From NCBI RefSeq assembly GCF_902652985.1, contig NC_047025.1:11718001-11782000 (forward strand): a stretch of DNA of 64,000 nucleotides. Reading direction: 5' to 3'. This DNA comes from Pecten maximus (Eukaryota). The notes below the pieces were generated by a model. The model ran no database searches. It saw only the letters and a list, made by a program, of their open reading frames with translations, and had not been told where the DNA came from. The position numbers and the translations under genes are program-made. Below are positions 1 to 64,000 of the stretch, piece after piece (the first letter of the stretch is position 1; the number at the start of each line of letters is the position of its first letter).

Positions 1-1870
1 CAATTTCATCTTCATACGGAATACCTACATTGAAATCTCTAGCTGGGATACAAACGCGGTAACCATCCTGTTCAAGTGCTGGAAGTAATCCATGCATGAT
101 CCACTTATTTATCTCGTCAGTTGTTTCATCATATGATATATAAACATCATAGTACATATCTGGGTATGTCTTATATTTGCTTCTTAGAGTACGGAACAAC
201 AGGTAAATTTCGTACTTAAATACCTTCACGATCAACGAAATCCCCAAGATAAGAGTTGACAATACTGCCAGAGTAACCGCAATCCATGTCGGCAGCATCG
301 ACGCTTTACTACAATCTAGCAATTCTTCTGTTACTACCTCAGCAGCCTCCTTAGTACTGCGTTCGGTCTGGCACCAGAAGTTATTTATGGTTCCTTTTTG
401 GTTCTCATGCATTTTTATCCATTCTCCATACCATGTATTGCTACAATTGCAGTTAATTGTAAGTTCTCCGAAAATGAAAATGCTTGGTTTTAAGTAACGT
501 ATATCTTCAGGTAGATCATTGAGTTCCGTGTTTCCCCGTAAATCTACTTCCATTGCGTTCTGTAGTTGATTAACAGCACGGCCCTCCATCGTAGTTATGG
601 AGTTGTTGGATAAGACTAACTTCCGTGTTTGGTTAAGGTATCCTCGCCACTTTAAGCTGGATATAATGTTATTGTCTAGATATATCTCAAGGGGAAGATC
701 ATTTCTGGGAACGTGTTTAGGCATCATATCAAGTCCATGCCCTGAGCAATTTACGACCACACGATCTCTGCTTGGCTGTTTATAGCAATTGCAATTGTAA
801 GGACAACCTTCAGTTTGTGGAATATCACATATAAATAGATCGTACTGCTTATTCCGTATCAGTTCCGGTATAGACTGATTACGTAGTTGTTCTGGGGAGA
901 AGCAGTACATATCAAAATAACTTCTCCATATGATCATAAGGCTAGATTCAGCTAACTGAAAGAATGGCTCCATTCTACAATCACATTGGAAGGGGACATC
1001 ACGAATGTCTATACCATAAGAATATATCTTCCCTAAGACTTTAAGGTCAGCAACACCAAGATTTAGAAAGTCAATGACACCAGAAATGCTGTTCTCAGTC
1101 AGGTCAATGAAACCACCTTGTACGATTTCATCGTCTGCTGTCAAAGTCCATCCAGCTTCGTTGACGATATTTTCAATGTTGTTATGTCTGTAATTAAGAT
1201 TACAAAAAGGTCGATTGATGATGACATTCGTTACGTCAATTTCTGATAGATTATTGCCCTCCAGCTGAATATTAAGTATAGAAGACGTTTGATGAGACCA
1301 GGAATAGGGTTCTATGTAGCTTATCTTGTTATTTGCCAAATTTAGGTTGCGCAGTGACACAAGTCCTCGGAATGTACGATTGTAGATGAACGATACTTGG
1401 TTCTCACTCAAATCTAATGTATCCAATTTAGTAAGACACGATATATTTCTTATTTCATTTATATTGTTCCCACTTAAGTCAACATAAACCAAAAGTTGGT
1501 ACTGACATATGTTATCTGGAAGGGCGTTCAGGTATCCAGCTTCGTGTTCCAGCTTCGCTTTGATACCATATCGCCCACTAACTACAGAAGACCCACGAAT
1601 CGTCGTGTATTCCACATCCAATGGCTCTAACTCGCTCATCTTCCAAAGAGGCTGAGTGTTGCGAACGCAACGAATCTCTTTATATTTACTACCACGACAG
1701 GACGACTCAACGTTACAGCAGTTTTCAATGCAGCATAACTCTGAAAGTGTTGAGTTTTCTATAGTACACACTGAATATCCATAGGAACATGGATTGGTAG
1801 CAGTGATAAGAGTACTGACGTACGCCAACACTAGGAATCCAAATACCGATTTTGAATCAAAAGGGTCCAT
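1..1870 (-). CDS. Toll-like receptor copy A (multiple-cysteine-cluster/protostome type), 3' end runs off the window edge
   Basis: ATG at 1870 (MDPFDSKSVFGFLVLAYVSTLITATNPC) follows a tttctttcag acceptor at 1886. The start and the TIR codons at the edge (QDGYRVCIPARDFNVGIPYEDEI) are in the same frame, and no stop-terminated ORF is listed here, so the frame appears open. Colinear with the intact copy at 46788-49007 (LRRs, LRRCT, LRRNT, LRRs, LRRCT, TM, TIR). Confidence 0.9.
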   Translation of the reverse strand, partial: MDPFDSKSVFGFLVLAYVSTLITATNPCSYGYSVCTIENSTLSELCCIENCCNVESSCRGSKYKEIRCVRNTQPLWKMSELEPLDVEYTTIRGSSVVSGRYGIKAKLEHEAGYLNALPDNICQYQLLVYVDLSGNNINEIRNISCLTKLDTLDLSENQVSFIYNRTFRGLVSLRNLNLANNKISYIEPYSWSHQTSSILNIQLEGNNLSEIDVTNVIINRPFCNLNYRHNNIENIVNEAGWTLTADDEIVQGGFIDLTENSISGVIDFLNLGVADLKVLGKIYSYGIDIRDVPFQCDCRMEPFFQLAESSLMIIWRSYFDMYCFSPEQLRNQSIPELIRNKQYDLFICDIPQTEGCPYNCNCYKQPSRDRVVVNCSGHGLDMMPKHVPRNDLPLEIYLDNNIISSLKWRGYLNQTRKLVLSNNSITTMEGRAVNQLQNAMEVDLRGNTELNDLPEDIRYLKPSIFIFGELTINCNCSNTWYGEWIKMHENQKGTINNFWCQTERSTKEAAEVVTEELLDCSKASMLPTWIAVTLAVLSTLILGISLIVKVFKYEIYLLFRTLRSKYKTYPDMYYDVYISYDETTDEINKWIMHGLLPALEQDGYRVCIPARDFNVGIPYEDEI

Positions 1871-2039
1871 TGCCTTCAGGAACAACTGAAAGAAAATTTT
1901 AAAAAATATAAGAAAAATTGATTTATCTTTATTTCAATATTTGAAACTGTTAAGATAGAAAGGTAAACTAAGTTAAAGCAAGCGAAATAAACACCTCCCT
2001 ATATGTATATTGATGTTTTCGATGTGATGAAATACAGGT

Positions 2040-2350
2040 TTGATGTCATCTGATCCGAAGGGTGAGGATGCCCTAAAACCATTGTGCTCCCCCGTCGTCG
2101 TCCGCCGTGCACCGTTAGATTTTCACAATCAAAACGCTACTCATCTTTATGCACAAAGCGGATTACTACCAAATTTGATGTGAAACATTATTAGGGGATT
2201 GCAATCATATTATATATAAATGAGGCTAGTCTGACCCAAGGGGCCCGAGTTGGGGTGCCAAAATGGCGAACTTCGTTGATTTTTTTACTTTAGAAATCAT
2301 ACTCTTTCTTAACATATGGGTGGATTACATCCCAATTTGTGAAGCATCAT

Positions 2351-2384
<34 letters not shown>

Positions 2385-2760
2385 ATCACCACCCGTGGTG
2401 GGGCCCGAAAAGGGGAACTTTTTCTGTAATGTTGCTTTAAAACCTCTCCTCCTAAGCTATTCAGTTGATTATAACCAAATTTGGGGACAGAGGAATGGGG
2501 TCCCAAAAGGGGAAATTAGCCTATAATTTGCTTTAAAGCACAAATCCTCCTTAATGTTTTAATGGATTACAACCAAATTTTGTTTGAAACATCATTAGGG
2601 GACGGCAATTATAACTAATATAAATGAGTCCGGTCTGACCCCTGGAAAAAGAAGGGCGGGGCCTCTAAAATAAGAACTTAGCTTAAATACTGCTTTAAAT
2701 CGCTTCCTCTCCTGAATGACTGAACTTAGTTCAACCATATTTAGCATGAAACATTATTAA
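2040..2760. repeat. Interspersed repeat with internal tandem subunits (Helentron/HINE-like satellite-bearing element) and a long poly-G run
   Basis: Starts with a ccgtcgtcgtccg microsatellite-like motif. The subunit ggattac..ccaaattt..tgaaacat.attagggga..gcaat..ataaatgag..gtctgaccc recurs at ~2160 and ~2563, with partial copies at ~2320 and ~2730. The family assignment is by resemblance only. Confidence 0.45.
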
Positions 2761-5700
2761 AAATATTTTTTTTAAAACGTTAAACATTACGTAATTTGTT
2801 TTCATGAAAATGTATCAGTAATCTTTGATCTGCTGTGCTATGATCCCACATCATATTCACCAATACTATTACGGAATTTGTCATCCAAATAACAATGAAT
2901 ATGTATTTTAACAAATAAAATTCAGCGTATTATTGCAATGATATCAGTATATTCTAGTCCTTTTTATGTGTGAAAGGCAGTGACCTGTACCAAGTATTGC
3001 ATCCTCTCTTGAGTATTTCAACTTCCCTAAGGAGTATACCTTCAAGGCGCCAAGGGTTATATCCCCCTTCTAATTACATAAGTGCCCCGATGGTTTATAC
3101 AAGGGGAATCCCCGAATATGTTTTCCCCAGTTAGGTTTACCTGTAGTGTTCCTTTACGGGGGATTGAATTACAACTGAATAATATAAGGAGGCCATTTTC
3201 CATTGTGGCAGGTTGTATATGTGTACTGTTGATTTTTTCATTACGGACAATCCATTATATTACTAATACCTGTGTTCTTTAACATGTAATATGCAAGGCG
3301 TAAGGCGTATTAAAAGAGACATGAATATTCCTCATGACGTCAACGTATTAATAGAAATGTATTTGAATGGATATATTTTACAAAACATGTATTTAGAGTA
3401 AGAATATCAACTGGAACGTTTTGCTTCTGTGCACTTGACAAATTTGTCAAATTTGTAGGTCAGAATATAAAGAATCAAATCTATGCACAATATCTCCAGT
3501 TTATCAATATAAGACATGTTTTGGAACAAATATTAAGTTAATGATGATTGTAGATTATACTGGATCTTATGAAACTGGGGAGTCTTGATATCAGTTTAAC
3601 CTGCATGAGAGATTTGCGAAAGATAAAATATTTTATTTGGTTATGATTCAGCCTTTTAATAGTACTATAATCTCATAGTTTGATATTTGGATAACGACGA
3701 TCAACTACTTGCGTTCTCTTGCAGTACTGTGTCCATAAAAAACGACAGCTATAACAACGAGAAAAATATTAGGAGGATACTGGTGAAAAAAGACACCCTT
3801 ACCAGATTGATTTTCTGCGTCTCCAATTCTTGTAACACCATTGTTGCTCTTGATGCCATAAAAAGGTATTTAACAAATATATCACAAAATAGTCTACATC
3901 CCCTCTGTGTGATTGCAGGAGCAAGAACCACAACCATTTTAGTTATGTTATCAAAATATATTTCTACACGGAATCTATAGGGAAATTCATTTGGCTGTTC
4001 ATGGTATTTTTATATCTTTCCAACACCCTATACGTGCTATAGTTATATTTCGCCACCTGTAACAGCACACAGGAAGCCCCAGACTTTAGCCTTGTGCTGT
4101 ATATGTTTTCCTCTAAGACAATACCTACCGTCATATTGTAGGTTGTAGTTCCCTCCAAACACAAACGATCAGACTTCGTTAACACCAACAAAATCCCGTA
4201 ATCCGGTTTCAAGAATATGACGTTTTCATTTGCAATCCTTATTCAATTTTGCTATACCATGCTTGGTTTTGCCGTATCGATTGCTGTGCATGTCTTCTAT
4301 ATGATATAAACTAATACCAAATGTCTCATGAATAACTGACAGACAGAAACATGCACATGCCACGCCGGGCTTTAACATTTTAATTAAACTTGACTTTTTA
4401 TTCAGGTTGTCATTCTTATACCAGCTATATCCGTGTAACCGACCTAACCAAGCATGTCATTGGCGATATATTGTACGCATGATAGGGTTACGAATGTTTT
4501 ACAATAGGGTATTTTATGAAAGGTATCAAAATGTGTTTGATTTAATTTGTTTTGAATAACTGTGTTAGTTCTTTATAAATGCTGTGGATCGAAAACAAGA
4601 CAGGCTATTTTCTCGGTAGATAACGAGAATCTGATAATAAGAAACCTGCTCTTGATTTGCTGTCGAAATAATGGAGTTTTTGTCCATGATGTTGTATTTA
4701 GTTACACAAGGTAGACAGTCACGAAGTGGGACATAGATGAACGCACACTGCATTGCAGGATACACAATGATATTGCCTTTTACACAGTGTGGAATGTAAA
4801 GTGATATTTCACAGTATTTACAGGAATCCTCTCAAACGTGATTTTTTCCACCAAACACATGTGACATACTCCTACATCCAGCTTATGTCGACTGATTTCA
4901 AGGATTTTACAAATAACTGAATAATGCATTTTAATTAACTGAAGCCCAAAGAAATGTCTGAAATGCATAACTGTATTAATGATAAAAATAGCAGAATAAA
5001 AACATCACAGTCACGCAAGACTGGGCAGGCCTATATTACAAGCACCTGTCGGAATACGATCAACGTGAAGTTTTTGCCGTTTACATAACACGATATAAAA
5101 GGTTCGGATTACATCAGGGAAACATTCCTTTTGAAATAAAACCGACGACAACAAAACCTATTTATAGATAAATGATAAACGTGAGAAAGATGTTGTTTCA
5201 GGGGACCTCGCACATTTTACCGATACGAATCAACACCAAACAATATCCATTGTTAACTCAACCAACACGCTATGAATTGACAGTAAGGGTATTTAGGAGT
5301 GACGTACGTACTGTTAATGGGAAACACCCTAAATGACCGTACTGACTGCAGGGGGTTAACATGAAGTGAGATTCTTTGAATACGTGAATTACAATGTCCC
5401 ACAGACGTTTGAAATTCAGACAGTAAATTGAGATATATATCAGATAAAAAGTAAGGATATTACTATAAACATAGGGTTTTCTAATGAATAACAGTAGGGG
5501 TAGCAAACAATACTGGCGCTATTTTTTTTTTATTTTTTTTTTTTTTTATTCTTTGTCATATCTTTGTAGAGTATAACCCCCAGGTTTGTTCCTGTTGTGA
5601 AACATTATATTAGGTACTACATGAGATAATGTCGAGTCGATAGGATTGATAATTTTTTCATTATCTTTTTTTTTAATTTTTTTTTTTTTTCAAAATTTTA

Positions 5701-6097
5701 CAAATCGTGATACAACACATTTGATACATGTACATGATTTTTGTTACGCATTTTGAATTATGAATATAAACACTATTGTATTTATTCTATACTTATCAAC
5801 CATGTAAATATAGACATACACAGAAAAATGGATTAACACACCAACACACCCTTTCTCCTGCAACAACTACACTCACGCACACGCCCACATGCAACACACA
5901 CATAAACATTCACACAATCACATACATCATCCGACTACCTATCAAATTTCTCATCTTCACCACATATATCACCATCATTATAATAGTCATGAACAAAAAC
6001 ATTGATTACCATAGACTACGAATATATTATCTTATCGCTTTTCATCTTCCAACATAATGATGACAAGTAGCATTGCAATCACACCAACATTTACATC

Positions 6098-6098
<1 letters not shown>

Positions 6099-6137
<39 letters not shown>

Positions 6138-6158
6138 TACAGACAGACAGACAGAGAG
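6099..6158. repeat. Compound microsatellite (GA)n(GACA)n
   Basis: Directly visible. Confidence 0.9.
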
Positions 6159-7199
6159 CACTCACAATACCATGCCCATGGGGAATATAATTAGGCTTTT
6201 GACCAACATTGCACGGAATAATCGGTTTTATGGGGATTCCTCTGATTCCCCATAAATCCAAGCACTATTTGAAAAGAATCCGGATGCGAAAATTGTCGCC
6301 AAAAGTAAATGTGCTATTTTTAGAACAACTGGCAAATTCCATTCTCTCACACTGCCGTAGAAGTCGGCTTGAAGAATTATGGGTAATATTCCCCACAAGA
6401 CGACTTTATAGAGATAATTACAAATTCCCCGCAAACCTAAGAACAGTGATAATTATTCCTCATAAATAGGCATATTAAGAGAGAAACCTAAGTATACATC
6501 CCCATTCAAGCAAAGTATGAGAATATTTAACATACCATCCCCCCACCCCCAACATACACACTCACAAGAATGCAAATATGCCCCCTCTCCATAAGAACAG
6601 TGATCTTGACCTGAACAGTGGGCTGGGAAACACCAGATGAGGAATTCCTTCCTGTTTGCACCTCTCGCATTTATTACTACACATTCTGTTTTTAATAGGA
6701 ACTATTTCCGAATTTTTAGCTATAACTCTTCATTCTGGTATCAATGAAGTACCTAATTCAAACGTTAATTCCTCAAATAAATCCACACAAACTTCATCAA
6801 ATGATAACTTTAAGGGACTTGGTTCTGGTGAAACACCACCTCATTGGCCGATAGGTTTATTCTTTTCCCGCCAAAATTTTAAATTATCCAAAAAATTGAA
6901 ATTGAAATGTTTTTTGTCCAATACTCTGACACATACTGACTGTATAATTAGCACACACACAGTACTTCATTTATTGGCAGCTACTTAAGAAAGCTTGAGA
7001 GAGAATAGAATTAGAGCAGACAGAGACAAAGAGAGAAAGAGACAGGGCTAGGATCAAAAACATATCATCAATAAATCAATAATGACCTAAATAATCTAAA
7101 TTTTAGAAAAAATAAAAACATTTTGTATGTATGTATAACTTTGAAATAAATGAGAAAAGTAGTGTCAAATGTATCAATCTTTAGGTCTTAGATTGTTGA

Positions 7200-8470
7200 G
7201 GTTTATAAAATCATTATAAAAATGTTGAATATCTTATACTCACACATAACCAAGTTCTAATATTTTTTTACCATTTTTTCCATTCATTTTCTAGCTTAGC
7301 TTGAGCAAAATATCCATGGCTGTTGGCAATGAATCTCTGAACAGCATAGTACTCTTGTATAGATCTAACTAGAATATTGATATTTAAAACTTTATGAAGG
7401 CATCTTGTATTTGTGTGATCGACTTGATATACTTGAATAAATTCTTGAAAACTATAAAAGCTTGCAGTGTCTAGATATTTAACCAAGTCATTTATCATAG
7501 GCATCCCTTTATTGTACCATGATCTGTAAAATATAGATTAACAGTCGATAGTCAGGTTTGGATCATACCTTAGTGGTGTTTTCCCGTTACAGCTGGGATT
7601 TTTTTAGATGTCTTTAACTCTTTACCTCATTTGTTTTATTGAATCTTGTCCGTGCTTTAAACATATCTATCAAGAACATTTATTTTGGCACACTGAAATA
7701 TATCCATCACCGCAAATTGAAAGCATGTGTTTATCAGCATATGTGTTAAGGATTACCAGGCCTATGATGCATACTCCTATCCATCCAAGTTTCAACGATT
7801 CTATAAAAGCTCTTATATCAACCATCTTCAGCCCCCATCACAACAATTTTGAGCTATCTTCTCTTAACCTTATCAATTTTACTATTCCATTGAAACTGAA
7901 GAGCAACGAATTTAATGTACTCAAAACAATGATGACAATCTACCAACTGGAGTAAGAGATCTTCTGCTCCAGGTGTTGATCGGACACTTTAGTTCAAATG
8001 GTTTCTTATCAAAGTTATGGTTATGCAACATAACATTAAATTCTATTCCTAGAAGTGTAAATTTTGTCTTTCCCCCATTGAAAATATAAGTCAGACAGAA
8101 ATGTATCTCTGCTATGGCATTTTTCTCCAATCCAAACTACCTGTGTTCATTTTAAACCAGATATTTTAGTAAAACTATATAATTCATTGTCAGACTCTTT
8201 CAGAGATTTTTCCTAGCCATCTAATACCAGAGGTGTGTCATCAGCATATTTGGAAATACGAATAGGAGTATTATCTACATATATACCATTTACATAGTAA
8301 TTGTGTCTTATCCGTATGCCTAATATTTCTACACATAGCAAAAAAAAAAAAAAAAAATAGGAGATATTGGGTCGCCATGACGACAGCCCCATTTTAAACT
8401 TTTGAAATGATGATTAATTCCCTCCTTGATCTATCGCTGAAGTGAAATTGGTATGAACAACTTTAACCGA
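7200..8470 (-). mobile_element. Degenerate non-LTR retrotransposon ORF2 fragment (L1/Tx1-like)
   Basis: The minus strand encodes GCRHGDPISP (cf. GCRQGDPLSP) near 8390, ISKYADDTPL near 8250, FTLLGIEF and INTWSRRSLTPVGR. Multiple stops and frameshifts. Confidence 0.75.
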
Positions 8471-8621
8471 ATTTCACGGCAAAAATTGGGAAAAAAATCA
8501 AAAGTTTATCAATAAAAACCCAGAAACACAACGGTTATATGTCTGACCGTTTGGTTCAGGGTTCGAGTCAGATGACAAAAGAAAATGGAAACAAACGAAG
8601 GTATTGACATTGAGGAGGCTA

Positions 8622-10842
8622 TCAATTGCATTGCTTCTGCAGCATATCGTGACGATTAAATCGTGTTTTGCAGTTAGTATATTCGTTCTTTAAACGGCGA
8701 TTTGATCTACTTGAACAACCAATTATTTTCTTGATATCGGCAATTAACGACTGCTTCATGTTGGCAAAGTCAAGGTACATTCCAAGCCGGACGAACGCTC
8801 TTAAGACGGGATGGGTCACGGAATCATAGTCTAAAATGTCTAAATTTATCAGGATAATGTTCTTGATTTGATAAGAAGTATACAAATACCATGCATGCTT
8901 CCATTCCAAATGCCAAGACACGCTTCTCACATTTTTTGAAAAGAGCGTTAAAACAAATTTGCTCCGTCCCATAAAATCGGCGATTTCATTTTCATACGTG
9001 ATACCTACACTAAAATCTCTAGCTGGAATACAAACTCGGTAACCGTCATTTTCCAGTGCTGGAAGTAATCCATTCATGATCCACTTATTTATCTCGTCAG
9101 TTGTTTCATCATATGATACATACACATCATAATACCTATCTGGGTATGTCTTATATTTGCTTCTGAGTGTACGGAACAACAGGTAAATTTCGTACTGAAA
9201 TATCTTAGCGATTAAAGAAATGCCCAAGATAAGGGATGTCAGTACTGCGAGAGAAATCGTAATCCATTTTGGCAGTATCGACGGTTTCCTACAATCAAGG
9301 AACTCTTCTGTTACGACCTCAGCAGCTTCCTTAGCACTGTTTACAGTGTGACACCAAAAGTTGTTGCTCTCTCCTTTTTCGTTCAGATGCATTTTTATCC
9401 AATTTCCAAACCATGTATTGTCACAGTTGCAATAAATTGTCAATTCTCCAAACATGAAAATACTTGGTTTTAAGTAACGTATATCTTCAGGTAGGTTCTT
9501 GATTCCCTTTTCCCCCCGTAAGTCTACTTCTGTTGCATTCTGTAGTTGATTAACAGCGCTACCCTCCATCGTAGTTATAGAGTTGTTGGATAAGGATAAC
9601 TTCCGGGTTCGGTTAAGGTATTCGCGCCACTCTAAGCTGGATATAATGTTATTGTCTAGATATATCTCAAGGGGAAGATCATTTCTGGGAACGTGTTGCG
9701 GCATTATATCAAGTCCATGCCCTGAGCAATTTACGACCACACGATCTCTGCTTGGCTGCTTATAGCAATTGCAATTGTAAGGACAACCTTCAGTTTGTGG
9801 TATATCACATATAAACAGATCGTACTGCTTATTCCGGATCAGTTCTGGTATAGACCGATTGCGTAGTTGCTCTGGGGAGAAGCAGTACATATCAAAATAA
9901 CTTCTCCATACCACCTGAAGGGCAGATTCTGCCAACTGGAAGAATGGCTCCATTCTACAATCACATTGGAAGGGGACATCACGAATGTCTATGCCATAAG
10001 AATATGTCTTTCCGAAGACTTTAAGGTCAGTAACACCAAGATTTAGAAAGTCGATGATGCCAGACATGCAGTTTTTAGTCAAATCGACGAAACCACCTTG
10101 TACGATTTCATCGTCCGCTGTCAAAGTCCATCCAGCTTCGTTAACGATATTTTCAATGTTGTTATGTTCCGTAATCAAGATTACAAAATGGTCGATTGAT
10201 GATGACATTTGTTACGTCAACTTCTGACAGATCATTGCCCTCCAGCTGAATATTTAGTATAGTAGACGTTTGATGAGACCAGGAATAGGGTTCTATGTAG
10301 CTTATCTTGTTATTTGCCAAGTTTAAATTGCGCAGTGACACCAGTCCTCGGAATGTATTATTGTAGATATAAGACAGTTGGTTCTCACTCAAATCTAATG
10401 TGTCTAATTTAGTAAGACACGATATATTTCCTATTTCCTTTATATTGTTACCACTTAAGTCAACATTAACCAAAAGTTGGTACTGACATATGTTATCTGG
10501 AAGAGCTTCCAGGTATCCAGCTTTATGTTCTAGCTTTGATTTGATATCGTATCGTCCATTTAGTTCAGAAGAGCCTCGAACTGTCGTGTATTCCACATAC
10601 AATGGGTGTAGCGCGCTAATCTCCCAAAGAGGCTGAGTGTGGCAAACACAGCGTATATCTTTACGGCCACGACAAGACGACTCAACGTTACAGCAGTTTT
10701 CGATACAACATAATTCCGAAAGTGTCGAGTTTTCTATGGTACATACTGAATATCCATAGGAACATGGATTGGTTGCGGCTATAAGAGTACTGAGGTACGC
10801 CAACACTAGGAATCCCAGTCCAGTTTTTGAATTAAGATTCAT
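8622..10842 (-). pseudogene. Toll-like receptor copy B, full length but split by a single +1 frameshift at ~10168 (pseudogene, allele or assembly indel)
   Basis: ORFs 10162-10896 (signal peptide, Cys cluster, LRRs; true ATG at 10842 after an acceptor at 10858) and 8622-10208 (LRRCT, LRRNT CPYNCNC..VVVNCS, TM, TIR YDVYVSY..RDF) together align to copy D. Copy A reads TAC AGA CAT AAC where B reads TAC GGAA CAT AAC. Confidence 0.88.
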
Positions 10843-10919
10843 TGCCTGCAGGAATAACTGAAATAAAAAAATTAAGAGAAACGATAAAACAGACAAATAT
10901 GTTATTGATATTTATCTAA

Positions 10920-11032
10920 GCATTGATATCATTTTTTTAGTTTCATTGGGGTATGAACAACATTGCTTGCAAACTGTATGAATCTTTCTTCATACCCCTA
11001 TGAAACAAAAAATAATTGACATCAACACTTAT
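10920..11032. repeat. Imperfect hairpin, probable non-autonomous DNA transposon part
   Basis: tttcattggggtatgaa ... ttcatacccctatgaaa inverted arms. Confidence 0.5.
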
Positions 11033-11980
11033 AATTAATTTTTGAAACTGATTAACAAAATTAAAATATGTTGTACAGTTGTATTTACAATTTAACTAAT
11101 CTTATAAGATATTATATTTCACAAATTAATACGCAAGGTCAATTGCCTTAATGTGGCGTTATATTTTGTGCGTCATTTTTGGATTTTTTTCGTGATGGTA
11201 TGAACAAAATCTAAACTAATCAGAAAGCCGCATTTGCGGTTTATTGCATTAATTATATCATAAACTAAATAAAATGAAAAGTTAATCCGTTAATTAACCA
11301 ATACACGTCACTTTTGGCTTGTGTTTAATGTCATTCCATAGCATTCAATTACGACTAAGTCCGTATTAGGCAGTCGTTAACCAAGAATAATTGTGTCATT
11401 TTCACTGCGGATAATGAAGATGACGATATGGATGGTAAACAAATATGTCGATTTTCGTTACTTTCCGTGTTTCTATCTCAAATTGTCTATTGACAAATAT
11501 AAATCATAATAATCTATAACCTCTTCTTGAACAATTCAAGAGCAACAATTGTGATGACTCAGTTTGAAGATTACAGTTTTCACTTGTAAGAGTTATTTCC
11601 CATTTCCCGCTAGTTGACATATTGACAATGTCTTATAGAGTTCCCTCTTATTTTTGAACTCTCCCTTCGAAGTAAAGTTTCGTTTCAGGTCTGTGCTCCC
11701 AAAATGTTATTGAATAAAAGAAATATGTTTCTAGAAGTTTACAGGTACACTTTGTTAGTGAAACTAAGTCCATCAGATTCTGGATTAATTAATCAATGTA
11801 TATTGAAGTATTCTAAGGTATTTTAGGATGAAATTAAGTTAATATCTATTTCACCGATTTTCTGTTACGTGACATACATTTCCGCTTGTCTGCCCCAAAC
11901 GTGTTTATCATATAATAATTAAACAAGTATTTATATAATAATCATATTTAGGTTAATGACCGCAGCGACTAAGCAGCGAC

Positions 11981-12048
11981 TGATCCAAATACATGCATGA
12001 TAACAAAATTAAATGTTTAATTTTGTTATCATGCATGTATTTGGATCA
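11981..12048. repeat. Perfect 33 bp-arm palindrome with 2 nt loop
   Basis: tgatccaaatacatgcatgataacaaaattaaa-tg-tttaattttgttatcatgcatgtatttggatca. Confidence 0.9.
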
Positions 12049-15000
12049 ATATCAATTGTAATCTAATTTTTCTTATCTGTACCACTTTAATAAATTCATC
12101 AAAAGTAAACTGATTTCCCCCCTTCAAACATTTTTTTTTTCAAAAGTAAATACACTATTTGGAGGAAAATAACTTCCTAGTTATGAGATTATGATAAAAA
12201 GTCTTCTACCTCACAAGTATGTACGAAAATATTGTTTGCAATTATTGGTGTTGTTTTTGTTAATTGTAACATTTTTTAGTTATCTATAATTAATTTATAT
12301 AATTATCAATCTGAAATCCACATACTTTGAAAAGCGAAATATGTTCCGACCAATGGTGATAGCTGTTGAACACAATCGCAATGTTGCATGAATCATAGAA
12401 AATTGTTAATATATATTTGTTGATTGATTATGTTATATTTTGCAGTAATATGATTATTTGCTGTCACAAATGCTGTTAAAAGGATGTCTTTTACTGAGGG
12501 GTTGATTAATCAGCTGGATGGAACTAGGGTTTTATTATACGTAGTAACTCCTAAACTGTAAACTGAGTGTAAGTAGGTAGGTGTTGTCGGTTGCGCTAGA
12601 AAAAAATACAGGAATCCGTTTGCAGCTACAAGTATACCTAACAAAACACTATCTTCTAATCTTCAATGATTACGAGGCAAAAACAGTGGTACAGTTATGT
12701 ATTTAAGATACGGTAATATGTAAATACTTGTTGCCGTCAGCGTGTGATATCTAACAATATCCAGCATAATTGGCGATGAAGTCTACACTATCACTTACTG
12801 TTATTTAACGGATCATCATTTATATTAATTTGTCATCTCAGTCTCGGGTTCAGATTGATATTATCGCATGACAGTGGATTGTGTCCAGATATAAATAAAA
12901 ACAGACGTAGAGGTCAGCTAATGTGGTCAAGTGAACTTTACCCCATACATGGATAATAGTTCAGTAAACCATAGTTCACTCTGTCAGGGACTTCGTCATG
13001 GTGTTTGTGCGAAAGCTAACACTTACTTATGTACAGTAGAATATACAATATATTTACAGTACAAAGTATGTTTTCACATTTTGTATTTCATAGTTTTAAC
13101 CACTCTTATAAACGCAACGTCCAAGACAGCGTATTTCGGATTATGCTGGCTGTATAGAGCAGAATTGTGTCCCCAAACATTTTAGTAATGTTGTCAAAAA
13201 TATTTTTTACATGGGTGTTCAAACGCTTAATTCGCCCCGTGGCTACATATGTATATTTCGCTCTCAATATATACACACACAACACACAAACGAAACAAAA
13301 ACAAAAGCAGTTAAAAGCCTCGGGTTGTATATGTTATTTTTTTCAATTAAGACAATACGTACCGTCATATTCTGGGTTATGGTTCCGTTTCTTAGAACTC
13401 CAGACACAATAACAATCTCATATTTCATCAAACTAGAAAAATAAGACGTATTAATTTAGAACCCTTATTCTATTTTGATATATAACATTTCTTTCCGTTT
13501 CGATTGCAGTGTTTGCCCTCGATATGAAAAACACCAATGCTAAATGTCAAATAAACGAATAAGTGACAGACAGAAACATGCACGTGACACGGCATGCATT
13601 AACATTATAATTGAACAACCAATTTATCACGGGTGTCATTCTTATACCTCAATATCCTGGTCACCCATACAGACACCCGGAAGCATTGTTAGTTTACGAC
13701 TGTTTTATTATTATAGTTTTATGATTCATAAAATTTTACACGGGTAATATAGTTTGAGATTTCATTTTAGAAATAATATGAAGAGGAAACTCATGCGCAA
13801 ATGTTCTTAATTTAGGTTTTCACTAGAATTCATCATGTCGGATAAAAAAACTTATCTGGAAATCTATCAAATAGCATGATATTTGAGACTTTTATTTTTA
13901 TAACTGTTTAGGGTTATCTAAGGCGAACTAGAACTGTTAGTCATATAATTGCACAAACATTTATCTTCAATTGAATTTCACTCAGGTAAATACAACATGC
14001 TCATTTGGAAGCATGCATACCAAGGATGACATGGAAACAGGTATTAAAGTCAGTTTATAGCCCTTCTCTTCAAACGTAACAATCAGCTGATATTACATGT
14101 GCACCCGTTATATCAATAGCTTATGAAGTAATTACATTTAAAGGGATAAATAGTGAAGCGATAAGAGGTGTGTATACATTTGATGGATGAAATCGGACAT
14201 GAAAATCAAATATAAATGGGGGAGAGCAATAATAGTAAGAGTTTGTATGGAGTCATTTAATTATTTCATTATAACAGTAGGACTTCTCCGGACCAATTAT
14301 GCACTGTTGATGATTATTTGGTCGGTTTAGAGAGGATTCGGTATGGAGAAGTGATCCATTTTGACCGGTCGGGATACGCCAGGATTGGGGATGAGTATTT
14401 ATCGGATAGCGTTTTGTATCTTGGAAGCATTGTGTGAATTTGTCTCGCTGCAAAATTAACCCGCTTCGGGACCTCATGCAAATTAAATGCGAAATTCCGG
14501 CTATCTAACTATATGTGTTTTCTTATGGTAAACATGTCATGATGCATGTTGATGTACATGGTTTCATCTTGTCCGTTTTGATAAGTACAAAATGAAATAA
14601 TAATGCTCCTTTAGTCGTTTGTGTTATGTACCAATTTACCTAATACACGCGAACGCCCCAAAACAAAGATTACGACAGCAATCGCCACATGTGTTGACCT
14701 CACGGTTGGTTGGCGGTCACTTGTCATGTTCGCACAGGTCAGGCGGGTTTACAGAAGTAATTTTGGGTGTACTTTAACCATTTGTTTTTTTTATAAATAT
14801 GATACAGAAGTAATTTTGGGTATATTTTAACCATTTGTCTTTTATAACTTTGATAAAGAAGGATCGATTCCGAACAATGCCATTTTCAAGAAGTGATCGG
14901 TTTTGAGAAGGATCGGTTTCGTGAAGTTGCATTGTAATTATTTTAAATATTCTACTCGATTTTATTAACTTTTGAATAGCTATAAATATTTCAACATTTT

Positions 15001-17863
15001 AACCATACCCCAAAGATACATTCCCATTGACACAAGGGTTCATCATAGCCAGGGGGTGTGCAACTGACACTTTATTTGCCGATCAGTCCACCAAGATGGC
15101 CGCCATGGCCTCTGATTTCTCCAAAGTTAGATATTGCCCGATTTTGATGAAATTTGGTATGTAGGTTCATTATGAGCTACCGGCCACTCTCGTAACCTAA
15201 TTTTCATATTTTATCAAAATGGCCCCTTTTCCTGGCTTCTAATGGGTCAAAATTTAGATATTGTCCGATTTTGATGAAATTGGTATATAGGGATTTTGAG
15301 GGATGCCGAACACAAAAATACGACTGCCGGGGCGTTTAGGGGACTTTTGTAATGGTATCCTATTGCAATTAGTACTTGATATATTTGGCATGTACAATTT
15401 GCTAAGTCCTGTTCACTTGTGAGTCGCTTGTGCATTTCCATTATGGAGGGTGGTTAAATGAGGCAGAAGGAAAACAAGGAAACGAGGACGATATTTAGAG
15501 TGAACAACTAGACAGCTGTTTAGTTCAGGAAGACCTGAGTGAACTTTTAGAGATAAGACCGTGCAGTTTGATTCAGATTGGAAGTGGGAAGATTTAGAAA
15601 CTAAACATTGATATTATCTTCGTGCAGGTAAGTTGGCAATTTATTTCAACTTTCAATATTCAAACAGACGTGAGCATTATCTGTTTGATATTATCAATCT
15701 GACTTTTATATATTTAAGCATTAAAACTGAATTCCTTTTCGGGTAATATGAGGAAATATAAACGCAAATTGCAATACAGGAATATAACATAAACCACGTA
15801 ATTAATGCTTATATTTACATTTCCTACAGTGCCTAAGTGCATGAAAAAAAATTAATACGACAGAAAATAAAGTAAAGCCTCTGGAATTTTAAAGTAGCAT
15901 AACAGCCTATAGCGTATGCTTCTGTTCCCGAGACAGTAATTTTCACACGCTTTATCTTGGAGCTTGGACTTTAGATTACAGTCCATGGAACAGCTATCTT
16001 AAATAGCAAATAAATTTAAACCTTTACATATATTGTGCTGTTCTTGTCTAAATGTTCAGCAAAACCACAATTTCGATAATTACAGGTATCACTATCATTG
16101 ATCTATATAAATGAGATATTGTGTTTATTTCTTAATATTGAGAACACATGTTCAGTTAATTTGAAAACTGAGTGATGCAGTTGTCATCGAAAATATGTCT
16201 GCGTTGATTTGTTTGGTGAAATGATATAGAAATTGCTGTTATAAATTGCACTTTTTCAGACAATATAGAAAAAGAACTTGACATTCTCACAAACACCAAT
16301 GGCAGAGAGTTAGTTATCTAAAGCCTCTATATCTATCATGTCGGCACTTACCTTATCAATTTTTAAACAAATGTATTTATTGCAATTTCGCCAGTGAAAT
16401 ATAGAAATTTATCAAACTCATAAAACTTATATTTTCACTACAGCTATGAGCAGTGAAAAAATAAGATTTTGCAGTGAAAATATAAGTTTTTGACCAATCA
16501 GAGCTTACCTTTGTATTCACCTGAATGAGACGATTTTACCAGTCGAAGCGGAGATAGATAAATTGGTTATTTTGCTGTGTTTCTGAAATATTTTGACTAG
16601 TTTTTGACAAATTACTCACTTGACGTTAGCTTTTCATGGAAAAATTCTCCGATAACAGCAGAAAACGCTTAAATTGCGCTGATCAGTCCTTTCAAAATGG
16701 CGCCGTCAAGTTGACGTGGAATAACGTCACAAAGAGATGACGTCATTACTAATTCCCGCACTTTTTGACACTATTAATTTTCGATGTTTTCAATTTTGTT
16801 TTTAAGTATATGAAATGCAATAAAAAGAAAATCTAACATATATTACACTCGTATGACAGAATATTTCGATATTTTTCACTCGTGAAAATATCGATATTCT
16901 GACATACTCGTGAAATGTTATATCAAATGGGAAACAATTCAATATCCTCTATATATGTTTACAATATATAATAATTTCATACCCTATACAACTATTTATG
17001 AATTAAAATGTTTGCTATTACTGTGCCCTATTCGTCGAATTATAACATATATATATTTCATTTAATTTTTCACATGAAAAACCAAAAGGATAAGAAGAAA
17101 AAAATCATATATGTGTGTCTATGTGCACACTGCCATAGCTTTTCACTTGAAATCTGCTTTTTCAACGAATATTTTCACATCCTATGTAAAAGGTTGATAC
17201 TGTTTTGGAAGTAGAGAATCTTTGGGTGACATTAAACGTAATCTGAGAGAAATGGCATTGTTATTGAAAACATATCCAAGCATTTATGAATAACAATAGT
17301 TGCTCTTGCTGTGTCGTAATCGTGAAATGATAACATGTACATGTTTAATTTTACAATTGCACATTAAAATCCAAAAGGATTTAGAAAGATGGACAAAACG
17401 ATCTAAATCCTCTCAAGTGTTATATTTATATGTATTGTATGTGTGTACACTTATCAATTTTCTTTATGGTAGTGAAGTAGATATTTTTGCATAAATAGGC
17501 TGAAGTTATCTTTTCACCAGTAATAAAAATAGTGCTGATAACTGTACAACTTGGTAGTATTCACTTGTAAGTGCACTTTGACAGTTTAACAATATATGAT
17601 ACATCGTGCAATGTGCAAACGATGTGAAAGATGACATTAGCAATCTAATTATAGGGTTAAAGTCTCTGAGCACTTTCTATTGCAGGATATATAATATTTT
17701 GCACTTGTTACTTTGAATATTTCTGCTGGTTTTATTTTGTTAATGATGATTAACTAGTTTACACCAATATGGAGCCAGTATGTGAATAATTATTTGAAAA
17801 AATGAGCATATGAAATAGACGTGCCCTTTCTGTAATGAATTTTTTCATAAATCCGTTCACAGT

Positions 17864-19255
17864 ATGGCCGATATGACTTTAAGACGCATCTCGTTACTTC
17901 TGGCATGGATGGTCATTAGCTTTGGTCTAGCAGCTGGAGAAACAGATTCCAAAACGGTCGCCTCGCCTGAATCATCGAGGAATATCTCACCGTCTGTGTC
18001 TGATCTAATGAAACGCTTGGACGAAATGGAACGCCGCCATGATGATGACGTCAGTATTCTTCAAAGACGCATCGGCGCTTTGGAGAGTCAACACGCCAGC
18101 GATGTGCGACAAATGGGAACTCGCGATAACAAAATAAACAGTTTAGAAAATCAAATCAAACATCTTAACGGCCTGGTCAGTAAGCTTATTGGGAAACAAA
18201 AGTGGCCAGTGGAGAGTCTTAACAATGCGAGTGAGGATGGTCGAAAGGATGACACCTTTGACACCCACCAAGAAAGTAACAGTATGGATAGCCGAGGTAC
18301 AGACCCCGATAGCCAGAGCAGAATCGCCCGAGTGGGTAAGTAGGCTTTCTTGAAATTGTTTGATCTATTCCATTGATATTAATTTCATATATGACCAGTT
18401 AACTATATTTATAGAACAAGCTTGTTCACGGATGATTGAAGATAAAATATAGTTCGAGTATTATACACTTTATTTATGGAGAGAAATGAGATTACCCTAT
18501 ATCACGATTTACGATAATTGGTTACAACATGGTGGACATAAGATCTTATTTCGTCAGTCCATTCCCTTGTGTTATATGCAGAAAGATGTGTAAGGTTCTT
18601 ATGGAAATAATTCCTTTGTCGCCGCTCAGGTAGACTTGAACAGGACGCTGAAGATGGTGGTTAATCCTCAGCAACAAATTTTCAACTCTCTTTCTAACAT
18701 CTGCAAGCGTGTGATTCTGTTTGTCATATTTTGCCTGCGTATTATCGTTTTTGTGTTACAATTACAATTTCATTACAGTATTCTCTCACTGATTTCGGTT
18801 GACCTTTGGTCAAAAATAACTATTGTTATTCATCCATTGCAGCTACACCTGTCAATAACGGTATTGGTTTCCATGCCATTCTGGGACATGTCCTAGAAAA
18901 CCCTGGCCTTGGTCAAGCGATTCCCTTTCGTAATGTCATCACAAATATCGGTAATGCCTATAGCTCTAACACTGGGATCTTCCACTGTACCCAGACTGGG
19001 GTTTATTTTTTCAGTTTCACGTTGTCCCTATCCACAAATGAAAGGGTAGACGGACATATCAATAGGAATGGTCAAATGATATCTGCTACAACATGCGGGA
19101 ACGACTCTCACTGGAGTAGCTGCACAGGAACAGCCGTTGTTGAACTCTCCGAGGGCGACGAGGTTTGGGTAGTAATAGTCGTCAAACATCAATCATCTGT
19201 TCATCTGGAACCAGTATTTTCATTGTTTTCTGGTTTCCTACTTACCTATTCATAA
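17864..19255 (+). CDS. Secreted C1q-domain-containing protein (signal peptide + coiled coil + globular C1q), 294 aa; coding exons 17864-18335 and 18843-19255
   Basis: Exon 1 has a hydrophobic signal peptide and heptad-like LMKRLDEMERR..LENQIKHL. A phase-1 intron G|gtaagt ... ttgcag|CT joins in frame to FHAIL..IPFRNVITNIGNAYSSNTGIFHCTQTGVYFF..VVELSEGDEVWV..FSGFLL, a classical gC1q. An acceptor lies just before the ATG and AATAAA is at 19485. Confidence 0.93.
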
Positions 19256-20817
19256 TTAGAATGAACGCTGCTAAAGCGTACAGTTGTGTAATTTTGGGTC
19301 CGGTTTCATCATCATTCCCAAGCTGAAAGAAAAATGTATTTATACATCTAACACAAGGGAAAATAGCTATAGTTTCCCATTGAACAGGAAAATGCTTCCC
19401 TATGGGAACATAATTACGTTTAGTAATGGTCTGAAATTGTGGAACGTTGATGAAATCGGTTCTGTGTAACATGACCGTGTATTCAATAAAGAAAAATGAA
19501 ATACAACTCGATGTTTATTTGATGCGTATATTGTTTTCTTTTAATTGCATCAAATACAGATACAGTAACACATACAAGGAAAATATTGGTGATCTCGTGT
19601 TCTTAAACAATGCTGCACATATAACTCATTAAGGCAAACAGGAAGTACCGTGATTTCGTGTTTCATAATTCAATTTTGCTTGTAACAAACATGTTAATTG
19701 TCTCAAAATGTGTGTTATCGCCCCTTAACGTAACATAATGGCTTCGCTGTTTGTAATGTCTCTTTTGATTGACTCACACAGCGCCCATCAATTTAAGAAA
19801 ATTTTCACGGTGATTTTGTACAGTAGGTACAATGATAAAGACTTAACGTGAATAGATATTTTACGTTATATATATTAGTTTATCCTTAAATAACTTAATT
19901 AGAAACATAAATAGAATCATACTATTCTTTTAACTTCATTGTTTCGTGAAGAATTAAATGTCAACAAAATGATGAATGAACAACACAAAAAACGCGAATG
20001 AATGAATTTGTTTCCTTCCGACTTTAACTAGTGGGGTGACACCTAAAGTAGTGTCACAGAAAGAATAAAGTGTAGTTAGGGAAGATAACTCTGGTTGAGC
20101 ACGAAAGACAGATAAAAATAAATGCTGAGAATGATACAGAAATATCCGTCTTGAGTTCAGAGGTTCCATGCACGAGTCCTGGTTTACATCAAAATAATTC
20201 AATATCAATATTTCGACCAATCAGAATCCTCAGCGTGGTTCTATGGCAGGAAAATCTGTGAGGTCGAATTCGCATCTAAAATTTTACCAATTGAATTCCT
20301 CCATGTGGTTGCTATGGCAATGAATCCCATGTGGTTGAATTCGAATTCCCCTATTTACCATTTTGCATCAAAATCCAATGTCTAAACTTCGACCAATCAG
20401 AAGCCATGGCAATTATACCCATGTAATGGAATTTGCAGTTCCCTAATACCAATATATACCATATACCAATGGTAATCGAAATCAAACAATATCTAAATTT
20501 TCACCAGTCGGAGAAGTAAGTCTGTGGTGGTCATCTTGGCTGACCGATCGGAAAATAAAGGATCAGATGCAAACTCCATGACCTTGAAGAACATTTGTGT
20601 CATTTGTTTTAAGTGGGTGACTTAATAGATTATTGGTTATCTTATAACACTGGTAACCCCCAAGACCTTTATTTCCTTTCCTTTAGCTTTAATACCTTCA
20701 CTTGCTCTTATACTGACTTTAATAATTCAGCTCAATTTAAGACTTTTCGCAAAAATATAGATAAAAAACCTTTGCTGACAAAAACAGAAATAAGAACATT
20801 TATAATATTTGTATCAC

Positions 20818-23800
20818 TTAATCACATTGTAGGAAATTAGCTTTTACGTTGTGTATGCCCTTGCTTTGAATTGGACGATCATTTCCGAACATACGCAGGT
20901 AAGGGTGACCAATTTCAGCTGATTGTAAACCCATCAATACACGGTAACTCTGCAAAATATATATCAAAATACAATACAGTAACATGTTAAATTTAATGTT
21001 ATTTTAGTGTATTTGAACAATTAAAAAAGGAATAGAAACCTGCGTATGGTATCGCACGCAGATATTAGAATTAATATTACGCTTTAAAGCATTGGACTTC
21101 ATACACGTTCCATGATAAATCGTATACCCCATACTTGTAAGCGTTTTTTTTTTTTAGTTTTGTGTCTTTACTATGAAATGGATAACAAAATTATATTTTT
21201 TTCGTTTACAATCATATTTACCCGCCAGTTTATCACGAGTGGAACGTAACATTTGTATTGCCTTCAACAAGAAACTTTTTAATAAATGTATTTATTATGC
21301 AATACCAATAGATACATACCCTGTAACAAATCGTTGTCGGTGTGTTGTACACTACCCATATAACATTGGTGTTACAGGGAGGTGTTGTCTTGGATCCTTT
21401 GTATGTATAATATCTACCATCAGCCGGAAGTAAAAGACTGGGATTGACAAACGCAGGGTCTAAATATTATAAAAAAAAATGTCGTTTACATGTATATATA
21501 AATATTCTAAATCATAACATTCATATGTGTAAATTATGTTTATAACATTATTCTCTAAAAACATAGCTTCTTATTGATTATAAAATAGGCAAAATATTTA
21601 TAACATATAAAATCGTTGTACTTAGAAAGTATCAATACCGAAGCATACAGCATTGCTTCTTGGTTGTTTTTTTTTTTAAAGTTTATTCGGAATCCTTTAA
21701 TCTTGTTCATCATACTATATAACTGTAAATCACGTTGTGTTTTTATAAGCGGTGTCTAGTATTAATTCTATTAGGAGGTCTCGTGGTTCCCTTTAATTAA
21801 CTTTTATTCTGTCACCTATGTAAAAAGACACCCTTTCTCCTATTAAACCATAATGACGTATTGTGTTAATGATAACCTATTAATCTTTTTTATTTTTTTT
21901 TTTTTATTTTTTTTGAAAAGTATTGTGTTAATATGTTTCCTTTTACTTATAGTTGTATCTGAGCACTATTAGATTAAGTTGGATCTTAATCTTACTTACT
22001 CTTCACTGAAAGATATCTCCTTGTGTGTGACACGTAGTTCAATATAAGTCTATCCGCCTCTGTGTGACAGCGTCTAACTACCTATACAAATATAATGATA
22101 ACATGATATATAACGACGGCAACATCTTTATGACGACACATTGTTCTCAAACAACAATAATTAGATATACTAAAGTAACAACACACAAAAAACAGCACAA
22201 CTCAAAACTGCAATATATGCTTAAGTCGCACTAGATGGGTAAACATTTGAATAATTCAAATACACAATAACCATTCATTAATTTACGTAAAATTCGAAGT
22301 GGATTGAAATAAGACATATAATGAAGATATTTATGGAATAATTCTTGTTTTTAACGTTTACTGGTGTTGAATAACTGCATGCTTTTTACAGATGTTTAAA
22401 TGACGTTAGTGCGCCATGTTGAAATATCTGTAAAAATGCAGTTAAAACACCCGTAAACGATACAAAAAAATATTCCTTATAATAAATTTTTTTCAATACT
22501 TTCGTTAATTAAATCGGCATTCTTTCTTCGGCGTTATACTAATAGACGTAACAGACGGACAGTTAAAGGGATCGCTAGACAGCTGATACCAATTTGGCGG
22601 GAAAGGTCATCATCTACGGGAATAAACAAAACATATTTCCACAGTATCAATTTTTTTTATTAGATTCCTGTAAGATGTTTCAAACATTTCATTTTTCTAT
22701 CGTTATATTTTGTTTAAATCTACCATATTCAATTCATATATTTTTTTCAAAAAGTCAAAACAGAAACGAAAATATTCATTGCGCATTCACACAAATTGAG
22801 CAAGTGTGCACCGGTCTGGCTATGAGCATTGTATTCTTACGCGTCAGATGTTTACACACTTGTAAGATTATCAAGTTAGTAAGGAAAATAATGAAAACAC
22901 TCAGGATATGTAAATATTAAAACAAAAACCTGATCATGTGACAAGAGTTTATTATAATAATATACGGCACATGCTGATGTGTTCATGGTGTGGGTTTCTC
23001 GATTATTTCATCAATAGTAAATATATTTTGAGGATTTTTGTTGTCCTATCACAGGCGGTGTTTTAGCGAATACCGTTTAAACAAGGTTACCCGACGCCGT
23101 TTCCTGATCCAAATCAGTAGCCCGTATGCCCACTCCTAATATCAGTCGCCTGACTTACTCTCCTTAACATTGACCCAATCAAGGTGTTTATTGCTCTTTG
23201 GTGATTATTATTCCACTCGTGAACCAGGGCCTGCGTGGGTTGAGCGACATTATAAAGGTCGTTGTCGCGCTTCCTTGCTCGTCCCACCAATGCTCGATTT
23301 GGGACCAAGAACTGGAGCGTTGTTTGAAACAACCCTAGCAATATGGGGCCTCTCGTTGTCCTGCTGCAACGTTAGATTACGCTGATGGATAAGAGGAAGA
23401 ACGTGTAATCTCAAGACCTGATTCCGATATCCTATCGATTTAAGATTATCATGGATAAATACGAAAAATGTTTTCACGCTTTTATATATGTAACCCTGGT
23501 AAATACTAGCCGCAATATACCGCTCGGCTAGAGAGATCTTGTCTTTAGCTTGATCGGTTGAGCGTAAGACTAGTAAGCCAGAGGTCCCGGGTTCGATCCC
23601 TAGCGGAGGCAGTGATTTAAATTTAATTAATCCTGTGCTCTGTTACATATATCTCTGCCCAAAACATAACAGGCCCTTCCCCGAAACTATTGCTTTCCAT
23701 TACACAGGCGTCAGAATATCGCTTACCACGAGGTCAATAGACACGTTGTCGCCCATCCGAACTGCGAAGTGTCAGGCGAGACTCGCTAGTGAACAACGCG

Positions 23801-26800
23801 CGTCTCCAATGGGCCAAACGAAACCGATTACGTGTATGTGCAAGCAGACACTGAATTCGACGTTCGCGTCGCCTCTGCCAAACTGGCGGACCAACATAGG
23901 GACGCCGTGGCCTTCAATGAAACTCCTGTGAACGATTCCTAACTGTTCTTAGACACACTGGCCGACCATGAGTGCCGACACCCTGACGTACCTTCGCCGT
24001 CTGAAGTTGGTTACGGAGGTGCGAGAGACGTACAAATGTATTTCTCTATCTTGACGACGCGACGTAATGAGTGGGCGTCCGTTCTTAGGAAGGTCACCCA
24101 ATCTCCCCGTGGCTCTTAGACGCCCAACTAAACGGGATAGTGTTGTCTCTTGTACACGGTATTGCTGGGCTACGTTACGAGTGTCCCTGTAGTATCCCAG
24201 CAACGGCCCTACATCTATCGACTTCATTCAGTCGCGCCCCTTCGCTGTACAACCTCTTCGAAAAGAAATATTGTGTAACTGGTCTGTACTATCCTAAAGT
24301 TCTATCTGCAATGATTTACCGGTAAATATGGTGCAGGAGTACCCCGGATGCACGCTTATGATATGAAAACATGCAGCGTCGAGCGGGGTCAAGTTCGACT
24401 GAATTTTAATTGAAGAACATTTTCACAGTGCAGGGAGGTAGATCAGTGTGAGATTAAATTGAATCTAGACCACGTGTCTAACAGTTATATTAGAAAAACC
24501 AAACTTTTTCCCGCTAGTATATTTATGAACTATTTTTATCAAAGATAACAGGTTATATTTCAGCTCTACTTAAAAGAAGTTATACCGTCGACGGCATATA
24601 CATGTACACTACTTTTCACGACAATGCCTAAAATTACATCAATGATATAGAAATATAATCATCTTAGAAGTACCGACGAAACAGAGCAAAAAACTGAGAA
24701 GTTTTGCATTAAAAGTAATCACTCATAAGACTGGAAAGTGCATACCAACTTTTGGTGCTGTGAACTCGTTCGGAATGCAATTAATTGTTTATTCAAACTT
24801 GAGGTTTTTGTAGTAAAACCAATGTTTATGATATAATACTCACCACCATATAGATAATAGCGTATCGCCTCCGGCAGCCCATAATTTGCATAACAAAAAT
24901 GAAAATAAATATCCCGTGAGAGGACCCTTAATGCCCGATACGAACGCACCGCGCATGACCCAAAACCTCACTTCCGCAACCAAATAATTGGATGAGGAGA
25001 CGAGGGGAGGAGGGTGGGAACTCTAGTATATGGTGGTGAGTATTATATCATAAACATTGGTTTTACTACAAAAACCTCAAGTTTATTTCAATAATAGCTC
25101 ACCACCATATAGATAATAGCGAATTTGTCTTACCGTAGAGGAGTCTCCGAGGACAATGACCTCTTGAAAAGACCGCAACAAAGACATCAGTTAAAAACCC
25201 CTTAAGGGTCTGGGATATTTACAATAAAACTCTTTAAAAACAGAAACCGCAATGGAACCTCCCTAAGGATTGACTGGGGGACAAGTGACTGACTGAGCAG
25301 TGACAAGAGGACCCAGAGAATATAACCCATCTGCATGGGAGGACAGCGACCGCAGATAGAAGTCTGCAAAGGTGTTGCGGCCTCGCCAAAAGGCAGATGC
25401 CATGACCTCATCATATGAGGTTCCATTGAGAAAAGCCCAAGAGGCAGATAGAGCCCTGACTTCATGTGCCCTAACCCGAACACTGTCACGAGTCGTTGCA
25501 GTAGACCCCTCATAGGCTTTCTGAATAGTTTCACAGATCCACCTGGGAATAGTCTGAGAAGATATATCAGACTGCTTTGCCTTGATGGACAAGAACAGAC
25601 GAGGTCTAGGACCCTGCCGCCCCCCCTTAGTTTTATCAAGATAAAACTTCAAAGCCCTACAAGGACAAAGTAGCAGATCCTGATCATTGGGACCAGAGAC
25701 AGCCTTTAAGGCAGGAATCTTAATAGGATCTGGTGAAAAATTGGGAACCTGGTTTTTCGCCAAGAAGGAGGGGTCAGTGAGAAGGGTCACTAGGGAATAG
25801 TTACGTGACCACCTGAGACATGACGGAGAAGAAGAAAGAGCATGTGTTTCACTTCTCCGCCTACCTGAGGCAAGTGCAATCAGGAAAACAGTCTTCCAAG
25901 AAAGGAACTTAACAGAAGCAGAAGCCAAAGACTCATAAGGAGACCTTGTAAGAGAGTCCAAAACTAAAGCCAAGTCCCACTGGGGTGTCAAGATTCTTAC
26001 CTTAGGCTTCTCCAACGAAAAAGACCTGAGGAGATTAGAGAGAGTGGAACATGTTCCAACATCTGAACGACCCCGAAAAGAAAATACATTGGCTAAGACT
26101 GAACGATAGCCTCGAATGGTGCTAGGCGCTAGTTCCCTAACCTTAAAAAGGTAGAGGAAAAACTCCGCTATTAACTGAATAGAGGCACCGAGTGGATCAA
26201 TCTTCCTGCTGATACACCAACTGCAGAAGACTGACCATCTGGACTCATAGATGGCAGATGAGGAAGATCGAATAGATCTTGTGATGCCATCGGTAACTTC
26301 TGCAGAAAAGCCTGCCTGCAAGAGACAGACCGAGATAGCCTCCACGCGTGAAGGTGCAGGTGTTCCGGATTGGGGTGAAACTGTCTGGATTTGGGCTGGC
26401 TGAGGAGATTCCACCTGGCCGGAATGGCCAAGGGGAGATCTACCAGCAAATCCAGAAGAGCCGGAAACCAAGGCTGTCTGGGCCACAGAGGTGCTATCAG
26501 GAGAACCGAGCAATCGTGATTCCTGACCTTGTGAAGTACCCTGCCCAGGAGGTTGAATGGAGGGAAGGCATATGCCAGAAGACCCTCCCAGCTCAGGGAT
26601 AGAGCATCTACTTCCCAAGCCAAAGGATCCGGAACTGGAGACACGAACGTCTGAATCTGGAAATTCAGAGCTGTGGCAAACAGATCTACAAGAGGAGTCT
26701 CCCAAACCATGCAGATGGCCCTGAATATAGACCTGTTCAGGGTCCATTCTGTGATAACTGGACTCCGTGATCTAGATAGCGTGTCTGCTAAAACATTCAG

Positions 26801-29800
26801 GTGCCCTGGAAGATGCCTCACTGAGAGGGACAGACCCATATCCTGACAAAGAAGAAGAATCCTGATAGTGAGGGCACATAGCTTGTGAGACTTTGTACCC
26901 CCCTGATTCTCCAAATAAGCTACCACTGTAGCATTGTCTGTAGCCAGACAAATGGACTGATCCTGCAGCAGAGGCTGTAGGGACTGAATGGCTAGCAGAA
27001 CTGCTCTCATCTCCAGCACATTGATGTGTTCCTGGAGTTGAGCCCCCTGCCAGACCCCTGAACGACACTGACCGTTGAGGTAGGCACCCCAACCCGTCAT
27101 AGATGCGTCCGTATACAGAGTTACTGTAGGGGAAGCTCTCTGAAGAGAGACGCCCTTCAAAACATTGGCCTCCAAAGCCCACCACATGGCCGAGGCCTTG
27201 ACGGAAGCTTCCAATGGAATCCGAGCATCCCACTCGAGGGATGCAGGTTTCCATTTGGAAAGAAGAAACATCTGAAGAGGGCGAATATGGAGCCGACCCA
27301 GGGGTACGACATCCGAAAGGGAATTGAGGAATCCGAGAAGCCTCAGAAACCACCTGACCTGAATATAGTCCAGACTGTTGAGCAGAATAACCAACTCCTT
27401 GGCTTTCTGGAACTTGGACTGAGGAGGAAGAACGAGGCCCCGATCCGTAAGGAAACGGTTTCCCAGGAAAATGAAGTCCTGGGATGGAAGAACCTCGGAT
27501 TTCTCCCGTGAAGGGATAAAACCTAGGCGTAGAAGAGTTGTCAAGACCGACCTGGTGCTGCAACGCAGAGAGATTGGGTCTATATGCAGCATCAGGGAGT
27601 CGTCGAAATAAATATGGATATCTACTCCGCGACTGTGTAAATAGCCCACAACCACCTGAAGTAGCTTGGTGAACACCAAAGGGGCGGTGGTCAGACCGAA
27701 GGGCATGGCCTTGAACTGGAACACTCTGCCCTGAGAAGTGAATCTCAGGAATTTCCTGACCGATTTCTTTATCGGTATATGGAAATAAGCGTCCTTGAGG
27801 TCGATTGAGGTCGCCCACATACCTGGAGCTACCGAAGTCAAGATACTTCGAGGTGTCTCCATTTTGAAGTGTGGCGAGACTACATGCTTGTTGAATGCAC
27901 TGAGGTCTATAATCGGACGCCAGGCCCCGGATTTCTTCTTGACAAGAAACATCCGGGAGTAAAAGCCTGGAGTCCAGAGTGACCTTGGAAGCTCCTCCAC
28001 AGCACCCTTGGCTATCAAGGAATTGACCTCGTCTAAAAGGGCTTGAGCCTTCTCTACATCGCCTGGTGGAGGAAAGAAGATAGGGTCCACAGACAGAGGA
28101 GGATCCTTCAAAAGAGGAATACCTAGACCCTCGGAAACCACCGAAATTGCCCACTTGTCCTTGGTGAGCTCCTTCCATTCTGGTAGGAAGGAGGATAGAC
28201 GACCCCCGACGTGCAGATCTGGCTTTGGAAGCTGGAGACCTGACCATGGATCGTCTAATGGGGAGGACAAGTGACAATGAGGAACCGAGGGACTGCAAGA
28301 GTCAGGAACTCTGTCCCTTCTTGCTGGGATTCTTCTATCCACCCCTTCCTCCTCTGTGACTCTGACTGCCCCGACCCCGAGAAGAGTGCCCACCTCGAAC
28401 AGCCGAAGCTACAGGAGGCTGAGTCTGGGTCTGAGACTGAGTTGTCTGAGCACCCCTCTTAGGCTTACCTGGACGCTGCACCCGGCCAGGTTTAGGCTTA
28501 GCCCTAAGCTTCTCAAGCCTAGCTGAAGCCGCCTTGTCATTGTTGACTCGGTCCATGACAGAGGTGAGAATACCTCCAAACATTTCTGAGCCAGACAAGG
28601 GAGCAGTCATGAGATCGGAAATGAATGGCTCACCTACAGCTAGTCTGGGCTTCAGAACTGCTGCACGGCGGGCCAAAACAAAATCAGCAAGAACTGCCAA
28701 AATGAGCGCGGTTCCATCCATGTGGGCCCGGTTCATGGCCTTGCTGAGTTCAGCCAGAAGCTTAGTCTTGTTAGGTAGGCTCTCCTCAGAATGAGAAGAT
28801 GCTACGAACAAAGCAGAGGAAAAAGAATCTGCATAAGCCAGCACATGAATGGCAAGACGAAGCAGTCTTTCCATGCGACTATGCTCCTTAGGAGATAAAT
28901 GAACAATATCATTTGATCTCCCAGGCCAGCGATGGTCTAAGATAAGATCCACCTTGGCTGGAGTAGGTTCAACTGAGGAATTGTGCACAGAATATCGAGA
29001 AGGACTAAACCCCTCGATATCGCTAACCCCCAGAAGCAAACCAGAAAGATCCTGCTTTCTATTAGAAGAACCTTTGGCCTGCAGAACCTTTTCAATTTGG
29101 GCCAATGCTGAAGAGACCATAGTCCCTTCAGCCAAAGACCTACCTGATGCCTTAGCTTCTGGCTCCGAGGGAAGAAAGGCACTTAAAGTTGAAGTCCTTT
29201 CTGGGAGGCTAGAAGCAGAGGGAGGGGGACAAAATTCAACTCCCAAAAGGGAAGCAACCTCCAAACGAAGGCTACGAAAGGAATCAAGATTCCTCTCTGC
29301 CTGAAATGCAGCCAGACCTAAATCTGAGTCGGGGTTATCAGCCTCAGAGTGAAAAGACTCATGATCTGACCCCTCGGTAGGTACTGATGGGAGCCATGAG
29401 CGAGTCTCGGCATCCAAATCAGACCCAGCATCCAACGACAGAGTGTCCCCATCATCAGGCAAAGTCAGCTGACCAACATCCTCAGTCTCGGACTCCTCAA
29501 AATCCATATCCTCAGTCTCCTGAAGATCAGTTTGAGGAGACTGGCCAAAACTGGAGGTTGACCGAGACACAGTCTGGTCTGGAGCCTCCATTCTCCTACA
29601 CTTAGAAGCAGAAGAAAGGCCAGCACTAAGATGAGAGAAGTTGACTTTACGCTTAACCCTGCTGGGAAGCGATGACCTGGGAGTCTCAGCCAATGTCTTC
29701 GAGGGACGGTGAACCCTTTTAGACTTAACAAGGCGTGTGCGAGAAGGGGGGGGGGGGGGGGACCCAACTCAACACCTGACTGATTATAGACAGCTGAGGA

Positions 29801-32800
29801 AACCCAAGGTTGACCAGTGTAACCTGGAAAGGTTTGACCATACCCAGGGTATGGAAATCCCATAGACTGGGAGGGGCCCCAGTGTTGGCCGAAGCCAGAA
29901 TACTGGGGAGAAGGCAACATTCCGACACCCGCAGGACCAGGAAATGAATTGCCCCCTACTGGAGACCTGCCTGGCCAATATGGCTGAAAATGGCCAAAAT
30001 TGCCAGGAGACTGCAAACTACCACCTAACCCGGGTGCAGAATGAGGGTAGGGATAAGGTGGGGGATGCCCTGGAGCACCCATAAACCCAACTGAGCCAGG
30101 AGCTCTAACTGGAGGAGGACCAGATAGAGGCAAGGCAGACCTAGGAACCGACGGGTGCATAACCCCGGAACCCAAACCAGACTCAAAATACGGTAAACCA
30201 ACGCCTGGGAGTGAAACAGAGACACTCCCAGATCCTAGTGCAGCCTCTCCAGAACCACCGTAAAAACTGGCAGTACCAGCCGGCCTACTGTCAGTGGGTA
30301 CGCCGGCACCCCTCAATGGGGCCCGGGTCGCATGACTGGCCTGTTCGGTAACCATTCCGCTAACGGAGATGGTACCTGGACACTCGCTCCCTTCGACCTC
30401 CAAGGAGATTCCCGGGTGAGTGCCCTTCTGATGACCGATAGAACCCAAAGGCCCTACCGCCTCAGAAATATGTGTGTGAATAGGCTCCTCTGTAGCCAAA
30501 GAGTGCCTACCACCGTGAGACAAAATTACTTCCCCTTCAGGGGGTAAAAATGCCTCACTGCCAGGTGGGAGGCTGACAACAGCACCACACTGGACTTTAG
30601 GTTGACGTTTACTGTCTGCCCCAGACTTAGCACCCTTATTACGGGCGACAGACTGATGGGACAACACCCTGTCCCACAAAGTGTTTGACCATGTCAAACA
30701 GACGGAACACATGTTGTCCCGGGAGCAGCCTCGGCAGGTAGAACAGGTGTCATGGTCATCCCCATCGAGGATGACATGACCGCAGTCTCCTGACCGAGTT
30801 TTTGGACCCGAAGTAAGTCTCTTACCTCGCATTCTGCTAGGCGGGCAGCTTCCAGCAAACGAGAAAATCCAGCCAAAAAACGGAAGAAAAATCCACCGAT
30901 AAAATTACGGAAAAACGTCCCGTAAACTGGAAATAAGTACAGAAAAGTACAAAATGAAAAGGAAATAAAACAACTGAGTTGACAAAAGCAAAACGGTAGC
31001 AAATAAAGCGAGAAAAATAGACACCGAAGTGGTCTACTAGACCGCGGTACCGTAGCGAGACAGTCCACGTGTGCAGTAACCACTCGACAAAAAAGACGAA
31101 ATACGACACACAAACGGACTGACAGTTCAAACGAAAATGAAAAACTTGTCAACAAAGATGAGAATAACAAATTACGAAAGCAAAGCAAAAGAAAAACTAA
31201 TTAAATGCAACAAAAACCCTGGGAAAACGAGCTGTCGTCAAAATCCTTCTGGGATGATGGCTGCCATAAGCGGAAGTGAGGTTTTGGGTCATGCGCGGTG
31301 CGTTCGTATCGGGCATTAAGGGTCCTCTCACGGGATATTTATTTTCATTTTTGTTATGCAAATTATGGGCTGCCGGAGGCGATACGCTATTATCTATATG
31401 GTGGTGAGCTATTATTGAAATAAACATGGCTACAACTGAACTCAGCCGTAACGAAAATCATATTTGTCAATTTGTTCACCAGTCAGCAACAATTTGATAA
31501 GATACTGAATTTTACAAAACCAAAGCTACATTTATGTATGAAAAATGTAAAAATATGAATTTGCCCATGTACAGACACGGATATTAAACTTATAAGAAAA
31601 TACTTGATTTTACAACATTGATATATATATGTCATTTCATCACGACAATCAAACATTTTCATCGTTAGTATTATTACAAGATTCTTCGTACAACAAAGAC
31701 TCACATTGAAAAAGATCCCTACTGCTACCAAACCGTCTCTTGCTTGAGAACCTTCTTCAATTGTTCTCGACTCCTGTGTCCTCTTCCAATGAACCATGTG
31801 GATCTAGTAATATACAATTATAACATTGCTTATTTCATTGTAGCATTATTAACAGCAGGATGTACAATTACAGAGTCTTTTAAATGTACAACAAAAATTG
31901 TAAATTTCAAAGAACAATGCAAAACATTAGCGATGACACTTAATGACAGAGCTGAATTCAAGCCAAAACAAGTTGTTCCAAAAAGTGAAATGATTCATTA
32001 AAATCCTAGCAACAAGAAAGCACGTGCTCAGAGGTTTGTTCTTTTATAGAGAACAAAGTATATATAACAATTGTGTTAAAGCGTTAAACATGAGTGCAAA
32101 AAAATAGATAAAAAAACTAAGGCTTAAAATCGACGAGAAACAAAACAAAGCATAAAACAAAACAAAAACGAAAAACAATATCAATAGATAAACAAACAAA
32201 TGAAAAGCTTTTAAAAAGATAAATACAGAAATTGCCATACAGAACTTTTTCAAGATCTCCACGTTTAAGATGTTTATAAAAAATATACATGCTAATATCA
32301 ATAGTGTTATTTAATTTTATTAAAAAAGTAAAAGTAAAAAAGTAACAAAGACAAAAATACAGAATAAAAAAAAACTTTAATAGAAATAAGATTTTTTTTT
32401 TTTAATTAAATACATTTGAATTAGATATATATAATACCGATTTTCGCAATGAAATCTTCTGGTAAATACTGTTTGCGTGAACTGCAGTTTTTTTGTGCTT
32501 GGTATTCTAGGGAAAGTCCCGTGACTACGCCACTTCACCATTTTGCTAGTCTCTTTACATTAGTTATGCGACATGATATATACGTTTACAGTAGCTAAAT
32601 AAGAAAATAGAAAAAAAATAATAATAATGAAAATTGACGCCCTGTGTCTTTTAAACGTTAGTACCTCTCCTCTGAATCCCTTCCCATTGATCCGGTGTTC
32701 AGATCCTGTACGACTCCCGTTGGTACCAATGTGGAAATGGAGTTCCGAGAATACATAGTCAGTATCCTCGTGGTCTGGAACATTTCTCAGTACTTTTCCA

Positions 32801-35013
32801 TACGTGCGAACACCGCCGCGGTTTGATGGTGTAAATGTACTAGAATGACCTGTGCAAATTAGGAAGATTTTATATTTACCACGTGACCATTTTTAAAGAG
32901 ACTAAAGAACTAAATGGTCCCGTGATAATAACTGGTCGTATCGTGTTTCTATGAATTTGTTGTTTTCATCAAGATGGTTTTGGAAGATCAGGATATGTCA
33001 GCCATACAAACATCCTTACAGCAGTTAATTTTTTTTTATTTATTTTTTTTTTTTTTTTTTTGTCTTTGCAATAAAGTTAATAGCCAGTGAACATTGCCGT
33101 TACGTAGGCTTAAAATGCCCACGGTTGTCGAGAGACAATTAAACACAATCAATCAAGTAGAAAAAATGACACAACACATATCGTTTAAATCCCAAAATTC
33201 AAACCCAATAGAAACAAAAGAAAGATAGAAACAACCATCAATATTACAAGCAAAGGCAACAAGAATGCAAACAGAAGTAGCAGAATTACTATTTCATTCA
33301 TCAAATTGAAGTTGGATCGCAGAAGGAACAACGGTCTAACACACAAAATGGAAAGAACGTAACGAAAGGAACGTAACTGCCATAGTTATAACGTAAATGA
33401 GGTCAGGAAGAAACAGTGACCCTCGCACTTAAAACGGAAATGATGTCACGGAAAGAAAAGCAAACCAATGTAAAGAGCGGAAGTGAGGCTACATTAAGAA
33501 TATACAATGATAAGAACACTATCACGAGGAGAACAAATACACAAAAGACAGAGGGGAGGTCATGTGATCCAGACAGATGTTTGCAGCACGTGTGGAATAA
33601 ATCAATGTAAAAACTGAATTATGTCATTGATTATTTGACTTTTATGCTACACCAAAATACACATACGGTGGCTAATATTTGAGTACATTATAGTTCAGTT
33701 TTCATACTTATACGTACATGTATATGCAATCTTGTCTGATTTGCTTTCACCATATTCGTGTTCATGTATACTAATAAAGCAATGTGTTTCACAATACGTT
33801 GTACACATGGCGCCCAACTGAGTATCACTTTAAAATATAGTTTTGATAATAGATACGTTCTGAAAACGTACATATTTTAGCAGTATTCTTATTTTAGCGC
33901 TTTTCGTACTAAAAGCATTCCGCTAAATTATGATTCCGCTAATTGCACTTCCTATACACTTTTTCTATATAAAATCATTTGGTGCGCCAATTCACCAATT
34001 CGTTAATCTCTTCAATTCGGAGATTTGCTAAATTTGAGGGAGCCAACAAATACGTTTACGTTTATAATAGAACTGTTTCGTCTTTCTAAGATTCTTCTGC
34101 AACGCTTCAGAAGTTAAGAAATCCGGAAGAGAAGTTGAAAATCAAAAATGGAGAAGACATTATGTTAAAATATAAGGAACTAATATTCGACACAAACTCG
34201 GAAAACTTATAGATAAGATATGATATCTAAGTTACCGTTGTTTAAAAAGCTCCCTCTGACGTATCCATTCTGACTTCTATAATGGAGATATAAAGGAGAG
34301 TCGTCTTCTTCTGCAGATTCCCATGCACTGTACCCTATTAAGTCTTATATCGATAGGGCTCTGATGGGGTCCCTTGCACTCATTATAACACATCCGCCAT
34401 CTTCTAGGGCCTGGTGATGGTACAATGTAAACATTTTAAGACTTTTATTATATTTTCTAATGTAAACTCGCACTACCAAATATGTAATGTTAAAAATTGG
34501 TGTTTATATATGAAACATAATAATCTTAACAATGCAATACCCCCACCCCTTCTAAAGGCTACGCCATAAACCTGTATAAACTACAACCACAGCATTAATT
34601 CAACTTCATCCACAGAGCCTGCCTACATACACATACATGTATATACTTAGATAATCATCTAAAGTTGATCTGAATTACATCTTACCTTTAACATAAGCAT
34701 ACACAAAGTTTCATATAAAAGTGATAATTGATCGCAAAGACAGTCTATACATTTAACATTAAAAAGTAACAATTCTGCCACCCAATAAGAAATAAAGGTG
34801 ATCAACATGAGTATATAGAAAAACTCAAATGTGTTGAATATATAGATATAGAGCATTACCTATAGGCGAACGATTATCATAACTAAAGAATTGATGTTTC
34901 CTGACTTCTGAACATGATGCAAGTCCGGAGCTTGGAGGCCTTCTCGGAGACGATGAACAATTAACGCAGGAAAACAGCACAGAAATAATAAGAACTGTGG
35001 TTAGAATACCCAT
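20818..35013 (-). CDS. Secreted alpha-carbonic anhydrase (nacrein-like), 7 exons: 35013-34860, 34410-34236, 32849-32665, 31803-31705, 22081-22000, 21459-21320, 20949-20818; about 321 aa if one extra base in exon 2 is removed
   Basis: All introns are GT-AG with matching phases. The spliced product reads signal peptide-FSYDNRSPIGPRRW..C.G.HQSPIDI..NNGHS..ELHFHIG..GSEHRING..GEIHMVHW..DGLVAVGIF..LLP..YYTYKGSKTTPPC..VIWVV..GNDRPIQ. All three Zn-binding His are present. Exon 2 is 175 bp (needs 174), i.e. one +1 indel near 34320. Confidence 0.9.
23100..24300 (-). mobile_element. Degenerate Tc1/mariner-family transposase remnant (in carbonic anhydrase intron 4)
   Basis: ORF fragments RNVAQQYRVQETTLSRLVGRLRATGRLGDLPKNGRPLITSRRQDR (HTH + GRP motif) and YRNQVLRLHVLPLI..LQQDNERPHIAR (QQDNAxPH catalytic motif). 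Broken by frameshifts and an insertion; TIRs not identified. Confidence 0.8.
23489..23647 (+). mobile_element. 159 bp solo-LTR-like element (TGTAAC...GTTACA, 4 bp TATA TSD) containing a tRNA-like (Thr-AGT-like) sequence
   Basis: Inverted 6 bp termini, with tata at 23485-23488 and 23648-23651. Internally there is an A box (tagcttgatcgg), an anticodon-like loop ctAGTaa, a B box (ggttcgatccc) and a 3' cggaggca at ~23541-23611. Confidence 0.7.
24839..24977. repeat. DIRS 3' inverted terminal repeat (with extension 24795-24838)
   Basis: Reverse complement of 31270-31408. Confidence 0.95.
25027..25121. other. DIRS internal complementary region (ICR)
   Basis: 25027-25084 is the reverse complement of 24795-24852, and 25082-25121 is the reverse complement of the right terminus ending 31424. 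The two halves overlap at TTT (25082-25084), reproducing the circle junction. Confidence 0.95.
25263..26747 (-). CDS. DIRS tyrosine recombinase (YR)
   Basis: Core-binding region (IYESRWSVFCSWC..LAPSTIRGYRSVL) and catalytic R (ASGRRRSE), LCPCRALKFYL, HxxR (RAHEVR), W and Y (FWRGRNTFADFYL). Confidence 0.93.
   Translation of the reverse strand: MDPEQVYIQGHLHGLGDSSCRSVCHSSEFPDSDVRVSSSGSFGLGSRCSIPELGGSSGICLPSIQPPGQGTSQGQESRLLGSPDSTSVAQTALVSGSSGFAGRSPLGHSGQVESPQPAQIQTVSPQSGTPAPSRVEAISVCLLQAGFSAEVTDGITRSIRSSSSAIYESRWSVFCSWCISRKIDPLGASIQLIAEFFLYLFKVRELAPSTIRGYRSVLANVFSFRGRSDVGTCSTLSNLLRSFSLEKPKVRILTPQWDLALVLDSLTRSPYESLASASVKFLSWKTVFLIALASGRRRSETHALSSSPSCLRWSRNYSLVTLLTDPSFLAKNQVPNFSPDPIKIPALKAVSGPNDQDLLLCPCRALKFYLDKTKGGRQGPRPRLFLSIKAKQSDISSQTIPRWICETIQKAYEGSTATTRDSVRVRAHEVRALSASWAFLNGTSYDEVMASAFWRGRNTFADFYLRSLSSHADGLYSLGPLVTAQSVTCPPVNP
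26171..28393 (-). CDS. DIRS pol: reverse transcriptase + RNase H + DNA adenine methyltransferase-like domain
   Basis: RT motifs WRPIIDL, IDLKDAYFHIPI, MPFGL, YFDD. RNase H motifs YTDASMTGWG, HINVLE, TDN, NVLADTLSR. MT motifs VDLFA and YAFPP. The ORF begins at a GTG, so the true start is uncertain. Confidence 0.95.
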   Translation of the reverse strand: MGTLLGVGAVRVTEEEGVDRRIPARRDRVPDSCSPSVPHCHLSSPLDDPWSGLQLPKPDLHVGGRLSSFLPEWKELTKDKWAISVVSEGLGIPLLKDPPLSVDPIFFPPPGDVEKAQALLDEVNSLIAKGAVEELPRSLWTPGFYSRMFLVKKKSGAWRPIIDLSAFNKHVVSPHFKMETPRSILTSVAPGMWATSIDLKDAYFHIPIKKSVRKFLRFTSQGRVFQFKAMPFGLTTAPLVFTKLLQVVVGYLHSRGVDIHIYFDDSLMLHIDPISLRCSTRSVLTTLLRLGFIPSREKSEVLPSQDFIFLGNRFLTDRGLVLPPQSKFQKAKELVILLNSLDYIQVRWFLRLLGFLNSLSDVVPLGRLHIRPLQMFLLSKWKPASLEWDARIPLEASVKASAMWWALEANVLKGVSLQRASPTVTLYTDASMTGWGAYLNGQCRSGVWQGAQLQEHINVLEMRAVLLAIQSLQPLLQDQSICLATDNATVVAYLENQGGTKSHKLCALTIRILLLCQDMGLSLSVRHLPGHLNVLADTLSRSRSPVITEWTLNRSIFRAICMVWETPLVDLFATALNFQIQTFVSPVPDPLAWEVDALSLSWEGLLAYAFPPFNLLGRVLHKVRNHDCSVLLIAPLWPRQPWFPALLDLLVDLPLAIPARWNLLSQPKSRQFHPNPEHLHLHAWRLSRSVSCRQAFLQKLPMASQDLFDLPHLPSMSPDGQSSAVGVSAGRLIHSVPLFS
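26772..28298 (-). CDS. 508-codon ORF overlapping pol in another frame, in frame with YR (probable N-terminal extension of the YR ORF)
   Basis: Same frame as 25263-26747, separated from it by one TAG at 26772-26774. Ser/Gly/Arg-rich, no recognisable domain. Confidence 0.5.
   Translation of the reverse strand: MQSLGSSLSLVLPIRRSMVRSPASKARSARRGSSILLPTRMEGAHQGQVGNFGGFRGSRYSSFEGSSSVCGPYLLSSTRRCREGSSPFRRGQFLDSQGCCGGASKVTLDSRLLLPDVSCQEEIRGLASDYRPQCIQQACSLATLQNGDTSKYLDFGSSRYVGDLNRPQGRLFPYTDKEIGQEIPEIHFSGQSVPVQGHALRSDHRPFGVHQATSGGCGLFTQSRSRYPYLFRRLPDAAYRPNLSALQHQVGLDNSSTPRFYPFTGEIRGSSIPGLHFPGKPFPYGSGPRSSSSVQVPESQGVGYSAQQSGLYSGQVVSEASRIPQFPFGCRTPGSAPYSPSSDVSSFQMETCIPRVGCSDSIGSFRQGLGHVVGFGGQCFEGRLSSESFPYSNSVYGRIYDGLGCLPQRSVSFRGLAGGSTPGTHQCAGDESSSASHSVPTASAAGSVHLSGYRQCYSGSLFGESGGYKVSQAMCPHYQDSSSLSGYGSVPLSEASSRAPECFSRHAI
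28335..30832 (-). CDS. DIRS gag-like ORF1, split by a frameshift at a 16-base homopolymer (29746-29761)
   Basis: ATG at 30832 with a Cys/His cluster CGH..HDTCSTCRGC..CSVC, then a Pro/Gly-rich region. The downstream frame (28335-29693; helical domain, basic RGG tail) is open back to the C run; 14 or 17 C would fuse the two. Confidence 0.8.
31270..31424. repeat. DIRS 5' inverted terminal repeat and terminus
   Basis: 31270-31408 is the reverse complement of 24839-24977; 31409-31424 is matched by the ICR. Confidence 0.95.
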
Positions 35014-35821
35014 TGTGACCACTGACCACTGACCACTGGTGATCAGAGTGTTTCAGTATAATGACTACAGAGATTAATGATAGAATAGAGTCATTCATGT
35101 TCTACTGGGCTATTGTTAACCTCAGGGCACGCGTGGTGCATTTGTATATCAATGCATTAAATGCACAATACGTGTTCTGGTAAATGAGACATCTTGTTCG
35201 ACTGTTAATGAAACGCAGAATATGGATAGATACTCAGTAGAAAACCGAGAGACGAGGAAAAGCGGACGAAACGGTAAAATTATGGGAAAATACGAAAATA
35301 TGAAAAGTGAACAAAACGCGAATAAATGCCGAAAAACATAAACCGAAGCAGACACTACGCTAAAATATGGGGAAATGTGAAAATATAAAAAGTGGATTAC
35401 ATACGACAATGCGGACTCAAATATATAACGATGGGGATCAAAAATGGAATAAAGTTAAGTTTATGTGTATTGCCCGAGACGAAGAAACATATTTTCAATA
35501 TAAATATAATAGAAAATTAAATCAATCAAAACATAACGTTACACCAGTAACATGTTATTATATAAACGAGAATATTAAAATCTCACACGTACAAACGTAA
35601 ATGCAATGTGAACAAGGTAACAATTACACATTATTCGGTATTAGTCATAAAACTGATGTAAAAAATGTTAACTATGTCATTAAAAGACCATACAGCTATA
35701 TCGTCTTCCAAAGAATCACAAAGGTAACTGACAGCAATATATATCTTTGTTATCAAGTAATTATCCACTGGTGTCAATTGGCCTTAGGATACATGTATAC
35801 AGAAGAAATTATCATTTGTTG

Positions 35822-35977
35822 GACGGTCGTAAAGCCTACGTGGGGCAGTCGCCTGGTACTGACCGTAGGCCGGTGATTTTTCCTCCGGGTACTCCGGCTT
35901 TCCTCCACCTCCAAACCTGGCACGTCCTTAAATGAACCTGGCTGTTAATAGGACGTTTAACAAAACAAAACCTAACC
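35822..35977 (+). mobile_element. 5'-truncated tRNA-derived SINE
   Basis: Central ctccgggtactccggctttcctccac motif and an aaac-type tail; homologous to the inverted copy at 42450-42664. Confidence 0.75.
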
Positions 35978-36092
35978 ATGCGTTGGAACACAGAACCAGT
36001 ATATAAAATTCCACTCAGCGACAGTGGGCCCGAATTACGAAAAAAGAAATCAAAGATTAATGAAAACATAACAACATATATAAATATAATGT

Positions 36093-36786
36093 CTTTTAAT
36101 TATGGTGTCAATATCTGATGCCTACATCATATGTTTATTATTGCTACAAACATACATAGATAATAAGATAATGAACATATATAAATAAACAAATATATAT
36201 TTTTAAAAAAAATCGGGGGGAAAATACACTGTAGATAGGTAAGATAAGCTTATCTTACCTATCTATTTTTCCGCCGATTTTTTTTTTTTTTTTAATATAT
36301 ATTTGTTTATTTATATATGTTCATTATCTTATTATCTATGTATGTTTGTAGCAATAATAAATCTATATTATCTAATAATATTTGCTGTCGGACACTCAAT
36401 TTTAATTCATATTTGTTAATTATGTGGGTATATTATGATATAGACCATACTATGTAGACATGATTTCCGATATTGTATTTTATGTGTATTGTACAGTTTA
36501 CATTCTGTATGTGTATTGGTACAGTAACAAAGTAGAGTGATTAACATTGTAACAGTTATTGCTAATGGGATTCACATGTATGTAATTTATACTATATGCG
36601 TGCTTTTGATTTTATTATACAGTAATGTATTCCCTCGATTGCAATACTATTCTTGAACAATTTGTAAAAAAAATTAAAATATATATTTGTTTATTTATAT
36701 ATGTTCATTATCTTATTATCTATGTATGTTTGTGGCAATAATAAACATATGATGTAGACATGAGATATTGACACCATAATTAAAAG
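36093..36786. mobile_element. MITE-like element with ~110 bp TIRs and an internal long palindrome
   Basis: 36093-36200 is the near-perfect reverse complement of ~36678-36786; additional inverted copy at ~36295-36361. Confidence 0.7.
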
Positions 36787-38037
36787 GAGATACATGCAGA
36801 ATATGTATTCATAAAAGTGTATCAATATCAATATAAGTGATGCATCCTTAAATATTTCTTTGAAGATTTCTGTGTATTATTTTTTAAACTAAACCGAAAC
36901 ATATTTATGTTTGGTGATACAGTTGTATCACAGTTGTGCCGATCATCCTTCATAAGAGAACTTTTTTATATAAAATAAATGATGTACGGATAACGGGTCG
37001 GGTCCAGGGTTGTCGTACACGTTTTCACCTTCACCTCATCGCTCCGCAACAAGTGGTTTTCGAAGGAAAGTGGCAAGTGGTTTGTCGACAGATAGTGGAG
37101 AACATGACGATGTACACATATGGAAAGATTATAAATATTCAATATCTGTATTATATAATATATTACATGTCGAAAACCACGACCAATTTCCTGTCAAAAA
37201 CGTACGTCCAGGACGTTGATTGTAAGGGCGATAGTAGTCCTCCCCCAAGTATTTATTAACGTCACAAAACATACAGCAGGTTCCTGTTCTTTCCCCAGTG
37301 ACATATGATTTTAATAAACAATATATAAATATATATATATATATATATAACCAAAACACCATCATACCGATGGCGTAATACAGGTATTGTATCCGTCAGT
37401 TTTGACATTAAAAGCTTATTGAAATATGTAGCGAACTTACCTATGTAGATATAATGCATATGACGCTGATAACAATGTAAGAACTTTAAGTCAAAATAAA
37501 TATATGGCTTTATCTCAAAACGCAATGTAGACCTACACTTAACCAATCAGCTGTTAAGGTTTTCGGCAACTCTACTTTATCGATCTACCAATGAAAATAT
37601 GGCGTAGTTTTTTTTCCTTGTTTACCGCAAAGTAAACACATGCTTTTAATGCACAAGGACTTTGCCTTTTTTCTGCTCGTGTGAAAGATAAACACTCCAT
37701 CTATTTCAACATTGTCGAAACCTCTCAAACTGTATGAATACCAAAGTACTCTTTTGCGTGACCTCTAGACAGGAAGGTTATTTGTCCTATTTAAATCCTG
37801 ACCTAGGTAGGGATACTTCAAATAGATCGTTCGGCATAACTGCTGTGAAATCTTGTCGGTTGACAATATATGAGACACTTGACACACCAGTGCCTTCATC
37901 AATAGTAGTGTATGTACGACCAATGGCAATCGGTAACGAACAACGTCAGACACAATCTATGTAGATACATTGTATTTATCTAATTTGTTTTCCCTTATTT
38001 TCTTAAACTTACCTATTAAGATACATGTTAAAGATAT

Positions 38038-38246
38038 ACTGCTAATGTACTTTATTTGGCGCACTCAAATTTAAGCGCATGTCTGAATTTGTATAGATTA
38101 GCGCATTGATAAATTCGTGCGCCAAAAATTTATGTAGAAAGAGTATATAGAAAGTGCTATTAGCGCAATAATAATTTAGTGGAATGCTTCCACCGCAAAA
38201 AGGCGCTGAAATAAGATCACCGCTAAAATATGTACGATTACAGTAA
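38038..38246. mobile_element. Short TA-flanked MITE (related decayed inverted copy at ~33858-34060)
   Basis: tactg...cagta termini; internal sequence matches the reverse complement of 33866-34000. Confidence 0.55.
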
Positions 38247-38379
38247 CTATTGATATATTCTTACTGATGTCATTACTTCCTTATATGGTATGATGATGAT
38301 ATTAATGGTTATGCAATTATTGGTTACATAAATTACTTACGATGTCCGATAAAGAGGGAAAGTATGATAACTAGTAGTA

Positions 38380-39670
38380 AAATATTGATATGAATCATCC
38401 TGTTCTACAAATGAATTCCGAAAACATATTAAATATATCATTTTACAAACACCTTGGTGTAACGTGCTCAGAAAATGGTAATTTGCTTGATCATTTTAAT
38501 TATATCATAACTAAAGCTTGTAGCAAATTAAATATACTACGATCACTCAAATTAAAATATGATAGAGGTTCTTTACAAAATATGCGTTTCTCGTTTATTC
38601 GCCCTATATAAGAGGATGCTGACGTCGTCTGTGACTGTATATCATACGAATATGTACAAAACCTCGAAAGTGTAAATTTAATAGTCGCCAGAATAGTTGC
38701 TGGTGCTAACAAATTAACTAATATTGAAAAACTGTACATGTACAGTGATGTGGTTGGCCTAAACTGATCGACAGAAGACAAAACCAAAAATCATCAAATT
38801 TCATGAAATGCATTATCAAAATACACCGGTATACTCTAGCAATCTTGGTCCTTACCCAATTTCATCAGGTCACAATTATAGGACTAGACAGTCTGAAAAT
38901 ATTACACTGATTCGGTGTAGAACTTTCCTTCCCTCTGCTATTGACTGTTGGAACAAATTGCCAATTATCATACGTAACAAGGCTCTTTCTTGTCTCAAAA
39001 CTTATCTAAAAAGATCATCTCCGCCGGAACCACCGAATCTGTTCTACTGTGGGACACGACTATGTCAAATCTATCATGCCAGATTAGGAATTAACAGTAG
39101 TTCACTGAATGGTCATTCATTTAGGGAAAAATAATATAATTCCCTTTCCTCTGTGTACCTGTGGTCTAATTGAGGATACAATACATACATTGTAAGTATA
39201 TTCTCACCTTATCATATAAAATAAATGTAAGTTCATTACTGTCTGGAGATGCTTCTCTTTCCATCGACGATAACAGGATATCCCTTGGTGTGCAAAATGT
39301 CCTTGTAAAATATAACAGATTTCCCATGCTAACGTAGCATGTACATATTTTGTACGTCTATCATTTTAGATTAATACCACATTAAATATATATCTACAAC
39401 CAGATGGAAGCAGAAATTCCCTCTTTCACGTTGTTACCCTTTTTATATTTAATTATTTGATCACATTTCAAATGATGTTTTCATATTAAATCTATTGCCA
39501 TTTCGATACGATGTTGTGTTTTATCATGTCTATGCTGTTATGTAATGTCAAGCTATATACATAGGTGTCAGGTTTATATACGTGTCTTGACACTTGTTTC
39601 TGATTTCTTTCTGTATGATTCATATGTTGTATTGTTAAGTGGAAATTGACAAATAAAACACAGTTTAAAC
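38380..39670 (+). mobile_element. Degenerate CR1/L2-group LINE 3' fragment
   Basis: KHLGVT..HFNYIITKACSKLNILRSLK..SFIRPI.EDADVV and FLPSAIDCWNKLP motifs typical of ORF2 C-termini; many lesions; aataaa-containing tail near 39650. Confidence 0.7.
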
Positions 39671-40683
39671 TTAATTACCTATCCTTCAAAAGGAACGATG
39701 ATCGTTACTCTTCCTCTAGTCCGGCAACTCGTAAAAAATGTCGACGTGAAATCGATTACTGTTACAGGTATTTTGCGTTGTGGGGAAAATACACAGAACT
39801 CCTGATAACTAACTCTCGATATGAAATCTCACCTTCTTTCTGATTCCCCTTTAGTTATACAGCTTTTACAATGGACAAGATGGTCTAAACATACATAAAA
39901 ACATACAGATGGCTGTTCTGGCTATTATATTTAAAGATGAATCTTAAGATTAAACGATAGAATATGTTAAGTAATCGAAAGCTAACAATGCCTGATGCTA
40001 TGTACGAGTAGACACTATATATCATGTATTGTCTAAGTACAGTGTGTGTGACATCGCGTAAACAATAGAAGTTCGGTCTCATTGTTCATTTCTTCAGATG
40101 ATAAACCACTCATTTAACATGAAGAGCTGCGTGAGTATTGTTTTATTTCGATATAGTGAACGTTTGTATATTGAAGAAAAGTGTGATAGAATGGTATGTA
40201 TGTTACATGTTAACGCAAACAATTTCATAGTTACAAATGTTAATGTTATCGTTTGCTAAAGACCCCATATTTGTAATGCTGCATGTTATCAAACACGCTC
40301 CAGCCCTGCTACCCGCTCCTAAATGCTGGTCATGAGGTACTTTTCAATTCCCCTTAGGTCCAGCTTGAAATGTTTTTAAAATATAAGTAAACCAGATATT
40401 TTTTTAAATAATATATTTTGTAATCACCTTTGGTAGAACATAGAAGGAAGTTGCATGTGATTGTGGTACGAGGCCAGAAGAAAGCGTTGTCTAATAGTAA
40501 AGCATTAATTAGTACGGAATCTGGACGATGTCTGTTTTGGAAAAGACGTAAATGACAAGATGGACACGACGGGTAGAAATTGAGACACATATCCTGTCTT
40601 CTACGACATTGTAAAACAATGGCTATTTTTCTTCCGAGGTTGTTTTCACAAACCAACATGACTACTTCACCAATTCAGGCCGT

Positions 40684-40910
40684 TGACCAGTATAATATGT
40701 CGGACATTGTCTACCAATATAACAGGTCGTAAGTTGTTTACCAAAATAATTTGTCTTCTTGTTTACAATTATAGTTTATCCTGTTGTTTACCAATATTGT
40801 TTGTCCTGTAATTACCAAATAATAATTTGTCGTGTGTTGTTTACCATTATAGTTTGTCGTGTTGTTTAACAATATAGTTTGTTGTGTTGTTTACCAATAT
40901 AATATGCCGT
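40684..40910. repeat. Minisatellite, about 9 degenerate copies of a ~25 bp unit (tgtttaccaatatagtttgtcgtgt)
   Basis: Directly visible tandem units. Confidence 0.8.
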
Positions 40911-40924
40911 ACAAAATCACCGAA

Positions 40925-42022
40925 AATAGGGGGGAAATCGTGTCTTACTAAGTTACCCACATTGAATCTGAGTGAAAACAACTTGTGACAAATCAACAAT
41001 TATACACTATTAAAATTGTCTCCGCTCCGCTGTCTGAACGAGGCAAGCAACAGGGTACTTAACATTGGGCCGTATTCATGGACTCGTCAAACATCCTCTA
41101 TACTAAATATTCTTTAACCTTAATCATTAATCGACCATTCTGCACACTGAATTACACGTATAACTAGACACAAAATATTGTCAACGAATTGGGATGGATA
41201 TTAACAGTGGACGATAACATTGGCAAAGTTGGTCTTGTAAAGCTAACTGAAAATGGTATGTCTCTTGTCATCTTCTTTCTTAATCTCGGTGTTTCTGACC
41301 TTATCGTTGGGGAAGATGTTTTCTTAATATGGTTTTGACTTGCGTTATGTCCCTTTTAAATGCGATTGTGAAATATAACCTTTTTTGCAGGAGGCTGGAT
41401 CTGGCTTTCAAACTCTAATATTATGGAGATTATATAATGAACAGATGAAATGCTTATATACAGAACAACTTAAGAATCAATCAATCCGTCGACTTTTGCG
41501 GAGTAATCACTAAAATAATTTTATGTGTGATATACCACGAACTGAAGGATGTCCTTACGATTGTAATTGAAATAAACAGCCAAGCAGACACCACATGGTC
41601 GTAAATTGCTCCGAGCATGAAATTAACATAATGCCAAAATAGGTTCTCATCTCGACAAAAACAACCTGTCCAGCTTAGAGTGGCGAGGATACCTTAACGA
41701 AACACGGAAGTTAGTCTTATCCAACAACTCTATAACTACGATGGAGGGACGTGCTGTTAATCAAATACAGAATGCAACGGAAGTAGACTTACGGGGAAAC
41801 ACGGAATTCAAGGATCTACCAGTAGATATACGTTACTTGAAACGAGGCATTTTCATATTAAGCAAACTTAACGTTGCATGTGTTAAAAAAGTGGTTTGGA
41901 GAATGGATCAGAATGACTAAGATTCAAAACGAGACACGAACAACTTTTGGTGTCAGATTGAAAACAGCGCTATGAAGGCTCCTGAGGTCATACTACAAGA
42001 TATCGCTGATGCTGCCAAAGTA

Positions 42023-42054
<32 letters not shown>

Positions 42055-42122
42055 GTTTCTCGAAATATTGTTAGCACTTGTCTTGGGCGATTCGTTAATC
42101 ACGAAGGTATTTAAGTACGAGT
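40925..42122 (+). pseudogene. Toll-like receptor copy C, heavily decayed ectodomain-to-TM fragment (no TIR)
   Basis: Nucleotide homology to copy D from cgtgtcttactaagtta (SCLTKL) through gaaggatgtccttacgattgtaattg, a near-identical block at 41670-41840, to aaggtatttaagtacga (KVFKYE). Numerous indels and a poly-T/poly-G insertion. Confidence 0.85.
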
Positions 42123-42449
42123 CTGTATTATTTCTGGCCAAAATGTATATAATTTCAGCCGTGTACAAATCCGGCATGAGTTTCATCAAGGGTCCTGCTG
42201 GTTGAAGTTCAAGTTCAGATAGTGTTTCCTCTGTCCCTAACACTTGATGTTAGATATTTAGGTGGCCAAACTCGATATCTGTTGGTCAAAATGTTTAACG
42301 TCTATTGTTGACAGGTAGGGAAATATTTTATTGATGGAAAAAGTATAACAGTTTGAAATTTACTTTTCATTTATAAAAGTACATTAGTTAACGATATACA
42401 TGTATCAACGTAGTGGATCGAGAATAAAACTAAAACTGTTGAATCAAGA

Positions 42450-42664
42450 TTTGGTTTGGTTTGTATTGTTTAACGTCCTTTTAACAGCTAGAGTCATTTA
42501 AGAACGTGCCAGGTGTTGGAGGTGGAGGAAAGCCATAGTACCCGAAGAAAAACCACCGGCCTACGGTCAGTACCTGGCAACTGTCCCATATGGGTTTCCA
42601 ACTCACAACCCAGATGTAGAGGGCTGGTGATAAAGTGTCGGGGCAACTTAACCACTCGGCCACC
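42450..42664 (-). mobile_element. tRNA-derived SINE, near full length
   Basis: The minus strand begins ggtggccgagtggttaag (A box), carries the same central domain as 35822-35977 and ends in (aaacc)n. Confidence 0.8.
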
Positions 42665-45600
42665 AATCAAGAAATAAAATACTTTTGAGTCATACATTTA
42701 GAGATTATGTATATACCTGATACAGTTTAAGTGATTTATGGGTACAATTGTACTTTCAATTTTGATAAGATAAAAGAGGTCACATGTATAGGTATAAGTA
42801 ATATATATCAGATTACTATATAAACATTAGAACAGAAACACATTGATAACCCATATTAATATAGCAACTTCGTGATGTAATGGGTCTGTGCTATCAAATT
42901 ATATTATAGCTTTATCTACCTGTATTGCATCATGCATGACGTCGCTAATGTTGAGAATCACTTCAGAATTCATGATGACTCATCATCAGTCTTTCATTAT
43001 TCTTAATTAAACAATTCTAAAACGATTGTTGATCGATCATGAACAGAGAGGCAAATGCATTGTATCTAGACAACAAAAATATTCATTAAAATTTGGGGAA
43101 ATTATTGTGGATAAAGTTAAATTAAAAGGGAATCTACAAATGTAGCTATGTTTTAAAATGGTGTTTTAATCATTTGGATATAAAAATATAGATACATTTT
43201 TTCTTTTATTTTATCTCAATAAATGTTAATAATTTAATGTCGAACTATCACAGAAAAATTCATGACAGATTATTCATATTCATCATAGATTAAATCGTGA
43301 ATGCTATATAGGCACAATTGTCTCTCAAGGGAAAATAGGAAAAAAATATGCAATATGTAATAAAGCGATATCAACATGAGACCGATGAACAGTTAATTAA
43401 ACGTTAGAATACATTTGAACTGTTGATCATCTGCTTATTTGCAGAACATCGATCTGAATGAAACCGAGTCCATTTCAAGGAATTAATAAAAAAAAAATCA
43501 TCCTGCCAGCAGGACTGGGACTCTATTAACATATCGCTCTCTTGACCAGTCATCTTACTCACCTTCTACTAACTATATAGGCCAAAGGAAAATCATGCAA
43601 GCTTGAGCTACAATGTAAAAAGGCGATCATAAGAACAACTAAGACACAGTAAAAATAAATTGTTTAATCGTATGTTCAATATTTATTAGTGAAAAAGTAC
43701 AACTGATAAATAGTAATCAATTGTGTAGACGATGGATCTATATCAATGGTATACAGGCATATAAATCTCAAATTAATGACATCGGAAACAAATGATATAT
43801 AACAAAACCTTTAACAAACACGAAATTAATATATTAGATAATTACTTTATGTTGTATGTTTCCGTCTCTTTATATTGCTCCGTATATGATTATTTAGTAT
43901 GTACATACGTGTAACCCCGTGCTGCAAGTGGCAGTTACCTTTGTATGACGGCGGACCGTCCAATGTATTTCTATGGCCTATGGATTAAATCCCGCTGTTC
44001 AAAACACGTTAGGTAAGTCCCTGTAGATAAGCATATAGTCGAGACGGGTTACAAAACGTGTTTATACGCAGCTTGTGAAAATTTATGATATCCGGATAAC
44101 GGTAATATGATTGCTATATATACCAGTTTTTGAAGTGATGTAAGCAATTTTTGCGACGGCTTCGGCTGTTACCGGGTAACTATTAATATTTTCGGTCTCG
44201 GGCGTCCATGTTGAGACATCATGGTGTTAGGACGTAAATTTAAAATGCGCATGTTCACTTTAGCTGGGCTCAGCCCGATTAGCCGACGAAAACAGACCGC
44301 GGCATATATAAGCCGGGTGTCAGTTTCTTCTCGAATGCGGCTTCCTGTGACGTTGGTTATCAAATTTATATCCCGCGAAAGTTTTGGGAAACAATATGAC
44401 ATCAATTATCATTTTGTTAATGTGAAATGTTTTCGCTAATTTCATCACTTTCATCAAATTAGAACCAGTCTGTTATTTCTTTTCCTATCGCTTCTCTGGC
44501 GAACAGAATTTCGTACTATTACGTGACAAATATAGTCGCCAGAGCGTTTGAATTTATACATAAAAGAATTAAAGGGAAAGCATGATCATGATCAAGACTT
44601 TACAGACATTGTTGCTGCGAAAACTTCGTTGAGAAGACGAGAACATAAAATATTGATTTTTTTTCAAAAGTAATAATTCCATACATAGCTCATATGGACG
44701 TTCTGTTATAGTGTTATAGTTGTTCTCACTATAAAACCGCTCTGCATTCAATACAGTTAGAATTATGCTGATATCGTGAGTGTTATGTTCTATATTAATG
44801 TTTCTTTCTACCTGTTACCATTAGAAGTATTTTGTTATATTAATATCGCTATAGACAGTTCCCGTGTTACCTGGGATAAATGTAAGAACAGGACGGGATA
44901 GTATGTCAACGAAGAAAGTTTCAACATCTGCATTTTTTCGAATTACACGTCAAGAATATCAACATTGAATCAAAGGTTGACGTGAGGATGCGTGACTCTC
45001 TTTTTTAGTACAATACTTCTGTGGACAACTACGTCATCATAGAACTAAAATCCTATTATTTAGACAGAAAATCGATATCCAAGCACGACATATCAGTATG
45101 CTGGGTCAATAGCCAGTTCTACTTTAACTATTGAGAAAATAACCCACCTTGCTTTTTATCTACATTACTTATAAAGCTAAACAATGACCAAGGTTATTTA
45201 AAACAAACCCAATAGAACACCTTTCGATATGCGTCATGATGAAAGTAAACGAAAAGGTACATTCGGTTATTGTTCTGAAATTCCATTCTGGCATTATTTA
45301 TCAAACTTAAATATTTGCTAAAAATATATATCAATTGATAGTCGTAGCCTAACCATGCTTTAAACATGACTCCATGGACACATGTGTCGACGTGGATGAC
45401 CTGGATATCGCATTATATAAAGGGCACCCGAGATAAAAAATATATATATATATATATTTCAATTGCAGTGTTGAAGCATGTCATGTCTTGTGCATGTTTC
45501 TGCCCGCCACTTATACTTGATACATTGTTGTTAGTGTTTTTGTCATAGAACGTAAACATTTGTACTTTGATATTGAAAACGGGGCGAAGTAATTGTTTAC

Positions 45601-46787
45601 AGAATAAGCGTTGTTATTTAATACTTCTTATTCTTCAACTCAGATTATTGGATTAAGCTGATAAAGCGAAGTCTTCTATTTTGTCTTTGGACTTTGCAAA
45701 AGGAACCACATTCCAAAATATGATGGTACGTATTGTCATAATTTAAACCGTTGGGTATGTAACGGCAGGCTACGGAGTGTAGCTATTGGGCTTATTTGGC
45801 GTTTGAATGGCCTAAAAATACCATAAACATTTCATTGCCTTTTGAAACATCAATCATTTATTTGTGTTAGTTGCATATTACATCAAGTTTTAAACTTCTT
45901 TCGCAAATCTACCAAGCTGAGGAAACTTACACCTAAGATCTCCTACTTTTCGAGTTTTATAATCTAATATTATTTACAATTTCCTCTAAGATGAGTAAAA
46001 AAATGCGTCACATTGATAAAACTGAAACGACCAGGTACAATGCATCATGTAGACAGAGCATTATTTTGATCTCAAATCCAATGCGTTGTCTAAGCCTCCT
46101 CGTTATTTACAAAAATCCATGAATACAATTGATTGTATCGTTAAATTAACGAGTAAAACTGTCTAAATGAGATATGAAACACTCTATCTATCCCCTTAAA
46201 TAATATTCCAATTTTTGACTACAAAAATAATTCTATAGATGACGCAATGCTTTTACCTGTCTCATATGGTGTTTATTAAATTTCCCGCGTTTTATTGTAG
46301 GTGCAATCAACGTTCACATTTTAACGGTAAATTTATTTTTTGGCGATTCTGGAAACATTGCACGATAAAACATGATTGCGTAAGGTACAGATTATGTACA
46401 CTATTTATATAGCAAATAATATCTCATATAAATAACGTACTAAAATATGCTGTTACATTCGAGAACGCCAATATAAATACACATGCATAATAGAACATGT
46501 CAAATATCATAATAGCATAAGTGGATATTTTGTGTTGTATAATGTGATACGTAAACAAAATCATTTCACAGCTGACCAAAGATGACCGATACATTTTCAT
46601 AAACGACATTCATAGAAGCTGACGTCATCAAATAATGTTCTTAGCATGCTGTACAATTCGCATGAAAACGTTATATATGATAAAATTGAAAGGATATTAT
46701 GTGAATAATTGAAAGATTTTTTTAATTGTTTTTTCCTTAATTTTAAACTATTTCTGTATGTTTTTGTTTCAGTTTTACTTGCATGCA

Positions 46788-49007
46788 ATGAATCCTTCCG
46801 ATTCAAAAACTGGACTTGGATTATTAGTGTTGGCGTCCATCAGTACGCTTATAGTCGGTACCAATCCATGTTCCGATAGATATTCAGTATGTACCATAGA
46901 AAATTCAACACTTCCGGAGTTATGCTGTATCGAAAACTGCTGTAACGTTGAGTCTTCATGTCGTGGCCATAAAGGTTATAGTTGCGTTTGTAACACTCAG
47001 CCTCTTTGGAAAATGAGCGAGTTACACCCATTGGATGTGGAGTACACGACAATTCGAGGATCTTCCGTACTAAGTGGGCGATATGATATCAAATCAAAGC
47101 TGGAACACGAAGCTGGATACCTGGATGCCATTCCAGATAACATATGTCAGTACCAACTTTTGGTTTATGTTGACTTAAGTGGTAACAATATAAAGGAAAT
47201 TGGAAATATATCGTGTCTTACTAAATTAGATACGTTAGATTTGAGTGAGAACCAATTGTCCTTCATCTACAATCATACCTTCCGAGGACTTGTGTCACTC
47301 CGGAAACTGAATTTGGCAAATAACAAGATAAGCTACATAGAACCCTATACTTGGTCTCATCAAACGTCTTCAATATTAAACATTCAGTTGGAGGGCAACG
47401 AACTATCAGAAGTTGACATGACGAATATAATCATCAATCGGCCTTTTTGCATGTTGGATTACCGAAATAACCACATCAAAGATATCGTCAGCGAAGCTGG
47501 ATGGACTTTGACGGCGGACGATGAGATCGTAAAAGGTGGTTACGTCAACCTGACAGACAACAAATTGTCTGGCGTAATCGACTTTCTATATCAAGGTGTG
47601 TCTGACCTTAAAGTCTTAGGAAAGATATTTTCTACGTATGCGTTTGACATGCGTGATGCCCCTTTTCAGTGTGATTGTATAATGGAGCCATTCTTGAAAA
47701 TGGTTGAATCTAATTTTCAAACCATGTGGAGGTCATATTATGAACAAATAAAGTGCTTTTATCCGGAAGAACTGAGGAATAAAGTACTTGCAGAGCTTGT
47801 ACGGAATAAGCAATATGACTTGTTTATATGTGATATTCCACAAAGTGAAGGTTGTCCTTACAATTGCAATTGCTATAAACAGCCAAGCAGAGATCGCGTG
47901 GTCGTAAATTGCTCAGGGCATGGACTTGATCAAATACCACAACAGGTACCTAGAACAGATCTCCACCTTGAGATATATCTAGACAATAACAGTATATCCA
48001 CCTTGGAGTGGCGAGGATACCTTAACCAAACACGGAAGTTAGTCTTATCCAACAACTCCATAACTACGATGGAGGGACGCGCTGTTAATCAACTACAGAA
48101 TGCAACAGAAGTAGACTTACGGGGAAATACAGGAATTATACATCTACCAGAAGACATCCGTTATTTGAAACCAAGTATTTTTATTTTCGGCGAATTGACA
48201 ATTGTTTGCGATTGTAGCAATACATGGTATGGAGAGTGGATAAAAATGCATAAGAATGAAAAAGGACACAACATGTTTTGGTGCCACACTGAAAACAACG
48301 TTAAAGAGGCTCCTGAGGTAGTAACAAAAGAGTTCCTAGATTGTAGTAAACCGTCGATGCTATCAAAATGGATTACGGTGGCTCTCGCAATACTCACATC
48401 TCTTATCTTGGGCATTTCGTTAATCGTGAAGGTATTTAAGTACGAAATTTACCTGTTGTTCCGTACTCTCAGAAACAAATATAAGACATACCCAGATATG
48501 TATTATGATGTTTATGTATCATATGATGAAACAACTGACGAGATAAATAAGTGGATAATGAATGGATTACTTCCAGCACTGGAACAGGACGGTTACCGTG
48601 TTTGTATCCCGGCTAGAGATTTCAATGTAGGTGTTCCACATGAAGATGAAATCGCTGATTTTATGGGACGGAGCAAATTTGTTTTAATGCTCGTTTCAAA
48701 AAATGAGAAAAATGTGTTTTGGGATTTGGAGTGGAAGCGTGCATGGTATTCATATACATCGTATAAAATCCAAAACATCATCCTTATCAATTTCGACATG
48801 GCTGAATACGATTGCGTGACCCATCCTGTCCTTAGGGCCTTCATTCGACTTGGAATGTGCATTGACTTCGCCAACATGGACCAGTCATTGATTCAAGATA
48901 TCAAGAAAATGCTAGGGTTTCCTACTAGGAAAAAGATTCGTCTTGAAAACGAATTTTCTAATTGCAATACACGATTTAAACGTAGCGAAATGCTGATGAA
49001 TCGTTAA
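46788..49007 (+). CDS. Toll-like receptor copy D, intact, 739 aa, single coding exon
   Basis: ATG 46788 after the acceptor tgtttcag (46772), matching the starts of copies A and B. Signal peptide, Cys-rich cap, LRRs (LDTLDLSENQL, LRKLNLANNKI), LRRCT PFQCDC, internal LRRNT CPYNCNC, second LRRCT CDCSNTW, TM, TIR (YDVYVSY, VCIPARDF, W..EW). Confidence 0.95.
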   Translation: MNPSDSKTGLGLLVLASISTLIVGTNPCSDRYSVCTIENSTLPELCCIENCCNVESSCRGHKGYSCVCNTQPLWKMSELHPLDVEYTTIRGSSVLSGRYDIKSKLEHEAGYLDAIPDNICQYQLLVYVDLSGNNIKEIGNISCLTKLDTLDLSENQLSFIYNHTFRGLVSLRKLNLANNKISYIEPYTWSHQTSSILNIQLEGNELSEVDMTNIIINRPFCMLDYRNNHIKDIVSEAGWTLTADDEIVKGGYVNLTDNKLSGVIDFLYQGVSDLKVLGKIFSTYAFDMRDAPFQCDCIMEPFLKMVESNFQTMWRSYYEQIKCFYPEELRNKVLAELVRNKQYDLFICDIPQSEGCPYNCNCYKQPSRDRVVVNCSGHGLDQIPQQVPRTDLHLEIYLDNNSISTLEWRGYLNQTRKLVLSNNSITTMEGRAVNQLQNATEVDLRGNTGIIHLPEDIRYLKPSIFIFGELTIVCDCSNTWYGEWIKMHKNEKGHNMFWCHTENNVKEAPEVVTKEFLDCSKPSMLSKWITVALAILTSLILGISLIVKVFKYEIYLLFRTLRNKYKTYPDMYYDVYVSYDETTDEINKWIMNGLLPALEQDGYRVCIPARDFNVGVPHEDEIADFMGRSKFVLMLVSKNEKNVFWDLEWKRAWYSYTSYKIQNIILINFDMAEYDCVTHPVLRAFIRLGMCIDFANMDQSLIQDIKKMLGFPTRKKIRLENEFSNCNTRFKRSEMLMNR

Positions 49008-50242
49008 AATGAAGGAAAAAACACATCATTAATATCATTATTAGAGTTTTTCTTTGAAATTCCAAATTATGTTGACCCATGTTGATGAATACATGTAAAT
49101 ATAAAACCAAGTTAATTTCTATACAGAATCTTGTTGTGATGGTATGATATGCTATAATACACGAGCTTTGTTCCTATGACAGGTAGTCTCCATCAGGCCA
49201 CAAACCAATATCCGTGATATCTACTGTAGGTAAAGTTATCGAGAGGTTATATAATCTTATAATCATTTCAAGAGATGTTTTCTTTTCTATTAGCACACAT
49301 TTTCTGGTTTAATGTCAAGCCATCGTAAGACTTTAATCGCGTTTGACATAAGGGATTATTTGCGAAGTTTAAATCATATGGAATAATTGGAAAACCTTTG
49401 AATATGGTTCTGAAGTTTTGTATCTACTTTGGAAGACGATATACGGACTTTGTCCCAGAATCGATATCTACAAAAATCGTGACTTTCAAGCGCTCGATAT
49501 TTAATCCGAGGAGAAAAAGAGGGATTTTAAATTTAGCCTTTGTTTTTTTCCTTGAAGTGCATTTTTGTACATGTCTACGTCTGATTATCTTATATCAACT
49601 TAAATATATTTTATTATCAAACACAGAGACAAAGAAATCTGGCACAAGTTGTTAATCTGATTAAACGCCCTCTCCCGATACACAATAAAACAAATACAAC
49701 ATACAATGAAGCTAGACATTGTCAATTGTTTATACGCTGTACCTGTCTAATTTGAATCGTTTACTTAATTTCATGTAACGATACACGTGTCTGGAAATAC
49801 TCAAGTTTACATTCCCAGCATGCAGTTCCTCACCATACTATAGAACTTTCTATACATTAACTTTCAAATTTAGGAAATTGATCAAAAAAGTTCAACCCAC
49901 TATTTCTCATTATGATAACGGAGTTATATATAAACCGATAATTAAACTGTTTATTGCTTATGCAATGAAGTGATGATTGTCCGGGTTGGTATTCCTGGGA
50001 TCATTTCGTTAAATCACGATGCCTCACGCCTTCACTTTATTTTTTTCTGATTTTCTGATAAGAGACCGAGCGATTGTAGAACATTACATATATGATATCT
50101 ATTAAAATTGAACTAATTACCACAGGCATCCCTTAAGCACCATTGATTTGACACTTCATAGTAAAGGGCCCTACTTGTCACTACTTACCTATAAGTACAA
50201 CTAACATTACATGGATATTTTCTTTACATGCATGAATATATA

Positions 50243-51092
50243 TACACAGGCAAAAGTTCTTTATGCCAATTCAGCACAAATTCAGGTCAATTCCAGGTCA
50301 GTATTTTCAGTTCAATTAAGCATTGAACTGCTTTTGTATGGTATTTATGATCTATTTGAATGCCAGAGCTTTGTAAGCAAACAAATCATAATGTGCTAAC
50401 GCCGCACATTATGATTTGTTTGCTTACAAAGCTCTGGCATTCAAATAGATCATAAATACCATACAAAAACAGTTCAACGCTTATATTTACATTCATTTTA
50501 CTTTTTTGATTTTTAAATGCTATAATTCATATCTAAAATTCATAATTCCCGCCTTATCGACAGTTAGCAGATTTTTTGTCAGTCGTTGGAACAGCCGGAA
50601 CATGGTCGCGTGTTTTTTGGCAAACAAAATAGAACATGGAATTTTTTTTTTTTAAACTTCAATTTTGTTCATCATTTTATTATCAACGTAATGCGCAAAT
50701 GGCATATTTTTCATAAATAATGTAGACAAAATAATTAGTTGTTAAACTTAATCATCCTGGATATTGTAGTTTCGGTTTGTGTTGTATTAATACGCTGATA
50801 AATGTAGCGCGTGATGGGTGGCATTTAAACGTACATCAACGCCAGAGCTCTCAAACAGACTATATAGTGACAATGCCAGACAAATGTAAATATATTGACC
50901 TGAAAACAGCAGATTAGTCAATTCATGTCAAGAAATTTACCTGATTTTGACCTGAAATTTACCTGAAAATTTCTTCATGTGGAGTTGACATCAATTCCGG
51001 TCGTTTTCTGGTCGTTTTCTGGTCAATTTCAGGTCAATTTCAAGTCAATATTGTTTCAGGTCAAATTGACCTCAAGACATTATGCCTGTGTA
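50243..51092. mobile_element. MITE-like element (tacacaggca TIRs, internal ttcaggtcaa repeats) with a nested hairpin-containing insertion
   Basis: TIRs at 50243-50252 and 51083-51092; ~80 bp-arm hairpin at 50317-50483. Confidence 0.6.
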
Positions 51093-53333
51093 TATCATTC
51101 TTCATGCAGAACTGAATCACGTTGTGGAGGTAATAATTATAGCCATGCTAGTATTTTGTTGTTGAGTTTTTACTGACCATATTTCTGTGAGGATCAGGGA
51201 CAATGTTGTTAATCAAATGTTTGCACTGGCATGGTTACGTGTAAGTACTATATCTGGATATAAAGAATGACTGACACAAGCGCTATCTTATTACACTGTA
51301 ATAAACTCGAACAGTAGGTGACACTACACAAGAAAATACCCTGCAGTGCGGCGTTAAAGGTATGTATCCGGTATTTATAATTTGCTTTATTGAGTTTATC
51401 TTATCATCTTTTTGTTATGTATACCACCAGTTAGCATACGTACATTGTAGTATTCGGTTAATGGCGCTATGAACGGTTAGCATGTTACCCAGGGTAAAAT
51501 TGAGAACAAGACAGGGATTTGACTTACACTGCTTGATTTACATGACCGGACGTCAAGAAAGAAATTCTCAGCTTCCTGTTTTATCCGTACACGTCAAAAT
51601 CATCAACTTTGAATTAAAAGTTGACGTGAGGATTTTGTCTTTATTTTGATTGTTTACCACGTGTGACCTCATAAGACATCATAGAACAAAGTGCTAGTTG
51701 TTTTCACAAAAAGTCGATACCCAAATCTGACATATCAATATGTTGAGTCAACAGTCACTGTTTCCTTAACTACCCAGAAAGCATCCAACTTTGTATCTGA
51801 TCTGCATTTCTGATAAAGATAAACAATTATCAAGATTATTTTTTTAATTTTCATATGATTCATGAAAAGTAAGAAGACAGGTTCGGGTATTTTTTTCTGA
51901 AATGCAATTCTTTTATTGATTTCTTAAACTTGAATAGATCTACAAGTGTAAAATAATACCAGTAATAAAATAATCGTAACCTAACAATGCTTCAACATGA
52001 CTCCATTGACAACAAGGTATAGGTGGGTGACCTGCATATGGCGCTGTAAGAAAGACAATACACGTGATAAGAAAAACTACATGTAATTCACTCCAGTATT
52101 AAAGCATATAATGGCACGTGTCCGCCACTTATCCCTGAGACATTTTTTTCCTTATAGAGGATGTATATTGGTACAATGAAATCGAAAACGGAACGAATTA
52201 TTACATACCAAGTAAGGGTTTCAATTTAAAACTTCTTCTACCACAATAGGTGGGCGTTAGTCAACTCCCAAGGCAAGAAATAATCCTTACAACTGTTGAA
52301 TAACATTCAGTCTATACCACGCATGGAATAAACTCTAAATGCGTTTTGATTTATTGATACGGTGACCTTTGAGAGGGCATATTTTAAATCACGTGGTTCA
52401 TTGCGTTTTCACGGGGTCCCGGAAATGATAACGCACAAGAAGTAGTTCACAGTTGTTTTTGTCATAAGAAAATGAAAATATATGTTTATTTCTATCAATT
52501 TGATTGTTTTTAAAAAATTATTGCTTATTATTTGTTATGATTGATTATACCTTTTGATATTTTTATACATTTCCGAAATTGTCAGTTTTTTCATATTGAT
52601 AAGCGGCATTTCACTTTAGGCCATATTCTTACGCCTCACGTGATATTGTGGGGAAACAAACACGAAGAAAAACAGGTCAATTCATCCTCAGAATAGCTTT
52701 TCTATTGTGGTAGAAACAGGTCACACAAACTCATGGCTGTTGCATATGATTTGCATATTATAGTTTGCCTCTCTCGTTAGTTATATTTCCAAAGTAACAC
52801 AAAACACTCGCTAGCGATCTTTTTTTAACGTTTGAAAAAAAACTAACTCAGTGAAAGATACCATATACAACTACTCGTTGTTTAACCACTATCCCAAATA
52901 TAATGGCCATTATTGCATTTGTTGAAATCTTCAGATATGCGACTACAGTCTGCAGAAATGTTACTAGGGGACAATAAGGCGTTCGAAAGATCTAAACATG
53001 TCAGTATGATTTCATTCTTCTGAAGTATAAATACTTACACGACGTTCTCGAGATATTCCGTTGGTCGAAAGCAACGGTAAACAACATGGCTTCGCTCACC
53101 AAGAAACCTCAACGAATTCATAATTTAACAAACGTGTGCTGTCCGTTTGGTTTTTGCTTCATCGTACGAGAGAGAGACAGTGACGCCAACAGCGTCGTAA
53201 AAAATAGTTTGAAAACGTTATATATAATCAAATTGATTGGATAATCATTTAAATAATGAAAGACGGGTTGTTTTAAATGTTTATTTGTTTATTGTTTCGA
53301 TTTCTGCTTTTGTTTCAGTTCTTCTTGCAAACA

Positions 53334-55480
53334 ATAAATCCTTAAGATTCAAAAACAGGACTTCGATCATTAGTGTTAGTGTCCGTCAGTACGCTTGTAG
53401 TCGGTACCACTCCATGTTTCTATGGATATTCAGTATGAACCATAGAAAATTCAACACTTCCGGAGTTATGCTAACAGGCATAAATTGTGTTTGTTACACT
53501 CAGCCTCTTTGGAAGATAAACGAGTTACATCCATTGGATGTGGATTACACGACAATTAGGGGATCGTCTGTAGTAATGGGCGATATGATATCAAATCGAA
53601 GCTGGAACATAAAGTTGGATACCTGGAGGCCCTTCTAGATAACATGTTAGAACCAACGTTTGGTTTATGTTGACTTAAGTGGGAACAAAATAAAGGAAAT
53701 AGGAAACATATCGTGTCTGACTAAATTAGATACATTAGATTTGAGTGAGAACCAACTGTCCTATATCTACAATAATACATTCCGAGGTCTGGTGTCACTG
53801 CGCAATTTAAACTTGGCAAATAACAAAATAAGCTACATACAACCCTATGCTTGGTCTCATCAAACGTCTTCTATACTTAACATTCAGCTACAGGGCAATG
53901 ATCTGTCAGGCGTTGACATCACGAATGTCATCATCAATCGACCTTTTTGTAACCTTGATTACCGAAATAACCACATCAAAAATATCGTCAACGAAGCTGG
54001 ATGGACATTGACGACAGACCATGGAATCGTAAAGGGTGGTTTTGTCGACCTGACTGAAAACAGCACGTCTGGAATCATAGACTTTCTACATCTAGGTGTC
54101 TCTGACCTAAAAGTTTTGGGAAAGGTGTTGTTTTCATACATGTATGTGGTTGAGATGCGTGATGCTCATTTTAAATGTGACTGTGAAATAGAGCCATTCG
54201 TTCGAATGGTTGAATCTAACTTTCAATATATATGGAGATCATACTATGAACTGATTAAGTGTTTTTATCCGGAAGAACTTAAAAATCAATTTTCTAACCT
54301 CGTGCGGGGTAAACAGTTAGATTTGTTTATATATGATATACCACAAACTAAAGGTTGTCCTTACGATTGTAATTGCTATAAACAGCGAAGCAGAGATCGC
54401 GTGGTCGTAAATTGCTCAGGGCATGAACTTGATAAAATGCCTGAAAAAGTGCTCAGAAAAGCTTTTCCTTTTGAGATACAAATGTATATCTAGACAATAA
54501 CAGTATATCCAGCTTAGAGTGGCGAGGATACCTTAACCAAACACGGAAGTTAGTCTTATCCAACAACTTCTATAACTACGATTGAGGGACGCGCTGTTAA
54601 TCAACCACAGAATGCAACAGAAGTAAACTTACGGGGAAACACAGGAATCAAGGATCTACCTGAAGATATACGTTACTTGAAACCAAGCATTTTCATTTTT
54701 GGAGAACTTACAATTAACTGCAATTGTAGCAATACATGGTATGGAGATTGGATAAAAATGCATGAGAATGAAAAAGGACACAACATGTTTTGGTGCCACA
54801 CTGAAAACAACGATAAGGAGGCTGCTGAGGTTGTAACAAAAGAGCTCCTAGATTGTAGTAAACCGTCGATGCTGCCAAAATGGATTACGGTTTCTCTTGC
54901 AATACTGAAACCTCTTCTATTGGGCATAGCTTTAATCGCTAAGGTATTTAAGTACGAAATTTACCTGTTGTTTCGAACTCTCAGAAACAAATATAATACA
55001 TACCCAGATATGTATTATGATGTTTATATATCATATTATGAAACAACTGACGAGATAAATAAGTGGATCATGAATGGATTACTTCCAGCACTGGAACAGG
55101 ACGGTTACCGTGTTTGTATCCCAGCTAGATATTTTAATGTAGGTGTTCCGTAGAAGAGGATATCGTTCATTTCCTGGTACGGAGTAAATTTGTTTTGATA
55201 TTTTTTTCCAAAAATGAGAAAAATATATATTGGGACTTAGAATGAAAGCGTGCATGGTATTCATATACTTCGTATAAAATCCACAACATCATCCTTATCA
55301 ATTTCGACAAGTTTGAATACTATTCCCTGACCCATCCTGTCCTATGGGCCTTCATTCGTCTTGGAAATCAGTCATTGATTCAAAATATCATGAAAATACT
55401 AGAGCAAGGATTCGCCTTGAAAACGAATTTTCTAACTGCAACACACGATTTAATTGTAACAAATGCTAATGAATCGTTGA
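53334..55480 (+). pseudogene. Toll-like receptor copy E, full-length pseudogene
   Basis: Colinear with copy D but has ATG>ATA (53334), TAA at 53343, a deletion in the Cys cap (~53472), frameshifts (~53577, ~54480, ~54570), TAG at 55151 and a deletion in TIR. Confidence 0.92.
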
Positions 55481-57529
55481 CTAGTTTGTTTTCCTCAAAA
55501 CCATCACTAACATCATTATCATAATTTTGCTTTGATCCATGTTGATAAATCATGTGAATTTGAACCCAAACTGATTTTTTAAATGTATTGAAGAGATATA
55601 TCAGTTACATAATAATTGAATTGAGTATCACCATCCACAAGTTAAAGCTAAGTGAACCCTGTTGTTTGGACGATAATATATGGTGTAAAGTACAAATATA
55701 CCTTTTGTTTGTAAGCCACTGAAATTACTTGTGTATGTCACTATTTATTTCTATTAAACAACTATATAGGAAACCAGGAGAAGTTATGGTCATTTTCAAA
55801 AGGAATCAAAGTTAGTCTCCTTCGAAGCACACACAAATATCCTTATCATCTACTGAGGTAAAGTTTTGAGAGGGTTATAAAAATGATTTTATTATTATTT
55901 CATGAGAAGTTTTATTTTTATTTGATGTTAAATGACATACCATCTTAATGTCAACAACTAGCTGAACTTTACTTGACACTTGAGGAAGGAAACAAAGTTA
56001 TTTTTTTTAGATTTCCGTGACTTTAAAATATTCTAATCGGGTTTGACATTAAGGTTGATATATTTGCAAAGGTGAAATCATATGGAACAACAGGAAAACA
56101 TTTGAATTAGTTTATAGATCGCATGTCACAGAAATCAAATAGTTCTCATTGTTGACTCAATTTCACTCCCATATTTGTCAAAGTAGTAGTACCACAGGGT
56201 TCTATTCTTCGTCCATTACTTTTTGAAATTGATGTGAATCATTTTGCTGGTGTTTGTCGTATCTACGTTTCGTCTTTGTATCGTCTAGACTTTGTCTTGA
56301 AATCGAAACTTAGAAAAGTTATGACTTTTAAAAGCTAAATACTTAATCCGAGAAAAACAGAGGGTTCTGTCAATTTAATTGTAGCTTTTTCTTTAATTTA
56401 CCGAAACACAGTCGTTATGTGATATTATATTTGCGAATATAAATATAAATTGAAACAACCAGATATAGGGAAAATATATCTAGTTCTAAATATGTGGATA
56501 TGTCGAAGTCAAAATGTTTTGCATAAAAGTGAGTAACATTTAACATTTAAAAAATACAAGAGATCTCTTGTTAATCAAAATTGGGCTAGTTACCACAGAT
56601 GTATCCTAAACATCATCGATTTTACACTTCAGAAAGGGGTATCCTGGTCACTTCTTGGAACGCTTATAATTACTTCTAACATTCCATGGTTTTTTCTCTT
56701 TAGAACTGAATTACGTAGTCGTGCTAAAAATCATAGCAGGCCAAACCACCCTACTAGAGTTTTACCGACCATGTTTCGGTAAAAGATAACGTAGTTTATG
56801 AAATGTTTGCTCTGGCACGCGGTTACGTGTAGCTAATAAATATTCGGAAATAAACAATAGATGATCTCGGGTCTGTATCGGTATAATAAAACGTTTAAAG
56901 TATGGAATTGAGGGATATAAATCGTTTCTGATGTCACTCGACCATACATTGTACCTACTTCCCTTGGCTTCGCCTCGAGAAGTAGATCTGGTCTCGGGAA
57001 ACCAGAAGCTTGCTATATCCCTCTACCCCATACTTAAACTGTATATTCAATAGAACAATTTTTGAATCTTTAAAATAATATCAGATTTTCTCAGGTATTT
57101 TTTCTTAAATCCATGTCTTCTTTATTCTTAAAATTGGATGCATGTTTAAAATGACATCATTTATAACAATGGTGACCTAACAATGCTTTCAACATTACCA
57201 CAATGACATGTGTGTCTAGGTGGGTGACCTGAATATCGCGGTATAACAATGACACCTGTGATAAAAATTATGGTTCATGCAGGTAAAACATGTCTTTGCA
57301 TAGGCACGCTTCTGTCTGCCAGTTGTCTGTGAAACATTTGTCATTAGTGGGGTTTTTTTCGTACTAGAAATATATGTACATACTCGACAAAAACAGGCTC
57401 TTATAACGTTTCCCCTGTAGAACACATTAGCATGTAATGATATCGGGCAAAACAGTATAGATGCTCTTTTTTGACAACCTGTCCTAAAATTAGCCAAGCG
57501 TTTCTACGATCTCTTCTGTCCAGTGGACA

Positions 57530-57790
57530 GAGCCCTAGAAAGACCCGCTGTATCCCAATACATGTTTGTCGTAGAAGCCCATGCTATTAAACGTGGAGTC
57601 TCTAAAGATTAGAGGATTTTCTTGTGTCCTCTATTTAGAGGACATTGAAGAGACCAAAATAGATCTGTCCTTGGGATTTTAAATCTTTGCTTACTTTCCT
57701 CACTGTGGTTTCTTTATGTGCTTTGTTTTCCTCTGTAGGTGTTGCCCTGGTTGTTACGAAGACGTTAAACCCCTAAAATAAACCAAACCT
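57530..57790 (+). mobile_element. Decayed SINE (second family) with aaacc tail
   Basis: 3' end gacgttaaacccctaaaataaaccaaacc resembles the tail of the SINEs at 35.9 and 42.5 kb; body differs. Confidence 0.5.
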
Positions 57791-59324
57791 TGTCCTTTGA
57801 TATTGATGTCAAATTTTGTTCAAACTAAACGATCATAATTGTATTAATTGTATAACTAAATGACGCGTTTCTATTTTGTTGGTATATATCATGCTGCCTG
57901 TCTAGAAAACGCTAATATTCCATATCAGTATATCTACCTGTCAATATCCTGCTTTGTAGGAAACAGCAAGGTCATCCCCCTTTACTAGCAGGTGATAGTA
58001 TTATCCGCCATGTATGTGACCTCTTATTGCACACAATAGTGTGTCTCAGTTTGTGAATAAAATCTATGAAATCTTTGAAATCAAGCTACAGGTAAAGTTT
58101 TGAGAGGCGCATTATTATTATAAACATGTTAATAAATATTTAATTAGTAATTATCTTTTCTAGGAGCACAAGTCTGGTTTTCTGCCATGTTAATCTACTG
58201 TTTATCAACTGTTTATTATTTTTGTGAAATATCAAAAGTTTTTGATCAAAAGCATTTTGTGTTATTGAAAAACCTTTAATTGTACTCAATATCTGGAAAC
58301 CTTTTTTTTTTAAAGATTTTCTCAGTCAAAGAAATCAGAAGGTTTTTTATATCTGACTCTCTTTCACTCCCCGCTGTTATCAAAGCTGGAAACTACAAGG
58401 TTCTATTCTTGGCCCATTCGTTTTTTTAAAAAATAGAAATGATATTGCCGATAGTGTTTGTCGATCTTTTGCCGAGTACACTTCTATCTTAATGTCTTCT
58501 AGTCTTTGTTACGACATCACCACGTTGGTGACTGTCATCAGTTTGATATTGTTTCCGGGAAAAACAAAGGTTCCATTAAATACTTATTCCTTAAACTTGA
58601 ATGGTGATAGAGCTTAATTTTAGTTTCAGAATTGCACTTTTAAGATTTGCTAATACTCATAAACATATGCTTTTTGTTTGGTTTAAATTAACTGAAATTA
58701 CGTTTTGTATATAAACACAAATTCAAACAAACAGGTCAGAAAACGCCGTCAAAAAAGCCTCCTCTGAATATGTCTACATCTTTAAAAAAAAAAAAAAAAA
58801 AAAAAAAGAGTGTTGATGGTACCTTATGTATCATCATCAATCAGTGTCTGCCGTTTTCTTAAATAAATGGATGGAGAAAAAATGCAAGAGAAAGCTTGAA
58901 TTAAAATTGCCCTCAGTCTATAAACATACATCGATACATACATGAATTGAATTGCTTTACATTTATCAAAAAGTTACACGATACATATGTCCCGTTGTCA
59001 AAATGGTATGATATATATATACTCCCCGCTATATATACTTCTAGAGTTTGAAAAGAGGATGGGATTAATGAATGGAATTCTGAAAAAAACACACATTAAT
59101 TTTGTCCATGATATTGATGATGATTCAGTCAAACATATCACTAATTTAGGTTATAACTGTTGTAATATACATTAAGTACGTGTATTGCCTGCTGCTAAAC
59201 CTCACTTGGCACTTATGTTAAACTGCATAATGTAAAGAGGCAGAAACAGTTGCTTCCAAGAAACTCTAAGTAAGGTTTGATTTTAATTGTAAAATTACTA
59301 GAAAAGATACCGACGGTGTAAAGC

Positions 59325-59699
59325 AATCTAATTAAAATCTAGATGGCCATTCTCACCAGTTACATGAACATCTAACAACATCCCATATGGGGTCACGTTC
59401 TGATAACCTTTGAGATATGTATTTCAGTGCGAATCGTCAATTTGTCGAAGTCATCGACGCAAACCATTTCGTCACAGTATGCATCTGAACTATATGCTTT
59501 CTGGGACGAAATGACTTGAAACAAATTGACAGATTATGCAAGCTATGAACTCTAGTCATGCTAAATGCACTTCCAAGATTCTGGAAGTAGTCATTTGATT
59601 GGCGAATTCAAAAGGTCACCCCGACGTGACCCGTTATGGGATGTTGGTAGATGTTCATGTAACGTAGTGAGAATGACCATCTAGATTTTAATTAGATTG
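59325..59699. mobile_element. MITE with ~75 bp imperfect TIRs
   Basis: caatctaattaaaatctagatggccattctcac... is mirrored by ...gtgagaatgaccatctagattttaattagattg. Confidence 0.75.
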
Positions 59700-62476
59700 G
59701 GTTTAAAGTTCGACGGCATCGAAACGAGTATTTTCATAGTAAATATAAAGAATCTGAAAAAAAACTTATAAATATGAATTGAAGTCATATGAATAAAAGA
59801 GTTAAAACTTTAAGATATGATGTTCGAATGAAAAAAGTTATAAAAAGTAAAAATCAAAGAGGTTATTGGAAGCTTCTGAAAGATAATAGGAAAAGAAGGG
59901 GACAATACCTATAGCTTTCTATGCTTTCTTCAATCTTTGTCAATGCCTCGATACAAGTGTTGATGGTCATACTGATGTACATGTAGGTTTAAGTGACGCT
60001 GTTATTCATTTATTTATTTATTTATTTGTGTCATATGGTCGAAAAAAGCAATTAGGTCACTGATGACAATATTATAAATAAATACATCAAACATTCAATT
60101 GAAAAAAAAAAAGACCGATTTGTGTGTAAAAAATATTTAACACCTCCGTATTTTCAATAGTGGCAGTTTTCAGCAAAATAGCTTATAGGTAGTATCGTTC
60201 TATTTTATAAAAAAAAAAAGGCTCACCGACGGAACTTAAAAGGACGTAGAAACAATATAACTTTTTTTTTATTTGATTATGAGGTAATAACTTAAATACG
60301 TGGATAACTTATCCTATTTGGGCACGATTATTTATTAAGAAAAGTAGACAACACAAATTAACTTATACGGTTCAATTGTCAAACCATTTTTTTCTGTATG
60401 GATGTGAGGTTTGGGATTTCACCTGCCTCAAATACATTTAGTATTATTAAGTTTAATGAACTGATGAATGCAACTAATTGATATTAAAACGCCAATGAAA
60501 ATATTTGCTCTTATAAGAATAATTAATGTTCAACACCTTTTTTTTCCTTGATACAAATGTAATATCCAGCTGCGGTGATGATGTAACCTAAATATGTAGA
60601 GGCATTCAAATGTCATAAATTGTGATCGTTAAAATTAACGAATGGAATACACGTAAGCTGGGCATGTTATTACCGAGTCAAAAATCTGAATAAATTTCAA
60701 GTGCAGTCACACTTAAAATTCAACGTTATGAAACCTTATCAAGCCACGCCCCTATTTGCACTTTATATGTTACTTCCGGTAAACAAGTTCTGAAAGAAAC
60801 GTTGATAATCCAGAAATAATGATATCCACTCTATTTTGTAATATTTTCAAATCATATTTTATTCATTTTTCTGTCAAAAGATACACATATAATACATAAA
60901 GGGGCTTATCATATAGTTACGTAAGTGATTTATTTTGTCTAGGTCCTAAGCGACATCCGGCTGGGCAATTGTAAACACTAGTCACTGTCACGCTGAACAG
61001 CACGTGTCCAGTACGTTGCATAACTTTATGTCCTGACGATTGATAAAAAAGGATCGTTTTCAACGAATTTTCAGCTCATAACATCAAACAGAGGGATTGC
61101 ATTCGTTCAACATCGATATATCTGTGAGTATAAATTGTAACACAGCTGGTTTACAAGTGATGTGGTAGCCTATAGCTATATATGATTCATGTGACAGTAG
61201 GCCTAGGCCTAACCAGAGACGTGCCTAACGAGATCTAAATTTTACAGTGGGTAATCTCTAGCAGTCCATGTGCTTGTATGCATGCACACGTACATTGTGT
61301 ATATGGATATATTGATAGTTAATTCAATTTATATGTACCAGTTTATAATTACGATATATAGATTTAGTTTCAATTCAATCACATGAATCAGAGCTGATGT
61401 ACATCAGACTTGTATATCGGGTCTCTGATGTTATTATTAGGACCGGAGGATACTCGGGCTGGAATTGGACATTCTATTAATAGAAAATAGCAGCATATCA
61501 TGCACCTATGTATATATTTACATGTTCATAAACAGATAAATGGACATTTATGTACGTGTGTGCTGCTAGCCTGAGTTTCCTCTGGTCACCAGACATGGTC
61601 AGCTGATCATCGATGGAGTCGGGGCCAGAGGAAACTCGGGCTAGTGTTTTGCTATCTTTATAAGTATAATATATATGTGTATGAAACGTCCGATTCCTGT
61701 GTTAATTTCGAACTCAAGAAGCGCCTGCGGAACAATATTAGATTGTAATAAAAGTACTTTTGGTCTACATGTATATACTAGTCTATATATAGATACAGGG
61801 CATGTTATCTGATGTGACTGTTATATCTATATATGGTCACAAGGAAACGGCAATCCTACTTACTGTGTATGTATACAGTACCTGATATAAGAAAGGGACA
61901 GAGTTCACAAGTATGTAAACAGATATTTACTCAGTTTGACCGAGTCAAAGTTTAATCCTCAATCCCCATGTGTCATCTCCACATTTGGGTCATAGTTTTA
62001 TTTTCCTACGGAATATAGCTGCTACAAGTGATAACATTTCCCTTTTGTGGAAAATGTACGTAATGTCTTGGCCTTTAATTTGTTATCAATATTTTAAATA
62101 CTGGATCAATTATAAAATAATAAAAAAACAATAATACCCTCAAGCTTAATAGAACAATTTGGTACAGGGTACACAATATATTCAAAATGATTTTCTCCTT
62201 GAACCATAGGTTGCTGGTTCAAACCCCAGCATAAGCAGGATATATATGTGTGTGTGTAATTGGAAGTAGTAGAAATTTAAAGAAAATATAAACATGTATA
62301 TATTGGATGATAAAAGTCTTCCAACAAAAGTTTAGACTTTTTGGTACATGGTACACAGTAATTCAAAATGTGAATATATTATATATGCATGCATATGGAC
62401 TGTTTGGCTTAATGGCACAGAATTTCTTGATTTTTCTTTTTCTTTTCAGAGGAACAATTCAAATTCACTCTTCAAC

Positions 62477-63828
62477 ATGGTGCTGGTGTTTGATGCAGAT
62501 GAAAACAACTTGGCCATTTGTGCCATAGTTACTGTTGCTATGCAGTTCACTTTTTTTCTGGTGGCATGTACCTGTAAATTTGACAAAGTGACAGACTTTG
62601 CTGGGGGTACTAACTTTGTAGTTTTAGCCTTACTTACCTTTTTGCTAGCACAGGTAAGTGTGACGACTTTTTATTTTTAATTTACTAGAATTTGAAATGA
62701 AACACTGTTTATCAAGCAAAAAGTCTGTATCTATTGTTCCGCAATAAGCCCACCTACTTAAATTCCTTGCATTGCCCCACCCCTCCAATCCTAGGAGTAT
62801 TCCAGGATAAATATGATTATGATTTTATCAAAAAAAAAATTATATTTAAATTTCTTTTTTTCTATTTAATTTTTTCATCAGATTTATTATAGCCGACAAT
62901 TACAATAGAATCACATTTCTGAATAATAAATGCGTCCCAATTAGATCAACTTTCAAATAAAAGAATGGAGAAAACAATTGGGAATAACTCTAGAAAATTA
63001 TTAATTAAAATTCTATTTAAAGTACATTAAGTATATTTCTACCACAATACCCTGTGTTATTCAACTCTCAGACCATCAGTTAATCATTACAGCTGTTGAT
63101 TAACAATCTGTTTATACCACACATTTCGATTGGCTAACACGGTGAACTTTGACCCAAGCTGCAATTGTTATTGACGTCATCAATAATCTAATGACGTCAC
63201 ATCACCGGGTCCCGGACGTCACCGGTACACTTTATTTGCATACGCAAAATTATACTTGGCCACGTTTCCTTTTGATTCAAGCCGATATTATTGTGGTAGA
63301 AACAGGTCACATGACTCGAAATTGTTGGATATGGAATTTATTTCACACTCGTAAGTTATTTTTTAAAAGTTGCAAAAAACACTTGCTAAAGCTTGTGTCT
63401 TTTGTAACTTTTAAAAAATAACTTACTCGTGTGAAATAAATTCCATATCCAACAACCACTCGTTGTGTAACCTCTATTTATACAATGATAATAAAAACAA
63501 ACAAGCAAAGTTTTAAAGAACTATCTGAAAGGTCATTCAAAACTGAGAAGAGCAACATGTAAGTTTTATGTCAAATTTTAATGGAAATACATGTATATTA
63601 ATTTTAATGGAAATACATATGCATGTGTATTGAATGAGTTAGAAGTTCAAGTGTTTTTTTTTTCAGACCTACAATTGGAGACAGGTATGTGTGACCGTAT
63701 TTGTGTGTATCTGGGGTATAAGGCTGTCCGGGTACCTTCTATACAGAATCATCAAAATAGGAGAGGATAAAAGATTTGATGACAAGCGAGAAAATTGTGC
63801 TGCATTTGCTGGGTTCTGGACATTTCAG
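62477..63828 (+). CDS. DUF1295 / steroid 5-alpha-reductase-like membrane protein, first two coding exons (62477-62653, 63667-63828); continues beyond the window
   Basis: Phase-0 GT-AG intron. The product [65 protein letters not shown] carries the DKxTD, WGxRL..YLxxR and GEDxRF motifs of DUF1295. An acceptor at 62449 implies an upstream UTR exon. Confidence 0.88.
63282..63478. repeat. Hairpin-forming interspersed repeat (intronic), related decayed copy at ~52705-52890
   Basis: ttgttggatatggaatttatttcacactcgtaagttatttttaaaagtt is mirrored at ~63407-63455; shares ttgtggtagaaacaggtcaca with 52705. Confidence 0.65.
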
Positions 63829-64000
63829 GTATCTGGTACATCTATATGGCAAATTTCATTTGGATTTATAAAATGAAATAAAAAGAATAAGAAAAGAGAA
63901 ATAATAAAACAAAAATTATTGTCACATAAAGTATTTATTTAAAAGTAGACTGCTTTTTCTTACTCCACAATCTAGATAAATAAACATTTAAAAAAAAAAT

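Follow-up and report, generated by a model that had tools for sequence, protein, structure and literature searches.

Among described alpha-carbonic anhydrases (CAs), those that come closest to the gene reported here at its active site are human CA III, which has Phe at position 198, and the engineered variants of human CA II at Leu198 and Val143, in all of which the mouth of the pocket is altered and the catalytic core is kept. In one such variant, Leu198Arg, Nair and Christianson reportedly found in 1993 a loss of ~17-fold and a mobile side chain. L198E is listed among the losses of a few- to 20-fold, and losses of 1e4-1e5 require a bulky residue that displaces the deep water (PMC7642793, in part). 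The smaller pocket residue of V143A has a 2-fold cost in human CA II (PMC6158936, in part). In CA III, Phe198 goes with lower activity and hinders aromatic sulfonamides (PMC10128460, in part). CA III differs from the gene product described below in being cytosolic, in having Lys64 and in the aromatic nature of its residue 198.

Among molluscan proteins, nacrein-like ones have been defined by an insert that splits the CA domain, and four motifs, QSPIN, GSEHS, PMEA and YTYxGSL(T/S)TPPC, have been listed for them (PMC4066178, in part). The mussel members, NACR among them, are without the insert, and membership has been defined by clade (PMC6639325, in part).

Here, we describe an alpha-CA gene of the scallop Pecten maximus, contained in a stretch of 64,000 nucleotides that was analysed as a whole (the window). 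We consider it rather probable that this gene is the P. maximus member of a fast-evolving family of secreted scallop alpha-CAs with a conserved, unusual set of residues (Lys198, Ala143, Glu92 and Ile97), that the enzyme is working but slower, and that the assembled copy carries a single +1 frameshift.

The gene, its long intron and its annotation

The gene was located by a six-frame motif search and exon assembly on the minus strand, at 35013-20818 of the window, and consists of seven exons (Table 1) with a coding length of 967 nt. All six introns (449, 1386, 861, 9623, 540 and 370 nt) are of the GT-AG type, with canonical dinucleotides at 12 of 12 splice sites. Every exon finds its counterpart in an intact 319-aa protein of Ylistrum balloti (P0008), at 52-89% identity per exon, and four of the five exon peptides tested match PF00194 (alpha-carbonic anhydrase). 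The seven-exon gene across a long intron that the earlier note had assembled is thereby confirmed. It is not, however, the hidden gene that the note took it for: a RefSeq protein of P. maximus, ‘carbonic anhydrase 7-like’ (P0006, 148 aa), is identical to residues 174-321 of the gene product, matches the exon-6 peptide at 100% identity and already splices exons 4-7 across the long intron. P0006 begins at the first Met past a frameshift in exon 2 (see the next section), as is expected of a frameshifted transcript model, and exons 1-3 are without coding annotation in RefSeq because of this shift.

P0006 has orthologues in the Ylistrum protein and in a Mizuhopecten yessoensis protein (P0007); their names were automatically assigned, and no study of these three proteins was found in the literature. 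The Ylistrum and Mizuhopecten orthologues are 75% and 79% identical to the window gene, respectively. Hydropathy of the conceptual protein (pI about 9.5) peaks at residues 1-19, and there is no hydrophobic C-terminal tail. In secreted CAs, Cys23 pairs with Cys203 in a disulfide; the presence of both cysteines, like the hydropathy profile, fits a putative secreted CA. A search of a protein atlas returned generic arthropod CA clusters only.

The length of intron 4 is explained by a retroelement, in itself ordinary. The earlier note had spoken of a 9.6 kb transposon-filled intron; the length is right (9623 nt), and the filling amounts to one retroelement with a share of 69%. This element is bounded by perfect inverted terminal repeats of 139 nt and includes an internal complementary region; its ORFs for RT/RNase H and a recombinase are open, and two more ORFs lie upstream. 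Domain matches were obtained to RVT_1, RNase H and integrase-SAM, the last of these weak (E 0.003). We take this combination of RT/RNase H, tyrosine recombinase, inverted repeats and internal complementary region to be DIRS1-like anatomy, and the element looks young. Elsewhere in the neighbourhood, the window contains several broken TLR copies and one full, open TLR.

Table 1. Positions in the window of the gene's exons, of the exon-2 lesion and of the element in intron 4 (residue numbers as in human CA II).
Feature	Position	Strand	Remarks
Exon 1	34860..35013	-	ATG, signal-peptide-like hydrophobic N-terminus, Tyr/Trp5-equivalent region
Exon 2	34236..34410	-	175 nt, with one base in excess; Trp16, Cys23 and QSPID share a frame, and NNG is in the following one
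+1 frameshift site	34314..34322	-	short G and A runs just past a Met codon
Premature TAG	34277..34279	-	met in the shifted frame; product 95 aa
Exon 3	32665..32849	-	His64, Glu92 (for Gln), His94, His96, Ile97 (for Trp), Glu106, Glu117; PF00194
Exon 4	31705..31803	-	His119, Val121, Ala143 (codon GCA, 31725-31723); RefSeq partial model begins at the exon-4 Met
Intron 4	22082..31704	-	9623 nt, GT-AG; identical splice in RefSeq model P0006
Retrotransposon in intron 4	24784..31428	- (same strand as gene)	inverted terminal repeats, RT/RNase H and recombinase ORFs
Inverted terminal repeats	24839..24977 and 31270..31408		139 nt, perfect
Internal complementary region	about 25027..25124		
RT/RNase H ORF	26171..28408		open
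Recombinase ORF	25263..26771		open
Exon 5	22000..22081	-	89% identity to Ylistrum orthologue
Exon 6	21320..21459	-	GSKTTPPC: Lys198 (codon AAG, 21391-21389), Thr199, Thr200, Cys203, Val207, Trp209
Exon 7	20818..20949	-	Asn244/Arg246 motif, stop
Candidate polyadenylation hexamers	~20723, 20693, 20673	-	beyond exon 7

The extra base in exon 2

Read from the acceptor at 34410, which is the homologous one, exon 2 encodes PRRW..C..QSPID and ..NNG in different frames. The Ylistrum orthologue matches both of these frames and its own reading is intact. When every single-base position was scored against that orthologue, the extra base was best placed at 34319-34318, then at 34317-34314 and 34322-34320. 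An intact seven-exon ORF was thus not confirmed, the reading being interrupted by one extra base and by the stop that follows it. An open seven-exon frame, of 296 aa, is obtained only with a downstream AG, at 34334 or nearby, and at the loss of Trp16, Cys23 and QSPID; we infer that the earlier note arrived at its gene through an acceptor of this kind, or else that the shift escaped it.

A shortened isoform that starts exon 2 at this AG (34334, or 34343) and skips the shifted part would indeed have a frame open from ATG to stop. However, the residues that it loses are near-invariant in a 50-row alignment, the pyrimidine share of its acceptor (0.50) is the lowest of the eight compared, and the skipped stretch is still 74% identical to the orthologue, so that we regard the existence of this isoform as highly improbable. 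A small hidden intron that would keep both QSPID and NNG was also considered and was rejected, because one extra base accounts for the shift. The GT/GC-AG pairs in exon 2 that spare QSPID remove 10-79 nt, and the longer ones excise coding sequence that is matched by the orthologue.

The extra base is the only lesion in the 967 coding nt, and the end branch of the window gene in our tree measures 0.03, versus 0.13 and 0.14 for the orthologues; both observations speak for a recent or artefactual origin, as do the canonical dinucleotides at every splice site and the per-exon identity to Ylistrum of 52-89%. The codon at the extra base is Gly in Ylistrum and Glu in Mizuhopecten, and a consensus over two merged alleles could therefore yield it. 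The P. maximus assembly, made at a heterozygosity of 1.71%, was polished in two rounds with Arrow and in three with Illumina data (PMC7191990, in part), and this repeated polishing makes a plain consensus error less likely. Against a plain error it also counts that RefSeq left the frame uncorrected, that elsewhere in the window long ORFs of the retroelement and a full TLR stay open, and that the Mizuhopecten model P0007 is N-truncated as well, starting at the equivalent Met. Likewise, neither a full-length P. maximus protein nor an Argopecten orthologue was among the sequence-search matches.

Taken as a single lesion, the extra base is probably a consensus error or a null allele rather than old decay, and a functional allele most likely persists in P. 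maximus. A consensus error in the assembly is a serious possibility, falling just short of probable; a segregating null allele is a real, if tentative, one. That the base marks a recent pseudogene, now fixed, is unlikely, and that it is bypassed through the downstream acceptor is hardly to be expected.

Lysine 198 and its distribution among relatives

Residues are numbered after human CA II, in agreement with an alignment to human CA VII. His64, His94, His96, Glu106, His119, Ala143, Lys198, Thr199, Cys203 and Trp209 are each encoded at the expected place. The spliced codons and the alignment uphold what had been claimed for the catalytic residues, namely that the three zinc His, His64, Glu106, Glu117 and Thr199 are kept, and the replacements Leu198>Lys (in GSKTTPP) and Val143>Ala are both real at the codon level. 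The canonical hydrophobic pocket (Val121, Val143, Leu198, Val207 and Trp209) is kept at three of its five positions, and the exceptions are these two. Further changes, Gln92>Glu and Trp97>Ile, had escaped the earlier note. Its ‘remodelled CO2 pocket’ is accurate as far as Lys198 and Ala143 exist, and overstated as far as Ala143 is concerned, given the ~2-fold effect of V143A in human CA II (PMC6158936, in part).

No catalytic position is lost in the window gene, nor in its orthologues over the regions that they cover. A non-catalytic CA-related protein (CARP), in which one or more zinc His are lost, was rejected as an identification, since all three are present. The predicted model of the intact Ylistrum orthologue (mean pLDDT 89) matches CA XIII and CA II with Z about 32 and an rmsd of 2.1 Å over 256-261 residues (261 residues for CA XIII). 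The protein has the CA fold, the zinc ligands, the Thr199/Glu106 gate and His64, together with the residue changes listed above.

Relatives were gathered by profile and homologue searches. Both orthologues found, P0007 and P0008, keep GSKTTPP and Ala143, which makes these a conserved feature of the lineage and not the private mutation that the earlier note had named as the outcome that would count against it. For a census, 77 domains were taken from 69 organism-named matches. Lys198 occurs in none of the 62 named non-bivalve domains, which have Leu (53), gaps (6), Phe, Gln and Met, so that Leu198, found in 53 of the 56 that are aligned there, ranks among the most constant residues of alpha-CAs; as far as tested, GSKTTPP is not common in other CAs. 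In the 15 bivalve domains, one of which is the window's own RefSeq fragment and two of which have gaps, Lys198 occurs nine times, a share that is inflated because the homologue search was seeded with Lys-bearing sequences.

Among the scallop paralogues, Lys198 is found in Mizuhopecten P0048, Ylistrum P0049 and Argopecten P0199, and the Pecten paralogues have Ser (P0197) and Thr (P0200). These five proteins form the sister group and resemble the window gene in Ile97 (5/5), Glu92 (4/5) and Lys198 (3/5); they differ from it in overall identity (36-42%), in the loss of His64 (4/5) and in having acidic inserts. The oyster and pearl-oyster group (Ostrea P0196, Saccostrea P0198, Pinctada P0201, P0068) has Lys198, His64 and Asp91 in all four members, with full zinc ligands, and Ala143 in three. 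It constitutes a separate clade, at 33-36% identity to the window gene. Mytilus P0202 has Val198. Across the census, an acid at 91/92 accompanies Lys198 in 7 of 8 domains, versus 14 of 60 others, and Ala143 does so in 6 of 9, versus 8 of 60 others, the rows in both comparisons being kin and not independent. For both groups, the sister without Lys already has an acid at 92 (Asp in P0057, Glu in P0202), a pattern compatible with a permissive step.

Position 198 was masked for an IQ-TREE tree of 39 rows. The tree contains a clade of scallop proteins (94/85), whose sister is P0057 with Leu198 (100/99), and, apart from it, the oyster clade (100/97), whose sister is Mytilus P0202 (100/99). A clade of just the 12 scallop and oyster rows was rejected (p 7e-6), the group having been named with a tree already in view. 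With both sisters added to these rows, a single clade was not rejected (p 0.15). Lys198 was therefore either gained twice or gained once, long ago, and then reversed; the one-origin reading requires two reversals. Earlier trees, census and fold with more rows gave the same picture. No description of a natural Lys198 CA or of the GSKTTP motif was found in the open-access literature among the matches listed, and the Lys198 enzymes apparently are an undescribed natural active-site variant of alpha-CAs.

The distribution could also be read as relaxed constraint at the CO2 pocket, with Lys198 as tolerated drift and the gene as a recent pseudogene fixed in P. maximus. Consistent with this are the variation of the paralogues at 64 (His, Phe, Arg), 198 (Lys, Ser, Thr) and 207, the exon-2 frameshift along with the young 6.6-kb retroelement in intron 4, the several broken TLR copies nearby and the truncated annotation of two of the three orthologues; drift fits the replacement of Lys by Ser or Thr in the Pecten paralogues as well. 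The lesion is single, however, the window gene has the shortest branch of the three orthologues, and all three share Lys198, Ala143, Glu92 and Ile97 at an overall identity of 75-79%, so that we think relaxed constraint improbable.

Nacreins, the shell and the proposed enzyme

With the nacreins (Pinctada nacrein, Crassostrea F1/F2 and P0211) the window gene has in common that it encodes a molluscan alpha-CA, putatively a secreted one. It differs from them in the absence of a Gly-X-Asn or acidic insert, of PMEA and of the GSL/TS-TPPC form. None of the four nacrein motifs is present exactly, the corresponding places reading QSPID, GSEHR, RGEI and GSKTTPPC. The distance from His119 to the 198 loop is 78, versus 197 in P0211, in agreement with the absence of the low-complexity insert, and there are no GxN repeats. 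Identity to the nacrein group is 26% over the first aligned block. There is a weak grouping with P0211, the one insert-bearing nacrein-like row (88/81, unstarred), in a tree that is without Pinctada nacrein. Since mussel NACR also has no insert, the missing insert alone is not decisive; taken together, insert and motifs do not bear out the epithet ‘nacrein-like’ of the earlier note.

The P. maximus shell proteome of 46 proteins includes two CA entries, the paralogue P0197 (TR52216) and a 1401-aa protein; of the TR52216 peptides, one is an exact match to P0197, and the other deviates from it by a single Asp/Asn difference (PMC5854119 supplement, in part). This shell-matrix paralogue has Ser198 and Arg64, not Lys198. 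The motifs of the window gene, GSKTTP included, are absent from the same supplement, which is weak evidence because the supplement lists observed peptides only. A pearl-oyster/oyster shell-proteome supplement contains seven occurrences of GSLTTP and none of GSKTTP (PMC6231486), and GSKTTP does not occur in the 6,378 characters covered of another supplement (PMC8382897). The link to shell mineralisation that had been suggested thus holds only at the level of the family, through the sister paralogue, the window gene not having been found in the P. maximus shell-proteome supplement. For the family, a part in the carbonate handling of the mantle or the shell space is plausible; for this gene it would be conjecture.

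One way to connect Lys198 to the shell is to regard it as an adaptive cationic site, tuned for shell mineralisation, that binds bicarbonate or other anions more tightly and lowers the pKa of the zinc water. In favour of this are the retention of Lys198 in scallops of three genera and its occurrence in another clade, that of oysters and pearl oyster, the rejection of the Lys-only clade (with the reservation given above as to how that group was named) and the identity of the sister paralogue as a shell matrix protein. The T200H variant of CA II, in which bicarbonate affinity is raised, offers a precedent for a nearby cationic residue (PMC6158936, in part). Yet the paralogue that is occluded in the shell has Ser198, all seven occurrences of the motif in the pearl-oyster/oyster supplement are GSLTTP, one origin with reversals has p 0.15, and the charge of Lys198 may be cancelled by Glu92. 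Moreover, by the Haldane relation an enzyme cannot favour one direction of an equilibrium; tighter bicarbonate binding could shift Km, pKa or product release, not that direction. We consider an adaptive site of this kind doubtful. It is likewise unlikely, in our view, that pteriomorph bivalves, possibly twice, evolved acetazolamide-resistant secreted CAs for the shell-forming space in which an ion-pair gate of Lys198 and an acid at 91/92, set over a pocket widened by Ala143, alters the pKa, the binding of anions or the substrate (release of bicarbonate, hydrolysis of esters or phosphates).

At the other extreme, the protein might be a near-dead, basic, secreted matrix or binding protein, its zinc structural and its pocket plugged by Lys198. 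The pI of 9.5 would suit such a protein. The pocket can be crowded when residue 198 has a long side chain, as in CA III (PMC10128460, in part), and there are nacrein-like proteins of mussels that have lost zinc ligands and are nevertheless abundant in the mantle (PMC6639325, in part). Unlike non-catalytic CA-related proteins, however, this orthologue group keeps the three zinc His, His64, Glu106, Glu117, Thr199, Thr200, Val121 and Trp209, and it is bulky replacements at 143, not smaller ones, that severely impair CA II (PMC7642793, in part). This makes a near-dead protein quite improbable.

A working but slower enzyme, the reading that we prefer, is most likely by analogy with the human CA II mutants. 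Such an enzyme would bind zinc and would hydrate CO2 outside the cell by the standard zinc-hydroxide mechanism, with an efficiency expected to be roughly 3- to 30-fold below that of a Leu198 version. In the structure that we envisage, the methylenes of Lys198 would replace the leucine wall and Ala143 would free space at the pocket floor. The amine would face the mouth, where the acid at 92 (or 91) could neutralise its charge. Aromatic sulfonamides would presumably be bound more weakly.

What has been found is a well-known enzyme with a variant active site, in a copy that is broken as assembled, and the locus carries a lesson for annotation in that one base sufficed to shorten the RefSeq model. 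A conserved and possibly repeated substitution at 198 should be of interest to CA specialists as a curiosity, and it would be easy to test with the intact Ylistrum or Ostrea proteins. Acetazolamide is an inhibitor used to test the roles of CAs in calcification; should the Lys198 enzymes be sulfonamide-resistant, they would go unnoticed when bivalve calcification is studied with inhibitors. With a charged residue 198 kept across scallops, oysters and pearl oysters, these bivalves present as a natural experiment what has so far been approached through CA II mutants.

Receptor copies and other features around the carbonic anhydrase gene

Five single-exon Toll-like receptor (TLR) copies are clustered in the window: one is intact, one is open up to the window edge, and three are damaged. 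A lone +1 base (near 10166) is found in one copy, and two copies carry numerous lesions each. A short similar stretch also recurs at approximately 482, 41848, and 54688, at an equivalent position inside three TLR copies; the receptor frame there lies on the opposite strand or is shifted, and the stretch is a portion of the duplicated TLR unit.

Features located in the window
Feature	Position	Strand	Basis or remark
TLR copy	1-1870	-	LRR + TIR
TLR copy	8631-10833	-	LRR + TIR
TLR copy	40923-42145	+	LRR + TIR
TLR copy	46788-49007	+	LRR + TIR
TLR copy	53334-55451	+	LRR + TIR
C1q-domain gene, two-part	17819-19255	+	C1q domain; adjoins carbonic anhydrase gene 3' end
DIRS1-like element	24784-31428	-	terminal repeats identical
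Codon region of residue 97	32739-32728	-	carbonic anhydrase gene exon 3
Inverted pair, ~200 nt, 78% identity	33853-34046 and 38056-38250	arms inverted	probable dispersed repeat
Hydrophobic exon-like ORF	62336-62680	+	ORF reading

The C1q-domain gene opens with a stretch resembling a signal peptide, and its middle part resembles a coiled coil. The hydrophobic ORF presumably resembles the DUF1295/steroid-reductase-like family, an assignment that we regard as putative. One arm of the inverted pair, which is probably a dispersed repeat, falls within intron 2 of the carbonic anhydrase gene. The DIRS1-like element, a retrotransposon in intron 4, is present as a single copy within the 64-kb window; it is apparently intact and recently inserted, and its presence may vary between animals (i.e. 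be polymorphic).

Orthologue and paralogues of the carbonic anhydrase

The annotated start methionine of the Mizuhopecten orthologue (P0007) is equivalent to the codon immediately before the Pecten frameshift. Two P. maximus paralogues, P0197 (the shell-proteome carbonic anhydrase TR52216) and P0200 (missing the usual C-terminal motif), carry Arg at position 64, where the proton-shuttle His normally sits, and Ser or Thr at position 198 (human CA II numbering). Both are located on a 44,189,035-bp contig, equal in size to that of P0006, the RefSeq model of the gene.

Position 198 in further proteins and position 97

Lys198 was also found in two proteins outside the named set (P0053 and P0302), in one case in a single domain of a 2519-aa multi-domain protein without zinc ligands and in the other in a 219-aa protein; therefore, Lys198 may have an additional origin elsewhere. 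Trp97 is replaced by Ile in every member of the scallop clade and in its Leu198 sister (P0057), and by Phe in the Lys198-bearing oyster clade. Since residue 97 belongs to the second shell, its replacement might alter how tightly zinc is bound.
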